Source of the DNA: Psammoneis japonica
Taxonomy: Eukaryota
Assembly: GCA_008632985.1 (NCBI GenBank)
Contig: QPGO01000003.1
Coordinates: 310,001 to 374,000, forward strand
Reading direction: 5' to 3'
Length of the DNA stretch: 64,000 nucleotides
In this document: piece after piece, positions 1 through 64,000 of the stretch
How the letters are laid out: every line of letters begins with the position of its first letter
Position numbering within the stretch: the first letter of the stretch is position 1
The notes under the pieces: model-generated
What the model was told of the DNA's origin: nothing
The model's input: only the letters and a program-made list of their open reading frames with translations
Database searches by the model: none
Made by a program: the position numbers and the translations under genes

Positions 1-2648
1 TCAAAAGGGCAGCTGCAAGAGAGAGAGGCTTTTTGCCAAGCAAGCTCATCTTCTGCTGACAACTTGGGGTGGGCAGCATGATTGTGGCAGGCACACTGGC
101 AAGAGCTGCTGCTTGCATTGGCCATGGACTGCACAGAGACAGGATGAGAGCAGTCTGTGAGAGAATGATGCTGTTTTCTCAGACACGTCAACTTTCATGG
201 TGCCAGCAGAGCCATTGCCACATTTGACAGCACAGAGGGCATTCCTCCAGGTTTCTGAATCCTGAAGCTGCTGGTGCAACCCATCCACCACTGCTGCAAG
301 AGTGTTTTCTGGGGCTCAAGTTTGCAGTGACCCCAACACACACCCCAGGACTGACTGTGGGTGATCTTTGTGAGTCAAATTCTGGGCTCTGGTTCTTGTG
401 AGTGGCAAGATTTGCAGCACTTTGCTTGTTTGTTTTTGTCAAACTCTCTTTGCTGACTCTCAAGAGCTGATCAATGTGCTCATGATCTGTTGCTTGCTTC
501 TTTTGTCTGCCTCATGTTGAATCTCGTTTTGTGACTTCTCAGCCATGGCATGACCAGACGCAGTTGCGCCGTCATGGCAAAACACAAGCAGTTTTCATGA
601 CAGAGTGCACCACTTTTGGGCAGCCATGCACGGGGGCACCTTGGCATCAACTCATTGCAAACTTTGTCATCATCAACATCCCAGTTTGTGCAGCTGTCAA
701 TTGGATGTGTCCCACCTCTCTCTGGCGATCTTCCGCCTCTGTCTCGATGCGTTCCAGCCCTGGGTGGGAGCTCGTAGTGCTGGGGTGTGACCTGGTGCAA
801 AAAAGCATGTGGGATTCTACAGGATCTAAAAATTGGAAAATGGCGAGTTTTGCGAAGCATCAGGCTTCATCAAGACTGAGGATTTTGACACCAGATCACG
901 CCAGTTACATTCTTGAATGCCTGTGGAATGCACCCAAGCATGTTAAACTTCATGAACAAAGCTTCAGAATGCTCTGCAGCCGTTGCAAAAACCGCCATTT
1001 TTTCCAATGATTTTTTCTTTTGGTCGCAGACATGAAACCAACCACCAAATTTGCTCATGACATTGGCTTCTCTAATTCATTTGCAACATTAACTTCTCAA
1101 CGGACACTCACTTTCCATTCCTCTCACACTGTGAAATTTGAAATCATTTTCGTCCACTTCGAAAAAAAATGAATGGATGGAACCGAGCACCGTCCAAGTC
1201 GCGAAGTGTTTTGTCAGCAATGATCAACGTAAGTTGCAACCCAACAACAACCATGAGAAGCACATGATTCCCATTTCCCATTTTCTTTTTTGTTCAAACA
1301 AGCATGGGGAAAATTGGCAGGAATCACAAAGCTGTTCCACCACTGTTGTTGTAAAACAGGTGGTCACTTCAGACTTTGATCTCCTTCCAATCTCTGAAGA
1401 CAACCCTTTGCCACAGGGGTGCCGCAACAAAAGAGAAGTGATGGACAAAGGTGGGGTGCAGGTTAAGTGCGAAAGGCACGAAGAGATCATTGAGGAGCTG
1501 GCACATTGAGTTGCTCTCAATCATGAGGAAATCGATGAAAATAAAAGCAGTGATGATGAGGGGGGCAGCGAGAGTGAGATGGAGGGCGATGATGACATTG
1601 ACAACAGCAGCGACAGTTGACAACAGCACTGCATTGCATGAGTGCAACTCACATTGGCAGGCATCCGTGTGTCCACCTCTGCCCAGGTACAGAGTGCAAC
1701 TCCGTTGCATGCAGTGCCAAGAAAGAAAACAGCAGCACAGCCAATTGATGCCCAGCATCTGCCACAATGCTTGTGTGTGCATCAACATCAAAAGCTGCGT
1801 CAGTGCCCAATGCCACATCATGTCCAATGCCTTGCACACCTGCACTTGCCTTGGGAGCAAAGAAAGACAGAAACATGTCGTGAGAGATGCGTGAAGGGCA
1901 ACAATTGACAATCAAAAGAGTGCGTGCCAGCAGACTGGTTGACCGTTCCTGGCATCTGTTGCTGCAGCTGCATCCATTCCCAACATTTTGCTGCTCTCTG
2001 CTTTGCTCAAGAGAGTGAAAAGGAAGAAACATGTCATGAGAGATGCATGGTGCATGATGGATGCATGACGGGCGCAAAATCAAAAGAAGGCGAGACGGCA
2101 ACAAATCAGAGACTGCCCCTTGCACTTGCCAACATGTCAATTGGATGAAAAAAGCGCATGCAACCGCATCTGCATCAATGTCCAATGTCTTACAGTCACT
2201 GCTTGTTTTGAGTGAAGAAACAGCAGAAAAAAGCGTCACATTGAAAACAACCTGATTTCCACACTTCTTGTGCAGATTCAGAAATGGAAGCTGCTTGCGG
2301 CAATGTGTCTGACATGTCTCATGCGATGAAGATGCTGGAGACACATGAAAAGAATTGCATGGCCGACAAAAGACTAATGTAAAGCTGACTGTCATGGCTG
2401 AGAATGCTTCGTTGCACGGCACTCGGTTGTTGGTTGTTGGTGATGGAGCGAGTTGAGTCGTTAGCCTTGGTTTTTGTTGACATCTTGTGCCACCAATGAA
2501 ACATTTGATCATTTTTTTATTCATTTTGAATGAGTTCATTCAGATCATTTATTTCCTAAGATCAGGATGTCACATTTAAAAGAGCTCGTACGCAGGCTTC
2601 TACAGCCGGATGTCACACGGATTCCCACCTCCAGGGCTGGAGCGCGTC
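1..2648. mobile_element. Decayed TpA-depleted transposon block ending in a GACGCG(C/T)TCCAG-type terminal repeat
   Basis: TA is nearly absent and ORFs in all frames are Cys/His-rich. 2582-2648 (gagctcgtacgcaggcttctacagccggatgtcacacggattcccacctccagggctggagcgcgtc) matches the reverse complement of the left end of the MITE at 21268. Confidence 0.6.
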
Positions 2649-3103
2649 TCTCGCTCAAGTGTGTCAACAGCAGAGATGCTGAGAATTTCTCTTGCACTTT
2701 TGCCAGCTGGCGTGCTTCCATTTCTGCTTATTTCTCATCATGAATGCTGATGCAGTCCCCACCAGTGAGGAGGAGAGAGATTTGAACTTGGAGAGAAAAA
2801 AGGGTGCTTGCACAGGATTCTACCGCAGGTCTACATTGCACCCGTGGCTGACTGCAAAGGGGGGCCAATTTCGCTCGCGCGAAAGCCCATCATACCGTAG
2901 TTATTGAATTCTTCGGACACATATACAAAAATGAAGACGTGCGATTTTTTTTGGAATTTTAGTAGCCGACCACCAAGTTTCTACATACCAAACCCTGTAC
3001 GAGTCATTCCGTACGTACGTGTTCGGCATTGGCGCCGTAGTGTGGTCCTGCACTCTGCAACCGATGAACCATGAACCCGCCACACAAGCCAACCCCAAAC
3101 ACC

Positions 3104-4096
3104 ATGACGGAGCAAGACAATAGCGTTCTCGACAAGAAACGCCGTCATGAAGAGATTGGCGAATCCTTCTTGAAACGGACTCGTTCGTTTGGAAAACTCA
3201 TTTTGTTTGGTGAACACTTTGTCGTGTACAAGGTCCCGGCCTTGGTGGGTGCTGTCAGTGCCTACACGGATTGCAGTGTTGAATTCATGGATCAAGACGG
3301 CAAACTGGAAATTGTGGATGACCGACCGGCGGTTCCGAATTACAAGGTAAAGAAACAACAGGAGGGTGAAACAGCGATTCGTCTTGTGCTCAAACACTTT
3401 GGTATTGAAGGGCGTGGCATGAAGTTGACCTTTGGCGGTGACTTGTGCTGTGTGTCGGGCATTGGTGCGTCTGCGGCTCAAGTGGTGGCGTTGAGTCGAG
3501 CGCTCAGTTTTGCATTGCCAAAGGAAATGACGTTGGATGAAATCAATGAAGCTGGCTATGAGGGCGAAAAGGGCTACCATGGTACTCCGAGTGGCATTGA
3601 CAACACCGCCGCTACCTTCGGTGGATTGCTCAAGTTTCAAAGGACAGAGGGCGCACCGATTTTTGATAAAAAGAAAATCAAGGAACCCATTCGCATTGTC
3701 TATGCCTCGACGGGCATTACAGCCAGCACGACAACTGTGGTGGGTGATGTGCGTGCCAAGAAGGAAGCCGACGAAAAGTGGTTTGAGGCATTGTTGGAAC
3801 GTTACGTGGCCCTAGTCAAGAAGGCAGAGGTTGCGATTGACGAGGGTAACTTGAAAGATCTTGGAAAGTTAATGGATGAAAACCACATCCTTTGTCAAGA
3901 GCTTACCGTGAGCTGCAAGGAATTGGACGACTTGGTCGAGGCGGCACGAAAGGCCGGGGCGATTGGTGCAAAAATGAGCGGAACCGGACGTGGTGGTCTC
4001 ATGATTGCTTTGACGCCAACTGAGGAATCCCAAGAAGCCGTTGCGGCCGCTTTGGAAAAGATGGCGCCTCAAGTTTGGAAAACGACACTAGCCTAA
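3104..4096 (+). CDS. MVK: Mevalonate kinase (GHMP kinase family)
   Basis: Motifs GKLILFGEHFVVY, GIGASAA (ATP loop), HGTPSGIDN and GAKMSGTGRGG; normal TA content. Start is ATG 3104 or the upstream ATG 3071. Confidence 0.93.
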   Translation: MTEQDNSVLDKKRRHEEIGESFLKRTRSFGKLILFGEHFVVYKVPALVGAVSAYTDCSVEFMDQDGKLEIVDDRPAVPNYKVKKQQEGETAIRLVLKHFGIEGRGMKLTFGGDLCCVSGIGASAAQVVALSRALSFALPKEMTLDEINEAGYEGEKGYHGTPSGIDNTAATFGGLLKFQRTEGAPIFDKKKIKEPIRIVYASTGITASTTTVVGDVRAKKEADEKWFEALLERYVALVKKAEVAIDEGNLKDLGKLMDENHILCQELTVSCKELDDLVEAARKAGAIGAKMSGTGRGGLMIALTPTEESQEAVAAALEKMAPQVWKTTLA

Positions 4097-4553
4097 ATAT
4101 ATACCAATCGCTAAAGCCTATCGCAGTAATTCAAACTTTTAGGAGGAGATATCCTTGCCTGTGGTCTCGCACCATGTGTGGATTGGTACTCAAAGCTTTC
4201 GCCTTTCTCGCGACGGCAGCACTGCACAAGTTACATAAAAACCAGTAGCAACAAAGAGTTTTGTGTGATGTGATGCCTCCATGAACGTGATCATTCCATT
4301 ATCGACTTCCCATCACACATTATAGTGCTCTCGACCATGTTTGCGCTGGTGGATGTGCATGCATCCATGCAGGAGGCAAGTGATAGTGCATTCTCAGCAT
4401 TGCGTTTACATCATTCGGTATTCGATACCGTACTTAGTGTACCGGCATTGCACAAGTAAAGCCAATGGTTGCAGAGGAAACCCAAGGTAAGACGAAAGAG
4501 TGATGTACTCATGGTTTTCCAACGCAATCTTTCTATAGCTACGATAGCATGTT

Positions 4554-5863
4554 TTATGGTGCCCATTCATCATTTCTTGAATTGCCTTCGCTTCTGTAAG
4601 CAATGGAAGGAATTGCAAAATACACACCATTCTTATCTACAGCTCTTGCGATTGCAAGGAGCACCTCTTGTCTGTTGGTTTGGTATTCGGCCGTTCCAGG
4701 TGCAATGTCAAAATGAGAGTTCACAACAACTTCCACGTGACTTGAAACGACCCAAGCAAGTTAGTAAAATTAGAGAAAAGGCATGCACCATGATGAACTG
4801 AAAGTAAACAACAAGAAAAAACTCACTCTGGCTGATATCCCGTCATGAGCGCGTTCAACGGTTTGGAGCCATCCGTAATCACCTTTGGGCAAGCTGCCTT
4901 TATCTCCGCAACAATGTCGTCCAATACTTTCTCCTCCAATACCTTCAGATCCGAATACTTGAAGCGCAATTGCTGCTGAACCTGCGATATTTTGATCCGA
5001 CTTAAATTGCTCACTCGTTGGTTTGCCAGTTGCGAATTTGGTACTCGCACTACGATATTGTCGTATCCAGCAATATTTGTTTCAACCAAACCAACCCTTG
5101 TAATCGTCCCTTCTGTCCCGTCGCCCAAAACTACTGTATCGCCAACATCAAACGCATCCCATAAACGAATGGCAATGCCGCCGAAAATTTGTTCCGCCAA
5201 ATCTTTGCTTGCCAATCCAAAAACAAGAGCCCCGACACCGCCGGCTGCAAACACTGACTGAAAGCCCATGCCAATATCAATGTCAAGATCATTACAAACC
5301 ATGAGTAAAACGACATTGGCGATTAAAAAGTCAATCAAGCGATCAATCAATTTGACCCGTCCTAATCGGGTTCCAGTGACAGACTGCAGCAACAGGATAC
5401 GCTTAAACGTGGACAGCGTAAGCGCGGCCCAAACACCAAACGCAATCTGAAACGCCGTTTCACGCGGATTCTCAATGTTGATGGAGATGGGAAGTTTGAG
5501 ATTCCAATCCGTCACGGCCCAGTCAAACAAAATCAGAAAGCCATAAACACGAGCAGCCACGCTTATGCTGTCCGCCTCACTAAAGACAAACGTTTCGCTC
5601 ATTCCTTTCTCTTCTCCTTTCTCGATGCTTGTTACATTGTACACTGCTTCAATCAGTGGGTCTGTTCCAAAACCAAGTACTCCGGAAACGGCCAAGTCGG
5701 TTAGAAACTGCGGTAATTGTGCGAGAGACGTCGTAGTATGATGTGAGTTTGGAGGCAATAAAGAATGTGGGACAAAACCACTGACAGAATTATTCATCCA
5801 GACAAAGCCAGAAAACAAGAACGTCCCTGCACGAAGAAGAAGAAACTGCTTCAATGGATTCAT
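4554..5863 (-). CDS. MscS-family mechanosensitive channel, probably plastid-targeted; 2 exons (5863-4827, 4740-4554)
   Basis: TM segments plus GGVGALVFGLASKD, FDVGDTVVLGDGTEGTITRVG and VRVPNSQL. The GTGAGT...AAG intron at 4826-4741 restores the frame (QPD|HVEVVVN). N-terminal signal ends in VSG-FVP. Confidence 0.88.
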
Positions 5864-6019
5864 GCTCGTGAGAGGTTATCGATCGTCCTCTACTAGACTA
5901 GAGAGTTATTTGCCTTCCTGTGATTATTGATTGTCTGTTGCCGGTTGTATCGATTGATTGAGCTGGATCGCGAGGATGCATGAGGATCTGTACCATAACT
6001 TGGAAATTGCGCGCATGGA

Positions 6020-9000
6020 CACACGCGAACCTCTTCAGTCTCGACACGAGAGTCTCTTGTTGTTGCTCCAAGACGCCGCAAGAGCTCCATGTCTGTGATG
6101 GAGAGACCGACACGAGTGAGCCTGGTGGATCTCTGCTGCTCTGGCAAAGTCAAAAGCAGAGCAAAGACAGTGAACGTTGAGCCCAGCTCTGCGATGGTGC
6201 TGGGGATGAGGGTGAAGGTCCAGCGGCCTTCCTTGCGCCAAGCGCGAAAGGGCTCCGAATGAAAAAACGACGTGCCGAAGGAAGCACCCACAGAGCTCAC
6301 AGACATGAGCCATTCTTGGGAGATGACCCATGAGAAACACACAGTGGCAGTGGTGGCTGATTGGCTGAGTGTGGTGTCTTGGAAGGCTGGGTTGCAACAG
6401 GAGTCATGTTCGGGTCGTGAGAGTCATCACTTGGAAATTGTGAAGGACACATGAACATCAACTTCTTGGGAAATCAATTGAAATGGCATCTGATCAACAG
6501 CACTTTGATTCACATGGTGAAGGCCAATGCCGTTGATCCGAAAGCATTTCAACTCAGCTCCCGAAAAGTCATCTCAGCTCCAACCACTCTCTCACACATG
6601 ACATTGTGTGCACCCCCATGGGATTTTGTGTTTTTCCTCATGCAAAATGACAATTGTGACTCACACAGCATTTTCAAATGATTCCCATTGATGCTTGCTG
6701 GGAAGAGCTTGTGTGTGCATCTGGCACAATGGCGGCAGGCAATCCGGCGGAGTGACCTTGAAAGCCGTGATTCCAAAAGGCAAGGAGACAGGCAAGAACG
6801 CTGTGTTCTTCTGTGTCCCAAGTGGCAGGCTGCTTGCTGGCTGGAGGCAAATGACCAATCCCTGGCAGCCACCATTGTTGGTGCTGGAGCAACCACAAAT
6901 TGAGTGGCCTGCTGTGGAACAGGCACAGTCCATGAGGCAGCTGCAAGAGGCGCTGGTGTGGGCTGTCCAAGCATGGTCCCTCCAGCAGCAGTGTCGTTGG
7001 CAAACAGCACATGGTTGGTGGGGAGGGAAGCTGTCTGGGCAGATGAAGATGGGTGGTGTGCACTGGGCATTTGCACCCAAGCCACAGGCTGTGTGCACCA
7101 AGCCAGCTTGCGAGGTGAGTGGCGTGACAACCCAGCATCGCAGTCTAAAACCACAGGATGTTGCTGGCAAGGTTGCATGTGAGGGGATGCAGGATGCTTG
7201 GTGCTGGGGGTCTTGATGCCATGTGGGGGCAGCTGATGTGGGCCACCTGAAGCTGCGGACTGAGAGGCTGGGTTGAACGCCTGTGAGGTGGGCCGACATG
7301 AGGCCAGCGGCGAGGAAGTGGGCTGATGCAAGGCCACTTGAAAGCAAGTGAATTGGCTCATGATGCCTTTGCCATCACTGACCTCACTTTCACTGCAGCC
7401 AGCAACACTGCTGCTGGTGCTGGGAGCATTGACCATCTGGGCATGTGGGCAGGGTGGCTCTGGTGGTTGCTCCAGGCTCACAAGTTTTGAGGAGGAGCAT
7501 TGGGCAAGGAAGGGGTCAACAGACTTTGCTGTGAAGGGGTTGAGGGCAAACCACTTGGGGGTGCAAAGACATTTGGCAACAAGCATGCAACAGTGCCACA
7601 AGTTGAAGCACTGTTCAATGGGGTGGAGGCCAAGGCAACAGTCTGACAGATGTGTGCCATTGCAGGCCTTCCTCTCATGGTTCAGATGCATTTCATGGTG
7701 TGAGTTGTCATTCTTTGCCAGAATGCAATCACAATGCAGCTGACAGGCAAGACCCCGGTCAACCATGGTGAGCTCAGAAAACACAGGAAGGAGGGCCGAG
7801 GAGCCTTGTGGATCTGGTTTGGTGAGGGAGCCAGCAAAAACTGAGCACACACTGGGGAACAAGGTCTGCCACCATGTTGGAGGGGAAGGTGGCTGAAGCA
7901 GCAAACCATTCTTGCAGCAAGGACCAGCCAGACTGGGTGTCAAACAATGCAACCTTGTCCTGACTCATTCTCTTGAGGCTGTCAAGGAAATGTTCAAATG
8001 ACATGTCCGGTGGCCAGATTTGGCCAATGGGTGGGTCAAAGCAAGGAGGCAGCTGGAAAACTCTCTGGGCACCAGTCCACACACCAGAGCTTGGCAGCTG
8101 CCTGCACCTCTGTGAGGGAGGCTGGACAGGCTGGAGTCAGGAGCATGCCACACTCCTGTTGCTTGAGCACTGGTTTGTTGGCAATGAGTGTGCTCCAGCT
8201 GGCAAGGCAATGAGCTCCACCAGGTCCAAAGAGGCGGTGGCAGCTGGGGCTGCATCCATGCCAGAGAGCATCATGTGGGAGCCATCAAAGGACCACACTG
8301 CTGACTTGGTGTTGCAGTGGTCATTTGGTTTTTGAGACCACATGGCCTTTTGCATTTTGTGTGAAAAGGATGTGGCCGCCGGGTGAAAGGGATCAGTGGG
8401 GCATGGTGCATGACCTGGGCCAAGCACAGGAGTGGCCAACCAGGATGGCAGCTGGAGAGCCTCTGGCTGCAATGGCAAGGCTGGCGGTGATCACAATGAC
8501 TGGCTGTGACCAGGTGCATGGATTGCCCTCATTCTGCAGGGTCAAACAAATGCACCAACATCAGCACAACTCCAGACAACACAGCAGGCTGATGTTCATG
8601 GCACTCGGTGGGGCATGGAGCATGGAGGCACGTGCCATTGTCAGCAAATGGCAAATGAACTGGCAGCTCTGCTGCCTCAGTGGCAGCCAGCAGACCATTG
8701 GTGGTGGCCAAGAGGCCTGAGGCAATGTCATCAGAATTGAGGTCCTGACAAAGACCACCACAATGCTTTGAGAGCTGCAGTGACCAAGTGGGGACAGGAG
8801 ACCATTGTGAAGGCCAGAATTGGTCACTCCAAAAGGAAGGAGTCTCTGAGCAGCTGTGATGAGACACTTTCAAAATGGACAGCTGCTCCTGCATCCTGGA
8901 GCAACAACAAAAGACTCTCATTGAGAGTGAGCTGATTTGGCACAGATCAGAGACCAATGAGAGACAATGGTCTGCACCCCCCCCTGCATGAGTCAGGGTT

Positions 9001-10900
9001 CTTTCTGCAATCTGCTTCCGTGGCTCAAAATTCATCAAGAGAGCAAGTGTTCACTTTTGGGGCTTGTCTTTGTTCTTCCAGCATCGCTCACACATGATTC
9101 CTGCCATGTCCATCTTGACTCACAGTCGTGTCAGTGGCATTTCTGCGCCTCCTCTGTGAGCATTGCACCGCACTCTCTGGCACAATCAAGTGCAGCTTCC
9201 TCCAAGAGGTGGGATGACAATGCCAATTTTCAACCCCTCTTTTTTTTCAGTGACAAAAAGTTTTTGGGCAACAAACCTGTGATGGTTGTTTCTTTTGGTG
9301 TTGGGTGCATCTTTTCAGGGTGTTGGCCAACTCAGAAGAAGTGGCTTCTCCCAAAAAATCTGTGCCATGTGTGAGTGAAGAGAGTGGGCAGAGAAGAGGA
9401 GCACAAATGAGGGTGGGACAATGGCGTGGTTTGTGAACAAAAAAGGAGATCATGAAAGGCAAAAAATTGTTCTCCATTCTGTGTTTTGCAAGCAAGCAAC
9501 TGCAGCTGTGGCCTCAGACTGCAAAGGAGCAGCTGTCAGAGCAGCCTGTGTGTCAGCATTTGCACATTTGCTGGGTGGTCCTCATCATTCTCTGGGGTTC
9601 GCCCATCAAAAAGCACAACAGAGTTTGCCTTTTCAGTCTCTTGACACCAATTTGTTGTGTGAGGCATGGTCCTTGAAGCATGTTTTTTGAATTGTGTGGC
9701 TCACACATGTCACACATCCTCAGTGTGTTAAAAAAAAACATTTGTTCCATGCATTTGGTCACTGTTGCTGGCTGTGCACACCATTGCAAAATCATGCTGT
9801 GCTTCAAAATGCCTGTGGGTGGGTGGCTTTCACAAAGGCAGTGCATCTTGTTGTCAAGTGCAAGTGTTTTTCTCATGCTTCTGCAAAGAAGCTCTGTCCA
9901 GTTGCAAGGTTGTTGCTGTTCACTCAGTTGTGTGACCATGTGACAAACACACTGGAGCATGTCAAAACATGAATTTTTTCCACCAGCTTCTTTGATTCTG
10001 TGCCCAACTCACATTGTTGACAACCAAGCCATTTTGCAAAATGTGCCAGCACTTTTCCATCCATGATGGTGCAAGACTTTTCAAGTTTGCCACTGTGTCC
10101 ACACAAGAGAAAAGGTGCATGTCCAGAACAACTCCAGTTGGTGCAAAGTGAGCTGGCAACATGATGTGTTGATCACCACACACAACATTTTAGAATTTTG
10201 AGGTGCCCAGCTGTGGCTGTCCCACTGAAAGCAGATGATCTTGCACACACCAGAACATGTTCATTGCAGTCAAACAAGAGCTTGTCCAAATGCCACAAAA
10301 AACACCCCACACAAAAGACTTGCATGCTCCTTGTTTCAAGAGATTGCATCTTCCCAATCAAAAGCATTTTTTTCACAAAGTGTCAGTGTGGAGGTTGCTG
10401 CCTTCTGCAATGTGTTGTTGAGCTGTTGTCAGGCCTCTGGAACCTGCCAACTTCAACGAATCTCATTTGTGTGCAGTTTTTGTTGGTGCAAAGCATTTTT
10501 TCCACATGTGTGCTCACAGCAGCACTCACAGTCTCCAATTGCAGCTGCCCCACACACTGGTTGTGCAGACTTCTGTCACCATCCACCATCCACCACTGCC
10601 ACAACATCAAGACAGTTTGTCCACCCCCTTTGGCATCTTGGTTGGACAAGGCTGGGTGGGGACCAAAAGATCTCTGGCACTCAAGTGCACACACACAGGA
10701 CTTCTGCCAGTCTCCAAACTTGTGCCGCCAACTGCCCCAAGCTTGCACCTCCAGCCCCTGTCACCAGCTCTTGTCTTTGGCGCACTTTGGCACAGAAGAT
10801 CTTTGCTGCCCCCCCCCCCCCCCCCTGGACAAAAAATGCTGCAATTCTGTGCCACAGATGGCCCCTGCCACTTTTCCCTGCATCTGGGACACCAACAATC
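6020..10900. repeat. Heavily decayed repeat-derived DNA (TpA- and CpG-depleted, TG/CA-rich); family not identifiable by eye
   Basis: Only a handful of TA dinucleotides over about 5 kb; overlapping nonsense ORFs in all six frames. Confidence 0.7.
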
Positions 10901-11329
10901 CAGGTGTCGCACTAGCCATCAAGATTTCTTTAAACAAAACCCGACATTTTCTCCCTTTAATCCAGATCGTGCTGATTTGTCAAGTCAGCTTTTCTGAAAC
11001 ATTCAACATCAAACATCCATGTTCCTCAATTCAACCATTTGCCCCCCCATCCGACAAGCCTCATGTGCATGTTTGACACTGTTTTAACATCTGGATTGTG
11101 TGTCAATCAACTTTTTGGATCAAAATTGCCGCCTGTGTCCGTCAATCTAGATTCCAACTGTTTTCTCAATTTTCTCTCCCTGCCCATTCCATCCTTCCTT
11201 CCCGTCCATCCGCACGCTGCATCTCTGTGTTTCTGCCCTCACTGCATCCCCAAGTGATTGTTGCTGCACCCACTCTTTCCTTTCGATTCTCTTCTCAACT
11301 CCTTCATCTGTGCACATGGGCCATGTCGT

Positions 11330-12815
11330 CTGATGGTCTTGTTTGTCCATGGTGCAAACGAACCGGTTTCTTTTCCGAATGTGGCCTCAGCAGGCACATC
11401 GAAACTAACTGCCTCCGTTCCACCATTTCCACCAAGTCTTTCAGTTGTCCTCGTTGCGGACAATGTGGATTTGACTCTGAAAACAACGTGCAGTGTCTCA
11501 CCCATCTTGGCGCTGCACCACAGCATCTGGTCTCCATCCCCCATTGACGCAGTTGCGCCGCACAACCCAATCATCTTCTTCATCCGGCGGAACATCTCTT
11601 TCCTCTCATCCTCTGGATTCTGCCTCCGTCGGCTCCCTTGGATCCAACACCAACAAACCCAAATGTCCCCATTGCCGTGTTCCCTTTTCCAACATCGCCC
11701 TTCATCTACAGAAGCACTTGCCCTGCCATGAAAAGGAGGAAATGTCCCTTCGCCCACATGCCGCATCTTCTGCTGCCGCCCACGCACTTCCCCCTCCAGA
11801 CGATGACCATGATGAATCACTGGATGACCATGATGATCCTGCTGGGTTTGGTTTCTCTGATGACGAACCCCCTCCTCCCCTCCCCAAAGTCCTTTGGAAT
11901 CCAGCTCCATCTCCTCCCACACCAACGGACAATTCTTCTCCAGCTTGTTCTCCCTCTGCCGGAAGTGGACTGCGCCCACCCTCCATCAGATGCTCTGGTC
12001 GATTGCGTTCAGCCACCAACGCTGCTGCTGCCAGTGCAGCCTCCCAAAATGTCTGCCGATTTGTTTTGTTTGCAGATGATGGTGTGTCTGCCCTTGGAGA
12101 GGACAGTCCTGTGGATGTTCCTGAGTTCATTGGAGCTGACCGTCGCGATGGCAGTTGTGGCCCCCCCTCAATTTCCTGTCCAACAGAAGATCCTGTTTCC
12201 TCCCTTGATCAACACAACCCTCTTGGCCTGCCGCGTGATGTCGCACCCTGTGAGGATTTCGATGTGCCTCCAGTCTGCTCACCCAGCATTGTGCCCATGG
12301 TGCGTTTGCCACATTTGTGTCGTCGGTCAGGTGCTGCAATTGACTTTGTCGACAAAGCAATGAGAATTTTGCATGAAGAGCATGCAGAAAAAAGACTGGA
12401 TTTGTCAAAGCCACCCATCACTGCCGCCGTGGCAATGAAGCAACTCCCAGGGTTATTTCCCAATGTTCCTCTCCCCACACTGCTGCTGTGATGCTGGAAT
12501 GTGACAATCCAACACAGCAACAGAAGGATGGACCCAAATGTCGTCGCTCCCCACCTTTCCCGGTTTGCAGCTTCACCGAGACCTTGCAGGATCTCTTCAC
12601 CAAGCCAGTGTTCCGTGATCTTTCCAAGTTGCAGGTCAGCCCAAATGATGTCTGGTCACCTTGTGTGCCACCTCCCACTGACAGCGATTTGGAACCCAGT
12701 GCTGGCCAGGCTGACGGTTTTGAGATGTCGTTGCTCCTTCCATCAGCAAGTGCGTTGAAGAGCATTGTTGCCACTTCTGTCAGTGAGCACATTGAAGACT
12801 GATGGCATGCTGACA
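11330..12815 (+). pseudogene. Truncated Plavaka-like transposase N-terminus with C2H2 zinc fingers
   Basis: Finger-like motifs CPWCKRTGF..GLSRH, CPRCGQCGF and CPHCRVPFSNIALH, then LCRRSGAAIDFVDKAMRIL, FPVCSFTETLQDLFTKPVFRDLSKLQVSPNDVWSPC and EHIED*WHADT (WY>WH). Frameshifts and stops are present; no DDE core is seen downstream. Family assignment is from recalled motifs only. Confidence 0.5.
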
Positions 12816-12818
12816 CAT

Positions 12819-15800
12819 CTAAAAGTGCTGGTTGGTCCCGCTCAGTTTCGATTCTCGGAATTGGAACAAACCCTTCTGCTTTGTCAAGTCATGCTTTGAC
12901 TTGACAAAAGAGTGAACATCGACATGAGTTGACAAATCACACCATTGATCACAAATGAAACATTCAACCCTGTGTTCTGATTTGTCGGGCCACAAACCGC
13001 TTGTCGACTTAGTCGAATGTTCCACAGAGCGAACGGGTGACACACCCCGATCGCTCAACACGAGGCAGCATGGATCCTTGCACAACTTGTTGTTCATCGA
13101 TCGACACTCCCTGCAGCCCAGCTGGCCACATTTAGCCCAGGTTGGTCTCCTGCCATTTTTTCTTGCAACTTCAATTGCATTTTGAACAACTTCCCTTGCC
13201 CTCAATGAGGAGATCCGTTCGCCTCTCTCGTGTGCTTCTTTCCCGACAACACACATGTCAACAAACAGATAAAATCCAGAATCGCCCTTGGACATGCGCG
13301 CCACTGCTGCATTTTGAGGGGGGATTTGTCCCATGACGGAAGCCAATTGGATCGTCAAAGCCCCGCGCACATCGGCCAACCTCATGCTTGGCAGCCACTG
13401 CTCTGGCAGTTTGTTCTTCCTGGCTTCACGACAAAACAAAAGTTCCCCAGCAGATTCGTGACTTCCACCAGTGTCCTTTGCCCGCAGAACATCAAATTGA
13501 CTGGAAATGAACACACAGCAGATTTGCATCTCCTTGATTTTGGTCAAGGAAGGATCCATTCGTTGAAATCTCTGTGACATCGAACACGTTGTTCCACTCA
13601 TGTCACCATTGTTCTTCAATTGCTTCATCATTGACACTGATCGGTGGCGCAACAATCCCATCTCATTTTTCTGCAACAAAGTTTTCATTGATTCTTGGTT
13701 TTTGGGTTTCACAGATTCTTTCAATGCAACAAGAGCAACAAGAGGTGCACCATTGAATTCCACACCCACAAATGCCGCGAATTCGTCTCCGTGGTGAAAA
13801 GTGACGTGCCCCTCACAGTGGAATGTGAAATTGAACCAGCTGTGGGCGATTGATCCCAGGAGGAGGTCTCTGTCTTTGCCTTCATCAACAAGCAATCCCA
13901 ACATGCCTTTGTGGTCGCCACTGTCAAATCGCTGCAGGTGATCCCTGACATGCTGGGTCGTGCACTGAATGTCATCTTTGTTCTCCACAGTCAAAAGGTT
14001 GAAGCTGTCTGTCGGGGATTCCAGTTGTTCGAACAGGGCATTTGCATGTTCACAATCCGTCTTGAACAGCAGCTTTCACAACTGAAGTCCGACAATCTCT
14101 CGGTTGTACGACAGATGGTTGAACGTGGTGTTGGTGATGGGGACCGAATGCCTTTTCAGCTTGTCCACCAAATCTTTGCCAATGTTGCAATCCCGCCAAT
14201 CATCAATGAAGACAGTGCCGTTGCCAATGTCATCCAAGAGGAATTCCCACTCATTTTCCCTGTTGAAGTGTGTGAAATCAAAGCCGGCAATGTGAGATCC
14301 TGCCTCACTGAGCTTTAACACACCTCGCAATCGTTCTGGGCAACCCAACCAGACTTGGCATTTCTCAGACAACCTTCGTCTTTCCTCCGACATTGCTCCT
14401 TGGGAAGACCTTGGTGTTCCCTGCAAAGCTTTTTGGCACACAATGTGAACCACAATCACGGTCAGTTGCAAAATCCACTGTCTGCATCTCGGAGAGAGTT
14501 CCTTTTCCTTTTCTGTCGTTCCAGGCCTTGCAACACCTGACCCACCATGGCGGCTCCAACCTTGAGCAATCACTCCATTCACACCAAAATCTTTGGCAAC
14601 AGTCCCTCAAAATGAATGGCCAAACTTTGCTGCAAGTAAAAACTCTCTTGCTGACCCACTGCTCAGTCCCTGTTCAACAATGGTTCTGAGCTGCATTGAC
14701 AAACCTGATCCAAGAATTCTTTTGTCAAACTTGTGCGACCCGAAGACATCGCCATCGGCAATTCCCTCCATTGTGTCTGGGTTCAAAACGAATGGATGAG
14801 TTGGATCGCTTGCCCTGTGCGGATGGTTGGCATCCAAACGTAGAATCTCTGCCTCACTTTGCAGGTGCCGACACATTTGCTTCAAAGCATTCGGACCCAT
14901 CACACCATGTGCCGCCACATGCAGCTTGAAGTGGATGATGAGGGAACACCTCGTTCCTGCCCTGCCTGGTTTTTCAATGAATGGAGTGTCATTGTCGAAC
15001 GTGTCAGATGGCTTGTTGGACTTCCGGTGAGGTTGTTTCAGGTGGAATTTTTGCTTGAGTTCTCTTTTGTTGTTCGCATTTTCGCCAATGCTTTTGGGAC
15101 GCATTAAGGACAAACCCCAGTTCTTGCCACCAACCCCATGTGGTTGGTCCTTCTGCCTCCAACAGCTGAGAAGATCGGCGTTGTGCTGTTTGATTTGCTG
15201 GAGGAGAGATTCTTCGCTGGTTTTCTTGCTGTTTTTTATCCCACATGCTGTCAGGTGCGTCTTTGCAGCCAAGATCAAACTGCACAGCATTCCGGATGGG
15301 TGCAGGCCTGCAACATGGGCATTGCCGATGACACTCGTGTCTCTTGAGACTGCATGTTGGACAATGCACACAGTTGTCACCGGTGAAAACTGGTGCATGG
15401 CAAGGGTCCTTTCTTCTTCCAGTTAATCCAATGCATTTGACTGGACCCCCGAAATCTGGAAAATGCGCCAAGGCAGCTTCATCTGTTGCTGTGAGGTGTT
15501 TCACTTCTTCGTGTTTTAACTCACAATCCCCAATGCATTCATCCCTTGTACAAAACTTTCCGCAGGCAGAGATGTCTGCTTGTGCCTCATCTCGAAGGAT
15601 GGGGGCCTCGTCGTGTGCTTGCTCTTCATGCAAGAAGTGCATCAGGTGCTCTTCCGACATGCGTTGTTTCTTCCATTCGATCCAAAACTCGGAAAACGCA
15701 AGATTGTGCGCAGGCAGGAAGAACATCCCATTGTCCGTCAGTGACTGCAGCAGCTCCCTGAGTGCATCTTGGAAAAAAGGTCCCTTTGGAACTGAAGCCG

Positions 15801-16600
15801 AGAGACAGGCCGGGTTTGAATGCATGCAGTCAAAGCAAATGTGATCGAACTTTGTCTCTTTGGATGATCTCTTCCACTCCGCTGATCTGTGCAAACTTAG
15901 AACATCACACTCCATGTGCTTTGGTGAGGAAGCACAGCGCATCCTCTTGTCAATTGTGCAAACGTCACATCCAAGATCCACTGGACGTTGAGTTTGAATG
16001 CTGTTGCGTGCATCTTTGTCACTTCCATTTAAATCACCACCAACTTCCATGCCAATCACCAACAATCTGCTGGCATTGATTGGATGTTCGTCAACCATGT
16101 CATCTGTCTCCACCCGTGTGGGGTCGTTGTCATTGTTGTGGGCAGCCACCTCAACGGAGTCGACACCGGTGGCAATCGTTTGACTTTGATCATTGCCATC
16201 ATTCTAGAAGAGACATCAACATGCACTTTGTCAGGTGGGGAACCGACAGGAAAGGGAAGCAGTGCGACAGATGAAATCCCTCACCGGCGAATGTTCTTCA
16301 CCATCTGCAACAGTCCAAATTTGTTGTTCGTCATCCATGACATCCATCTCTGCCCATGTTGTGTCATTGTCATCGTCTTTGGCACCTTCCACACAGGAAT
16401 CAACACCAGTTGCAATCGTTGGAGCTTTAGCTGGGGCGTCATTCTAGGAAACATCAACAACAATTTTTTTAGGCAAGAAACAGATGGGAATTGGAAGTGG
16501 CACGCAAGATGCAATCCCTTGCCTGTGCCACTGCAGATCTTTTGCATTTTTTGTTTTGGAAGCAGAGAGCATTGATGATTTTTTTGCATGCCTTTTTTTT
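12819..16600 (-). pseudogene. Decayed large multidomain gene with an N-proximal class I SAM-dependent methyltransferase-like domain
   Basis: ORFs 14607-15398, 14076-14582 and 12819-13994 share one frame, separated by single TGA codons. ORF 15004-16149 shows a Rossmann MTase pattern: RLLVIGMEVGG, GCDVCTID, HMECDVLSL, KFDHICFD, LRELLQSLTDNGMFFLP. An internal peptide repeat (TIATGVDS..) lies at 16090-16460. Confidence 0.55.
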
Positions 16601-17898
16601 CTTTCGTTGAGCCAGCTCTGGTGGGGCGGCCTCCTTCAAAGCCAATCTAATGCAGCTTGGGTGTGCCGGCCATTTTGCAAGTTCACCAAGGTGGTTTGGG
16701 TTGTGTGCATTGCTCTTCCCACTGCTCTTGAACGTAAAGATTTTTGCATCAAACATCATCAGCACAATGCCGCGGATTGAGTGATCTGTCAAACCACTTT
16801 TTTTGAGTGACGAACAAGCATGACCGCATTTATTTGCCCAACGTGTGGGAGAACAACATGGCCTCAATTTGGTGTCAAGGCTGTTTTCTGTGCAAAACGG
16901 GGCCAGATGCACCGGCGGGGGACAACGTCCAGATGGATTGTTGGTCAACACTGCAGGTTGAGTGGGGTGGAATGTCATCGGGAGAGAAGTGTGATGCATC
17001 GGACGGAAATGAGATTCGTTGGTTCCACTTCGTTGATGTGGCCTGACAGGCAAGGGATTGGGTGTGATTCTTTGGGGTGGGATCATTTTGAGGTTGTTGT
17101 TTTGCAAAGGGAATGACAAGGCTGCAGAAGACAAGAAATGGAGTCACCCAAACAACATCTGTTTGCTGCTCAACATGAGTTGATCAGCGACTTGGACAAG
17201 ATTCGGGAGAATGTGTTTTGCTGTGGGAGATGTGCTTTGTGTCACAATGCTGCACAGGCTGGCATCAAGTGCACAAGCAAAAAAGTGGTGCCAAAGGCAT
17301 TCATTGCCAGATGCGTGCATCAATGAAAAACTGATGCCAAACTCTTCTGTCAACAAATGTGCCCAACAACAGAAAAGTGACACCGAATTGCTTTGTTGAC
17401 AAATGGTTGCAATGACAAAAAAGTGATGCCAAGTTGCTCTGTCAACAGATGTGTGCATTGCTGAAAAAGCAACAGTTTGTTTGTGGTGTGGAATGTGTGG
17501 TGGATGGAAGCTTTTGCTTTGTGTCTGCCGCTGTGGTGATGTGAAAATGTCTCACATCATCACTGACAGGATTGTGAGTGACAAAATTGTTTTCTGTGCT
17601 TTTGAGACAGCCAGGATGACCCATTTGATGAGATCATTCAGCAAACAGGATCGATGAAGATCACATCACACGTGACTGTTTACAAAAAAACATCTGTGGT
17701 GCACCCGACAGATGGACTGCCGTTGTCAAAACATCACACGGGACCATTTACAAAAAAAAAACACCCGTGGTGCACACAACAGATGGACCACCGTTGGCAA
17801 CACATGTTTGGCGAGAAAGCCGTTTTTGTTGGAAAGCAATGGGTGCGGACTTTGCTGGATCGGGTCTGTTCCACTGAAAGAAAAAGACTGGGTGCCAT

Positions 17899-18699
17899 TT
17901 GATTTGGCAGAACAGGCATTTTCAGAGAATGGCGTGGAAGTGTTCTGTGAACGGATGCCGGAAATTTGCCTGTTGGCTGACAACGTTGTGCCAGAAACAT
18001 GGCAAGTTGCTGACACACCCGGGCAAAATGAAATCTCATGTCGTCAAGAGTGAGAAGGTGGGGTCCAAAGAAAGAGAGCACCAGGAAAGAAAAAAAGGCC
18101 GCTCACAAAAATTCAAAACACCACCGCCGCTGCTCAACAAGATGACAACACTTGCAAACAAGGCACCAAGTGGGAAGGGAGAAAAGGAAGGACACCGTTT
18201 TGTTGGTGAGTTCGCCATTGACAAAAAGGAAAAGGTGGAGGGCATTGGGTTGGCAGAAAAAATGTTGGAGTCAATTCCTGGCTTTCCCCTGGCAGGTGAT
18301 TTAAGCAGAAAGATGTCCCGGCACACAGCAGCAAACGCTCCTGCTTCAAGTTCAAAATCTAACTTCTGGTCAAAGGGGGAAATTCATCGCGATTACGTGG
18401 AAACAAAATTGTTGCCTGGCAACAAAATTTTCACCGTGTTTCTGTTCCTTGATGACACAACGGAGCACAATGGTGCAGTGGAGACATGGCCGGACAGTTG
18501 TGAGGCAACATTGAATGAGAAGGAATGTGAAAGACACTTGGTTGGGTTGGGTTTGGAAAAACTGTTGCTGGTTGGAGAAGCAGGCACTGCATTTGTTTTT
18601 GATGCAAGAATGTTGCACCAAGCTTTGCCTGACAAAACAAACTCGGATCGAAGGAACATGGCATGTCCAGTCCACAATTTTGACGTGGCAAGCGTGTGA
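17899..18699 (+). pseudogene. PhyH-like 2-oxoglutarate/Fe(II) dioxygenase, TpA-mutated
   Basis: HRD (HxD), FTVFLFLDDTTEHNGAVETWPDS and GEAGTAFVFDARMLHQALPDKTNSDRR (distal His and Arg); only one Tyr remains. Confidence 0.75.
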
Positions 18700-19044
18700 A
18701 CACAGTGAGCGTGTGAACAAGTGTGTGTTGGAATGCAAAACTGGCGAAGCAGCGAGTTAACATGGGCACAAAGTGGGTTTGTGCAAAGGGCCAATTGACA
18801 ATGCATTGCTCACATGGACGACAGTTGCATCACAAACAAAGTGGAATTGCAAAGTCACCCACTTTTGGCAGGCTTGAATTTGCATTTGATGTCAGACCCT
18901 GGGTCGTTCCCAGTGGAATGCCTGGTCTCCACGGCATCGTCTCTTTTCTTGGTGCACTTGTGAAGTGGGTGCCTGTCGACACCGCCTCACCATGACAGAT
19001 CGTCTGGACAGGCAGGAACAAAGAATGCTTCATGCCTCCATTTG

Positions 19045-19482
19045 TGCAGCATGCATGCAGACAAAAGGTTATTTTGTCACGCCCTTTGTGACATTTAAAG
19101 GCTGTCACACGTCGCCGTGACACATTGACTCTCATCAGCAGCTGTGTGTTGCACTCCTCCCCATGTGTCACGCGTCCATGCGGCTCTTTGCCAACGTGTG
19201 CTGACACTGCACGGTTTTGGCGGAACAGTGTGGGTGCGCACGAAGGAACACACAGAACTGCACAGAGTTTCACGCGTTCGACAGTGATCAACGTTGCTGC
19301 AGACAACTCCCACTCAGGGTTTCGAACCCCTGGCCTCCTGCCCAATGGTTGCGATGCACCACTCCATCATGAATTCACAATGCAGCATGCATGCAGACAA
19401 AAGGTTATTTTGTCACGCCCTTTGTGACATTTAAAGGCTGCAACACGTCGCCGTGATGCATTGACTCTTGTCAGCAGCTGTG
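19045..19482. repeat. Direct repeat of about 102 bp (19045-19146 and 19381-19482) duplicating the C-terminal part of the DOT1-like ORF
   Basis: tgcagcatgcatgcagacaaaaggttattttgtcacgccc... occurs twice; differences include gacac/gatgc and ctcat/cttgt. Confidence 0.9.
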
Positions 19483-20062
19483 CACTGCATTTGTGCGCAC
19501 AAACACAAAACATCACGTCCAGTGAAACAACAATGGCACCTTCAGGACACTCGTTGGACAGCATCTCCTCGAGTTGGTTCTGTGCCGCGTTGTTGTCAAA
19601 AAGCATTCGCCCATTGTGGTTGTTGAAGAAAATCTTTAAGTTGTTCAGACGGTGCAACCGATGCACAGCATCGTCTTCGGAGAGGAAGTCCTGATTGATC
19701 AGGGTCGGAAAGCGACTGGCATTGTTGTGCCATGTGGCATTGCACCACTGAGAGCCAAGATCATGACGGGGACGGTGGAACTCGATGCTGCAGGCATCAC
19801 AGGCAGGAACAAGCAGACGACAGGCAATCGCAAAACCACCAACACCACCACCAATGTCGAGGAAATTAAAACGGCTTCGAATTTGTGCCGCAAAGAGAGC
19901 GGGGTTACAAACAACCTTGGCGGAGAAGGCAAAGCTTGCCGTGCCACCGTGTGATTCCACACCACCACCAGCAAAACGACCAATTTGATCATCAATTGGC
20001 GGCATGTGATTGCAACAGAGGGAACATGCGTTCTTGTGACGGGAACGACTCATGACAACCAC
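19367..20062 (-). pseudogene. DOT1-like (H3K79-type) SAM-dependent methyltransferase, TpA-mutated
   Basis: Motif order matches DOT1: ESHGGT (YGE-like), FLDIGGGVGG, SIEF..PRHDLG, NQDFL, IFFNNHNG (NN motif), ECPEGAIVVSL. No Tyr in 231 aa. Confidence 0.65.
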
Positions 20063-20849
20063 ATCTCAGTGACAATGACACACTTCAGTGGACATTAAAG
20101 TGGGTTGGAAAATTTGGGCAACAGAGAGAGCAGCTGGACAAACATGGTGTCGGGGAAGCAGAGGGAATGACCCATTAAGACAGGGACAACAAATGGGAGG
20201 TTTGACACGACTCAACACACCAAATGAAGCAGATGTTGCATCCAGAAGGAAGCGCAATGCATGCATTAATGTGAGCAGATGCAACATGTTGTTTGGCATT
20301 GATTCAAATGATGTGGCAATCTTCATTGGTGTGTTGGATTGGCTGGCAAAGGTGCGCAATTCAAAACAGTGAAACGTTGACAGAAATGCAAACATGGGGT
20401 TGGGGATGAGCACTCAAAAATGATGCAAAGACCTGTTTGAATCGAGAGAGGACACGCGAGCAACGACAAAACCAAGAAAATCACATGCAAAAGTGCACTC
20501 TTTTTGCAACTTGCCTTTCACAAAGCGACAGGAAAGGACGGAAGTTCCAAACAAGAGGAAGCCATTGGGAAGGTAAAAAAAATGGAGGGTGCAGTTCTCA
20601 CAGGAGCAACGGAGGGAGGAAGTGCAACTTCCAGCAGCAAGTGAGATTGAGAAAGGACATGACAAAGAGTTGCTGATGAACCAGCACAATTGTTGGATTG
20701 ATCTGTGTGGTGTCACATGAAGTCACCACGAGTCCTGCGGTGGCGGCCTTGTTGCGTGCACAAAGAAACGAACATGGGGAATTGAGCAGATTCCAGCATG
20801 CAGGTGGCGATTCAAGTTCGGTGGTGACTCCCACAGAGGGATGTCTTGT

Positions 20850-22229
20850 GTTGGATTGTGCACTGGCGGTGGGCAAGAAATTGACAGCATCGATGTTGAC
20901 TGAGGTCATCAATGAGAGTGTTTGGCACATCGCAAGTTCGTGATCTTCGATCATGAACTCGCCATGGGAGGAGATTGCATGAAATTGGTTCTGCAGGAGT
21001 TGAGGAGCGTGGCGTCTTCACCGGAGAAGTTCTGGGAAGAATGCAAAGAGGTGTTCAGGACCAAACTCAACCGAAAGAGGAACAATGTGCAGGACAACAT
21101 TGGGAGGAGAATGACAGGCAAGCAGATGTGTGCGTGCCGGTGATTGTGTTGGAGGCGATTGTCTGACGGGATGAGTGTCTCTTCCTTTGCTGTTGTCTGT
21201 GCAGTTGCTGCTTTAGAGGGATCGCTGGTGGCTTGCGAAGACTTGATAAAGGGAAGAAATGACAAGGGACGCGTTCCAGCCCTAGGTGGGACTCCGTGTG
21301 ACATTGGGCCCGTAGAATTCTACGTGCGAGCTCCGTAGTACGAGAATTTAATTGATGGATATATTTATCTTCAACATCAAATAAACGGCCAAGTTTGTGG
21401 TACAATTATGCCTCTTACCACTCGACGTTTTTGCAAATGCGCCTGCCCTACGCGATTCTTAAGACATTATAGAATCGCGCTGTAACAAAAAATGTCAAAA
21501 GTTCTTGGACGGATCGCTCAATAAGTGTACCGTAAAATGACACAAAATATAAAAAAATCACGTAGAAATCTACGTGCGCGACATACGACGAGATTCAAAA
21601 AACTGTCGATGTCACAGTTCAGTGGTGCGAGGTCCCACCTAGACCTGGAACGCGTCAAGGACACATGTGCGTGGTTCTTGGAAACTGTGGTGCCGACGGT
21701 GGTGGGACAAGCGCAGTTTGGCAGAAGCACAACCGACATGCTTCAGGAACGGCTTTCGGTTTCGTCGGAGGCGTTTGCTCTGCCAGTGCACTTGAACCAC
21801 TGCAACAAGGTGAAAGACACGGCAGAGAAATTGGAAAAGGAAGAAAATGTTGCAAGGAGAAGAAAGCCAACTGTGAAAGATGCTGCTCCTGCAAAGCACA
21901 CAGCGCAGGCGGCCGGGGAATTGGCAAAGAGGAGCCAAGGATGGAGCAAGGAGGGGATCAAGAAGCACAATGATCCACATCAGTGGGTGGTGAAAGACAG
22001 AGAGAACAACCAGGGATTCGGTGCATGGTTCAAGGAGAGAAGGCGAGAGAAGACAAACTTGTCTCAGGAGGAAAACAAGAAATGCAAAAGAGAGGAAAAA
22101 AGAAAGGAGAGAGAGGAAGGATGGGCGGTGCCAATGGGAGAGGACCTGCCATTGCAGGCGGTGGCTGCAGGCAACGGAGCGGCAGCAAATGCCACAATGG
22201 CCACCAACCAAACTGGTGTGTGGACGTAA
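20850..22229 (+). pseudogene. Transposon-associated accessory ORF (SxEAFAL...KYT...GWSxEG type), interrupted by an intron and a MITE
   Basis: KFVIFDHEL..EKFWEECKEVFRTKLNRKRNNVQ, then a probable intron donor mutated to GCAAGC (about 21118). Removing the MITE joins DLIKGRNDK|DTCAWFLETVVPTVVG..SVSSEAFAL..KHT..GWSKEGIKKHN..VVKDR in frame. Confidence 0.6.
21268..21656. mobile_element. MITE (389 bp), TIR GACGCGTTCCAG..CTAGGTGGGAC, 4-bp TSD AAGG
   Basis: Left end gacgcgttccagccctaggtgggac, right end gtcccacctagacctggaacgcgtc; AAGG at 21264-21267 and 21657-21660. Excision restores the host reading frame. TA-rich. Confidence 0.9.
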
Positions 22230-23381
22230 TTTGAAACAAAAAACAAAATCCAGACAAGTGAAAATTAAAAAAAACATCATGCGACATGGTTTAGATGCAA
22301 TGACGTGTGGCAATTGGGAATTTGGATTTGAAAACGGCACAGCAAAGAGATAAAATGTAGGACGAGTTGGCAGAAAAGGAGGGTGGATTGTGAGCAGCAA
22401 CATTGTTTGTGTCAAAAGAACGAGAAACCCAAAATGTTGATTGGGGTGCAGGTCTGCATCATGTGAAAGGAATGATCACACTTAAAAGTGAGAAGCGATT
22501 TGGGTTTTGGAAGCTTGCAAACTTGTGCAGTTCTCACATTGCACTCAAGGAGAGAATTGGCTCACAAGTTGACAACAATCTGGCATTAAAGTCAAGAAAT
22601 GCCCAGATTGTGGCAGACGGTCAGACCCAGATTGTTGGCGTCCCAGATGTGGAAGGCAAAAAACCTTTTCAACGCAGCTGCACCTGGGCTCAGCAGCACC
22701 AAAGAACATGTTTTCAATTTTTATCCAAGTGCTTCTGTTCCATCCTTTTCCATTGTGTGGGAGCTTTGTGGCATCCTGCGCACACTCCCGCTGAATGACA
22801 TGATCGCACTCTTGGCGTTGGGGCGGCAGCGGTTTGAGCGTTGGTGAGAACGACTGCAGACTGCACAAAGTTCAAGATTTTTGCTGCACTTTTTGCTGTG
22901 CAACAAATTGACAACCCCCACCTGAACAGGCTTGTTTGCAGTCAGGGCCAGAAGAAAAACACGCAGCGGCACGTTTCTTTTTTGTGAAACAGCGGGAAGG
23001 CCTGGCGCTGGCGGCTTTTGAAGATTTCTTGTTGGCCCGCTCTTGTCACTTTGGTCACTTCTCACATTGTGACATGCAGTGAATGTGGTGACAAGAATTT
23101 CAACATCAGAGCAGAGTGCGCCATGCTTTGTCAAAAGCTCCCCAAAGTTGAAGCACCTCAGCACCGTTGCAGCGGGTGTTGGCCACGTCAGAGCCAAAGA
23201 GAGATGGGTGCGCAATTTTTCTCTGGAGAGGAGCATCAGAGCCAGCTGCTGCAGAGCTGCTTCTGTTGAGTCAAACAGACATGAAAAACATCAAGAACTT
23301 TGTGTTGTCATTCTTGTTGCTTTGCCATCAAATTTCTGCACACCAACGCATGTGCGCGCGTGCGAGCAGCACAGTTGTTGC

Positions 23382-26300
23382 CACTCTGCACTCCCGGCTT
23401 GGGAGGTCTGCAATTGGCACGGGAAGAAGAGGAAGAGAAAGACCTCCCACGGATCGTTGCATTTTTCAGTGCTGAGCTGAACTGGCCAGTTGGCAAAAAT
23501 CAAAAAGCGGAGAATGACTTGCAGACCAATTTTTTGCACCAGCCTCTACACATTTTTCTCGTGGACACCATGGTGCTGTTGCGTCGTTTGCACCGTCGTC
23601 GTCGCGTCTTTTTGTGGGGTGAGTCATGCATGAGATTCATGTTCTTTGTCCATGTCATGTGCAAGCGTTGGCCCAGTCTCGACAAATGCCGTGCGTGTCA
23701 CAAAATGTGTCGTCGACTGAAGTGGTGTGATGATTCGTTTTTTTTGTCATCCTTTGACTTTGTTTCTTTTGTTTTACCTTCTTTTTTGGTTGGTGCTCCA
23801 ATGTGCAGCATTTTGTTGTTAACACACAAGCATGAGCAATGGATGACAGAGCATGAGTCGAGTTGTCACCCTGGCAACATGCGTTTGTGGTCGTCACATG
23901 GTCTGGTGGCATGTCCGTTCTTTGTTTTGTGACTCGTCATTCCTTTGACTTCTTTCGCTCTTGTGGTGTCAGCTCTTGCCCCTTGTTTTGCCTCATCTTT
24001 TGATGTGTCAACAATGTTGGACAGAGGATTGAAATTGAAGTCTTTCAAGTTGATGCAACACTCCTCTTTGTTGCATCTGGATTTGGAATGCCTGGAAACG
24101 ATGCTTGACCAACCCGAGCATGCTGAGACTCGGGCTCGTTCTGGATTGATGGATGAGATGCTCCTTCATGTTCTTTTCCCACGTCCTGCCAAAGGTTTCA
24201 ACAGCATGTGCATCCGTTCCAAGGGATGCCAGACCGACCAAATCATTGCCTGCAGGATGTTCTTGCACCGAGTTCTTTAAAGGCAGCATGCGAAAGGTTC
24301 TTTTCGGTGTGGAGCTGGTTGTTGGAAGGGAAGCACAACATGCTTTTGGACAAATGTCATTTGTGCTTGTGTCTGCTTTTGGCAAGTGCCTTCTGGAAGC
24401 TTTTCCAAGAAGCATCTGATTTCTGATTGGCACTTGGGTGATCCGTTCTTGTTGGCTCTCCAAGAACACTCAACCATTTGTCTTGTCTGCTTCATTTTGG
24501 ATTCCCAGCCTTTTGAAACAATTGTCTGGGAGCCTTGGGCGATCGCATGATTGTGGAATCATGTCATTTCAACAAGAATGGCGAAATGCACCCAGCGGCC
24601 TGCTCCATTGTCACGCTCAATGAAGACGGAAAGGTGGGGATCCGCACGCAGCAAATTTGATGGCTGCTGCTTCTGCAAAGTCAGCTCAGAAGCAGTTTTG
24701 ACACTTGAAGATTCTCTCCCTTGGCAGCCACATTTTGCTCCTGTGATTTGTCGCTTTTGTGTGAACCCCGTTGCATGGAAGTTGACTGAATCCTGTTCAG
24801 TGCTGCACAACAAACGATGATGCATTGGCGCCATGGTGAGCATCGGGGAGCGATGCATCGTGAGGTGCTTTGTGCGAGTGCCAAGGCTGCACAGAATTTA
24901 ATGTGGCACGTAGAAATTGCGCAGAAAAATTTGCTGGCCAGACTGAAAAGTGCAACGCTCCGTGGGAGTGCACTCTGCACTCCCGGCTTGGGAGGTCTGC
25001 AATTGGTGCGGGAAGAAGAGGAAGAGAAAGACCTCCCACGGATCGTCACATTTTTCAGCACTGAGCCAATCTGGCCAGTTGGCAAAAATCAAAAAGCGGA
25101 GAACGACTTGCAGACCAATTTTTTGTGCCAGCCTCTGTGCATTTTTTTCGTGGACACCATGGTGCTGTTGCGTCGTTTGCACCGTCGTCGTTGCGTCTTT
25201 TTGTGGGGTGAGTCATGCACGAGATTCATGTTCTTTGTCCATGTCATGTGCAAGCATTGGCCCAGTCTCGACAAATGCCGTGCGTGTTACAAAATGTGTC
25301 GTCGACTGAAGTGGTGTGATGGACGTGTTCCAGTCCCAGGTGACGCACAAAACGACAATCGGATTTTGAATATAATTTATGTATATTTTAGTGTATATAG
25401 CATTTTAATAAAAATACTTAGACGGATTGACTGTTATAGGCTTCTAGAGTATGAACATTTAAATAGTTTTTTGAGGGGTATTCAAATCCTCATGGGATAT
25501 GTATCATAAACTTCCTCAGTAGACTCAATGCTGATTGTACGTCAGTAGATTTATACTGAGATTTTTTTGTAGGTAGAAAACCTACCAAGTAGCATCGTAG
25601 AAAGATATATTTAGGTAACATCCAAATAACGGCAATATTTTCGCCGAAAATCATCCGTTGTGTTACGAATCTTTTAACGCAATGAAAAACATAGATAGCA
25701 CAATAACAATGATATTGCAACACTCACACGAGTCTTGTTAGTGTTGCAAAACATTTATATTTGTATAAATCTATACTTTTGATGGTGAAAGTTCGATCGT
25801 AAGTTAGGGACCGCGCAAAAATCGCGCAAATGTCGTTTTTGTGCACGATTTGGTTCACGTGCGGCTGGAACACGTCGATGATTCGTTTTTTTTGTCATCC
25901 TTTGACTTTGTTTCTTTCATTTTACCTTCTTTTTTGGTCAGTGCTCCAATGTGCAGCATTTTGTCATTAACACACAAGCATGAGCAATGGATGACAGAGC
26001 ATGAGTCGAGTTGTCACCCTGGCAATGTGCGTTTGTGGTCGTCACATTGTCTGGTGGCATGTTCGTTCTTTGTTTTGTGGCTCGTCGTTCCTTTGACTTC
26101 TTTCGCTCTTGTGGTGTCAGCTCTTGCCCCTCATTTTGCCTCATCTTTCGACACGTCAATGGCGTTGGACAGAGGATTGAAATTGAAGTCTTTCAAGTTG
26201 ATGCAACACTCCTCTTTGTTGCATCTGGATTTGGAATGCCTGGAAACAATGCTCAACCAACCCGAGCGCACTGAGACTCGGGCTCACTCTGGATTGATGG

Positions 26301-27119
26301 ACAAGATGCTCCTTCATGTTCTTTTCCCATGTCCTGCCAAAGGTTTCGACAGCACATGTGTCCATTCCAAGGGATGCCAGACCGACCAAATCATTGCCTG
26401 CAGGATGTTCTTGTGCCGAGTTCTTTAAAGGCAGCACACCAAAGGTTCTTTTCGGTGTGGAGCTGGCCACCGGAAGGGAAGCACAACATGCTTTTGGACA
26501 AATTTCATTTGTGCTTGTGTCTGCTTTTGGCAAGTGCCTTCTGGAAGCTTTTCCAAGAAGCATCTGATCTCTGATTGGCACTTGGGCAATCCATTCTTGT
26601 TGGCTCTCCAAGAACACTCAACCATTTGTCTTGTCTGCTTCACCCTGGATTCCCAGCCTTTTGAAAACAATTGTCTGGGAGCCTTGGGCGATCGCATGAT
26701 TGTGGAATCATGTCATTTCAACAAGAATGGCGAAATGCACCTGGCAGCCTGCTCCATTGTCGTGCTCAATGAAGACGGAAAGGTGGGGATCCGCACGCAG
26801 CAAATTTGATGGCCGCTGCTTCTGCAAAGTCAGCTCAGAAGCAGTTTTGACACTTGAAGATTCTCTCCCCCAGCAGTTACATTTTACTCCTGTGATTTGT
26901 CGCTTTTATATGAACCCCGTTGTATGGAAGTTGACTAAATCCTGTTCAGTGCTGTACAACAAACGACAATGCATCGGTGCCATGGTGAGCATCGGGGAGC
27001 GATACATCGTGAGGTGCTTTGTACGAGTACCAAGGCTACGTAGAATTTAACGTGGCACGTAGAAATTGCGTAGAAAAATTTGCTGGCCAGACTGAAAAGT
27101 GCAACGCTCCGTGGGAGTG
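23382..27119. repeat. Tandem duplication of an approximately 1.59-kb TIR-bounded element (copy A 23382-24970; copy B 24971-27119 including a MITE)
   Basis: The copies align along their length. Imperfect inverted ends ctcccacggatcgttgcatttttcagt (23444) and actgaaaagtgcaacgctccgtgggag; junction microhomology cactctgc. Confidence 0.9.
25322..25876. mobile_element. MITE (555 bp), TIR GACGTGTTCCAG, 4-bp TSD GATG
   Basis: gacgtgttccag...ctggaacacgtc with GATG at 25318-25321 and 25877-25880. The empty site (gtggtgtGATGattcg) is present in the paralogous copy at about 23722-23737. AT- and TA-rich interior. Confidence 0.93.
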
Positions 27120-27256
27120 GCCACTCTGCTGTACAGCTGTTGTAGAGAGTGCTGCATTGCACGCATGTAGGCCCGCCCTACCCTCTACTCTAGAGCTAGC
27201 AGGGCCATGCATGCCGTGCTCGCTTGCGTTGCAAGCGGCGCAACGACGTGAGCCAA

Positions 27257-27444
27257 ACGTCACATTCCAGACACGTCGGCCGGTCAATCGTGACGATGCA
27301 TACAGTGTAATTGGTCATGTGTCTTTTCCTGTGAAACATGCATGGGGTTTTACTTCAACTTCTCACTAAATCATTTTTGACGTCGGTCGTCATGAGGTGG
27401 CAAATAGTGCGTGGCATGAAAGCGCAGCGGCCCCTCTCACGTCA
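27257..27444 (+). promoter_or_regulatory. Three CCRE/CRE-like hexamers (ACGTCA 27257, TGACGT 27378, ACGTCA 27439) upstream of delta-CA
   Basis: Same hexamers as the CO2/cAMP-responsive elements of diatom carbonic anhydrase promoters, within 300 bp of the ATG. Function is not demonstrated. Confidence 0.5.
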
Positions 27445-27537
27445 CCTCTTCTCATCGCACACTTCCAACTTCCCTTCATTCAACCCTTGTCTCACAATTT
27501 TACAATTCGTCTGCAAGAACAACAACAGCAAAACACA

Positions 27538-28626
27538 ATGTGTAAGGAAACCAACGAAATTGAAACCGGCTCCCCTGTCGACAAGACTCCCCAAGACGAT
27601 GCCACCGCCGCTAGTAGCCGTGCTTCTTCAGCTGTCACGGTCATGCCCAACGTTGCTCTCAAGAGGATGAAACTTCTCATGGCTTTCCTCGGAGCCTGTA
27701 CCATCGGACTCCTCGTCTCTACCATCTACCTCGCTGTTGACCGTGACAGTGAAAAGAACAAGAACAAGGAGGTCGAGGTTTCTACAGTTCAAGGACCCAA
27801 CCCTTGCCAGGGCAAGCGTCCCGATTTGCCCAATGTTGCGTGTATCATTGACGAAATGACCCAAACGGGCGAACAATCCGGAGCCAATGTCACAAAGGGC
27901 TACAACGGAGACAGGGAAACCGATGCCGAGCCCATCACTACTTCTTACTTTGAGGCCGGCTTGTGCCCCGTCAATGTTCACTGGCATCTTGGTGCCGAGC
28001 ACTACTCCGCTGGCGAGTTTGACGAGATCGGCACCGGTCCCCTCGATTTCCACGAAGGCCGTCAGGGATTCCAGTGCAGGTACTACGACGAGAACGACCC
28101 CAAGTTTAACACTCCCTTCAACTGGCAGCACTGCATTGGTATGATGGTTGGACAAACCTATGAAGTTCACTGGCCTCACTCTGCTGCCGGTGCCTGCGGT
28201 ACTCCCTTCCAGTACCAGACTCCCTTCTACGATGGTGTCTTTTGCCGCGACGGCGTTATCACTGACACTGCTCAGCAGATTGGTGTCCAATCCCAAGTCT
28301 TTACCATTGTCAACGACGAGGACTACTACTACCCCGACCTCTTCCGTGGTATGATTGTCGATGGCGAGATGGGAACAGACATTGCTAAGTACACTGGTTC
28401 CACCACTGGTACGGCCCGTAACAATGAGATTTGCTCCCCCTTTACTCCCATCACCTGGCAGGTGGACCGCAAGTGCCACCTCATTTCTGCCTCGAGTTTT
28501 GACAAAATGTGCAAGGACATGAGGGCACAGGCCGACAACATGAACGACGACCTTTATGCTCACGGATCTCGGGAGCTTGTCGATGACGAGCACGCCGCAA
28601 ACAACCAGCAGCTCCGTCGTGCCTAA
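27538..28626 (+). CDS. Delta-class carbonic anhydrase with an N-terminal transmembrane anchor
   Basis: GLCPVNVHWHLGAEHYSAGEF, YEVHWPHSAAGAC, YTGSTTG and ITWQVDRKCHLISASSFDKMC; hydrophobic helix LLMAFLGACTIGLLVSTIYLAV; strong codon bias. Confidence 0.92.
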   Translation: MCKETNEIETGSPVDKTPQDDATAASSRASSAVTVMPNVALKRMKLLMAFLGACTIGLLVSTIYLAVDRDSEKNKNKEVEVSTVQGPNPCQGKRPDLPNVACIIDEMTQTGEQSGANVTKGYNGDRETDAEPITTSYFEAGLCPVNVHWHLGAEHYSAGEFDEIGTGPLDFHEGRQGFQCRYYDENDPKFNTPFNWQHCIGMMVGQTYEVHWPHSAAGACGTPFQYQTPFYDGVFCRDGVITDTAQQIGVQSQVFTIVNDEDYYYPDLFRGMIVDGEMGTDIAKYTGSTTGTARNNEICSPFTPITWQVDRKCHLISASSFDKMCKDMRAQADNMNDDLYAHGSRELVDDEHAANNQQLRRA

Positions 28627-29399
28627 GCAGGCAACGCCACATTTTTTCATAAATGGTACTCGCCGATTTTCTAGTTTTTAGAGTCATCAAAGCAATAAAC
28701 GAATAAGCCACATATCGTACACATCAACATACATTCCGTTGTTACAGAATATTTCTCTATTTGTGTGTTCCCCTTGTACCCTGAATTCTTCTTGGTGCCA
28801 AAGTGCAGCTTCAAGATACAGTGATCTCTCGTTTCCAAAACTATTAAATGCGAAAGCTTAGATGAAAGAACTTCGTTATTTTATAAGTAAACCACATACG
28901 GTAAAAGCAGGTCACCAAAACAACTCAGTTTGTTAATCGATAGCGATAGCCCTGGTAGTGTATGACGCAGATGCCAGGATAGGACATGAAACCGATGTTC
29001 GAATCAAATCGACGAGAACATCTGTGCGAAAACGAAACTTTAATTAAAGCCGATTAGAAGGACTAGAGTCATCGCTCCACTCCACTAGTAGCATCGACTT
29101 TTTACGTGTCGGGATTGTAATGAAGGAACATGGTTGACGAGACGTCATCGTGACCCCAAAACTGAAAGTGATCGGAGAGTATTTTCGAGCAACTGAAAAG
29201 CTTTCTACGCAACTTGCCTTCGTCTGACTTGACGATTCGCTGTTTTTCAATGTCACAGTGGTAGGCCGAAGGCAGCTCGTAGCCCCACTTTGTGACATCT
29301 GTTCCCACCTTGACCAAAAAGAAAAAGTTCAAACTGACGAGAAAGTTGGCGGAAAACTTTTCTTCGTAATCCCCGTGACCATAAAATTGGTGCATGATG

Positions 29400-31100
29400 T
29401 AAGCAACAGTTGTTCCCCAAGGATCCTCATCTAGGAATGTTTTGTGTTGTCATGAATGCAAGCCACAAGACATTTGAATTGAAGAATGATGCCACAGTGA
29501 AACCTTGTGTGAGCAACATTGGTGCAGCTGACTCAGCAACAAAGTTCATTTTCCCTTGTGCTCTGCCACACAAGAGGCCGCACTTTGAGTCAATGCATCG
29601 GTGCACCAGAGTCATGGTTGTTGCCCACACAGTGGAGTTTTTGTGTGCATGCAAGAGACAAGCTTTTGTGGCCATTTCATGAGCTTTCCTCTTGTGATGA
29701 AGCAAGAGCTTTTGTGCAGGAGGACATGTGCACAAAGTGCTTGTTTTTTGTCAATTCATCAGAGTGACAAAAGATCACCAGAAGCCAAAAAACACAAGCT
29801 CTAGTTGGCAGGTGATGGACAAAATTGTCTGGCATTGAAAACTGCACAAAAAATGGCGTGGTTTGTTTCATTTTACCTGTTGAAGCCGGTTCTTGCTGAG
29901 TGGCCCAGATGGCAAGCAGCTCAGCAGACAGCAAAGCACGTGTGATCCAGACAAAAGCCAGCAAACAGAACGATGCACAGTTGACAAAAAAGGGGTGCTG
30001 GACATGCTGCCTTGTCTGCTGTGCTGGGGAGCAGAGGCAGGAGTTGTGTGCAAGCCCCAGAGACAATGTGGTTGACATGTGCCTTTCACTCCAGACTTTT
30101 TGCACTGAACCAAGGTTGATTGGATTGGCCCAATGTTGTCCATTTGAGCCATCTTCTGCAAAGAACAAAAGCTTGGTTCCACATGCACTTGCCACAACAT
30201 GGGTCACATTGGGAGGAAGATCACATTCCACACTGACAAAGGTGCTCTTTTTGTGTGAGCTGAGCAACACACTTTTTTGGTCAACTCACTTTTTTGACCG
30301 GCGCTTTCTCTTGTGGTGCGCTCTGACAGTGTGACTCTGCAGCAAGATGGGGATGACTTCTAACTTGCTCCAGCTCCAGCCAGAGAATTCAAAATCATTT
30401 TGTCGCTGAACAAGAAACACTTGCCCCTGCACAGCCCTCCAAGCAATGGTGGCTTTGTGAGTGCTGAGCCCACGGTCTGTGGTTTGCCACTGCGCTGTCT
30501 GCCATGAATGCTGCTGGCATTGTGGTGGTGGATGCATGACAGCCAAGCAGTTGGATGGCAAAACTCAGGGAATCAATCTCTCAAACCAAAATCAAGAAAT
30601 TGCAGATCTGTGTTTTTTGGGTGAAGCATTGCCTCTGTGCGCACAACAACACATCGGCTCTTGAGCTCTGAAGAGCCGAAAAGCTCCGCCCAGCTTCGAC
30701 GGCAATGAAATGTGTGCTGTGATGACGTGTGTTGCTCACTCAGCTTTTCACTGCAGCGTTGTGCTCAAATCAACCTGGCAACCAACACAGAGGGCAGCTC
30801 AGGCTTTTGCAAAGCATCGCAAGGGGGCATTTTGTGGCCGATTGTCGCGCAGGTTCAAGACAAAATTTTGAGCAAAGTCGATCATCAGGTCAGGCAGCGA
30901 TGAACAGAAAGCTTTTCACTTCATTCTTTTGGTGAAACTTGTGCTGATGTGTGTTGATTTGGTTGCTGCACAACCCTGAAAGAGACCAGAATGTGCTGCA
31001 TCATGGTCAACCCGTCTCAACCATCACACATCTGTCGTTGGAGAGAGCTCCATTTCCCAGCGCTCAAAACTCACAGAAGTTTCGTAGAAAATCTTTTGTT
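29400..31100. repeat. TpA-depleted decayed repeat or pseudogene block
   Basis: Abrupt loss of TA relative to the flanks. A coding-like minus-strand remnant (29102-29395) continues into unmutated sequence. Confidence 0.6.
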
Positions 31101-31611
31101 TTGCTCAACAAGAAGAAACTTTATTTAGAATCACCCTCTGTTTTAAAACCTTTTTTTCCATTGTTGGAAAGCTCTTTTTCTCTGCTTTTAGCAATGTGTT
31201 TTTCGCAAAGAGTTGGAAAAACACATTACCTGGCCCACCCCGGGTTTTGTCATCCGCACTTACTGTTCAGCTGGATCTTGCAGTTGACATGATGTCTGAT
31301 GACTGATGACCCAATTCAAATGACTTAACGAATTCTATGCTGTCTACAGTACAGTACATACACGACGTTGTGCATATTATCTCTTCTGGCTAATTTTAAT
31401 GTCTGTTGACCTCATTGATTTGTCCACAACCTGTGTGATGACCATTGTCAACATTTATTGCTGAAGGAAGTACCAGACTCACGCTGAAATGGACAAAAGT
31501 CTTTTTTTTGGCTTGGTGATTGGGTCGGAAGTCATGACCGCTTGCTTCTCATCGTCGATCTCACATCTCACTATTCGCTATTTTCTCATTCTCTTCTTGC
31601 ACACAAAAACA

Positions 31612-33258
31612 ATGATCATGATCATTCGCATTTTACTGTTTACGGCGTTTTTCACTGCTATTAATGGCAGAAAAACAAAAGAACCTCCTCTTCCCAGTAA
31701 AAGGAAGAAACCCAGGGCCTTTCCCCTCACAAGGGTTAGAAGTTACAGTGGCACTGAAGGTGTTGGCGGCAAAGCCCACTCCCAACTCATCCGACTGGGA
31801 GAGATTGACTATCCAGATGACGGCTTTGGCCAAATGTCTGGAGCGAAAGTCAGAGAGGGACCGAACCCACGCGTCATCAGCAATGCTGTTGCCGCACAGA
31901 GTGGCTCCAGGCCGAATGCCCGCGGTCTTTCTTCGATGGTTTGGGCCTGGGGCCAATTTATCGATCACGACATTTCTCTCACAGAACCAAATGGCATATT
32001 CGGAAAGGCGCCAATTATTATCAGCGATGAAAGCGACATTCTTTACAACGGCCCACCGCATGGCGAAATTCCATTCAATCGTTCTGAATACGACCCACTC
32101 ACGGGCACTGCTACGGTGAACCCACGACAACAGATAAATCTAATTACTTCTCGCATAGACGGCTCAGGCGTTTATGGCTCCGACAAAATGCGAGCTGATT
32201 CTCTGCGTACATTCATGGATGGTATGATGAAAATGACCCTAGTAAGTAGCAAGGGGAACAAAGTGTTGGATCTACTTCCCCGTGATGGCAGCGGCATGTT
32301 TCTTGCAGGTGACATTCGAGCCAACGAACAAGTCGGCCTCATTTCCATGCACACCCTCTTTCTACGAGAGCACAACCGCCTCTGCCGCGAGATAAAACGT
32401 TGGTTCAGGAAACTCAACCCAAACGATGAGCAGATCTACCAGCTTGCACGCAAGATCGTCGGTGCCGAGATACAAGCTATAACCTACAACGAGTTTCTTC
32501 CAGCTCTACTTGGCCGAAGGATGGCTCTGCAGGAATACAAAGGATACAATGAAACCGTGGACCCTAGCATTGCTACAGAATTCTCGACGAGCGCCTTCCG
32601 ATTTGGTCACAGCATGCTTCCGCCAGAGTTGCCGCTGTATGACAAGAGCCGCCACATTGAAAACATCAGCTTGCGTGACGCTTTCTTTAGACCAGGCTTT
32701 CTAGTAGACAGACCGATCAATGTAGATTATCTTATTGGCGGGTTCGTGAGACAGTTCGCCCAAGAGATCGATAACGAGATCATTGACGATGTTCGTAATT
32801 TCTTGTTTGGACCACCGGGACGGGGCGGTTTTGACCTCGCGGCACTCAACATTCAAAGGGGACGTGACCACGGCATTCCAACTTACAACAAAGTCCGGGC
32901 GGCGTATAATCTTCCCCCCAAAACAGAATGGAGGCATGTCACCCGCAAAGAGGCTCTTCAGAATAAACTGGCCAGCGTGTACGTGGACCCCGACGAGATG
33001 GACGCCTGGGTCGGTGGACTTTGCGAAGACCATGTACGGGGGGCTAGCGTTGGCGAACTCGTCGGTGCAGCATTAAAGGACCAATTTACCCGTATTCGTG
33101 ACGGTGATCCTTTCTTTTACTTGATTGATGAGGACCTCCAAGACTTTCGAGTGAGGAGCCAAATTGTAGATGTTGATACTGTCAAGCTCGCGGACATTAT
33201 TCGACTCAACACCCAGATTGAGAACGTCAACAGAAACGTGTTCTTTGTCAAGGATTAG
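31612..33258 (+). CDS. Animal-type heme peroxidase (peroxidase-cyclooxygenase superfamily), secreted
   Basis: WGQFIDHD (distal His), GDIRANE, AFRFGHS (proximal His), NIQRGRDHG; signal peptide MIMIIRILLFTAFFTAING. Confidence 0.92.
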   Translation: MIMIIRILLFTAFFTAINGRKTKEPPLPSKRKKPRAFPLTRVRSYSGTEGVGGKAHSQLIRLGEIDYPDDGFGQMSGAKVREGPNPRVISNAVAAQSGSRPNARGLSSMVWAWGQFIDHDISLTEPNGIFGKAPIIISDESDILYNGPPHGEIPFNRSEYDPLTGTATVNPRQQINLITSRIDGSGVYGSDKMRADSLRTFMDGMMKMTLVSSKGNKVLDLLPRDGSGMFLAGDIRANEQVGLISMHTLFLREHNRLCREIKRWFRKLNPNDEQIYQLARKIVGAEIQAITYNEFLPALLGRRMALQEYKGYNETVDPSIATEFSTSAFRFGHSMLPPELPLYDKSRHIENISLRDAFFRPGFLVDRPINVDYLIGGFVRQFAQEIDNEIIDDVRNFLFGPPGRGGFDLAALNIQRGRDHGIPTYNKVRAAYNLPPKTEWRHVTRKEALQNKLASVYVDPDEMDAWVGGLCEDHVRGASVGELVGAALKDQFTRIRDGDPFFYLIDEDLQDFRVRSQIVDVDTVKLADIIRLNTQIENVNRNVFFVKD

Positions 33259-33781
33259 CTAGATACGATAGAAGTTGCGCTGATAGCACTTTTACATTTT
33301 AGATTAGCAATTTAGTTAACATCTTCTTGACTACTAGACAGTGTAAGCCCCTCTAAGGTATCTCTACTGCATGTTTCAACCAGGTTTAGGTGAAGTCCAC
33401 TGCGATCAGACAATCCTTGCCGACGAAAGAGCTCAACTTGCTTTGTAAATCGAAAGAATTGCACGTTTCAAGGTGAATGAGGGTTGCAATGACTTTCTTT
33501 ATCACCGGCTATTTCAAAAGTGCCGTTTTTGACTGTCAAAAAATGGTGACATTGCACATTGCTATGCAACAACGGCCAGACACGTCACATCAGATTCTGC
33601 AAGAGTACCGGTAGATACTATCGCATCGTCAAAAGTTCTAATGTCTCATCAGTTCATCAGCAGGCTTACTATTTACGTTTAGTGGTGCTTTTTTTTGCTC
33701 TGCCTTTAGTCGTACCGGCGGTTCAAGCTCCAATTCTTTACTGTTCGTATTCAATACGATTTACGCACTGTTTTGTTAGGT

Positions 33782-35188
33782 ATGGGTTGGACGGAAGCCC
33801 TGAAGAAACGCAAAAAATCGCCTACAACGACAGTAGATCAGGCGAGGAAATGCGTTTACAATCATCGTGCAGCTCAAGTCGCCGTGACGTGGATGCAGAG
33901 GCGCATCTCGGAGAAGCAGCAAGATTCGTCCAAGTTTTCTTGCTCTGCCCAAGAATTACAGCTGTGTGAATTTAAAAAATGCGTATTAGAACAAGAATTG
34001 GAGCTCCGCAAGACGGTCCTGAACACGACGGCTGATGAAAGAGTTGAAATTCTGTTTCAAGTGGTGGACGTGAACAAGAACGGCTATGTGAGCTGCAACG
34101 AACTGAGCCTGTGCCTATTGAAGATCGATGGCGAAAAGACTCAATCTCAAGCCTTCTCAGCAGCACAACTGTCTATTTCAGCCTTTGATTCTTCTCGTGA
34201 TGGACGATTGGATTGCGGTGAATTCAAAGTGTTTCTGACCAACATTGCGAGCCAGGTTGGATGCACCGTACAAGAGCTCGCACAGTTTCTAATCTTTCGA
34301 ATTGTGACTAGCGATGATGGTCCAACTGTAGTGGCAGAGACCATTACACATGGAGATTTGACAAGCTGGGTTCAGGGTCCATACGATGATGATAAGCTTG
34401 TTCAGGCTCGAATCTTGATTTTGTTCGAGGCGTTGGACTGGGACAAGAACGGCTTGGTTTACTTTCACGAGGTTGTAAAGTGCATGTATCGTGTAGCAAA
34501 AGACATGGACAAGCAATACCGACAAATTCTCTTTTAGATCCCAGGGCGAGAAGGGCAACAAGATAGGACGCTGGATCTGAGTCAGTTTGCGTTGTTTCTC
34601 TGTAATGTGGTTGCAGCCAGTCCGGCTCATGTAGGCATACACGAAGTTTGCAACTCCATTACGTTGCTTATCTGCGGCGGTGGTAATTGCTCATGTTCGA
34701 AAGTCAACTACGAAGATATTTTCGATCAGTATGGCCTCTATGATACAAGAGAAGAAACGACTGATCAACAGACCAAAGTTCCAATATCAACGCTGGATCA
34801 AGGCCGCATGACGCGACTGTTTGACTTGTGGGATCTCAATCACAATGGCTACATTGAATTCAACGAATTCTTTCTCGGGTTGCGCAAGTTCCACGAGACA
34901 AAGGACGTGGATACTACCTTTATGGAAACCGCCACAGCCATGTCACGGTTCGACGTTAATGAAAAGAACGGAAAGCTGGACAGAATTGAATTCTCTGCAG
35001 CTCTCGCTCAATTTGCGCAAGAGGCCGCAGGTGTTGATTTGTCAGGGTTAATTGACTACATGGTTATCCATAGCGCTCTCAAGGACAACAAAGAGGCCGA
35101 ACGCGACTATGTCAGAAGCTTGCGGACTCAAACGGACATACAAAACAACCTTGGCGCGTTGTGGCCATGGGGGAGGCGGCTAGAGTAA
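33782..35188 (+). CDS. Multi-EF-hand calcium-binding protein with one in-frame TAG (34535-34537)
   Basis: EF loops DVNKNGYVSCNE, DSSRDGRLDCGE, DWDKNGLVYFHE, DLNHNGYIEFNE and DVNEKNGKLDRIE. ORFs 33773-34537 and 34592-35188 are in the same frame. Confidence 0.75.
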
Positions 35189-35897
35189 CAACGCCAGGGA
35201 AATGCACTGAGTACAGAAAGTCCATGTAGGTACTGCGACGATGCGACCGTGTTCTCACCAGTATGAAAGCATTATAAGTTTCGTGTGACACCCGGTTCCT
35301 CTCGACATCTAGCCACTGCTCTCATTCTTTCAACGTACACAATGGCTACTTCTCGTTTCAGATGCAATGTTGCAGCTCATTCATCATTTCCCTTCTTGGT
35401 ACTTTTCATCTCCTCGAGACAGCCGCGTTCTTGACTCTGTCCTTAAGCGGCTTCAAACAGAAACACAACATCGGCGACTTCTCCCCCTGGTGTAGTCCCA
35501 TCGTCGTGATCTTTGTTGATTTCTTCGTCTTGGTTGTGCCCTCTCTAGCTAATGGCTAGTTCCTGATGTAGTCACATGTGTCGTGGATTTTGGCCACTCA
35601 AGTTGTTCCGGCGGCACAAAACAGTGAGAAAATACGGAGAGAGCTCGATTCATGACGGATGAACCAATGGGTTGCTGCACACTGCGGAAACTGAGTCGAT
35701 AGAAAGTTCCATAGCAGGGTAATCATAGGTACATACTCGGAGTAAGTGACTTGTCCAATCACGGGATGAAAGAAAGAACGGCCGCAAGAAAGTACCTACT
35801 CGTAGTCGCTTGAATGTAATCCAACATACCGTAGGTTTTAGTGCTGATCTATTCTTCATCCCAACAGAATGTACCAATTCCTATACATGCTTGTACA

Positions 35898-36131
35898 AGT
35901 CACGACTCAACGTCATTCTGGTCGCATCTCACGACTACAACCCAGACTCAGATTTTCTCTTCGAAATAATTGGCTCATCACAAAATTGATTCAAACAGAA
36001 GCAACGACATTCGTCATAATTTTTAGACAACGACTTTGAACAAGCGTCTGTTTACCTCTGTTGCTGTTCACATTGCTGCCAACCTCCGAGGTCTTGTCCA
36101 TCCTACCCAGCTGTGGGACTGCATCTCGACT
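35898..36131 (+). repeat. 5' LTR (AGTC...GACT)
   Basis: 227/234 identical to 42905-43138. Confidence 0.97.
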
Positions 36132-36293
36132 GGTCACAGAGACCAATTTGCGCGTTGACGAGAGCTCCTGACCGAGTCATCGTCACGGACACTTTCGGTT
36201 TTTGATTTTGAAGCAAACCCGGGAAATGGCTGAGTCTCTCTCGCTTCTCTCGTCTTCACTCTAACAAGAACCTCTCATGCTGCACTCTTTGTC

Positions 36294-39200
36294 ATGGCTG
36301 CCATCGATCCGGCTGTTCTGGCGAAGGCATTTGCCGACGCAATGGCCGCCAACGCCGCAGCGACCGCTCCTCCGGCTCCAACCAAGCCGTTACGTGGTGG
36401 AATTCACCCAACCCACGGGGTTTACATTGGTGGTTCCAAACTCAACAACAACTGCGAACAATCCAATGACAGAACCTGCCGACTCGCCTCTCAGCGCCGT
36501 CATCCCAAGGCTCTCGACTCGATGGAACGATCTCTCCGCGATCAACAAGCTTCCGCAATGACTTCCAAGTTCAACGGTCGACTTGAGATTTTGGACGGTC
36601 CCATCAACGAGCTTGACAAGGACCATTTCGTCAAGACCATTTGAGATCTGGCAGAAGCCCACGGTCAGCAGATGTTCCACCATGTCAAGAACAGCGACGA
36701 CAAGGTTCAACATGTCTTCGACCATCTTCACGAGTTTACTGTGACCGATCTCGTGAACGAGTGCACGGTTGGGAAAGCAGCTGCCAATGACACCAAGTGC
36801 GATGAGATCGAGCTCGACGATGTCGGGCTCTCTCAACTTCTCGTTCACTCAAGAATCACTGGTGCCTTTCGCGAGAAAATCGAGACCAAGTTCAACCATC
36901 TCTCGGACTGCCAAGACTGCCCTGGATCTGTTCTGTTCATGATGGCTCTCGATGCTTGCAATGCCAGCGCTCTGACGGACATTGAGACGGCCAAGAAGCA
37001 GCTAGAAGACCTCAGTTTGGTTGGCTGTCCCGGCGAGGATTGCACGGATTTTGCTGCCGAAGCTCTTCGCATCGTAAAAATTGTGCAGACCGACCACGCG
37101 CTTCTGGCGAACACAAGCTCCAAGCCACTCCACAAGATCTCCTCTGCGTCCTCTGAATGCTTCAATCGGCGAGTCTACAACAAGCTCGACGACGTCAAGG
37201 CTGTGGAACGCAAGTGCCGCCTCAAGAATCCTGCTGACATCGTGTCCGACAGCGATTGCAAAACGCTCGGACCGGTCGGCATCATTGCATGGATTCAGGA
37301 GCAACACAACGAACTCGTGAAGGACGGGGAGTGGCCTGCGTTGGTCGCCAAGCTACCCGAGAGCAATCTTTCGACTGCGGATGACCCTGGGAAGACGAAG
37401 CACTGTTGTGGTTGCGGTCTCGAGGGGTGCACCAAGAAGACGTGCCCGAAGTGCAACGCCAAACCGCCGCGCGACGATCCTCCTCCCAATCCGCCGCCTG
37501 CAGACGACCCTTCCAAGAAGAAGAGGCGACCCATCGCTGCCTGGCGTGCTAAATTTGACGGAGAAACGAAGAAGGACAAGAATGGCAAGGAATGGAAGTG
37601 GTGTGCCACGTGCACGGCGAAGGGTGCCGACAAACCTGGAATCTGCCAGAAGCACTCTACCGCGGAACACACCGACGACCGCAGGCGCCCTCCCAAGGAG
37701 ACCCCAGCCGGGAATTTGTCTTCTGTTGCTGATCCGGACAGTGGCGTGCCCATGGGTCCGCCCGCTCAGACTGCCAAGGAACCAGAGGGAGACGAATCCG
37801 ACCCCAACGAGTTGGTTTTCACGGGAATGTGGTGCGCGGCTACGGATGCCGTCACCGACCCGGAGTTCTGTTCCGCCCCTGTTGCTGCTGCATTCATTGT
37901 TCCTCCGGCTTCTTCGGCGAGCGGGAGAGCAATGCAGTCATTGGCACTGAGGTGGTTTGCAACGAAACGAGCCCACCTGCACTCACCTCAGTCGTGGATC
38001 CAGTCGTGTCTCCCATCGTGGTTGAGACTGTCACTCCCGAAGACGCCGATGACTTCTACGAATGCTCCGACGCTTTCTCCACCTTTGAAAACGAACCACC
38101 GGCTATTGAGTTGTTTCTGGCCTCGAAGCTGTGCTCCATCAAGCATCCAGATGAGTTCTTTGACGCTCCCGCACATTTGATGGACATGCTGTCAGACGAC
38201 ACAAAGTTAGATCTCATCCTTGAACATGACGTACACTTTGAAGACGCATGCTGCGACTTGCCTCCGTGTGTCACATGTCGTGGCTTCGATTTCTACGATC
38301 CAGAGGTCCTGGATGCGGATGATTGTCACGAGGACGTCGAAGACGAGCCCACTTTGCGTCGCTCACTTTTGGGACGAGTCAAGCTGTTCACATTCTGGCT
38401 CGCCGCCATGTTTTGGGAAATGGTGCTGCATCTTTGCTTTGCTCCGATCCCTTGCATCCCTCGAGCTCTACGCCGCCAGCGCAAACTCCCAACTTTGCAC
38501 GGGTTTCCAGCCTCCTGGATGGTCCTGTCCGTTGCAGTGATGGTGTGGTCAGCAGTTTACGCCGGTCAACAGCCCGAGCATCCATTCTCGAACGTGCCAA
38601 GTCGTTTTTCGACCGCCAGCTCTCAAGTCTGCCACATTGTGGAAGAGCCAGATGACCGGATAGTGTTGGATGCGGGGTCACTGTTCGAATGTCACAGGAT
38701 CAAAGGCACGCAAGCACTCACCGAGTTTGTCGCGCGCCATCCATCACACGCACTGAGCACTCGTCTCAAGGCCTGCTGGGAGAGCCTGGAAGTCGCTGAA
38801 CGGTCGGATGCGACAGACGAATCAGCCTTCTTTGACACCTGTGAGGAACTGGAACCTCTCGACGACCAGAAGTGTTTCTTTGACGCTCTTGAGGACTTCA
38901 GCCCGGATTTCTTCCAGTTTGACGAGCTCTGTCTGCCGAATCATGTCGTGGACACTGCCCATTTTCAAGATCCTGTGGAACCATTGGAGGAAGCAAGTGT
39001 TAGACCAGTCGTCTGCAATGCCTCCACCATCCACCTGCTCACCGGACAATCACAAGCCGACCTCCTTGCATCCGATCCGCAGGCACTCATCGGTCTGTCA
39101 GACGAGGCTCTCACGGTCATCATGGATGCTGGTGCCACGTTAGCTGTTGCCCCCGACAAAGATGATTTTACGGGGCCTGTGACTGTTCCCAAGAAACCCT

Positions 39201-42200
39201 TGCAGATCAATGGGATTGCCAACGGTCTTACCATCCAGGGCACCGGTCCGGTTGCGTGGGTGTTCACAACGCTGAGTGGGGCTCCCATCCAACTGAACAC
39301 CATGGCATGCTACGTCCCTGGAGCCCGTCAGCGCCTGCCATCGCCTCAACGCCTCTTCAACGAAGAAAAGGGGGTACGTGGGAAGTGCGAGGGCGATGAA
39401 ACCACTTTCCGTTTACATGTTGACGGGACAGGCAAGTTGGTCGTGCCACATCATCCATCAAGCCACTTGCCCATTGCGTCAATGACCAAGGGCATCTCTG
39501 CCGCTCCTCAAGTGAACCTGCAGATCCTTGGCGAGGAGAATCAAAACCTCACGGCAGGCCAAAAGCTTCTTCTCGAAATGCACGCCCGTTTTGGCCATTT
39601 GAACTTTGGTCGCGTCCAAGCACTTCTCCGCGCAGTTCCGTTCCTGTCGAACCGTTTCAAGTCCGCAGCGAAGTGTGACCACCCAAGATGCGAGGCATGC
39701 GAATGTGCTAAAGGTCACAGACGCTCCCTTGGATCTGCTCACAAGTCGACAGTCCCTGAACGCGACGGGGCCCTTCGAGCTGACCATCTTTGACCGGGTC
39801 AGGCTGTCAGCGTTGATCATTTTGAGTCGCGCCTTTTAGGCCGCACCTTTGACTCACATGGCAAAGCCACGTCCAAGCAATTCAAGGGCGGTTGTGTCTT
39901 TGTCGACCACGCCTCTGGCCATGTCCAGGTCGAGCACCAACTGGGTTTCTCCGCTGTTGAGACGACACGAGCGAAGCAAGCGTTTGAGAAACATGCTTTG
40001 GACCACGGGGTCATCGTCCAAGAATTTCTTACCGACAGTGGCGCTTTCAAGGCCAACGCTTTTGTGCAACACACACGAGACCATGAACAACGTCTCCGTT
40101 TCTGTGGAACCAACGCCCATCATCAGAACGGCGTCGCAGAGCGGGGCATCCGAAGCATCTCCAACATGGTGAGAGCGATGTTGCTTCATGCATCAATCCA
40201 CTGGAAGGGGGGAATTGACAGCTCCCCATGGCCCATGGCAGTTTCTTGTGCCACGCACATCTACAATGTCACCCCAAATTCCAAAGGACATTGCCCAGCG
40301 GACATTTTCACCGGTTCGACAGTGCCAAGACATCGGTTGCGCGACATTCACACATGGGGATGTCCAGCGTACGCACTTGATCCGACCCTCGCTTCCGGGA
40401 AGAAACTCCCGCGTTGGGAGCCTCGCACTCGTCGCGCTTTGTTCGTGGGACTCAGCACCATCCATTCCAGTGAGGTTCCTTTGGTCCTCAATCTTCAAAC
40501 TGGAAGTGTTGCTCCTCAGTGTCATGTGGTCTTTGATGATCTCTTCACTGCCACACCATCAATCGAGAGGGAGACGGATCCACCTGATCACTGGGAACAC
40601 TTGTGCCTCAACCAATCGATGTGCATCCCTCTGGAGAAGGATCAAGCAGTTCATTTGCACGATGAGTGGCTTGCCCCTCCAGAGCGTCAACGTAAAGAGC
40701 GAGAACTGGCCAGAGCAACACGCATTCGCGGCCATTTTGAGCCTGCTCCATCGATTGCTGTGCCGGATTCACCCACTTCTCGCGACGACGTTGCCGATCG
40801 AGTCGCACCTGCGACTCAGCAGCCAACGCCACCAGTCCCATCTACGACTCAAACTCCTGCAGACTCTATGGACTCTGTGCCAATTCAGCCACCTGAACCT
40901 CAAGTCAGCAACGAACTTCCGCCACCCGAAGTGCCGATGGAACCAACAGCTCCTCCCCCAGTCGAGACACCTCCTGTGATGAATCCAGAGGGAGTGCCAG
41001 GGCTGCGATGGTCTTCACGGTCAACCAAGGGACAGCTCAACTCTGCCAAGTTTGTAGATGAGGTGCACTTCAGCTCCGTCAAGGAAATGCCACTGCTGAT
41101 CAGACACGAGGCTCAGCCAGCGTATCTGGCGACTCTCGAGATGGATTTGGACAGTGGCACCATCAACATCGGCGATCCACGAGCCTGCGCAGCTAGCAAG
41201 AAAACCAAGGACCCTGACATGCCTTCGTCACACAATGCTCTGAAAGGTCCGGACGCCGACGAATGGATTGAGGCGATGAAAATTGAAGTCAACGCACTCA
41301 CACATCGTCGAGCCTGGAAAGCAGTCGAGCATCAGCCGCGTGTGAATGCACTTCCAGGCACATGGGCACTGAAGCTCAAGAGACTCCCGGATGGAACCCC
41401 TCTCAAGCATGAGGCCCGATGCTGCGTCCGCGGTGATTTACAGAAAGAAGGAGTCGACCACTTCGAAACCTGCACGCCGGTTGTGCAATGGTCCAGCACC
41501 CGACTCATGCTCACTGCGGCATTAAAGGAGGGATGGACTGCACGTCAGGTGGACTGTGCCACAGCCTTTTGCCAAGCTGACATCGCCGAGGAAGTTCACA
41601 TGACACCGCTGAAGGGATTTGCGCCAAGGTCGGGACTCAACATGGTTCTCAAACTTTTGAAAGGACTGTGCGGCCTAAAACAGTCTCCCAAGGGCTTCTG
41701 CGAGAAGTTGCGAGCTGGTTTAACCGAGCGCGGATGGGTGCCTTCAGCCATAGATCCCTGTTTGTATTTCAAAGAGGGCATGATGTGTGTGGTCCACGTC
41801 GACGACACCGTTTTTGCTGGAGCTTCAGCTGAAGCTCTAGAAGCCGAAATTCGCAAGTTAGAAGTCTCCGACGACAAACATCGCCACGCATTTGAACTTA
41901 GAGACAAAGGAGAAGTCGGCAACTTTCTCGGTGTCAAGATCGAAAAGCTCTCCAAGGGTCGATTTCTACTCACTCAACCCGGTCTAATTGACAAGGTCCT
42001 GCGTGCCGCACAGATGCAGGATTGCAATGGAGCATCTGCTCCAGCTCTACCTGTGGCCATTGGTGCCGACACGGACGGCCTGCCTTTTGATGAACCCTGC
42101 GATTGTCGCTCAGTTGTTGGAATGTTGATGCACTTGGCAGCGAACAGCCGGCCAGACATTGCACATGCCACACATCAAGCAGCTCGATTCTCGTTTGCAC

Positions 42201-42883
42201 CCCGAGCGTCCCACGCTGCTGCAGTGAAGCGGATGCTCCGACACCTCAAAGCAACTGCTGCTGAAGGTCTCATTCTCAAGCCTGCGCAAGATCATCGAGT
42301 TGATTGTTACGTCGATTCTGACTTCGCGGGGTTGTTTGGTGTGGAAGATGGTCAAGACCCAGTTTCTGTCAAGTCCAGGACTGGACACCTTGTCCACTGC
42401 GCCGGCTGCCCGCTTGTCTGGGTGTCCAAGCTGCAGACTCTTGCAGCATTGTCGACTGTGGAAGCGGAACATGTCGCACTTTCTCAAGCTGTGCGCGATC
42501 TCATCCCTGTTCGTGAAGTTCTCAAGGAGCTCAACCACCACGTGTTCGGAAAGTCTGACCGCCAAAACCCCATCAAGACTCACTCCAAGGCTTTTGAGCT
42601 CACAACCCAAGGCACCGATGACTCGCCTGTAGCGCAGAATGTCCCACCTGCATCCGTTGTGTGCGAAGATAACTCCGCGTGCCTCAAGTTCGCACGCATG
42701 CCCAAGTTGTCTCCGAGAACCAAACACATCGGCATCCCGCACCACTGGTTTAGGACTAAAGTCGAACAATTGGAGATCGACATCCAACCTGTCAGCACTC
42801 TAGAGCAACTAGCCGATCAGTTCACGAAGGGACTACGGACCGATGCGTTCCGTACGGCTAGAAAGGCTCTTATGGGCTGGTAA
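36294..42883 (+). pseudogene. Copia gag-pol polyprotein with 2 TGA stops, a frameshift near 37900 and widespread Tyr>Cys/His changes
   Basis: Zn knuckle CCGCGLEGCTKKTC, protease MDAGAT, integrase HARFGH..CEAC / VSVDHFES / TDSGAF / QNGVAERGIR, RT LCGLKQSP and HVDD, RNase H YVDSDFAG / EAEH / EDNSAC / LADQFTKGL. Confidence 0.95.
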
Positions 42884-42904
42884 GCTCTCTCGGTTGAGAG
42901 GGAG

Positions 42905-43138
42905 AGTCACGACTCAACGTCATTCTGGTCGCATCTCACGACTACAACCCAGACTCAGATTTTCTCTTCGAAATAATTAGCTCATCACAAAATTGATTCA
43001 AACAGAAGCAACGACATTCGTCATAATTTTTAGACAACGACTTTGAACAAGCGTCTGTTTACCTCTGTTGCTATTCATATTGCTACCAACCTCCGAGGTC
43101 TTATCCATCCTACCCAGCTGTAGGACTGTATCTCGACT
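42905..43138 (+). repeat. 3' LTR (AGTC...GACT)
   Basis: Follows the polypurine tract and is followed by the TSD GTACA. Confidence 0.97.
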
Positions 43139-43189
43139 GTACAGATTCAACATGAATTCTTATACACTCTAGAGCTACTGTTCATCCCA

Positions 43190-44617
43190 TTATTTTAATT
43201 CAGATACATGCTTGTACAAATTCTTGACAAACACGGGTGCATCCTCATCCAAGACCAACTGCAATTCCTCCAACAAGGCCTTTGTTGGTTTCTTGTCGAC
43301 AACGTGTTGCAAAATAAATTCAATTAAAGTGGCTTCCTCTTCTCCCATGTACTCGGCAATTTGCGCCGCCACAAATGCCTTGACAGTGCCAATGTTGGAT
43401 TCCGAAATGCCCCCAAACAACACGCCCTCTGCCAATGGATCTGAAACAACAACTGGAGTAGTAGTAGCAGTAGTGAGATCTAATTTTGGCTTTTTGCGCG
43501 GTGGGCCTTCGGGTTGTTGTGGCGTTGGCGGCGGGCTGTTCATCGGCAACATCCTTGGCTTGTTCGGCTACTTCTGGATTGTCCTTGGTCATCCAGGCTG
43601 GTAGATTGGAAACACCACGTCGACCCGATTCCTTGGGCACAGTGCCGTCATTTGATGGAGCAACGGTTGTTGTTTCCGGCACTGGTGGAGGCGGCGGTGG
43701 CGGAGGCGCGTTGCGTTCTTGCTCGACTCTGGCTCGTGCGTCCTCCAAGGCCTTGTCTAATTTCTCTTTTACCAAAAGCACGCGTTGTTTCTTTTGAGAG
43801 GATTGAATGTTTTCCAAGTTTTTGCGAAAAAGTGCCACGGCTGCCAAAACAGCGGGTGCATTGAGGGGATCCTCGTCGGGGTCATAGGCACCTCCAGCAG
43901 CGGCCGCCACTTTGGTGGCGTCCAATTTCAAATCGGACGCTTCAGCAGAAGGAGCAGAGGAGGAATCCACGGTGGTTGCTACAATCCCATTGGCCGAGAT
44001 CAAACCCGGCTCGAGTTTTTCTACCAAGATTTGTAGAGTTTCATCATCAATCAGCGGTGGAGGTAGCGATACGGTGGGGTCGGTCGGAACCAAGTGTGCT
44101 CGGAGATTTGAATCAGAATTGCTTTTCGAGAGCTTTTGCAGCGCACACGTTAGTTTGAGAGCTCCATCGGGACGAGCCATGATGACTAGAGCCAATCGTG
44201 GTGATTTGTTCTTGTTGTGGTTTTCCTTATCCTTACTGTCTGCCTTTTCTGTATCGGTGCCGTTTGTTTTTTCTTTTTCTTTCTCGGCAGAAATTACAGT
44301 AACATCCTGAACAAGTCCGCACGGTTGAATCCAGTCTCGCAGCTTTTGGGTGTCCAAATGCAGCGGGATATTGATCAATAAGACCGTATTGGATGGTCGC
44401 GGTTTGCTCATAATGACGACGGGAGGTCCCATGAGTGGAGCACCGATCGGTGGCGGTGGTACTATCATGCTAGGCGGCGGAACTCCCACGGGCGGAATAC
44501 CAGCTGCTGCGCCAGGTGGAGGAATCATGGGCATGGCCACACCACTGGTGGTGGAGGAGGAGGCAGGCCTATTGGCACTGCTCCCGGTGGAGGCGGCGGT
44601 GGAGGTGGAGCCGACAT
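43190..44617 (-). CDS. Proline-rich RRM-like plus C-terminal PWI-domain RNA-processing protein, with two apparent 1-nt frameshifts
   Basis: MSAPPPPPPPP start (44617), RRM-like NTVLLINIP..., GRRGVSNLPAWMT and a PWI-like VKAFVAAQIAEYMGEEEATLIEFIL...VLDEDAPVFVKNLY. Frame changes occur at about 44545 and 43515. Confidence 0.75.
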
Positions 44618-47469
44618 GGTCAACAAGCACAGAAAATGGGCACTGTGCGGGGCGCACTCTCTCGAAAATCGGAAATCGGTTTTGTGGCCATCGGGTCTGT
44701 CCGTCCCCCATCCCATCCGACCTTAAAAACCCAAGGAGGCACCGCAGAAAAAAAAGCTCCAGCAACAGGCCAAACTCTGTCACTTTGCGAGGCACAATGG
44801 AGTGCATTGACTGTGGCTACAACAGTGTAAGGCGCTCAGGGAATGGATGCATGTGAAGAGCCAGCCAAGCACCACTTGTCGGATGTCCTCCCCAGAAAGA
44901 GCTGCGCACAGCTCATCTTCAACAAGGAGGTCAATTTTGGCAAAAAATGGTGGTGTGACTTCAACCTGACAACAGGGCACAGGACAATGAGTGGCATTTT
45001 TGAAGCACAAAGTGTGCAGCTCCTTGTGGCAGTGCAACAGCCCTGACAAGGGTTTTGATGACACACACACACACACACCCCACATGCATTTGGGAGGGGT
45101 GTGCTTCGAGGTGGGGGGTTAAATGAGAAGGCAAAGCGAGGGAATTTCTGGGTTGTCATCTGCCCCATGCATTCTTCCTCAAACAGAAACCACCCCCACA
45201 CAACTCAAAGCTGGGTGCAGCAGCAGGTGGTTGTGTTGCAATGGGTGGAAGCACTGCAAGGCAGCAGCAGGCTTGCAACATGCGTTGTCATGTGCGTTGT
45301 GTGCATGCACATCTGCACACAAAACAAATTTGTGCTCCAATCGCACGTCAATCGTGGGTTCGTACGAAGGACAGATCAATCACACAGAGTTGATCGGATG
45401 TCGAGAATCGCAAATGCGACTGTGCGATGATGTTGACATCTTGTGTGTCGGCGCCAATCGCATCCGGACAATCTGTTGTCACGATCGTATTCTCCGAAAG
45501 TCCTTTTGTCTGCAGGAGCAGTGCAAAAGGTTTAGGCTGTTGAGAACCCATTCGGAGAAATCCAAAATGATCGCGTAGAAACAACTCTCACAATTTTCAC
45601 TTTTTGAACTTAGTTCTGCTTTCGTTTGCACTCGTTCTTCGAGCACAGTGCAGGCTGCACGTGGGTTTTGAGGACACAACAATCGGAAAAGGCAGGGTGG
45701 TGAGAAAGCAGTGCCTTGAAGGACGCCTGGTGACAGCAACAACATGGAAACAAAAGAATTTTGCCTTGAGAAAAAAGCTGTTCCATTTGTCATGCAGCAC
45801 TGCAGAAAACATGCTGCACACCCATGTGCAAGAGCTGCCCTGGCACATGGCACAAGTGACAAAACAATGCATCACCAACAACTGCTCTTCACCCTTTTTT
45901 GTTCAACCAGCCAAGCAGATTTTCTCAAAGTGCACAAAACCTGTGCTGTCATCTGTTGTTGTTTTTTGTGTGTTTGACTGTGCAGACTGCCGCCTGGTCA
46001 CAGAAATGGCACACTGGGCTGCACTCATGCGCACATGAGGGGTTTGGGTTGAAAGCACTTGTGTGACATTTGTGCTGCACAGGCAGATGACACTTGTGCA
46101 CAGCAACATGCACTGCAGCTGCACCCACTCCAATGGGTGAGCTGTCAGTGCTCACAATGTGTGGCAATGACTCACTTGATGCTTGTGCGTGGCACTGCTT
46201 CCATCAGCTCCAGCTGATGACTGGATCTTCTTCTGCTGGGGGCAACAAGAAAAGAGGAGGAGCTGCAGCTTGGCAAGGGGGGTCTCCCTTGGCAATGGCA
46301 CAAGGGGCACTGATCACCAAGTGGCACAGGCTGACATCTTGTTTTAACAAGCTGTGCTTGGCACATCTCCTCTGGAAAATGCAGCAGCTCCTTTAGCCTC
46401 AAAAGGTTGGCAGTCTGTTGGAGCTCATGTCCTCAAGCCATCTTAGCCAAAAGAGCAAGTTCTGCACTCCTGTTGCTGCACCCACTTCAACAGGTGAGTT
46501 GGCCACATCCATGGTGTGCTGTGGCAATGAGCAGGTGCACCATGTCCTGCAAACACGTGAGGGTGTGGTCAGTTGGATGATGCTCATGATGAGGCAATGA
46601 GGAGGCATGAAAATCTTGTTGCATTTCAAATTCTTGCTCACAAAAGGGTTGTTCTGAATGACAGACACAGCCAACAATGAGCAGACATGACAAGCAATCA
46701 CATGGGTGGGAGGAGATTGATGAGATCTGAAAAGCTGATGGGCAATGAAATGTTGGGAAAGTCAAGCTCAAAGCCCATTCCACCACATTGATTCAACAGA
46801 TCAACTCACCTTTGTCAGAGAGAATGTGACAATGTCTTGTTGACCTGTGTGGATCTTGAGATGCATGTTGCTGGATGGTGTGTTCAGCCATTGTGTGGCC
46901 AATGGCTGCCAATGAGTGCTCAAAGCAAAGAGCCAATTTTGTAAGATCAGAGCTTTTGACTGAGCCAAACATGGCTCTGGTGTCCAGTCCACCCAAAACC
47001 TCAATTGAGGCAAGAACCTTGCAAAATGTGTGGAACTTGACAGACTGAATGGCAATGCACCAGCTCAATTTTTTTAAGGTGGCAAAAAACCTTTTTGCAA
47101 GTTTTTGGGCACTTCCATTGTTGAACTCTTCACACTTGATTGAAGAACCAGATTTCACATGAGCAGTCTCTTTGATGAGTGCAGAGTCACTGCCTCCATG
47201 CAGAACCTGCAACCCTCAATTGAGGAAATTTTTTGGCAGACTGGATGCTGGCAGGGGCAGAAAGAGCTTCTTCAGTGCAAGGTGAAGAAATCCCAAAAAG
47301 GTCATTGCTGTCAGGGCCAGCCTTTGGTGGCATCATGGTGATGACAAGCCAGCTCAAAAAAAGCCAAACTCAATTTAAAGTGCCATTGCACCTTTGCTCA
47401 GCAACGCTGGTGCCAACCAACCCACACTTCCAGTGCACCCCACCAGGGGTGCAGCAGCAGAAGTGCATG

Positions 47470-48000
47470 CAATCAGCTGGCTTTGGATTCTCCAGATGGA
47501 GGCACCCAACAGAAGCAGCTGGTGACAGTGCATGTGCCATGAAGTGCCAAGCGTTTTGCTTCCTTCAAGCTTTCCTTCAGTCTGGGCTGGACCATTGCAA
47601 TCCAGCTCTGCACTCTTGTTGTGCAGAACTCTTGATGCTCTTCTGCCAAGTCCAACAAAACCCCATGGTCTTTTGCCACATGCTCTTTTGTCATTTGTTG
47701 CATGCCACAGTCAATTGGCCTTGACCTGTTGTCTTTGGGAAGATTGAGTCAACATCATGTCTGTGCACCAAACGGTTGTGCTCCTCCCAGAGCTCCCGCC
47801 ATTGTCTCCATGTGTGAGAGCCAAATTTTGAGCTGTCCAATCTGGAGTTTGCTTGCTCTCTTCCTGATGCCAGCAGCTGGCAGAGGAGACCTGAATCACA
47901 AAGATGGTCTGATCAAAGAATGTTCAAGAGGAGAGAATGGCATCCATTGAACACCTGAATTCCATGCAGGCCTCAACTGAAATCCACAACAATGAAGTGT
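47470..48000 (-). mobile_element. 3' remnant of a non-LTR (LINE-like) retrotransposon ORF
   Basis: The minus strand reads TWRQWRELWEEHNRLVHRHD (W..W.LW..RN..VH pattern), followed by LDLAEEHQEFCTTRVQSWIAMVQP..ESLKEAK..GTCTVTSCF, resembling LINE ORF2 C-termini. Confidence 0.55.
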
Positions 48001-49091
48001 CTGTGTGCAGCACAATTGGAGTGCGCAAAGGCAGGATGAAAGTCACTCAACCACATCTTTCAGCAGTGCAGCTGCAGACAATGTGGTGATTTGCATCACC
48101 CCTGCTTCTCCTCAAACTGATGTCAGTGCTTGAACAACAGTGCAGCTCTGCAGTTGCATGAGCCACCTTTTCTCTGGCTGTGGCAGTGAACGCAGTTTGT
48201 GCGTGAAAGCTTCTGAGCAAACAAAGGCAAGCAGCTGCCTTGGCTGCAAGCAAATCTGCTGCAGTGTGATCAAAAAGTGGTGAGGAGGAAAAGATGCTGT
48301 CAGCAGTTGGCGAGAATTGCAGTGGCCGATGGCTGCCAGTGGTCTTCAGATGATGGCATGTGCAGCTCAGGTGCATGGCAAGCTCCACTTTCAAGGAGCA
48401 CGCAGCACTCTTGTTGGGTGTTTTCCTGGTCATTTGGCTGCATTCAGTCAACTTTCAGGGGCTCATCGTGCTTAAAAAAAAATGGCTGCTGAAGCCATCT
48501 GATGCATGAAAACAATCTGCTCATGTCTGAATGACAAAGGCACGCTGCTGAGTTGATCACCAATGGACAATTTTTGACTGAGCTTGGCTGCCACAACAAG
48601 TTTGCAACTGCCTCTGAGAAATGATCTGCAAAAAATTTGTCACATGGGATGATGCCTGGACTTCCAAGACAATGTGAGCAAACCCTCTTTTTGCAGGTGG
48701 AGCGCACTTTCATTGACTTCCTTTGAGCACATCATTTCATGTGCACGAAGTTTGGGCTCACACAGACCATTGAAATTTTTTAAGTCTTAAGATTGGCTGT
48801 CAGATGGTTGTCACAACTTGCATCTTTTATTGCACCACGGTGTTGCAGCAATGTGAAAAGCTCATGCACTGTGTCCCAAGAAGTGAGCTTGCAGAACGGC
48901 ATCAGTTGAGCTGTGAGCGGTTGAGCGCATGGCTGAATTCAGTCATTCTGTCTGGCTGAGCGGGTCACGATCGAGAACACCGGCACGAATGCACCGCACT
49001 GCAGACCATGGCCCACGGCAGCAAAAACTGCGGCGTTGGGTGTCGGGCGCTGCGTTTTCTGGGGTCGCATCTCGCACCTCCTTGCCTCGCC

Positions 49092-50027
49092 ATGAGTGAT
49101 CAAAAAGCTGTGTCCAAGGGCCAATCTCTTGATTGGGATGCCAAAAGCAACAAAGAGATTGACAAAGCTGATTTGGAGCTTTGCAAACAAGTTGTCAAGT
49201 GCTGCGAAATGCTTCTTCCCGACCATCTTGGGAGCGGTTTCTTTGACCAATCCTTCCTGAGCTTCCACGATGGCCCAGATTTTTCAGCAGATGGAACCTT
49301 TTGCTCAGAACCAAGGTCTTTGTCTAGTGTCCAGAACCACCACACGACAGACCCCCGTCACCTGTTGCACACTGTCGCCTGGATTCTCAGTGATGCTGGT
49401 GCAAATGCTGTGATTCGAATTTTCTGTTGTGAGCTTGCCGACCTCGCAGCAATCAAATTGCTGATCAATGCAGGACAAAAATGTGATGTGCAAGTGATCT
49501 TGCATCCCTGTGCAAACAATGAAGACGCTCTGAAGGAGTTCATGCAGATTGCAGGTGCATTGGGTTGCAATGCGCTCATGGAGAATCTCGAAATCCGATT
49601 GGCAAATGTGATGGGCACACAGTGCAAGTCGAGAAAGGTGTCCATGCACAACAAATCCATTGTCACTCACCGCTGCACAACATTTGGAAGCTGCAATTTG
49701 TCAACCTTTGCCCACATTGGAAATTGGGAGTCTCTCTGTGCCGTTGAAATGACAGAAGCACACATTGGCCACTTTGACGTGATCTGGAATGTACCCTGCA
49801 CTTGACCAATCGAACGTCATTGTCAGTTTCTTGTGAACGCCACGATGGGACCTCGAAGATGCGCTCGTGTGGCAGCATGGCAAGTGCAAGCTCAACGAGT
49901 GCAAGAACTTCATGCTCAACAAATGCAACAACGCGAACAAGATCCATTGCAACAGGGTCACCAGCCAAACGGCAATGCATGGCACTCTGTCAAGTTAATT
50001 CCTGGCAATCATGTAAACTCAACATGA
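49092..50027 (+). pseudogene. Phospholipase D superfamily (Nuc/Zucchini-like single HxK domain) protein, TpA-mutated
   Basis: IRIFCCELAD..IKLL, VQVILH, SMHNKSIVTHRCTTFGSCNLS..A..GNWES and HFDVIWN. An in-frame TGA at 49803 is followed by continuation in the same frame. No Tyr. Confidence 0.7.
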
Positions 50028-53000
50028 ACTCCATGGGGCAAGGGCACCTCTTCAGGATGTTGACACTGGGCAGTCACACACAGACCATGGCAGATCTGGT
50101 CATGGGCGCCCATGCATCTGGTCAACTTCAATGGGAGTGAGAACGTTCCAACTGAGACCGTTCGAGAGATTGAAGAGCTTCATGGCAAATCTTTGCAGGC
50201 TGAAAAGCCGCAACATTGAAAAAGGAAATGACAAACTTTGTGCGGTCAATCATTTTCTGCTCCACGCAAAACATGAAATTGAAAACATAAATTCGATTGA
50301 GTTGCCTTTGACTTTGGCGGCAATGTGAGCGGGAGATGATGAGAAGGAGTTCAACAAATGCCTGTCTCAGATGGCCACACTTGTGATTGCCACCCAACGA
50401 CATCTTGAAAAATCCAAGAAGCAAATGGGACATGGTTCTTGATTGAGGGCAATGCCAGGAGACACATCAAGGACTCTCTGCATCTTGGAGGCCGCATCAT
50501 GCCCCCCGTCTCGTGTCCCCGGTTGTCCCCACAAGATTTTTGTCAAAAATCCAGAATTTGAAATCCAGCTGCATCGGGGACACAAGGCATGCCCAGTGTG
50601 CCCTCACAGCACCTCTGCAGCCAAAATGAGATGTCAGTGCTGCCTTCAGTTGACACTGCACAGTCTCCATGAGATGCCACAAGCTGCTGCAACAACACAT
50701 CATGGGTGAATTTGTTGGTCTTGAAGTGTGGCAAAGTTCTCAGTGCCAGATCATCATGAGAATTTTTGCTCCTCTTGCTGGTCAAGAAAGTCATGACACA
50801 AGTCTCTTTTCATCCGAAGGTGCTCAGGCAATGACAGAGTGTTTTGAGATGGGACCAAGGCAATTCATTGTGTGCCATCAGCTGCATCATTTGTGCTTTG
50901 TTATCTTGGTGCCATGTGCTGGCTTTCATGGCTCAAATCGTTTGTTCATTGCACTGAGAAGAAAGCCTGAGCACCCATCATGTTAGAAGCAAAGATGCCA
51001 GAGTGGAGAAAAAGCTGCCCCATGTCACATTGAGCAGTGTTGGCTTTCTGCACTTTCAGCAGGTGTCATGCATATGTGCACAGGTGATGACACAAGGAAG
51101 AGATTTGGCTGCTTTTGTTTTGCCATGACAGCGGACTTTCTAAGATGCCAGTGCTGCTTTTTGAATGGCGTGGAGCTCTTTTCAGTGCTGCAAGCTGAGC
51201 AGAAGAGCTCTGTGGTCACAGATGCCAAGGCACCAATTTTTTCACTTGCAAGCTGGGCATCCTCTGCATGGGTGCTCTTCATCTGTTCTTGAGGATTTTC
51301 TCAATGCTGACATGGGCAACAAAGCACATCAGAGGGGGGGCTCACTTCAGGTCCTGTGCTGTTCCTGTGTTTTTTTTTTGTTCAATGAGTGCCAACCCAA
51401 GTGCAGTTTGGCCAACCCCTGCTGTTTCAATGGAACCCTGTGTGATTCTCCCACAGGACCTGCAACAACCCTGCAGGAGCTGCAGCATTCACGCAGGTGT
51501 TCTGACACTTTAATTTGGCTGATTGCCCATGGCTGAGACATGTGGTGCACCCCCAATTTTTCAATTCCTGCCTTTGGCCTCCTGCTTTTGGACTCTCATC
51601 TTGCCATTGTCTCTCCCCCTGCTCCAACCTCATGCAACAGAAACAAAAATTTCAACTTGTGCACGTCTCTTGGCACACATGCCTTGCAAAAATTTTGCTT
51701 TTCTGCTGTCTTTTTCTTGTGCAATTTTTTGTTGTTGCACAACAGCTTCCTTCTTGGACTTTCGCTGCCCCCCAAAACCAACTTTAAATCTGCTGCAGCA
51801 CACTGCATTTGATGGGTCCTCCATCTCCATTTGTTCTGTCACTGCGCAATCTTCCTTGCTCCAGAAAATTGCTTTCCATCACCCAGTTTTTCTTCACATC
51901 TTTTGGGGCTGCCCTTTTTTTGCCATTGTGAGTTTTCAAACCTGCAGCTCACTGAAAGAGCAACTGGTGCACTGCTGCTGATGCACCAGGGGTGTTGGGA
52001 CATCTTGATCACGAGTGTTGCAGCAGGGAACCCAAATCCATTGGGGAAAAGATGTTTTGTTTTGACTCCTGGCATGGCAGATGGCTCTTTGGCTTTTCAA
52101 GCAAGTCTGTGGTGTGACAGATCTGCCCCCAGTGGTGGCATCATCAGCCCCAACAAATTTGACCCTGATGCATGGTTTTGGTGTGCAGAGAGGACCAACA
52201 ATTGCGTGGCTGTGCCAGGGCTCATTCCATGGCCCCCATTTTTGTTGGGGTTGCAGCTGGTGGTTGTTTTGAAATGGTCCTGCCAGCTGATGACTGACAA
52301 TTCTGCCAGGGTTCATCCCATGCCCCCCCCACATCAGTCATCAGTGCTGGTCTCAGTGTGGATGAGACAATTGCATGGCTGCTGCTGGCGGGGCATGTCT
52401 GGTGATGGCCCCTGTTTTTTTGTCCACCCCACCCAGGCAAAAAACAAACAAATCACTCACAGTGGCTCACAACTGGCACAGCAGGAAACTCATGGCTGAT
52501 GCAACAAAGTGGTGCCTGCACGTGTGTTTCCTTTGATGGGGACAAAAAGCCATTGTCGTCAGTGCACTGTGTTGTTGGCAGCCACACTTGTGCATGGAGC
52601 GCAGTCGCCGTCAAGTCACCATCATGGTCTTTGGCAGTGATTTTCTCACCCCAAACAAGTGCCAAGAAACCTGCAAAACTGATGAACCATGATGTGGTTT
52701 GGGAGGACATGCATGGAAACACACCATGTGCAATTTTCTCCAGAAAAATGAGGCCAGGGTTGGGGTTGGGGTCACGACAGAAGCATGCATTGTGTCAAAC
52801 AGACATCACTGTATCGATTTATGTAAAGTTATCATAGACACCTGATCATCTTTAACTTTTTTCCCATCGTTCCTCGGGGGTTTTGGCGCACCGCTAACAC
52901 GGCGCCGATGCAGGACACGCACGTACGGAAAGACTCGTACAGACTTTCGTATGTAGAAACTTGGTAGTCATTTACTAAAATTCCAAAAAAAGTCGCACTT

Positions 53001-53998
53001 TTGAATGTTTGTCTCGCGCACGTGTGCGCGGTTATTAGACTGTGTAGGTGTGTGTACGTGTGTGAGGTGTAAGTAGGATATACGTAGAATTACTACTGAG
53101 TGATTGACATGCCGTGGATTTTCCGCCGGTACACAATCTACGTGGTCTACATGGAACATAAATTTATATTGGTCTCTGAAGCTATTACATATCATTGATT
53201 TTGCTAATGCCTCTAATATATGTATATACCAATTCAAAAGTCTGACAGAACACCCCGAAAGAACTCTGGAATCTGGATAAAAAAAATTTCTATTTAACGG
53301 TGCGAACAGGGTTGTCGCGAAGCGCTTCTCAAAATAACTTCAGATTGCATATAGTGAAACATCTACTATTACCAAAACACAGTGACTATCGGATAAATAG
53401 ATACCGTGGTCTTCGCGCGCAAACAACACGATACGCACAACAACACCATGGCGAGAAACGCGAACGCCGTCCCCTCATCTACAAGCTGGGAATACGAGAT
53501 ACTATTGAAGTGGTTGGACAATATGTATGCGCTGTATTCATGGGTCAAGTTGGGTTTCTTCTCGCTGCTTGTTGTTGCGTCATTTTACAACGTTTTGACC
53601 CACGCCGTTTTCTTTGCTTTGTTGCTTCTGCTCGCGCGCCACCAACAGCTCTTCCTGCAGGGTAGGCCGTATGGCTAGTTGCACGGCTGCATCGAACCCA
53701 AACGTGCGCGACCAACTAGCCCTACCCCGGCTAACTCATATTAGTGTCCAGATAATTTAATATCATGATTTCGCTCATGTATGTACAATTTTTTTCGAGT
53801 TGTTGTTTTGAAGAGAGTCGTTCTCAACGCTCACAAAATGACTCATCGCATCCGCCGCTGCGCGTCCGTTGATTGACCGTTGAGAATCTAAAATCCAACC
53901 AGACCACCTGTCACCTTTCTCCGCTTTTTTGACTTGTGTTACTGTTGTTTTGCCGCGTTCTTCTTGTTGTAGCTTACGGTTTGCTTCTTCTATATAAT

Positions 53999-55968
53999 AT
54001 GGTACAAGAAATGGACGCCATGATTTTCATCACGTGTTGTGTGTCAGCAGCTGTTGCTGTCCTTGTTGGCATCATGCCGTTGCCAGTTTTGATTCGAAAA
54101 GCACGACCGATTTTGGTGTTTACAGCCATTGCCGTTTGGTTTACCCATCGTGTGTTGCACTTGTCTGGCTTTTCGCCAAATCAGAGTTTGTTGCATCTCG
54201 TGTTGCATGGACTGGAATTTATGGAAAGTTACATTCAAGAACGAATCGAGTCCTTGTCGTTTCTGGCTCCGGTGTCCAATGTCTTGACGGTATCGCTCAA
54301 GTTGTTTTGGTTGTTGCTACAAGACGTCATGGCGCTCCTTGGCATTCGATCCTCGTGTCGCTTGCTTTTCAAGGCACGACATTACACCCTGGTTGAAATC
54401 AAGGACGCGATTGTACAGGGCGCATTTGAGTTTGGAAATGCCCACGTGCCCATGGTGCAAAAGGAAATGTCCAAGATTCGTGAAAAGACCGTGCAAGATA
54501 TTCGCCATTCTCTGGGCAAGAACAAGTCCAAGGTTCCCGTGTATACAACCTTGCCCTTGGATGGAGTTTCTCATAAAGAAATTTTAAAGGTAACGCGGAT
54601 AGTCTATAGTGACACGGAAAGGCACTCGAAACACGACCAACCAATTTCTTATTGTCTTGTTTCCTTTATTCTTGGCAATTTACACAGCAAATGCAACACT
54701 GTTCAACAGAAGAGAACAAAAGGTGGCAGAGTGGTAAATTATCGGGAACCGTTTATCCATCCGATGCGGCGCACACTCGTCTCATGAATCAAGTCTACGC
54801 CTTGTACTCATGGTCCAATCCACTTCACTTGGGTGTTTGGTCATCGGTCAATCAGTACGAGGCTCAAGTCGTCACCATGGCGGCCAACATGTTGGGCGGT
54901 AATAACAAGGCGGTGGGAACCACGTCATCGGGTGGGACGGAAAGCATCATTTTGGCCATTCGTGCCCATGCCGAACTGTATGGACGACGCCGTGGCATTG
55001 ACACTCCGGAAATTATTTGTGGACCAACGGCGCATTGTTCGGTCGACAAGGCGGTCGATTTGATTCGTGGTTTGCGCATTGTTCGGGTCGAGTGTGATCC
55101 TACATCCTTTACGCTCGTGCCGTCCGCGGTGGAAAAGGCCATTTCGTCCAACACAATCATGATTTATGCGTCGGCACCGTGCTATCCACAGGGCGTTGTT
55201 GATCCTGTTGAAGAGCTCTCCGAGTTGGCCTTGAAATATGATATCGGACTGCATGTGGATGCATGTTTGGGTGGATTTGTCTTGCCCTTTGCCCGAAAGC
55301 TGGGTCACCCCATTCCAAAGTTTGATTTTGAATGCCCCGGTGTCACCAGCATGAGTGCCGACACGCACAAGTACGGCTACTCCAGCAAGGGGACAAGCGT
55401 GGTGTTGTATCGAGACGAGGAGCTGCGTCGTGCGCAATACTTTTGTTGTGCTCAATGGACGGGCGGTTTGTACATTACTCCCACCATTGCCGGCTCACGG
55501 CCGGGAGCGTTGTTTGCGTGTGCGTGGGCCGCCATGGTGTCGTTGGGTGAATCGGGATACACTGCGGGTGTCGCAAAGATTTTGGAGGCGTCTGCAAAAA
55601 TCGCAAAGGGCATTGCGGAGATGGATGGTTTGTACGTTTTGGGGACTCAAAAACCGACAATGGTGGTGTGCTTTGGCTCGGATGAATTTGACATTTACAG
55701 AGTCGGTGATGACATGACGAGCAAGGGATACGAATTGAACGCACTCCAACGGCCAGCCTGTCTTCACGTGTGTGTGACTCAAAGCACGGTCGACATCATG
55801 GATGTGCTATTAAACGACTTGCGCCAATCAGTTGCCAAAGTGAGAAAGGAAGGCTCGGGTGGTAAGAAACAAGGAAACGCCGCCATCTATGGCACGGCTG
55901 GTAGTTTTCCTGCGGGACCTGTGAACGACATTTTGCAATGTGTTCCGGATGTCGCCTTTACTCCCTAA
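53999..55968 (+). CDS. Sphingosine-1-phosphate lyase (PLP-dependent, group II decarboxylase fold); 2 exons (53999-54589, 54688-55968)
   Basis: GKLSGTVY, SNPLH, TSSGGTESI, LHVDACLGGF, SADTHKYG (PLP lysine), TPTIAGSRPG and AAIYG; GTAACG...ACAG intron; N-terminal TM segments. Confidence 0.92.
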
Positions 55969-56299
55969 TGCATACGGCACGACTATGACTTCTTTTTTTT
56001 TTGTAGCGAGCCATGGGTATTTCAGCGGACGTGGTGCTAAGAAGTGAGTTAGTAATGTCTCGTGTCACTCGTCTCGAATCATCAGTCGTCACAGTTCCAA
56101 CAGTGACAACAACGTAGCAAAACTTTTTTGGCCGTCACGGCGACAGGATTCACTAGAGTTTTGTGGATCGGGATCTTTTTTGGTGTACGCACCCATTGAA
56201 AATGGGTAAGGTGGGGCTGCAGGACCGCGACAAAAGTCTGAATGGGATGGTTTTAGGTCAGACATCTCCCATTGTAGTGCACCTTTGAACATTGTTGTA

Positions 56300-56720
56300 C
56301 AGAGCAGTTCATTTTTACACAGCACAAGGAGACACAGCACCACATGGAGAGGAGGACAATCCTCAAAGTCCACTTCTGTCAGTTGGCAACAGCTTCAAAC
56401 GTCATCACTGAACCTGCATTGCCAGTGCCCCTCGTGTCATCAAAGGCCAATTGCAACCACTTGGCACCACCACTTCCAAGAATGTTTCCATCCACAAGCA
56501 GGTTCTTTGCTGAAATCTTGACCAAAACACCTCAACTCCAACAGCTTTCCACTCCTCACCAGAAGCAGAGCACCTTAAAAGTCTCTGACTGCTCTCTTAG
56601 ATTGACAAACAACAGAGCCACTTGCACTTAAAAAACAAACAGAAGCAGAAAACATGCAGAGACGAGTGCATCTGTCATTGAAAGAAGAACCCCCCAAACA
56701 ACAGCAGTGCTGTTCCTTCG
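56300..56720. repeat. Small TpA-depleted repeat fragment
   Basis: About 400 bp with only two TTAAAA and one TTAG, set between TA-normal flanks. Confidence 0.45.
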
Positions 56721-56882
56721 ACTGCTACGCCAGCACAGAAGAATGCGTATTTTCTGCAGACGGCTTATAATGCCATCGATAGTTCTGCTGATAGCACGGC
56801 TTGCGATATATATATATTTTCTAAAAGATTAAGAATTTTATATACACAGACAAGCTTCGCAAGGGAATGTGGGATGGATATC

Positions 56883-57846
56883 GAGAATTACTAATTCCTC
56901 ACCACGGAGATGCTCACCAAATGCTCACCACGACTTTTTCGTTAAATATATTACGTCAGTCTCTCCGTCATATGCGAACTGCCACATCACTCTTTCAAAC
57001 CAAACATAATCCCCCCCCCCATCAAAACCGACCAAAACTGACGGCAACGCCCAGAAAACAGAAAACAACACGCATCGACAACATGGTGGCACACAGAGCA
57101 TGAAAATGATGGCCCGTAACGGCGTCAAATTTCAACCGTATGACAATAAAAAAGAAGAGCAATCGAACCGTCGTATATTAATTAGACTGTGAAGTTCATT
57201 TCTCTTTTGTCCAGTGCTGTAATCGTAGACTTATGGAGTTTTTTCAGAAGCTGTCAATTGTCAAGTTTTAGATCCTTTTCTCGGGCCATTTCGACCCCTC
57301 AGTCTAAGATCAAACTACATAATAATAAGCCGATTAAATCCTCCATATTTAAGTTAGTCTTTAAGCTTATTGGTGTATCGTGTGGATCTAGTTTAGCTGC
57401 CTTATGCATTGAGTTTGTATGGTGCACGAACAATCCTGTGAATACAACAAGTCTATTTTAGCCATAAGTCCACACCATTTTGCCATTTTCTTCACCTGAC
57501 ATGAACATATGGACTTAATATTATCGTATGGTGCTACTTCTATTGTTTTAAATCTGGAAGAAGTTGTGAGAAACGGCCGCAGACGCCATGGCGACTTACA
57601 CGAAAAACACATCAAGTCATCTCAGTAGATTTCTACATGCGGCTCAGTACGTGACGTCTCAAATCCATCGCCGTTGCTCCACACTACGCTACAGCGCAGT
57701 GGAATTTTCGACTTAGCGAAATTTGGGCGTCGATGAGGAAGGGTGTGAAGGGGGTCGGGTGGGGCGGGAAGCATTCGCGCGACTGACGCAAACAGACGTG
57801 GTGAGCATTTGGTGAGCATCTCCGTGGTGAGGAATTAGTAATTCTC
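56883..57846. mobile_element. Non-autonomous TIR element (964 bp), 50-bp perfect TIRs, 8-bp TSD TGGATATC
   Basis: gagaattactaattcctcaccacggagatgctcaccaaatgctcaccacg at 56883-56932 and its reverse complement at 57797-57846; TSD at 56875-56882 and 57847-57854. Confidence 0.93.
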
Positions 57847-58091
57847 TGGATATCCGCCAGAACACATCTTCGAATGTAGAGAAAGGGCAGAGTCGTCATG
57901 CGACACATGACAAAGTCGATGCAACAGACGGTGTCATTGAAAAAATAAACGGCTCTATAAAGATAGGTCTCTGTACGATGAAATATCGGACAGGCGAGTA
58001 GATGATGGAAATCAATGAGGTACAACAAGACATAGTCTGAACTAGTAAAAATTTAGGCAGCAAAGCAACCAGGAATCCATCTTGACAGTAG

Positions 58092-59036
58092 TTAGGGCAG
58101 CTTAAACGCAAGGTTGTTACTGATATCGAGGCCGCCACTATGAATACCAACTGCCAGGCCATGTAAGTCCGAATCCAAATCGTCGGGCTGTCCTTCGTCA
58201 AGGAGAAAGATAACAGCGCCAGAGCAACCTTCAAAAGTGTTGATATCGTGACCGAAGGTTTTGCCGTTCGCAGAAATTTCTGTGACTTCTCCCGTATAAA
58301 TACAGGCTTGTTGCCTTGGCCCATACCTAGCCACCAAATCTATTGATGACGGGGCTTCGGCGTCCTCGTGGTTTATGTCATGTAAGCGATAAACGGCCAT
58401 TCCGATCTTATGCCCCCTTTCTAGCTCAAAAGTCTTTGGGGCTTGGACAAACAGGAAAGGCATCTTAGTAACGGTGTGCGCTGCAGCCCTTTCTTTGGCA
58501 CCGAAAGAAATATCATCATCTTGTGTATGAATTGCCGCAACGTCCTCAGTCGCAGGTCGCACTTCGATGTAATCCGTCAGCTTGCAGCCTCCATCGGGCA
58601 TTGTAACATCCATTGCACCGGTCTCTGTAAATTGAATACATGCTCGCACGTACTCTTCCCCGTCATCAGCTTCAACATTGTGTTTGGCCGTCACCGGAGT
58701 TACCTCGTAGGACGAGTACTCTTCGAACTTGACCTTTTTCACACCAGAAGTTTCAGCGCTAGGCGAACCCCTGATTTTTGGTCCTCGAAGTAACCCTCCC
58801 TGGCCAAAGCACGCCGGCAGTTGCTCTCTTGTTACCTCGTCCCTGAAAACCACAGTCAACTGGCATGCTTTTCGAGAAACAATAGAAACAAGTTGTCGGG
58901 AAATAGGGGCGGCGCCTGACACGAACGACGTTCCCACTAGTTCACCCACTCGGCTGGCTTCAATCATCCGTTCGTTTCTGCATTTTGTCGTGCTTCCCGT
59001 GGAAGGGATGGAATCTGCTCGCTTTCTACCCGGCAT
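58092..59036 (-). CDS. Protein with a C-terminal trypsin-like peptidase segment
   Basis: YTGEVTEIS..TFGHDINTFEGCSGAVIFLLD (GxSG motif) and LAVGIHSGG..NNLAFKL; normal Tyr and TA content. The catalytic His and Asp were not located. Confidence 0.6.
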   Translation of the reverse strand: MPGRKRADSIPSTGSTTKCRNERMIEASRVGELVGTSFVSGAAPISRQLVSIVSRKACQLTVVFRDEVTREQLPACFGQGGLLRGPKIRGSPSAETSGVKKVKFEEYSSYEVTPVTAKHNVEADDGEEYVRACIQFTETGAMDVTMPDGGCKLTDYIEVRPATEDVAAIHTQDDDISFGAKERAAAHTVTKMPFLFVQAPKTFELERGHKIGMAVYRLHDINHEDAEAPSSIDLVARYGPRQQACIYTGEVTEISANGKTFGHDINTFEGCSGAVIFLLDEGQPDDLDSDLHGLAVGIHSGGLDISNNLAFKLP

Positions 59037-59479
59037 TTGTTCGCACTACAGGTCTCGGTTTCCAAAGAGGGCTCGGTCTATTTTGCTGTATGGAAAGGGC
59101 GAAACGCAAAGTAGTGTTTGTGGTGAGCCGCGCTTGTTTGTGTTCCGATGAAGCTCAAGTGCAGCGTCTTGTTAAGATCGGTTGTTCGCTGCGATGATCT
59201 GTTGTTGATTTTGCACCCAATCGTGCAGACAACGGATGGCTGTCACGCGTCTTCTTCCGTTGGGATGAATAATCGTATTTTTTGGCGCGGCGAAAAACGT
59301 ACGACGTACGGACGTTCCGCCGAGGAGGTGCAGCTATGCGTGCCAGCGTCAGTGCCACGCGATAATCTTAAACACGATTTTTCGTCCCACCAAACATGCT
59401 GCCCACCTAATTCATACATGGCAGTAATTATCAGACCAAATTGAGGGGCTAGAAAGGTGGTCCAGTGGAGCCGTACGGC

Positions 59480-60900
59480 GGTCCCGGTTTTTCGTGACTC
59501 TCAACAACAGCTCGTGTTGCAGAGCTGCTCCGGGAGAAGCCACTGAAACTGCAGAGCAGCCGGAACCGTCCAAGTCTCTGCCATCGTGCATGCCAATCAG
59601 ACAATGTTTTAACAATGTGCACACTTGTGGCTCTCATCACTGACATTGTCACAACTCCAGAGAAGGCCGATGTCCAGTCATTTTCCTGCAAAATGGTCCA
59701 ACCCTTGCCCTCAACACACGCACTCACGACCGTGTCTGAAAACTGCAACCTGACCAAGCATTCACCGACAACTTGAAAGGCTTCTTCACCATGTCAAGAC
59801 ACATGGTTTGATCCACAATTGCTGTTGGGAGGAAGTGCTCTCCAACAAGTTTTTGGACCGCCTCTTCAAATCCATTGACGGCGATGGCATGGTTCGGACA
59901 TGGACAACATCCCACGACAAGCTTCTTGCAGCGGTTGCTGCTGCTGCTGCCTTTTGCTTTGTTCATGGTGGTCTTGTCAAAGACCACACACAGAGAGATT
60001 GGGGGCTTGTCCTTGGCACTGACAAGCACATTTGTGCACTTTCTTCATGTCTGCCAAAGGAAGGCATGCAACTCACACAAGTTGCAATGCTGTTCATCAT
60101 TTTCCTTGAGAGTCAGCAAGCCAGTGCTTTGGGCACAAGATTCTTTGTGCCACATGGTGTTGTCATTCAGCAAACTCTTCTTTGTTCATCTCATGCTCAT
60201 CTTTCCTCAAGTCAGCATCAAATGTCAGCTCCACACTCTTTGTCTCTGCAGGAGCACCTTCATCTTTGTGTCTGCGTTGAGCTTGTTCTTGGCAGCTGAG
60301 TGAAAAGAGACAATGTGTGATGGCAGCAATGCACAGAGAACAGTGTCAATTTTTTTGTTGAAGTGTTCCTTTCTGATCTCACCAACCTTGCAAACTTGTG
60401 CACTGCTGAGAAAGTCTTTTTTCTGGGGGCATTCTGTTTTTGTTGTGCACTTCTTGTTCCGCCTCACCTGCATGCTTCCCACTGCTGTTGCACCACAGTC
60501 ACAGGCCAGCAATGCAGTGCTGCAGGTGCTCTCTCACTTGATCTTCTTGCACACTTGAAAGACCTGTGCTCTTGCAGCTGCTCGCAATTTTTCTTTTCTT
60601 GCACATCTGACAAAAGCTCTTTCTTCTTTTGTTCAAGACTCAGCCACACCAGAAAACAAGGGAGGTGGAGGCTTGTCTCAACAAGAACTCCAAAATCCTT
60701 CTGCAAAGCCCAAAGGGTCATCTTGTCTCCTTCCTTGAGCTCCCTCTGGGTTGATGGGGGGCACACCCACCTCACTGCGGCTTGATGAATGATGATCGCT
60801 GGATTGTATGATGGCCCACTTGGACAGCGACGACACAGCGCAGTTTGCGCGCGAATGAAGGCGGGCAAAGGTGTGAGCAGAAGGGTTGATGGGGGGAGGG
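59480..60900 (-). mobile_element. TpA-depleted retroelement fragment, possibly Gypsy gag-like
   Basis: FEEAVQKLVGEHFLPTAIVDQTMCLDMVKKPFKLSV resembles the gag pattern Q..YL....KP after Tyr reversion. Confidence 0.4.
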
Positions 60901-61190
60901 CTTTGTTTGGAAAAGTGGGTTATGAGCCGCTTATGTCACGTATGTGACGCAGTACACGCATAGCCAGATGGGCCCCCATTCCCCCCCCTTTGGGGGGATT
61001 CCCCAGATCGCAATCACAGCCGGCTGCCGCCTGCTCTTGGAAGATTGCTTGTTGCAACTTTTATTGCAACCAACAACAACACAGTACACATCCGAACAGC
61101 CCATTGTTGTTAGTGTTGCACTCTCAGTGGTGCAGCTCTAACGGATCTAACGAGTATAGCGCACTTTTGTCTACTCTATTTTAGTGCAAA

Positions 61191-61890
61191 ATGGGCCGTC
61201 GTGCAAAGAAAGCTCCGGTACGAAGACTCGACAAATCGTGCGGTTGATCTCGCTCTATCTCATACGCTTACTTTGCTGACATGTTCTCATCGTTCGGCAA
61301 ATAATTCCCACTAATGAAGTTGATGCCCTTTTTTGTCTCTCCCGATGAATTCTCTTGATTACAGGTACAAACAAAGAAACGCCCGACTCTGGCGAAGCGT
61401 TTCAAGTGCCCCTTTTGTGCCAACGATGAAGTGGTGGAGTGCAAAATGGATATGAAGGAAGGGATTGGGTCGTTGTCGTGTCGTTTGTGTTCGGCCAGTT
61501 ACCAGATGCCGATTCACCAGTGAGTCTTAAAAAATAATCAGTCGAAAAAATTGTCCTGTTTCTGATCCTCCATACCACTTACAACGTCACATGCTTTTTC
61601 TGCTTGTAAAATTCAGCTTGCACGAACCCATTGATGTGTTTTCGGAATGGCTCGATGACTGTGAAGCGGCTCAGACGGGTGCACAACCGCAACACCAGCA
61701 GCAGCAACAGCAACAACAACCACAGTCGTCTGTTGGTGCCTCTCGTTATGACGAGGATGATGATGATTTGCTGAATGCAGAGGGACTCACCAGTCGAAAA
61801 CCGGCGGCAGCTAGTGCTTCTGGCAAAGGAAAGGAAAAGCAGTCCTATGAAACGTTGGGTCTAGATGACTCGGATGATGATTCTGAATAG
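61191..61890 (+). CDS. ELF1: Transcription elongation factor Elf1; 3 exons (61191-61217, 61365-61519, 61617-61890)
   Basis: Spliced product MGRRAKKAP|VQTKKRPTLAKRFKCPFCAN..CRLCSASYQMPIHH|LHEPIDVFSEWLDDCE; GT-AG introns preserve the frame. Confidence 0.92.
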
Positions 61891-62279
61891 CTCATGGAAG
61901 GAATGTGTGAGGAACAACACGTAATAGTTTGCTACCGTAGAGTTTCAAGAAAATTGAGTGCCAATAGAGACGAAAGCACTAAGATTTTCTCCCGTACTGT
62001 ACATTGTTCCATTGCGTCATAAAACTGTCAAGATATATAGCAGCAATGATGGAATTCTCATTCACTTTCTAGATATCATGTCTCTCTAGTCTCTAGAGAG
62101 CTGTAGAGAGATGCATCTGACTCTCTCGAGTTATCATGTCTAATAGATAGGAATAGCCGGAGATATCTTGGTCATACAGTTTGAGTTCGACTAGAAAGTC
62201 AAGCACTAAAGAAACTCTGTAGCATGCAAAACTGAACCTTTGAACTCATAGTCTCCAGCCTGCTACAAAAATCGCTTTT

Positions 62280-62883
62280 CTAAAATGGACCAAACCATTC
62301 GTCCGCTCCCCCCATGTAATTGACAAGGTTTGTGTATCCCGACATGGCGGCGAGACCCGCAGCATGCTGACTCCGAATACCGGCTTTGCAAGTAAATACC
62401 AGCGTCTCGTCGAGACTTGGCTTTTCAAATCCAAAGGCTTCCTCAAAGTCATCTTCATCCATGGCAAATGCATTGGTTTGAGCCAAGAGCGGAAGCGGCG
62501 CCGTGTGAACGACCGAGGAGAGCTTTCCCGTTGCTATAACCTCGTCGTCACCACGAACGTCCATTACAACATAACCACTCTCCTCGCGACCACCGTGTTC
62601 CTGAAAAAGACAATACATGGACAGGAGGTATGCGTTTTTGTGAGAATCAGGGATTATCAACAAGAACAGACCAACGCACGTTGTTGTCGAAACCGACACG
62701 CACCAAATCTTCTAGAATTTCCTCCATTTGCTGCTTTCCAATTTGCGCAATTTCAGGAGGCTCGTCTCCGAAAGCGCTCATGAATCGTTGTGTAGTGGGA
62801 CGACGAGATGCTTGAAACAGAGCTCGACCGGCGGGAGCAAATGCGTGAGCACTGGTGGCAAGCATGACCCTTGTGACAATCAT
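62280..62883 (-). CDS. Single-domain rhodanese, probably plastid-targeted; 2 exons (62883-62704, 62600-62280)
   Basis: MDVRGDDEV, LVFTCKAGIRS (catalytic Cys loop) and NYMGGADEW; SAHA-FAP motif; GTGCGT...CAG intron. Confidence 0.88.
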
Positions 62884-63102
62884 TTTCTGAAGAATTTCAC
62901 TAAAAGAAGGAACTTGACAGAACGATGTCTCGTCTGAAGCGGACCAAGAGAGATACAATCCCAGAAAGGAGAACCACAAGAACAGAGTGTGAGGGCAACT
63001 TTGTGCGGCGCCGTTAGTCACCTATGATAAGTGATAAGCTGATTCATTAGCTTTTTTTTCGAAAAACCGATGTTGGGAAAAAAAAACGATGATGCTGCAT
63101 GC

Positions 63103-63145
63103 TGACGTCATAGCTGGGGAGTGTCTTGAGTTGACGTCATGACGT
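63103..63145. promoter_or_regulatory. Cluster of CRE/bZIP sites (TGACGTCA twice, TGACGT once) upstream of rhodanese
   Basis: TGACGTCA at 63103-63110 and 63132-63139, TGACGT at 63140-63145. Confidence 0.45.
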
Positions 63146-63199
63146 TTGTCGTTCGAGCGATCGACCCTTTCTTCTTACTTCCTCCAAATTTCGCCAGAT

Positions 63200-64000
63200 T
63201 CTTGCAGTTCAGACAACAGCTTCTGCAACAAAAAGCTTTTCCAGTCAACAACCTTGAGCCTCTGCTCATCCTGTGTCACAGGTCACAGGTGATGCAGCCA
63301 GCATCGGCATGACAAATTGTGCGCCGAGCGGCGTTGCCGGGCACACACACTTGCCAGCAGCTGGGGCATTGCGAGACATCTGTTGTGCATGAGTGTCTGG
63401 CAAAGAAACTGCTCTTTATTGTTTGTGACTGTCAATCCAGTTTAGAAGTGCTGCAAGCTGTGAAAAATTAAAAATTTGGAAAAGCTGAGACCCAACCAAA
63501 CTGGCATGTTTCACCAGCACCCGCAATCTGTCACGCGACAGAGCTTGATTCTTTGTGCAGTTTGGTGCATCAACCTCCTTCAAATTTTTTCACTTCAAAA
63601 ATGGAAAGGTGAGTGCACATAAAAAACAAAAGCTTTGCATGCACCCACCCTTCAATTTGTTGGGGGGGGAATCGATTTTGAGGGAGTTCGTTGTGCCACA
63701 TGCAAAAATGGTCAGCGATGGGAGTCGAGCCTGTGCGCATCACCTGGAGCTGGAACAGGCCCATTGCACACCATGCATGCCTCTTCTTCCATGCCCAGGT
63801 GACATGCTGATGCACCTGTGTTTTTTTCCGTCGGCGGGTCCTCACCCATGCTGGCATCAAATGAAAAAACAAACTTGGCAACTTCGGCCTCAGGCAAACT
63901 CTCATCTCTGGCAAATGAGAGCTGCAGTTCATCTCACATCCCCCACTTTGAAACACACACATGACAGCTGGGAAAGATCTGACAAGCTGACTCCCAATTT
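63200..64000. repeat. Start of another TpA-depleted repeat block
   Basis: Very few TA dinucleotides; TG/CA-rich. Confidence 0.6.

What the first reader, a model, noticed from the sequence alone, without database searches (positions are those of the whole stretch)
24690..27119. Mutation fades near genes: a positional gradient in a tandem duplication and in the 3' LTR
Seen: tandem copies A and B are both almost TA-free in their interiors. In the last ~200 bp before the delta-CA promoter, copy B (26870-27075) retains about 13 TA sites that are TG/CA in copy A (ttttactc/ttttgctc, ttttatatg/ttttgtgtg, tgtatgg/tgcatgg, gactaaat/gactgaat, gtacgagtacc/gtgcgagtgcc, ctacgtag/ctgcacag). Likewise, 6 of the 7 LTR differences fall in the LTR half that is internal in the 5' copy but adjacent to the PWI gene in the 3' copy. 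Inference: targeting depends on chromatin position (heterochromatin core versus protected edge) rather than on sequence or homology alone.
Basis: partly seen in the sequence, partly recalled or inferred. Interest (0 to 1): 0.8.

Follow-up and report, generated by a model that had tools for sequence, protein, structure and literature searches.

The report
TA-erasing mutator stops beside genes
In this diatom-like genome a mutation process that rewrites TA to TG or CA in transposons stops a few hundred bases short of neighbouring host genes, whichever end of the transposon faces them, which suggests that a natural DNA editor is aimed by chromosome neighbourhood rather than by sequence or copy number.

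Summary
Mostly confirmed. The 'tandem duplication' is a dimer of a 1.58-kb non-autonomous DNA transposon. Copy B keeps 14 of 15 TpA sites in its gene-facing 242 bp against 3 of 59 elsewhere; copy A keeps 2 of 15 there. The '6 of 7' LTR count alone is chance (p=0.49), but 0 of 13 against 7 of 13 lost is not. Other copies supply the test. In the DNA-transposon family the spared end is whichever faces TA-normal, mostly genic DNA. In 29 Copia copies LTR retention follows the adjoining flank (rho 0.77, 0.58), not the opposite one (0.02, 0.15). A Copia that interrupted a single-copy gene let the loss run ~900 bp into that gene. So targeting is positional, not homology-bound; chromatin is inferred (CpG decay starts at the same edges), not measured. 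The edge is steep rather than a long fade, and several ends are exceptions. Same-strand A>G bystanders within ~4 nt favour an adenine deaminase. TpA hypermutation is in print only for Bigelowiella natans, without boundaries; this scan noted edges on other DNA of this genome before.

The parts
23380..23388 (+). left 9-bp target-site duplication of the dimer
   Evidence: identical to 27120-27128
23389..24970 (+). copy A of a 1.58-kb non-autonomous TIR element (Mutator-like by its 9-bp target duplication); TA-erased end to end, both flanks TA-poor
24971..24977 (+). 7-nt remnant of the target duplication between A and B
24978..27119 (+). copy B of the same element, interrupted by a younger insert
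25322..25876 (.). young 555-bp TIR element with 4-bp target duplication, 51 of 52 TA sites kept; does not shield the TA sites of B beside it
26878..27119 (.). spared cuff of copy B: 14 of 15 TA sites kept; inner edge 26874-26878, 662 bp upstream of the delta-CA start codon
27120..27537 (+). right target duplication and upstream region of the delta-CA gene, normal TA and CG content
27538..28626 (+). delta carbonic anhydrase gene, one of at least 8 paralogs
   Evidence: PF10563 E 2e-48
33710..35188 (+). EF-hand protein gene whose stop lies about 710 bp from the 5' LTR
35898..36131 (+). 5' LTR of the Copia element; 5 of the outer 6 TA sites kept, 1 of the inner 7
35898..43138 (+). Copia retrotransposon, 5-bp target duplication, interior keeps 18% of its TA sites
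42801..43138 (.). spared cuff at the 3' end: whole 3' LTR (42905-43138, 13 of 13 kept) plus about 100 bp of pol tail; edge 337-348 bp from the end
43190..44617 (-). PWI-domain gene, stop codon about 50 bp from the 3' LTR; two frame breaks in the assembled sequence, unresolved
   Evidence: PF01480 E 2e-10

Best explanation
A TpA-specific A>G mutator acts on chromosomal DNA after insertion, on either strand, and its reach is a positional domain, most likely silenced chromatin. The domain covers repeats and whatever dead DNA lies among them; where a repeat abuts working host DNA the domain ends about 160-460 bp inside the repeat, leaving a spared cuff such as the end of copy B and the 3' LTR. Shown: direction and post-insertion timing; dependence on the adjoining flank; independence of which end of the element it is; spread into single-copy DNA; CpG decay beginning at the same edges; short same-strand patches. 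Inferred: that the domain is 5mC/H3K9me/H3K27me3 chromatin (about 0.7), that open chromatin of the neighbour holds it back by one to three nucleosomes (0.55), and that the enzyme is a DNA adenine deaminase working in a few-base window (0.6).
For: B end 14/15 vs 3/59 and vs 2/15 in A. Reciprocal copies: L003, L004/L006 (one insertion site), L012, L014 keep 7-14 of 14 sites at the LEFT end, next to TA-normal flanks, three with a start codon 94-171 bp away (GT25 and MPP6 genes by Pfam, one ORF without a hit); A, B, L005, L007, L009 keep 0-2 there. Copia: flank TA vs LTR retention rho 0.77 (n=27, p=2e-6) and 0.58 (n=23, p=0.004); opposite flank 0.02 and 0.15 (n=22); interior unrelated to flank. 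Spared ends: 8 of 12 and 6 of 8 with TA-normal flanks, 0 of 13 and 0 of 12 with TA-poor flanks. 186 of 259 differences in 25 LTR pairs are TA-type. Unequal target duplications of L003, L088, L089, L099, L104 differ by TA loss on a TA-poor side. L088 interrupts a gene found once in the assembly; its upstream half has TA o/e 0.16 (23 host ORFs: 0.30-0.65) and 5 of 9 homolog tyrosines read His/Cys against 1 kept; L103 shows the same composition pattern. TA-rich non-genic neighbours give no shelter: plastid psaA/psaB insert at L007, the 555-bp insert in B. CG o/e falls from about 1.0 to 0.47 across 10 window edges; all 6 delta-CA paralogs examined have an edge 275-660 bp upstream, CG dropping with it in 5. 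Non-TpA A>G singletons sit at -2 and +1 of a TpA edited on the same strand: 20 vs 9.6 and 18 vs 5.5 expected, none beside a kept TA.
Against: No chromatin, methylation or expression data were obtained; flank TA density is a stand-in, and only 11 of the 20 TA-normal Copia flanks gave a Pfam host gene within 1.3 kb. Six of those 20 ends fall below the sparing cut-off or nearly so: L100 3' keeps 1 of 13 beside normal DNA, L103 3', L090 5', L095 5', L100 5' and the window's own 5' LTR are weak. The five strong 3' edges all lie 337-357 bp inside although the gene is about 50-800 bp away, so element sequence helps set the edge. Pooled over 20 ends, marginal likelihood prefers a slope of scale about 80 bp to a step (-463 vs -476). 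Several junction TAs survive in TA-poor flanks (L084, L092, L099, L101). CpG loss in Copia differs little by flank. No enzyme is tied to the process.
Confidence: 0.68

Rival explanations
1. Element- or homology-guided targeting with an edge lag: the repeat itself is recognised (pairing or small RNA), editing starts one to two nucleosomes inside its border, and the margin fills in only where the neighbour is also a target. Genes play no active part.
For: Edges are stereotyped per element end: 337-357 bp at five 3' ends, 156-225 bp at nine 5' ends, whatever the gene distance. Both promoter-side and terminator-side neighbours go with sparing.
Against: Single-copy coding DNA next to L088 and L103 is erased up to 600-950 bp out; the 29.4-31.1 kb TA-free block has no copy above 81% identity, and only over short pieces; delta-CA paralogs 83-90% alike keep their TAs (selection confounds this); left-end cuffs of the DNA element vary from about 175 to 460 bp.
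Confidence: 0.15
2. Differential repair: A>I damage or misincorporation occurs everywhere but is repaired in open, transcribed chromatin and fixed in silent chromatin.
For: Predicts the same map; CpG and other changes are also a little rarer in spared ends (13 of 624 vs 34 of 736 CpG bases).
Against: TpA loss exceeds other A>G by two orders of magnitude (77% of site-copies vs 276 events at 2817 columns x 26 copies), which needs a sequence-specific agent anyway; cuffs keep about 92% while interiors are near saturation.
Confidence: 0.08
3. Purifying selection keeps TAs in transposon ends co-opted as promoter or terminator sequence.
For: Cuffs lie where regulatory DNA would; three LTR sites are kept even without a TA-normal flank.
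Against: It needs nearly every TA constrained over 160-460 bp in about 19 independent insertions, on both sides of genes and up to 800 bp from them; B loses a CpG inside its cuff.
Confidence: 0.05
4. Gene conversion from a young copy, or a chimeric or mis-polished assembly, made B's end.
For: The public contigs did not give a piece that bridges the junction by the tool's standard; the assembly carries small indel differences from them.
Against: No copy above 95% or with a TA-rich right end among 22 matches; B's end shares a 3-bp deletion with A and L003 only; the pattern recurs at both ends of two families and in target duplications.
Confidence: 0.04

Closest known systems
TpA hypermutation of integrated NCLDV and virophage DNA in Bigelowiella natans (Mettrop et al., bioRxiv 10.64898/2026.01.13.699255; parts 1-4 of 5 read; supplements not seen)
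   Same: TpA>TpG/CpA on both strands, confined to regions of foreign or silent DNA, including single-copy DNA; deaminase proposed but not shown.
   Different: Different lineage; here near saturation over 64% of the window, with CpG decay alongside. The paper's main text has no 'boundar', 'edge', 'flank', 'gradient' or 'diatom' and describes no flank rule or bystander patches. It measures a rate; I have only footprints.
Repeat-induced point mutation of Neurospora, RID and DIM-5/HP1/DIM-2 pathways (bioRxiv 10.1101/2021.04.05.438447, passages)
   Same: Irreversible mutation of repeats; one branch runs through H3K9me heterochromatin and hits adjacent single-copy DNA.
   Different: RIP is C>T and triggered by homology; RID-type RIP leaks about 150 bp out of the repeat, whereas here editing usually stops 160-460 bp inside it beside genes.
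Gene-proximal LTR hypomethylation of mouse ETn/IAP elements (Rebollo et al. 2012, PMC3491417, abstract)
   Same: The two LTRs of one element differ, the one near the gene escaping the repressive mark; euchromatin spreading into the element is proposed.
   Different: A reversible methyl mark near start sites, not a permanent A>G record; here terminator-side ends are spared too.
DNMT5 CG methylation of transposons in Phaeodactylum tricornutum (PMC9998398, passages)
   Same: Diatom TE regions carry 5mC with H3K27me3/H3K9me2/3: the likely substrate domain.
   Different: No TpA mutation in the passages seen; marks not measured in this genome.

Membership tests
B. natans-type TpA hypermutation | A>G at TpA on both strands dominates the spectrum | tested here: met
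   186 of 259 LTR-pair differences TA-type, 45 CpG, 28 other; outcomes TG 3578, CA 2847
B. natans-type TpA hypermutation | confined to foreign or silent regions, host genes spared | tested here: met
   window segments TA 0.1-0.8% vs 3.5-4.5% in genic blocks; 23 host ORFs normal
B. natans-type TpA hypermutation | single-copy DNA can be hit | tested here: met
   L088 flank: 1 match in the assembly, Tyr>His/Cys against homologs
B. natans-type TpA hypermutation | de novo rate about 1000-fold over background, on in some lines only | not testable with these tools
   needs mutation-accumulation lines
B. natans-type TpA hypermutation | ADAT2-like deaminase as agent | tested here: inconclusive
   a TadA/ADAT2-like ORF exists (L172) but the family rings in 12 of 14 control genomes; an AID/APOBEC-like ORF also exists (L180); neither tied to the process
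Fungal RIP | C>T transitions that create TpA | tested here: not met
   TpA is lost, direction fixed by LTR pairs and target duplications
Fungal RIP | triggered by sequence duplication irrespective of position | tested here: not met
   the same repeat site is kept or lost by flank; single-copy DNA hit
Fungal RIP | premeiotic timing, RID/DIM-2 dependence | not testable with these tools
   no life-cycle or mutant data
Polymerase-eta A:T mutagenesis (recalled, no call) | WA motif with TA only a few-fold above AA | tested here: not met
   AA-context events 109 at 819 columns x 26 copies (rare variants only) against 77% loss at TA
Mutator-like elements (the 1.58-kb repeat; features recalled) | 9-bp target-site duplication | tested here: met
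   dimer, L003 (one TA>TG change), L004/L006, L008, L012; imperfect in L005
Mutator-like elements (the 1.58-kb repeat; features recalled) | long terminal inverted repeats and a MURA-type transposase partner | tested here: inconclusive
   only a 7-bp perfect inverted end seen; two ORFs gave no transposase hit; no partner sought

The most novel reading that the evidence does not exclude
A eukaryote uses a DNA adenine deaminase, recruited by a heterochromatin reader, as a genome defence: it edits TpA in few-base single-strand windows throughout silenced domains regardless of homology, is stopped by the open chromatin of working genes at nucleosome-scale borders, and swallows host genes once an insertion kills them. 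The TA map is then a fossil chromatin map, and the enzyme a natural adenine base editor acting on double-stranded chromosomal DNA.
Probability: 0.4. Interest if true: 0.9.

Novelty: new variant of a known kind. Interest (0 to 1): 0.7.

Why it matters
The one published case leaves open how the TpA mutator finds its targets. Two transposon families here act as natural reporter insertions and answer part of that: the same sequence is edited or spared according to its neighbour, and single-copy DNA is edited when it falls inside a domain. That rules out a pure sequence or pure homology rule and gives base-level predictions (borders at 26876 and 42795; 160-460 bp cuffs) that one methylome or H3K9me/H3K27me3 map would confirm or reject. 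The bystander patches narrow the enzyme class. A natural DNA adenine editor with a domain reader would matter for genome-defence evolution, for dating LTR elements in such genomes (most LTR differences are mutator-made) and for base-editor biology.

Tried and rejected
Read support: one DNA run held 0.77 of the words, probably the assembly's own sample; no RNA holder listed. Its contigs gave no verdict on chimerism: the piece 27094-27264 matches without a difference but has only 26 letters on the element side; 491 pieces were not shown. The '6 of 7' statistic was rejected as evidence. The 555-bp family could not test flank dependence: 28 of 30 copies had both flanks at or under 1.7 TA per 100 bp, and the 30 were the best matches to a TA-rich query (rho -0.2 to -0.3, not significant). 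A clean 'step, not slope' claim failed on pooled ends; it holds for B only against slopes of 80 bp or wider. Long strand-coordinated tracts were not seen: concordance 0.60 within 5 bp, 0.56 at 6-10 bp, 0.50-0.52 beyond. Sequence context (TA followed by a purine on both strands is kept more) does not explain B, since the same sites are lost in other copies. Age does not: A and B resolved 36 of 56 jointly lost sites alike, near unrelated pairs, against 38 of 43 for the same-site pair L004/L006. No empty-site allele was found for L088 or L103. No tRNA or Rfam RNA marks the edges. No chromatin-reader domain was detected by Pfam on the five deaminase ORFs scanned; the fusion noted in e1-7617956 was not located. 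Literature searches for a diatom case or a boundary rule: searches found only the B. natans preprint; one search returned nothing; subscription journals and bioRxiv supplements are not covered.

Full report
Setting. The window is G000:C4:310001-374000. A delta carbonic anhydrase family, a plastid psaA/psaB insert elsewhere and the gene content point to a diatom-like alga (inference). A two-state segmentation puts 64% of the window in TA-poor blocks (0.1-0.8 TA per 100 bp) between genic blocks (3.5-4.5).

Anatomy. Self-alignment gives two repeats, 23382-23732/24971-25321 and 23729-24978/25877-27129. They are one 1.58-kb element twice over: A 23389-24970 and B 24978-27119, with a 9-bp duplication on either side of the pair, a 7-nt remnant of it between, and a 555-bp younger element with a 4-bp duplication inside B. 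The element has 34 matches in the assembly; I aligned the 12 copies at 83% identity or more. Whether the dimer arose by double insertion or by recombination at the target duplication is not settled. A and B mostly differ by TG/CA swaps and resolved 36 of 56 jointly lost sites alike, so most loss came after the dimer formed.

The observation. B keeps 14 of 15 family TA sites in its last 242 bp and 3 of 59 elsewhere; A keeps 2 of those 15. The switch lies between 26874 and 26878, 662 bp upstream of the delta-CA start; a step fits better than logistic slopes of 80 bp or more (4.4 log units), but not clearly better than 40 bp (2.7). In the Copia, all 7 LTR differences are TA in the 3' LTR. Six in the second half is expected, because 10 of 13 sites lie there (p=0.49); 0 of 13 against 7 of 13 lost is the signal (p=0.005).

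Test 1, same element, other neighbours. If the right end were protected by its sequence, other copies would keep it: they keep 1-6 of 13-15. Instead L003, L004/L006, L012 and L014 keep 7, 11/14, 13 and 13 of 14 sites at the left end, where their flank is TA-normal; L005, L007, L009, A and B keep 0-2. L003 and L012 face the 5' ends of a GT25 and an MPP6 gene at 171 and 139 bp, L014 an unannotated ORF at 94 bp, L004/L006 an SNF2 gene further off. L007 abuts TA-rich plastid DNA and is not spared; nor are B's sites beside the 555-bp insert: TA-rich neighbours as such do not shelter, though both probably arrived late.

Test 2, Copia family. Of 41 matches I fetched 28 (the best full 5' matches; one at a contig end and the most diverged were left) and added the window's copy. 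Dropped before counts: L098 (same site as L096), L093 5' (tandem LTR), L087 and L095 3' (same flank as L082). Over 314 TA sites 23% of site-copies keep TA. LTR retention follows TA density in the adjoining 600 bp (rho 0.77, n=27; 0.58, n=23), not the opposite flank (0.02, 0.15; n=22), and interior retention follows neither. With flanks split at 2 or more against under 1 TA per 100 bp (five intermediate ends left out), a spared cuff is found at 8 of 12 and 6 of 8 ends against 0 of 13 and 0 of 12. Cuffs keep about 92% of sites and end 156-225 bp (5') or 337-357 bp (five strong 3' ends) inside; that picture is aligned on fitted edges, and pooled marginal likelihood prefers a slope of scale 80 bp. 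Eleven of the 20 TA-normal flanks carry a Pfam host gene within 1.3 kb, facing with either end. Exceptions: L100 3' (1 of 13 kept), L103 3', and weak 5' ends of L090, L095, L100 and the window's copy.

Test 3, direction, timing, homology. In 25 LTR pairs 186 of 259 differences are TA-type. Target duplications, identical at insertion, differ by TA loss on a TA-poor side in L003, L088, L089, L099 and L104, although several junction TAs survive there. L088 splits a gene that occurs once in the assembly and whose homolog P0001 covers both halves; the upstream half has TA o/e 0.16 and of 9 homolog tyrosines 3 read His, 2 Cys, 3 Phe, 1 Tyr, while the downstream half keeps 3 of 5. L103 shows TA loss 600 and 200 bp into single-copy ORF halves. 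So the domain can retreat into a repeat or run out of it. Conversion or chimerism at B is unlikely but not excluded by reads.

What marks the domain. CG o/e falls from about 1.0 to 0.47 in the first 300 bp beyond 10 TA edges of the window and to 0.1-0.2 deeper (3-4 edges). Six delta-CA paralogs each have an edge 275-660 bp upstream of the start, with CG dropping at it in five. CpG decay is the usual footprint of 5mC (established knowledge), and diatom transposon regions carry 5mC with H3K9me and H3K27me3 (PMC9998398, passages). This is indirect; in the young Copia CpG loss is only about 10% and weakly flank-dependent.

The agent. TpA loss exceeds other A>G by about two orders of magnitude, more than polymerase eta allows (recalled). 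Strands with TA followed by a pyrimidine are edited more (noted earlier in e1-7623774). New here: rare non-TpA A>G changes cluster at -2 and +1 of a TpA edited on the same strand (z 4.8 and 6.9 for singletons), fade by 4 nt and vanish beyond 5; B shows such patches at 26467-26471 and 26643-26645. That is what a deaminase in a small opened window would leave (inference; base-editor bystander behaviour recalled). Candidate ORFs exist but none is implicated.

Comparison and novelty. It works like the TpA hypermutation of B. natans and meets the three features I could test; that paper (parts 1-4 of 5 read, supplements not seen) does not treat borders. It is not RIP. The spared LTR recalls gene-proximal LTR hypomethylation in mouse (PMC3491417, abstract), and fungal copies near genes carry fewer RIP-like changes (PMC9970103, passages). 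Searches found no diatom case. Earlier notes of this scan saw edges at other loci of the genome; they are leads, not support.

Verdict. Real feature; position dependence about 0.93, chromatin as cause about 0.7, whole best explanation 0.68. New variant of a known kind; interest 0.7.

Noticed in passing
window 35898-43138 and L081-L108: The Copia family's LTRs begin AGT and end ACT, not TG...CA, with 5-bp target duplications in most full-length copies.
   Followed up: partly
Copia family, 26 copies; window 26467-26471, 26643-26645: Same-strand A>G bystanders within about 4 nt of an edited TpA; bears on the enzyme class.
   Followed up: yes
L088:8563-9450 and L103:8616-9215: Host genes split by a Copia lose TA 600-950 bp into the upstream half, more than in the downstream half; in L088 the loss stops near the start codon.
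   Followed up: partly
window 25322-25876; L051-L080: A young 555-bp TIR family (302 candidates) sits almost only in TA-poor DNA: target preference or selection. A second copy interrupts L012, and a related 430-bp island lies at 21214-21640.
   Followed up: partly
L113:5659-8878: About 3 kb of plastid psaA/psaB DNA, TA-rich and with open frames, inserted into a TA-erased element: a young substrate for watching the mutator.
   Followed up: no
window 36017-36053 and homologous sites: LTR sites 121 and 128 are kept in 9 of 13 and 9 of 12 5' LTRs even with TA-poor flanks, site 121 despite a favoured context: possibly a protein footprint at the promoter.
   Followed up: partly
L184-L188: At least 8 delta-CA paralogs; all six examined have a TA-erased block within 275-660 bp upstream.
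   Followed up: partly
L180:1060-2019 (-); L175:319-1791 (-): An AID/APOBEC-like ORF (no ring in 14 prokaryote controls) and a deaminase fused to a 2OG-Fe(II) oxygenase.
   Followed up: partly
window 43190-44617: The PWI gene has two frame breaks with no intron-like sequence; one-base gaps against public contigs elsewhere in the window suggest assembly error, not checked here.
   Followed up: partly
window 56883-57846; 2925-3038 / 52899-53012: A TA-normal element with 57-bp inverted ends, and a 114-bp inverted pair 50 kb apart.
   Followed up: no
L082, L087, L095: Three Copia copies with different left flanks share one right flank and lack the last 3 bp.
   Followed up: no

Follow-up and report, generated by a model that had tools for sequence, protein, structure and literature searches.

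How can the two long terminal repeats (LTRs) of a single retrotransposon come to differ only at places where one copy reads TA and the other reads TG or CA? The question is raised by a Copia element lying within a 64-kb stretch of DNA (hereafter, the window), the whole of which was analysed. An earlier note on the element attributed the differences to a fast A:T>G:C mutator specific for TpA, working on both strands of transposon DNA after integration and in the direction opposite to that of fungal RIP. The features of the element are as follows.

35893..35897: left copy of the target-site duplication, GTACA, 5 bp, read off the sequence
35898..36131, plus strand: 5' LTR, the poorer in TA, with 6 TpA and 11 CpG over 234 bp
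35972..36122, plus strand: patch holding all seven differing sites, from base-by-base comparison of the LTRs
36132..42904, plus strand: Copia internal region (TpA observed/expected ratio (O/E) 0.18, CpG O/E 0.90, 61 TpA)
36294-38180, plus strand: gag-like frame, with an in-frame TGA at 36642
37829-42883, plus strand: pol frame, with an in-frame TGA at 39791
42896..42904, plus strand: polypurine tract GAGAGGGAG, immediately 5' of the 3' LTR, read off the sequence
42905..43138, plus strand: 3' LTR, the richer in TA, with 13 TpA and 11 CpG over 234 bp
43139..43143: right copy of the target-site duplication, GTACA, 5 bp, read off the sequence

The carrier is a Ty1/Copia LTR retrotransposon, as seen from its LTRs, the 5-bp target-site duplication, the polypurine tract and the gag-integrase-reverse transcriptase order with an RVT_2 domain. 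GAG-pre-integrase and SH3_retrovirus domains were also identified, and no separate match to a protease or RNase H domain was obtained. The best Copia homologues, among them a protein from Fragilaria crotonensis, are 55% identical. Since the same GTACA is found on both sides of the element, the two LTRs belong to one insertion.

The LTRs were recovered as a direct repeat (35898-36132 / 42905-43139) of 97% identity. Base-by-base comparison gave exactly seven differences within the 234-bp LTR, all of them TA in the 3' LTR and TG or CA in the 5' LTR; this agrees with the earlier count of 7 of 13 TpA sites changed and 11 CpG unchanged. The 5' LTR carries G in place of A at 35972, 36066, 36078, 36096 and 36115, yielding TG (n=5), and C in place of T at 36071 and 36122, yielding CA (n=2). 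All 11 CpG are identical between the copies, with zero CG/TG or CG/CA differences. The chance that seven random transitions would all fall at TA sites is (26/234)^7 = 2e-7, or (39/234)^7 = 4e-6 if the polarity is reversed. Six of the seven sites are located in the final 67 bp of the LTR, where they span 57 bp, and all seven changes fall in the same LTR (Fisher p = 0.005). Independent decay of the two LTRs would not predict such one-sidedness, which calls for one localised burst or for a tract of conversion. For comparison, 18 LTR-like repeat pairs from related Copia loci in metagenomes show 34 differences in total, of which TA-type changes make up only 3; eight of the pairs are identical throughout, and one further locus, at 84% identity, was dropped.

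The TA state may tentatively be taken as ancestral at the seven sites. Two contigs derived from other copies map to the LTR end of TA type: one (record 9 of run X2) has a different flank and three other letters over 43055-43139, and the other is a joint, 43139>36139. At position 35937 the element has TA and two other contigs have TG. The TpA O/E of the 3' LTR, calculated from the counts, is ~0.8, which is unusually high for the window. Of the earlier statement that the flanking DNA keeps normal TA, the part concerning the immediate flanks stands (TpA O/E 0.65 for 35001-36000 and 0.52 for 43001-44000), but further away about half of the window is almost free of TA.

This was seen in a scan of the kind the earlier note had suggested, with TpA and CpG O/E calculated for each 1-kb window within the 64 kb. 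The TpA map is bimodal, with O/E of at most 0.12 in 30 of the 64 windows and at least 0.44 in 18. The blocks and controls defined from it are given here.

1..2190: TA-free block at the start of the window
5997..21213: largest TA-free block (TpA O/E 0.00-0.12 per kb, CpG O/E 0.09-0.76, TG/CA O/E ~1.6-1.9)
12822-14075, minus strand: frame in a TA-free block (own Tyr 0.2%, homologues 3.0-4.5%)
21641..25320: TA-poor block covering the first unit of a tandem duplication and the beginning of the second
23382-24970 / 24971-27129: 1.6-kb tandem duplication, TA-poor
25321..25877: MITE-like insertion, 557 bp, with terminal inverted repeats (54 TpA, O/E 0.93)
31489..33258, plus strand: haem peroxidase gene of the host, within a block of normal TpA, the negative control (Pfam An_peroxidase, E 1e-136)
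45000..52811: second large TA-free block (TpA O/E 0.03-0.09, CpG O/E 0.05-0.62)
59611..60806: TA-free run of 1196 bp

The loss of TpA is local. Blocks with Pfam-supported host genes mostly have a TpA O/E of 0.35-0.9, and non-coding DNA beside those genes has 0.65-0.89. The largest block contains long open frames nearly devoid of Tyr and TA-free runs of up to 2582 bp, the longest seen. TpA O/E is inversely correlated with TG/CA O/E (r = -0.85), and the O/E of TG equals that of CA in the TA-free blocks. The sites that persist are not a random sample: TTAA makes up 37 of the 116 TpA remaining in TA-free windows versus 36 of 778 in normal windows (chi-square p = 4e-23), and ATAC, ATAT, ATAG and CTAT are almost gone from the former. 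The tilt of residual TA towards TTAA points to an enzyme-like sequence preference. Searches of 83 frames in the TA-free blocks returned no transposon or virus Pfam domain, only weak matches to PhyH and PLDc_2. As a separate observation, the TA-free blocks are also poor in CpG. In the Copia element most TpA is lost (O/E 0.18) while CpG is kept (O/E 0.90), so that TpA loss and CpG decay are separable.

Duplicated DNA is affected unevenly. The 1.6-kb tandem duplication and the high-copy Copia element are TA-poor; the MITE-like insertion, which is rich in TA and interrupts unit 2 of the duplication, is itself untouched. The presence of this intact repeat in a TA-free block indicates that not every repeat is affected.

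In the coding parts the direction of change can be read from the fate of Tyr. Tyr makes up 2.9% of residues in five Pfam-supported host genes, 0.1% in frames of the TA-free blocks and 0.5% in Copia, and His and Cys rise from 1.9% and 1.7% in the host genes to 5.3% each. At 19 columns of the Copia polyprotein where Tyr is conserved (present in at least 80% of 18 homologues), the element keeps 4 Tyr and shows 7 His, 6 Cys, one Trp and one Phe instead, the change of YVDD to HVDD among them. Other well-sampled classes of conserved residue are mostly kept at 81-100%, the exceptions being Thr (52%), Ile (56%), Gln (71%) and Met (75%). Four relatives (L001, L003, L005 and L012) keep Tyr at 15-19 of 17-19 conserved columns, and the median TpA O/E of related Copia loci is 0.66; a fifth relative, L026, from an independent metagenome contig, has a TpA O/E of 0.04 and Tyr at 4 of 14 conserved columns. 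The frame at 12822-14075 belongs to an unannotated family of proteins of roughly 1060-1310 amino acids, two of them on contigs of ~7 kb, and at six columns with Tyr shared by its homologues it has Tyr once, His twice, Cys twice and Leu once. The host peroxidase, 2.6 kb upstream of Copia, retains conserved Tyr at 8 of 8 positions; no protein in the public set matches it at more than 69% identity. The two strands are affected to a similar extent, judging from His 7 versus Cys 6 and, in the LTR, A>G 5 versus T>C 2. The replacement of Tyr by His or Cys, the bimodal TpA map, the tetranucleotide preference and the peroxidase control thus uphold the earlier proposal of a context-specific A:T>G:C change at TpA, on both strands and opposite to RIP.

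When did the element lose its TA? Sequencing depth of 2987-7295, against 50-58 in the flanks, corresponds to a family of roughly 50-130 copies, with 377 variable places. Events were polarised from the best-supported 40 of these places, none of the 14 LTR positions being among them. Only 2 of the 40 are TA losses, at 36524 and 37095, both no more than 1 kb from the 5' LTR; at 37095 the letter of the window accounts for ~205 of 3612 depth units, so the state is not private. Among the 37 polarised internal events, 20 are CpG>TpG/CpA in addition to the 2 TA losses, and these best-supported events include no change from TG/CA to TA, from 1094 TG/CA sites. Both in-frame TGA codons (36642 and 39791) are CGA in the family majority and represent CpG losses. 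An internal TpA O/E of 0.18 combined with only 2 TA losses in 40 differences indicates that the element came by its depletion through the family lineage, mostly before insertion. The proposal of action after integration therefore holds, as likely, for the patch in the 5' LTR and fails for most of the TA loss in the element. Similarly, a rate faster than CpG decay fits the LTR patch (seven TA changes, no CpG change) but is contradicted inside the element by 20 CpG losses of 37 versus 2 TA losses. That the family reached ~50-130 copies with HVDD in place of YVDD implies either that it spread already damaged, perhaps mobilised in trans, or that its copies were struck in parallel.

Read support for individual letters was sought as well. 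A flank-anchored contig from run X1 (record 8) matches the 3' LTR over 43109-43139 with no other letters, confirming TA at 43122 and 43129. Of the read check that the earlier note had proposed, this covers two of the seven 3' LTR sites; the five others and all 5' LTR sites are without such a contig. Overall, 57% of sampled words of the 9-kb stretch are present in run X1, and about half of the listed private letters are supported by no contig.

The pattern is probably the product of a DNA-level process that converts TpA to TpG or CpA on particular stretches and spares host genes, with the seven LTR differences as a recent patch and ADAT2/TadA-like deamination as the chemistry. A at TpA would become G, on one strand or the other, with TpG or CpA as the outcome. 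The process would fall on mobile or foreign-looking DNA, leaving neighbouring host genes alone, and where run to completion it would leave kilobase tracts without any TA. As TpA>TpG/CpA never makes a stop codon, reading frames would stay open, and Tyr codons (TAY>CAY/TGY) would be erased together with any other TA-containing signal. The Copia family appears to have been long exposed to the process, to judge from its internal TpA content and the turnover of Tyr largely to His and Cys. The seven LTR differences most likely represent one recent, short patch laid down in the 5' LTR after insertion, the 3' LTR retaining the ancestral TA. The most likely reaction is conversion of adenine to hypoxanthine in DNA, for which an ADAT2/TadA-like enzyme is the candidate, as proposed for Bigelowiella natans (see below). 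The process may pick out DNA by its foreignness or by its repetition, and it may serve genome defence; repeat targeting and defence were put forward in the earlier note.

The LTR differences could instead have been imported. Had gene conversion or recombination carried in the 3' part of the 5' LTR from another copy, perhaps with ~1 kb of gag, 7 of 7 differences would lie in one LTR, 6 of them inside 57 bp; such import is also in keeping with the location of the two internal TA losses (the state at 37095 not being private) and with a family so abundant and variable. However, no donor copy is seen, unequal recombination of two elements is excluded by the intact target-site duplication, with which conversion is compatible, and differences confined to TA still require a TpA process; we regard import as unlikely. 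Were it correct, the variation would still trace back to the TA-loss process, yet the LTR differences would not be a record of in situ mutation after insertion. The polarity could also be the reverse, with the 5' LTR ancestral and the 3' LTR having gained TA by C>T at CpA/TpG through a RIP-like process, a cytosine deaminase or deamination of minus-strand cDNA in the course of reverse transcription. Two LTRs alone are compatible with either direction, the 3' LTR is high in TpA for the window, position 35937 is TG in two other contigs, and genes for DNMT4 enzymes, relatives of fungal RID, occur in some diatoms (PMC9998398). Against this, Tyr is replaced by His or Cys both in Copia and in the TA-free frame, the blocks are TA-free rather than TA-rich, the best-supported internal events hold no gain of TA, contigs of other copies sit on the TA-type LTR end, and the mixture of strands (5 G/A, 2 C/T) is unfit for editing of the minus strand only. 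Reversed polarity is very improbable on this evidence.

An error of assembly or polishing, in which reads from the other ~100 copies 'correct' one LTR and create false differences at sites variable in the family, would find room in a highly repeated, variable family with incomplete word coverage in run X1 and many private letters lacking contig support. Yet contigs lose rare variants by construction, two of the sites are confirmed by the flank-anchored contig, and an artefact explains neither the window-wide TA-free blocks and loss of Tyr nor the same syndrome in L026; we give this explanation hardly any credence. Least credible of all is that no mutator exists, and that selection against TpA/UpA (for RNA stability or codon usage) or the import of DNA that was originally TA-poor produced the pattern. 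TpA is under-represented in most genomes, as it is in the related Copia loci, and L026, almost TA-free with Tyr at several conserved columns, could reflect adaptive avoidance. But selection would not account for the loss of a catalytic Tyr (YVDD>HVDD) or of 13 among the 19 conserved Tyr, TA-free runs of 1-2.6 kb are found outside recognisable genes, and TpA is ordinary in non-coding DNA beside host genes.

If the process of TpA loss at the DNA level is real, TpA hypermutation is not peculiar to one chlorarachniophyte and has shaped a large share of a genome in a second, ecologically dominant algal lineage. Silenced foreign DNA in diatoms would then be marked by a TpA O/E near zero, high TG/CA and Tyr-free open frames, by which old foreign DNA would be recognisable in any such genome, and the failure of Tyr-free frames to find homologues would be explained. 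Because frames would be kept open, dead genes would resemble long intact ORFs, a warning to gene predictors. The LTR pair, the ~100-copy Copia family and the sparing of TTAA would offer handles for finding the enzyme and dating its bursts.

Several known systems invite comparison. Enzymes of the APOBEC3 type deaminate cytosine in retroelement cDNA, which makes plus-strand G>A changes with strand bias. This resembles the present case as an editing attack on retroelements and, if directed at LTR intermediates while these are single-stranded, could leave a mark on one LTR; the polarised changes here are, in contrast, A>G/T>C and on both strands. ADAR-type A-to-I editing, which hypermutates RNA of viruses or repeats, is A>G with U/T preferred 5' of the edited A, matching the T that precedes the changed A here, and ADARs are known only from animals. 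ADAR-type editing of the retroelement transcript was rejected as the source: it would mark the sense strand only, whereas both strands are marked and the LTRs differ. Reverse transcription copies both LTRs from one template, so that transcript editing cannot make them differ.

Decay of methylated CpG was likewise rejected as the cause of the LTR differences, of which it explains 0 of 7, none being at CpG. Diatom transposons are methylated (PMC9998398), and such decay is also found in Copia, at 20 of the 37 best-supported differences, both in-frame TGA included. Fungal RIP changes C:G to T:A, mainly at CpA, and TpA is gained (PMC9998398; 10.64898/2026.01.13.699255). Like RIP, the process described here consists of context-specific transitions that are restricted to certain DNA, wreck mobile elements and can be traced in the dinucleotide composition; unlike RIP, it is A:T>G:C with loss of TpA, creates no stops, keeps frames open and does not lower GC. 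An enzyme of the cytosine-methyltransferase type is unlikely because the change is at adenine.

The closest counterpart comes from B. natans, a rhizarian alga of the chlorarachniophytes. The earlier note knew of no description of such a pathway; the same signature is in fact reported in a 2026 preprint (Mettrop et al., bioRxiv 10.64898/2026.01.13.699255), which proposes an ADAT2-like DNA adenine deaminase, and our literature search found no report of TpA hypermutation in diatoms. In mutation-accumulation lines of B. natans, two integrated viral regions acquired 231 mutations, of which 230 were A>G or T>C; all such changes were on TpA, and the rate was ~1000-fold over background with only some lines affected. 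The preprint counts 124 clusters in ~95 Mb, gives a Rho TpA of 0.45 for an NCLDV region, and finds RT and DDE-endonuclease domains enriched in low-TpA genes (10.64898/2026.01.13.699255). In both organisms A>G/T>C occurs at TpA only, on either strand and in particular inserted sequences with the rest of the genome ordinary, locality here being assessed in one 64-kb window; this shared signature indicates the same kind of process in a diatom-like host. The episodic action in B. natans, with only some lines affected, also fits a single short patch. New mutations were measured directly in B. natans, whereas the process here is reconstructed from sequence pattern. The host in our case is diatom-like (a stramenopile), probably a diatom to judge from best hits, and, its peroxidase having no match above 69%, presumably not B. 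natans; a high-copy LTR retrotransposon is affected, and the extent is far greater: 33 of the 64 windows pass the preprint's thresholds, in runs of up to 15 and many at 0.00-0.06. The sparing of TTAA seen here does not appear in the abstract, Results or Discussion of the preprint. There is an even chance, in our estimation, that TpA editing of the B. natans type also operates in diatoms, far more intensely, in bursts, with TTAA spared and ATAY most sensitive, which would make it an ancient or convergent form of immune editing in the SAR supergroup. On that reading, the 5' LTR of a young Copia copy, together with the first kilobase of the element, may record one such burst.

Independent evidence from the whole window supports the idea, put forward in the earlier note from a single LTR pair, that a TpA>TpG/CpA mutator acts on particular DNA. 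Overall, the observed/expected ratio (O/E) amounts to 0.28 for TpA and to 1.48–1.49 for TG and CA. The scan of TpA and CpG O/E for which the same note had asked, carried out in 1-kb windows, returned a bimodal TpA map: 30 of the 64 windows lie at TpA O/E ≤0.12, many of them with 0–4 TA, and 18 lie at ≥0.44. TA-free runs extend up to 1149 and 2582 bp, with one TA between them. The host genes supported by Pfam are as follows.

Pfam-supported host genes of the window
GHMP kinase
mechanosensitive channel
delta carbonic anhydrase
31489–33258, haem peroxidase (animal type)
PLP decarboxylase

These genes sit in blocks at TpA O/E of roughly 0.35–0.9 and, as the surrounding non-coding DNA is normal too, the process is local and not genome-wide. 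The flanks of the Copia element, described earlier as normal, have TpA O/E of 0.65 and 0.52. Within the TA-free blocks (for example 5997–21213 and 45000–52811) CpG O/E ranges from 0.05 to 0.76. Copia itself combines intermediate TpA (O/E 0.12–0.30) with normal CpG (0.82–1.02), so that the two losses are separable, and in this element TpA loss is far ahead of CpG loss. A 114-nt inverted repeat, 84% complementary, is found 50 kb apart at the edges of TA-free blocks (2925–3038 and 52899–53012); transversions account for half of its 18 differences, which is not the case in the other repeats.

The TpA left in the TA-free windows is found in particular contexts. TTAA accounts for 37 of 116 residual TpA there, versus 36 of 778 in normal windows (6.8-fold), and ATAC, ATAT, ATAG and CTAT are nearly gone (chi-square p = 4e-23). 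Such a preference at the tetranucleotide level would fit an enzyme better than selection.

A tandem duplication with a 1.6-kb unit lies at 23382–27129. Its units differ at 86 positions within a 1.25-kb part, 83 of them transitions; at 13 sites unit 2 has TA where unit 1 has TG or CA, and the reverse is seen at none. There are also 19 doubles of TG versus CA. An origin of these doubles by CpG decay only was rejected for uniform rates, under which arithmetic gives about 1.7; a two-class CpG-decay model can nevertheless fit, so the doubles are indecisive on the ancestral state and are not counted as evidence. Unit 2 of this TA-poor duplication contains a MITE-like insertion of 557 bp (25321–25877), missing from unit 1. 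Terminal inverted repeats of about 12 bp (GACGTGTTCCAG) form its ends, and the target is duplicated over a short stretch. The insertion has 54 TpA (O/E 0.93) at a GC fraction of 0.36. A TA-rich insertion inside a TA-poor unit ties the TA-free state to sequence and history and not to chromosomal neighbourhood, and since this insertion is untouched, not every repeat is affected, or at least not at once.

The Copia element is bounded by a direct repeat pair (35898–36132 and 42905–43139; 97% identity) and is 7.2 kb long. It contains GAG-pre-integrase, SH3_retrovirus and RVT_2 domains, which together with a polypurine tract upstream of the 3' repeat and duplication of the 5-bp target site GTACA identify it as a Ty1/Copia LTR retrotransposon that arrived in one insertion. 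A 16-mer, ATACATGCTTGTACAA, is present on both sides (35883–35898 and 43204–43219) as part of a longer imperfect local repeat (…TTCATCCCA…), indicating that a short duplication was already there and that Copia entered one of its units.

Base-by-base comparison of the LTRs reproduced exactly the seven differences that had been listed from the sequence: at five sites G in the 5' copy stands opposite A in the 3' copy, at two C stands opposite T, and in every case the 5' LTR has TG or CA opposite TA. TpA accordingly numbers 13 in the 3' LTR and 6 in the 5' LTR, and none of the 11 CpG differs between the two, as the note had also said. Six of the seven sites lie within the last 67 bp of the LTR, and four are in the context NTAT. 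The probability that seven of seven random transitions fall on TA sites is about 2e-7; the observation is real and beyond chance. For comparison, 18 LTR-like pairs of related metagenome Copia loci (8 without any difference; one locus, L040, dropped), which derive from metagenome assemblies and are in some cases contig-end overlaps only, show 3 TA-type changes among 34 differences, with 15 at CpG and 11 transversions.

Two LTRs alone give no direction, and the same picture would result if CpA sites of the 3' LTR had undergone RIP-like C>T change. The protein database contained no Copia relative above 55% identity. A metagenome scan with the Copia protein as query found no relative, and one with an alignment as query gave 79 related loci at ≤56% identity, too distant for LTRs to be compared. 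With the LTR pair ambiguous and the closest protein at ≤55% identity, the coding sequence was taken as the outgroup. At 19 columns where Tyr is present in at least 80% of 18 homologues, Copia has Tyr at 4, His at 7 and Cys at 6, corresponding to TAY>CAY and TAY>TGY, and the reverse transcriptase motif YVDD reads HVDD. Other well-sampled classes of conserved residue are mostly 81–100% kept, with the exceptions of Thr (52%), Ile (56%), Gln (71%) and Met (75%). Four Copia relatives retain Tyr at 15–19 of 17–19 columns and, as a control, 8 of 8 conserved Tyr are retained in the haem peroxidase of the host, whose gene lies 2.6 kb upstream. The near-equal frequency of His and Cys indicates that both DNA strands were affected, in agreement with the earlier note, and excludes editing of the sense RNA alone or of the minus-strand cDNA alone. 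ADAR and APOBEC models were likewise rejected, being contradicted by both strand symmetry and direction.

The Copia family was followed in contigs of sequencing runs, three in number and all of one sample and one study, with no RNA run among those listed; run X3 contributed no contig. For run X1, summed contig depth is 2987–7295 on Copia versus 50–58 on its flanks, which as a rough gauge corresponds to about 50–130 copies at ≥85% likeness. For a family with HVDD, this number may reflect mobilisation in trans, or copies damaged in parallel. Transitions make up 314 of 377 variable places. When the majority letter of the family is treated as the ancestral state at the best-supported 40 of these places, 37 events are resolved in this copy: 20 are CpG>TpG/CpA, 2 are TA>TG/CA (36524 and 37095) and 1 is TG>TA (35937, identical in both LTRs), while the rest comprise 3 CA>TG doubles at adjacent positions, 7 further transitions and 4 transversions. 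Ordinary methylated-CpG decay is thus active in Copia, and both in-frame stops (36642 and 39791) are CGA>TGA. The internal region holds 61 TpA (O/E 0.18); given how few internal TA were lost relative to the family, its depletion is common to the family and older than this insertion. The proposals that the mutator acts after integration, and faster than CpG decay, would therefore apply to the LTR patch only: the internal depletion predates the insertion, and among the best-supported 40 places this copy's own events favour CpG (20 of 37) over TA (2 of 37).

This copy's TA losses lie at its 5' end, with 7 of 13 in the 5' LTR, 2 of 8 in the next kb, 0 of 55 further inside and 0 of 13 in the 3' LTR (5' LTR versus internal, Fisher p = 2e-5; internal counts from the best-supported 40 of 377 places). 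The clustering has the look of a single short burst or a single conversion tract. Over 43109–43139 the letters of the 3' LTR are confirmed by a contig anchored in the flank. Among contigs of other copies, two match the LTR end of TA type: the first has a different flank and three other letters over 43055–43139, and the second is joined to a variant primer-binding region; these hint, if weakly, that TA is ancestral. None of the best-supported 40 of 377 variable places falls on the 14 LTR positions of the seven sites. The 5' LTR is probably the derived copy. If an adenine deaminase acted on plus-strand strong-stop DNA while reverse transcription was under way, the 5' LTR only would be marked, with which the five A>G sites agree, but the two T>C sites and two changes in gag do not fit, leaving this a minor possibility.

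Because TA>TG/CA never makes stops and removes TAA and TAG, dead genes remain open. Open frames in the TA-free blocks reach 471 codons, a length that chance would not give even if TGA were the sole stop (estimated at about 3% TGA per codon). Their products contain 0.1% Tyr, 5.3% His and 5.3% Cys; the five host genes have 2.9, 1.9 and 1.7%, respectively. Frame 12822–14075(−) has 17 distant homologues in a HMMER representative search (best E 1e-12) and matches the C-terminal part of proteins of ~1060–1310 amino acids. Seven aligned homologues contain 3.0–4.5% Tyr; at six columns of Tyr shared among homologues the frame has Tyr at 1, His at 2, Cys at 2 and Leu at 1. Eight scanned homologues had no Pfam domain, and six that were looked up are named only 'hypothetical protein'. 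Pfam over 83 block frames gave only weak matches to PhyH (E 1e-6) and PLDc_2 (E 2e-5), two frames compared with the Atlas had no usable match, and a word-based search found no homologue of frame 15007–16203(−). A foreign origin of the blocks is plausible. Long, nearly Tyr-free frames form a chain over 12822–20065(−), separated by single in-frame TGAs (12822–14075, 14079–14606, 14610–15422), and two homologues of the first lie on metagenome contigs of ~7 kb; the chain may represent a mobile element or a virus gene not described before. A 109-nt direct repeat (19045–19153 and 19381–19489; 92% identical) lies within a Tyr-free frame and gives a repeated peptide.

The best named matches of the host peroxidase are from Planctomycetes and a few diatoms, with Epithemia and Seminavis the named eukaryotes among many planctomycete matches; an ancient transfer from bacteria into diatoms is suggested by these matches. 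No public protein exceeds 69% identity to the peroxidase.

Among the related metagenome loci, one Copia reverse transcriptase relic on an unrelated contig (L026; 1789 bp, match 95–1789) has TpA O/E 0.04 and CpG O/E 0.20, compared with TpA O/E of 0.36–0.88 in the other 78. Of 14 columns with conserved Tyr, the relic has Tyr left at 4. The same syndrome is therefore present in at least one other source. A search of the diatom literature found no report of such TpA hypermutation in diatoms; by term search, RIP, TpA and deamination are not mentioned in Maumus et al. 2009 (PMC2806351), and in PMC4504042 TA appears only as nucleosome-excluding. Fungal RIP is a functional analogue, although it runs the opposite way and makes stops. 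The closest parallel is Bigelowiella natans, described in a 2026 preprint (10.64898/2026.01.13.699255), where 231 of 302 nuclear mutations in 15 mutation-accumulation lines fell in two integrated viral regions. All but one of these (230 of 231) were A>G or T>C, stated to be all on TpA, at ~6e-7 per site per generation and in some lines only, and the genome as a whole bears a footprint of 124 clusters of windows low in TpA and high in CpA+TpG. The signature described there is the same as here, and its thresholds are passed by 33 of our 64 windows; the host differs, as judged from the best matches of Copia, which include Fragilaria crotonensis, and from those of the peroxidase given above. A TpA>TpG/CpA mutator would act on particular stretches of DNA and on both strands; its sequence preference, with TTAA left over, would point to enzyme-like action, for which an ADAT2-like DNA adenine deaminase, as proposed by the B. 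natans authors, is the candidate enzyme. The process in P. japonica is best filed as a new member of the same kind, which would extend it to another major lineage of algae, where its intensity is much higher.

What the first reader, a model, noticed from the sequence alone, without database searches (positions are those of the whole stretch)
39120..42760. Conserved Pol tyrosines converted to Cys/His fix the direction as TA>TG/CA and disable the enzymes
Seen: only 5 Tyr in the 961-aa IN-RT-RH ORF. Motifs read HVDD (CAC at 41795; canonical YVDD), LCGLKQ (LYGLKQ), DHFETC (DYFETY), KHEARC (KYKARY; TATAAG>CATGAG), DCRSVVGMLMHL (YRS..LMYL), DIAHA (DIAYA), LRHLK (LRYLK), EAEHVA (EAEYVA), VCEDN (VYEDN) and HHWFR (YHWFR). 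The protease reads DAGA (GATGCT, from GAT ACT, DTGA). Tyr codons (TAY) can only become TGY (Cys) or CAY (His) by this change. The ancestral state is therefore TA, which excludes classical RIP and CpG deamination as the cause. Every Tyr codon is a target, so the process inactivates proteins without introducing stops.
Basis: partly seen in the sequence, partly recalled or inferred. Interest (0 to 1): 0.88.

Follow-up and report, generated by a model that had tools for sequence, protein, structure and literature searches.

The report
TA-erasing hypermutation of a diatom retrotransposon
A recently inserted copia-type jumping gene in a diatom-like alga has had most of its TA steps rewritten to TG or CA, which turned conserved tyrosines into cysteine or histidine; this is the mark of a DNA-editing process so far shown in only one unrelated alga.

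Summary
The region is the pol gene of a complete Ty1/copia LTR retrotransposon (35898-43138, 5-bp target duplication). The 961-aa ORF has 5 Tyr. Of 21 columns where at least 70% of 39 relatives have Tyr, the window has 4 Y, 7 C, 7 H, 2 F and 1 W. Other residues apart from Ile and Thr are kept at 72-100%. Inferred A>G and T>C changes lie almost only at TA. All 7 differences between the two LTRs are TA versus TG/CA, so at least those arose on the integrated DNA. TA observed/expected in pol is 0.21, below all 80 environmental relatives (0.33-0.90). About 60-65% of the window is even poorer in TA.

The same signature, TpA>TpG/CpA on integrated foreign DNA, was shown in mutation-accumulation lines of Bigelowiella natans in a 2026 preprint. 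The kind is therefore known, but I found no report in diatoms or for LTR retrotransposons.

It is also unresolved whether the interior changes are private to this copy or inherited from an already mutated progenitor, because the family has many copies. The enzyme is unknown; a DNA adenine deaminase is the leading guess.

The parts
35893..35897 (+). Target-site duplication GTACA (left copy)
   Evidence: Read directly. It is identical to 43139-43143.
35898..36131 (+). 5' LTR (AGTC...GACT). It has 6 TA left. Seven sites read TG or CA where the 3' LTR has TA: 35972, 36066, 36071, 36078, 36096, 36115, 36122.
   Evidence: Self-BLAST, alignment, classified differences, TA list.
36060..42750 (.). TA-poor domain. 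It starts in the last third of the 5' LTR and ends about 150 bp before the 3' LTR. Counts are 0-4 TA per 250 bp in all but one bin (7 at 41750-41999), against 9.5-17 expected.
   Evidence: Per kb, TA observed/expected is 0.12-0.30 and CpG is 0.82-1.02.
36672..38180 (+). Putative gag ORF (502 aa; 0.2% Tyr over the stop-to-stop frame). No Pfam match.
37733..42883 (+). The pol frame (PR-IN-RT-RH), one frame, with a TAA stop at 42881.
   Evidence: tblastn of five full-length relatives gives a single segment each, the longest 38369-42880. Frames.
39125..39136 (+). Protease active-site motif, reading DAGA (relatives: D-S/T-G-A). GAT-GCT fits GAT-ACT with T|A changed to T|G.
39791..39793 (+). The only in-frame stop in pol (TGA). 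Other copies in run X1 read CGA.
   Evidence: (place 39791, T>C in 6 contigs, all the depth there).
41312..42049 (+). Reverse transcriptase domain (Pfam RVT_2, E 2.3e-32), with HVDD at 41795-41806.
42894..42904 (+). Polypurine tract GAGAGGGAGAG directly before the 3' LTR.
   Evidence: Read directly.
42905..43138 (+). 3' LTR. It keeps 13 TA and shows no TA>TG/CA difference in its disfavour.
43139..43143 (+). Target-site duplication GTACA (right copy)

Best explanation
The finding lies in the pol gene of a complete, recently inserted Ty1/copia LTR retrotransposon in a stramenopile genome, most likely that of a pennate diatom. The interior of the element has lost roughly two thirds to four fifths of its TpA dinucleotides. 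The losses are A:T>G:C transitions on either strand: TA>TG when the + strand A changes, TA>CA when the - strand A changes. Every Tyr codon (TAY) contains a TA, so conserved tyrosines became Cys (TGY) or His (CAY). Ile, Thr, Met and Lys codons that follow a codon ending in T became Val, Ala, Val and Glu. The process works on DNA in a bounded domain (about 36060-42750), spares the flanking host genes, and acted at least partly after integration. It is of the same kind as the TpA hypermutation of integrated viral DNA measured in Bigelowiella natans. Shown here: the dinucleotide, the direction, the use of both strands, the sharp domain edges and the post-insertion timing of 7 LTR events. Inferred: the chemistry, most likely enzymatic deamination of adenine to inosine at 5'-TA-3' by an ADAT/TadA-like deaminase, read as G at the next replication. 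Also inferred: the targeting (chromatin mark, small RNA or homology) and the inactivation of PR and RT.
For: Anatomy of the element: LTRs, 5-bp target duplication, polypurine tract and RVT_2 domain. Tyr columns: 4 Y, 7 C, 7 H, 2 F, 1 W of 21. The window keeps 4 of 19 Tyr against 60-100% in each of 40 relatives. Inferred base changes: 30.5 of 34.5 A>G/T>C changes are at TA; binomial p = 1e-8 and 2e-7 against a 25% neighbour expectation. Both strands are used: 7 Cys versus 7 His; 5 TG versus 2 CA in the LTR; 19.5 versus 11 overall, p = 0.2. All 7 of 7 LTR differences are TA in the 3' LTR versus TG/CA in the 5' LTR. No other difference occurs in 235 bp. The matching target duplication shows one insertion, not a recombinant. 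TA observed/expected in pol is 0.21, below all 80 of 80 metagenome relatives (0.33-0.90). TA loss is at least as strong in Tyr codons (ratio 0.15) as in the other two codon phases (0.37, 0.21), so selection did not filter it. Host-like ORFs in the window have TA observed/expected 0.31-0.65 and 1.4-4.2% Tyr. Precedent: in B. natans mutation-accumulation lines, 230 of 231 mutations in two integrated viral regions are A>G or T>C, and all of these GC-biased mutations fall on TpA (preprint, Results read).
Against: The run that holds this sequence (X1, probably the source sample) shows the element as a large family. 2845 contigs were laid, with summed depth 2800-7900 against about 50-58 in the flanks. 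Only 108 places have the window's G or C against A or T in at least 10% of the depth, while my estimate of lost TA sites is about 100-215. Many TA losses may therefore be shared by other copies and inherited from an already mutated progenitor, not made in this copy. Only 40 of the 281 variable places were printed, and none of the Tyr sites is among them, so this could not be settled. The domain does not match the element's ends or the expected transcript, and nothing here explains its edges. No enzyme could be sought because no whole genome is held. Loss of enzyme activity was not tested.
Confidence: 0.8

Rival explanations
1. Most interior changes were inherited, not made in place. A progenitor copy was hypermutated or edited as RNA/cDNA during retrotransposition. 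Its TA-poor descendants were then amplified, in trans by proteins from intact elements or by segmental duplication. Only the 7 LTR changes arose in this copy.
For: Run X1 shows a family with very high summed depth. Single contigs there carry about 100-540 depth at places where the flank depth is about 55, so many copies share local sequence. 677 of 2845 laid contigs are at least 99% like the window. Fewer variable G>A/C>T places (108) than my upper estimates of lost TA sites.
Against: The 5' LTR lost 7 of 13 TA after insertion, a rate close to the interior's. The simplest reading is therefore one in-place domain. The domain edge at about 42750 lies inside the internal region and not at an RNA landmark. 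Both strands are hit equally, which editing of plus-strand RNA cannot give. Tyr-codon TAs are not spared, so the mutated pol was not under selection. In B. natans the process acts on integrated DNA.
Confidence: 0.25
2. Sequencing or assembly artefact. Modified bases in silenced repeats (for example a modified A or T at TA) are systematically miscalled as G or C in a long-read assembly.
For: The signal is confined to repeats, where modification would be expected. At all 40 best-supported variable places the window's own letter is missing or nearly missing from the X1 contigs.
Against: If the true sequence had TA, nearly all X1 contigs would read TA at every such site and these would fill the best-supported list. 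Only 2 single sites and 3 doublets of the 40 do; 20 are CpG-type. 677 contigs are at least 99% like the window. Mixed-strand miscalls should also give CG outcomes, but no Arg (CGY) occurs at the 14 converted Tyr columns. The same signature is a real mutation process in B. natans Illumina data. The library type of X1 is not on record, so this is not a full exclusion.
Confidence: 0.04
3. A naturally Tyr-poor, TA-avoiding but functional copia lineage, for example one selected to escape a TA-directed nuclease or the hypermutation itself.
For: The family is abundant. The frame stays open apart from one stop.
Against: At 10 of the 13 Tyr>Cys/His columns none of 40 relatives has Cys or His. Motif residues invariant in 39 of 39 relatives are replaced. 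Nonsynonymous TA sites are lost as much as the mostly synonymous ones. The open frame is expected anyway, because TA>TG/CA cannot make stops and erases TAA/TAG. The LTRs differ only at TA.
Confidence: 0.03
4. RIP-like C>T mutation at CpA/TpG. In this reading the TA-rich 3' LTR and flanks are the mutated state and the interior is the original.
For: A two-sequence LTR comparison alone cannot give direction.
Against: Tyr is ancestral at columns where up to 39 of 39 or 40 of 40 relatives have Tyr. The interior TA observed/expected is below all 80 relatives, and the 3' LTR and flanks are at normal levels, not in excess.
Confidence: 0.01

Closest known systems
TpA hypermutation of integrated NCLDV and virophage DNA in Bigelowiella natans (Mettrop et al., bioRxiv 10.64898/2026.01.13.699255, 2026). 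I read the abstract, Results and Discussion and ran a term search; I did not see the supplements.
   Same: Only A>G and T>C transitions, only at TpA, giving TpG or CpA according to strand. The process is confined to integrated foreign DNA. TpA-depleted, CpA+TpG-enriched clusters occur in the genome, and TpA-depleted CDS are enriched in reverse transcriptase and DDE domains. The enzyme is unknown; an ADAT2 homologue is proposed.
   Different: The host there is a chlorarachniophyte (Rhizaria), here a diatom-like stramenopile. The measured targets there are single-copy viral inserts, and the words 'retrotransposon', 'LTR' and 'diatom' do not occur in the text. The depletion here is far deeper: 0.03-0.21 against 0.45 for their NCLDV region. 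No mutation-accumulation data exist here.
Repeat-induced point mutation (RIP) of ascomycete fungi
   Same: Dinucleotide-specific transitions on both strands of integrated repeated DNA, inactivating transposons, with sharp regional limits.
   Different: The polarity is opposite: RIP turns CpA/TpG into TpA, and this process turns TpA into CpA/TpG. RIP makes stop codons, and this process cannot. RIP depends on duplication and a cytosine-methyltransferase-like protein before meiosis (recalled); neither could be tested here.
APOBEC3 editing of retroviral and retrotransposon cDNA in vertebrates (e.g. PMC4866542, seen in a search listing only)
   Same: Deaminase-type hypermutation that leaves inactivated retroelement copies in the genome.
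   Different: That editing is C>U on minus-strand cDNA, seen as strand-asymmetric G>A, before integration. Here the changes are A:T>G:C on both strands, and at least 7 events came after integration.
ADAR hyper-editing of double-stranded RNA, and ADAT/TadA-type adenosine deaminases
   Same: A>I (read as G) with a preference for U/T before the edited A. The preprint's Discussion states this for ADAR. For TadA and fungal ADAT2/3 it is recalled.
   Different: Those are RNA enzymes, and heritable changes on both DNA strands and between two LTRs are not expected from them. Whether the host has such a gene could not be tested.
Methyl-CpG deamination decay of silenced repeats
   Same: It also ends in TG/CA excess. 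It is present in this window: older blocks have CpG observed/expected 0.05-0.6, and about 20 CpG-type differences separate this copy from the others.
   Different: It cannot remove TA or turn TAY into TGY/CAY. In the focal element CpG is still near normal (0.82-1.02) while TA is at 0.12-0.30.

Membership tests
Ty1/copia LTR retrotransposon | Two direct long terminal repeats with short inverted ends | tested here: met
   35898-36131 and 42905-43138, 97% identical, ends AGTC...GACT.
Ty1/copia LTR retrotransposon | 5-bp target-site duplication | tested here: met
   GTACA on both sides.
Ty1/copia LTR retrotransposon | Domain order PR-IN-RT-RH and an RVT_2-type reverse transcriptase | tested here: met
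   RVT_2 E 2.3e-32. gag_pre-integrase (E 4e-4, below Pfam's cut-off) and SH3_retrovirus (E 2e-5, below cut-off) lie upstream of RT. The region is collinear with full-length relatives.
Ty1/copia LTR retrotransposon | Polypurine tract before the 3' LTR and a primer-binding site after the 5' LTR | tested here: inconclusive
   The polypurine tract GAGAGGGAGAG is present. The sequence after the 5' LTR was read but not matched to any tRNA.
TpA-targeted A:T>G:C hypermutation (B. natans type) | Changes are A>G and T>C transitions | tested here: met
   34.5 of 40 inferred transitions are A>G or T>C. 7 of 7 LTR differences are of this kind.
TpA-targeted A:T>G:C hypermutation (B. natans type) | Changes fall on TpA only (TpA>TpG or CpA) | tested here: met
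   30.5 of 34.5 are in TA context. 7 of 7 LTR differences are at TA. TA observed/expected 0.12-0.30.
TpA-targeted A:T>G:C hypermutation (B. natans type) | Confined to integrated foreign or mobile DNA, with host genes spared | tested here: met
   Domain about 36060-42750. Flanks and host-like ORFs are at 0.31-0.65.
TpA-targeted A:T>G:C hypermutation (B. natans type) | Acts on the integrated DNA copy | tested here: inconclusive
   Met for the 7 LTR sites. For the interior it cannot be separated from inheritance.
TpA-targeted A:T>G:C hypermutation (B. natans type) | De novo rate about 1000 times background in mutation-accumulation lines | not testable with these tools
   There are no lines or time series. 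Only one DNA run holds the sequence.
TpA-targeted A:T>G:C hypermutation (B. natans type) | An ADAT2-like candidate deaminase in the host | not testable with these tools
   No whole genome is held.
Fungal RIP | C:G>T:A at CpA/TpG, giving TpA excess and stop codons | tested here: not met
   The polarity is opposite. No stop can arise.
APOBEC-type cDNA editing | Strand-asymmetric G>A from C>U on minus-strand cDNA, before integration | tested here: not met
   No G>A excess: 3 G>A at CpG among 67. Both strands are hit and the LTRs differ.
ADAR-type RNA hyper-editing | A>G on the RNA strand only, with both LTRs identical afterwards | tested here: not met
   T>C on the + strand is as common as A>G at the Tyr codons (7 His, 7 Cys). 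The LTRs differ at 7 TA sites.

The most novel reading that the evidence does not exclude
Diatoms carry a dedicated genome defence that mirrors RIP. A DNA adenine deaminase is guided to integrated mobile DNA and erases TpA. It works fast enough to strip most TA from a new insertion before one ordinary substitution appears in its LTRs. It acts in sharply bounded domains and eventually leaves tens of kilobases almost free of TA. Together with Bigelowiella this would make it an old system of the stramenopile-alveolate-rhizarian (SAR) group. The abundance of this TA-poor family would then hint at an arms race in which mutated or TA-poor lineages keep spreading.
Probability: 0.45. Interest if true: 0.85.

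Novelty: new member of a known kind. Interest (0 to 1): 0.7.

Why it matters
If confirmed genome-wide, this takes a hypermutation process just discovered in one rhizarian alga into diatoms, a major and genetically tractable group. It also extends the process to LTR retrotransposons, the main diatom repeats. The signal here is much deeper than in the published case, which makes the enzyme hunt practical: compare deaminase repertoires of diatoms with and without TA-free repeats, then knock out candidates. There is a practical consequence for annotation too. TA-free DNA has no TAA or TAG stops, so it shows long false ORFs in all six frames. The true TE proteins become Tyr-poor and Cys/His-rich, so they fall below Pfam thresholds. 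A natural sequence-specific DNA adenine deaminase would also interest base-editing research.

Tried and rejected
- Whole-genome search: no genome is held for this window. Copy-by-copy comparison and a search for deaminase genes were therefore impossible.
- Other copies of the family:
  - The search for related loci with the single protein found none.
  - The representative library has no relative above 55% identity, and the search for homologous proteins none above 60%.
  - Read laying printed only 40 of 281 variable places.
- Expression: no RNA holder is listed.
- Rejected test: I first took adjacent TG-versus-CA doublets between the tandem duplicates (6 in pair X, 19 in pair Y) as proof of a TA ancestor. 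An ancestral CG also gives TG on one strand and CA on the other, so I dropped it. The Tyr-codon test carries the polarity.
- Strand-coordinated runs of outcomes along pol: 20 runs against 15.2 expected (sd 2.5), so no clustering.
- Content of the TA-free blocks:
  - 105 ORFs were scanned against Pfam. Only PhyH (17878-18696) and PLDc_2 (48960-49802, below cut-off) matched.
  - ORF 12822-14075(-) has no homologue.
It needs an altered sequence, and the column-by-column comparison answers the same question.
- Earlier findings of this scan: nothing on this genome or on this sequence.
- Literature: nine searches (and a term search inside the preprint) found no report of TpA hypermutation in diatoms or in LTR retrotransposons. 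Subscription journals are not covered, and the preprint's supplements were not seen.
Full report
WHAT IS THERE

The flagged stretch is the pol gene of a complete Ty1/copia LTR retrotransposon.
- A self-comparison of the window finds two 235-bp direct repeats, 35898-36132 and 42905-43139, 97% identical.
- Read directly, the LTRs are AGTC...GACT (35898-36131 and 42905-43138). They are flanked on both sides by the same five bases, GTACA (35893-35897 and 43139-43143).
- A polypurine tract, GAGAGGGAGAG, lies just before the 3' LTR.
- Pfam finds RVT_2 (E 2.3e-32). Below its cut-offs it also finds a gag-pre-integrase and a retroviral SH3-like domain upstream of RT.
- tblastn of five full-length relatives aligns each in a single segment, the longest covering 38369-42880. 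Pol is therefore one frame (37733-42880).
Host-like ORFs in the window encode a delta carbonic anhydrase, an animal-type haem peroxidase, a GHMP kinase and others.
- The best named relatives of the carbonic anhydrase are from Licmophora paradoxa (69-72% identity) and Seminavis robusta (61%). The named copia relative is from Fragilaria crotonensis. I read this as a stramenopile, most likely a pennate diatom. It is not Bigelowiella.

- Against 39 relatives of about 50-55% identity there are 21 columns where at least 70% have Tyr. The window reads Y at 4, C at 7, H at 7, F at 2 and W at 1.
- Ile is kept in 7 of 20 columns (8 became Val, 2 Met, 1 Thr). Thr is kept in 13 of 24 (6 became Ala). Every other residue is kept in 72-100% of its columns, including 26 of 26 Asp and 8 of 8 Cys.
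- With 40 longer relatives the window keeps 4 of 19 Tyr. Each relative, left out in turn, keeps 60-100%. Fisher p = 4e-9 against the other conserved residues.
- At 10 of the 13 Tyr>Cys/His columns in that alignment no relative has Cys or His.
- All 120 listed relatives have 1.6-4.5% Tyr.

DIRECTION AND CONTEXT

For each difference at a conserved column I asked which single base change leads from a codon of the consensus residue to the window's codon. Of 87 differences, 67 have such a path:

| Inferred change | Count |
|---|---|
| A>G after T | 19.5 |
| T>C before A | 11 |
| A>G in any other context | 4 |
| T>C in any other context | 0 |
| CpG transitions | 5.5 |
| Transversions, mostly conservative | 27 |

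Further points:
- The window's codons at Tyr columns are TGY or CAY, never CGY, so the ancestor was TA and not CG.
- Cys and His are equally common (7 and 7), so both DNA strands are hit.
- TA observed/expected is 0.12-0.30 per kb across the element, while CpG stays at 0.82-1.02.
- In pol the TA value is 0.21, below all 80 environmental relatives fetched as DNA (0.33-0.90).
- By codon phase, TA density relative to 21 open-frame relatives is 0.15 in Tyr position and 0.37 and 0.21 in the other two phases. The always-nonsynonymous sites were not protected by selection.
None of 1976 possible TA>TG/CA changes in pairs of sense codons makes a stop, while TAA and TAG are erased or become TGA.

TIMING AND PLACE

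The two LTRs differ at 7 positions. All 7 are TA in the 3' LTR against TG (5) or CA (2) in the 5' LTR, and there is no other difference (p = 2e-7).
- The matching target duplication shows a single insertion, so the LTRs were identical on arrival. These 7 changes therefore happened on the integrated DNA.
- The 5' LTR has lost 7 of 13 TA and the 3' LTR none.
- The TA-poor domain runs from about 36060 (one outlier at 35972) to about 42750. From there TA density returns abruptly to normal, 150 bp before the 3' LTR.
- These edges are neither the element's ends nor those of the expected transcript, and the flanks are untouched.
- There is no strand-coordinated clustering of outcomes.

WHAT WEAKENS THE SIMPLE STORY

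One public run holds the sequence (X1, probably the source sample).
- Its contigs confirm both junctions without a mismatch.
- They show the element as a large family: 2845 contigs laid, with summed depth 2800-7900 against about 50-58 in the flanks.
- There are 281 variable places, of which 240 are transitions.
- Of the 40 places printed, 20 are TG/CA in the window against CG in essentially all other contigs. These are CpG decay in this copy's line, and they include the stop at 39791, which the other copies read as CGA.
- Only 2 single places and 3 doublets of the 40 are of the TA type.
- This argues against an assembly artefact. If the true sequence had TA, such places would fill the list.
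- It also means that many TA losses may be shared among copies and so predate this insertion.
- My estimate of lost TA sites (about 100-215) against 108 variable G>A/C>T places does not settle the question. The Tyr sites were not among the printed places.
- I therefore hold the in-place reading for the interior as likely, not shown.

SURROUNDINGS

The element is the mildest case in the window.
- Roughly 60-65% of the 64 kb lies in TA-poor blocks.
- In 30.5 kb of the strongest blocks only 113 TA remain. There TA observed/expected is 0.03-0.10, CA/TG is 1.6-1.9, and CpG has also decayed to 0.05-0.6.
- Their content is unidentified.
- TA loss thus seems to come first and fast, with CpG decay following slowly.

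COMPARISON WITH WHAT IS KNOWN

Nine literature searches found one match: the 2026 preprint on Bigelowiella natans. I read its abstract, Results and Discussion; I did not see its supplements.
- In mutation-accumulation lines, 230 of 231 mutations in two integrated viral regions were A>G or T>C, and all of these fell on TpA.
- Those regions mutated about 1000 times faster than the rest of the genome.
- TpA-depleted CDS were enriched in reverse transcriptase and DDE domains.
- An ADAT2 homologue was proposed as the enzyme.
- The text does not mention diatoms, LTRs or retrotransposons.

The present case is the same kind of process in another supergroup lineage, on another class of target, and far deeper. 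It is the mirror image of fungal RIP. It differs from APOBEC and ADAR editing in base or substrate, in strand symmetry and in its post-integration timing.

VERDICT

- pol carries one in-frame stop of CpG origin;
- enzyme inactivation is inferred, not shown;
- whether the interior changes are private to this copy or inherited remains open.

It is a new member of a very recently described kind. The enzyme and the targeting rule are unknown in both systems.

Noticed in passing
window 1-2300, 6100-21100, 21700-25200, 25950-26750, 29450-31000, 44650-52650, 59600-60800, 63200-64000: These blocks are almost free of TA (observed/expected 0.03-0.10) with CA/TG at 1.6-1.9. Unlike the focal element they also have decayed CpG (0.05-0.6). 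Together with the element they make up about 60-65% of the window. Their origin is unidentified.
   Followed up: partly
window 17878-18696 (+) and 48960-49802 (+): The only Pfam signals inside the TA-free blocks are a PhyH-type dioxygenase fragment (E 1e-6) and a PLD-like domain (E 2e-5, below cut-off). They may be remains of genes carried by unknown mobile or foreign DNA.
   Followed up: no
window 25319-25879: A roughly 558-bp insert bounded by 25-nt inverted arms (84% complementary) splits a tandem duplicate. It has normal TA (about 0.6) and 40% GC inside a TA-free block. It looks like a small terminal-inverted-repeat element, either younger than the hypermutation of that block or not a target.
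   Followed up: partly
window 23382-24978 versus 24971-27129: A tandem duplicate, 93-94% identical. Its differences are mostly adjacent TG-versus-CA doublets (25), TA-versus-TG/CA sites (15) and CG-versus-TG/CA sites (about 24). Both TA loss and CpG decay therefore continued after the duplication. The far end of the second copy (26886-27071) still keeps TA.
   Followed up: partly
TA-poor blocks, whole window: Because TAA and TAG are gone, long overlapping ORFs open in several frames on both strands. They have 0% Tyr and 5-10% Cys. Gene callers would over-predict here.
   Followed up: yes
surviving TA sites, 36133-42750 and the strong blocks: Surviving TA is rarely followed by T (7-9% against 25-29% in host-like DNA and relatives). 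In the strongest blocks it is often TAAA (27% against 7-9%). In the element TACG is frequent (16% against 4-6%). This hints at a wider sequence preference of the process.
   Followed up: partly
window 39791, 41009, 40170, 41474, 41610 and others: About 20 places where this copy reads TG or CA and essentially all other contigs of run X1 read CG. These are CpG C>T changes in this copy's line, one of which made the only stop in pol.
   Followed up: partly
window 35700-43400 in run X1: The element belongs to a large family. Summed contig depth is 50-140 times the flank depth, and contigs range from below 90% to above 99% identity. One contig of X2 shows the same LTR end joined to a different flank, which is another insertion site.
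   Followed up: partly
window 27370-28623, 31465-33255, 3068-4093, 4826-5875, 54613-55965, 33710-35185: Host-like genes with normal TA. They encode a delta carbonic anhydrase, an animal-type haem peroxidase, a GHMP kinase, an MscS-type channel domain, a PLP-dependent decarboxylase and EF-hand proteins.
   Followed up: no
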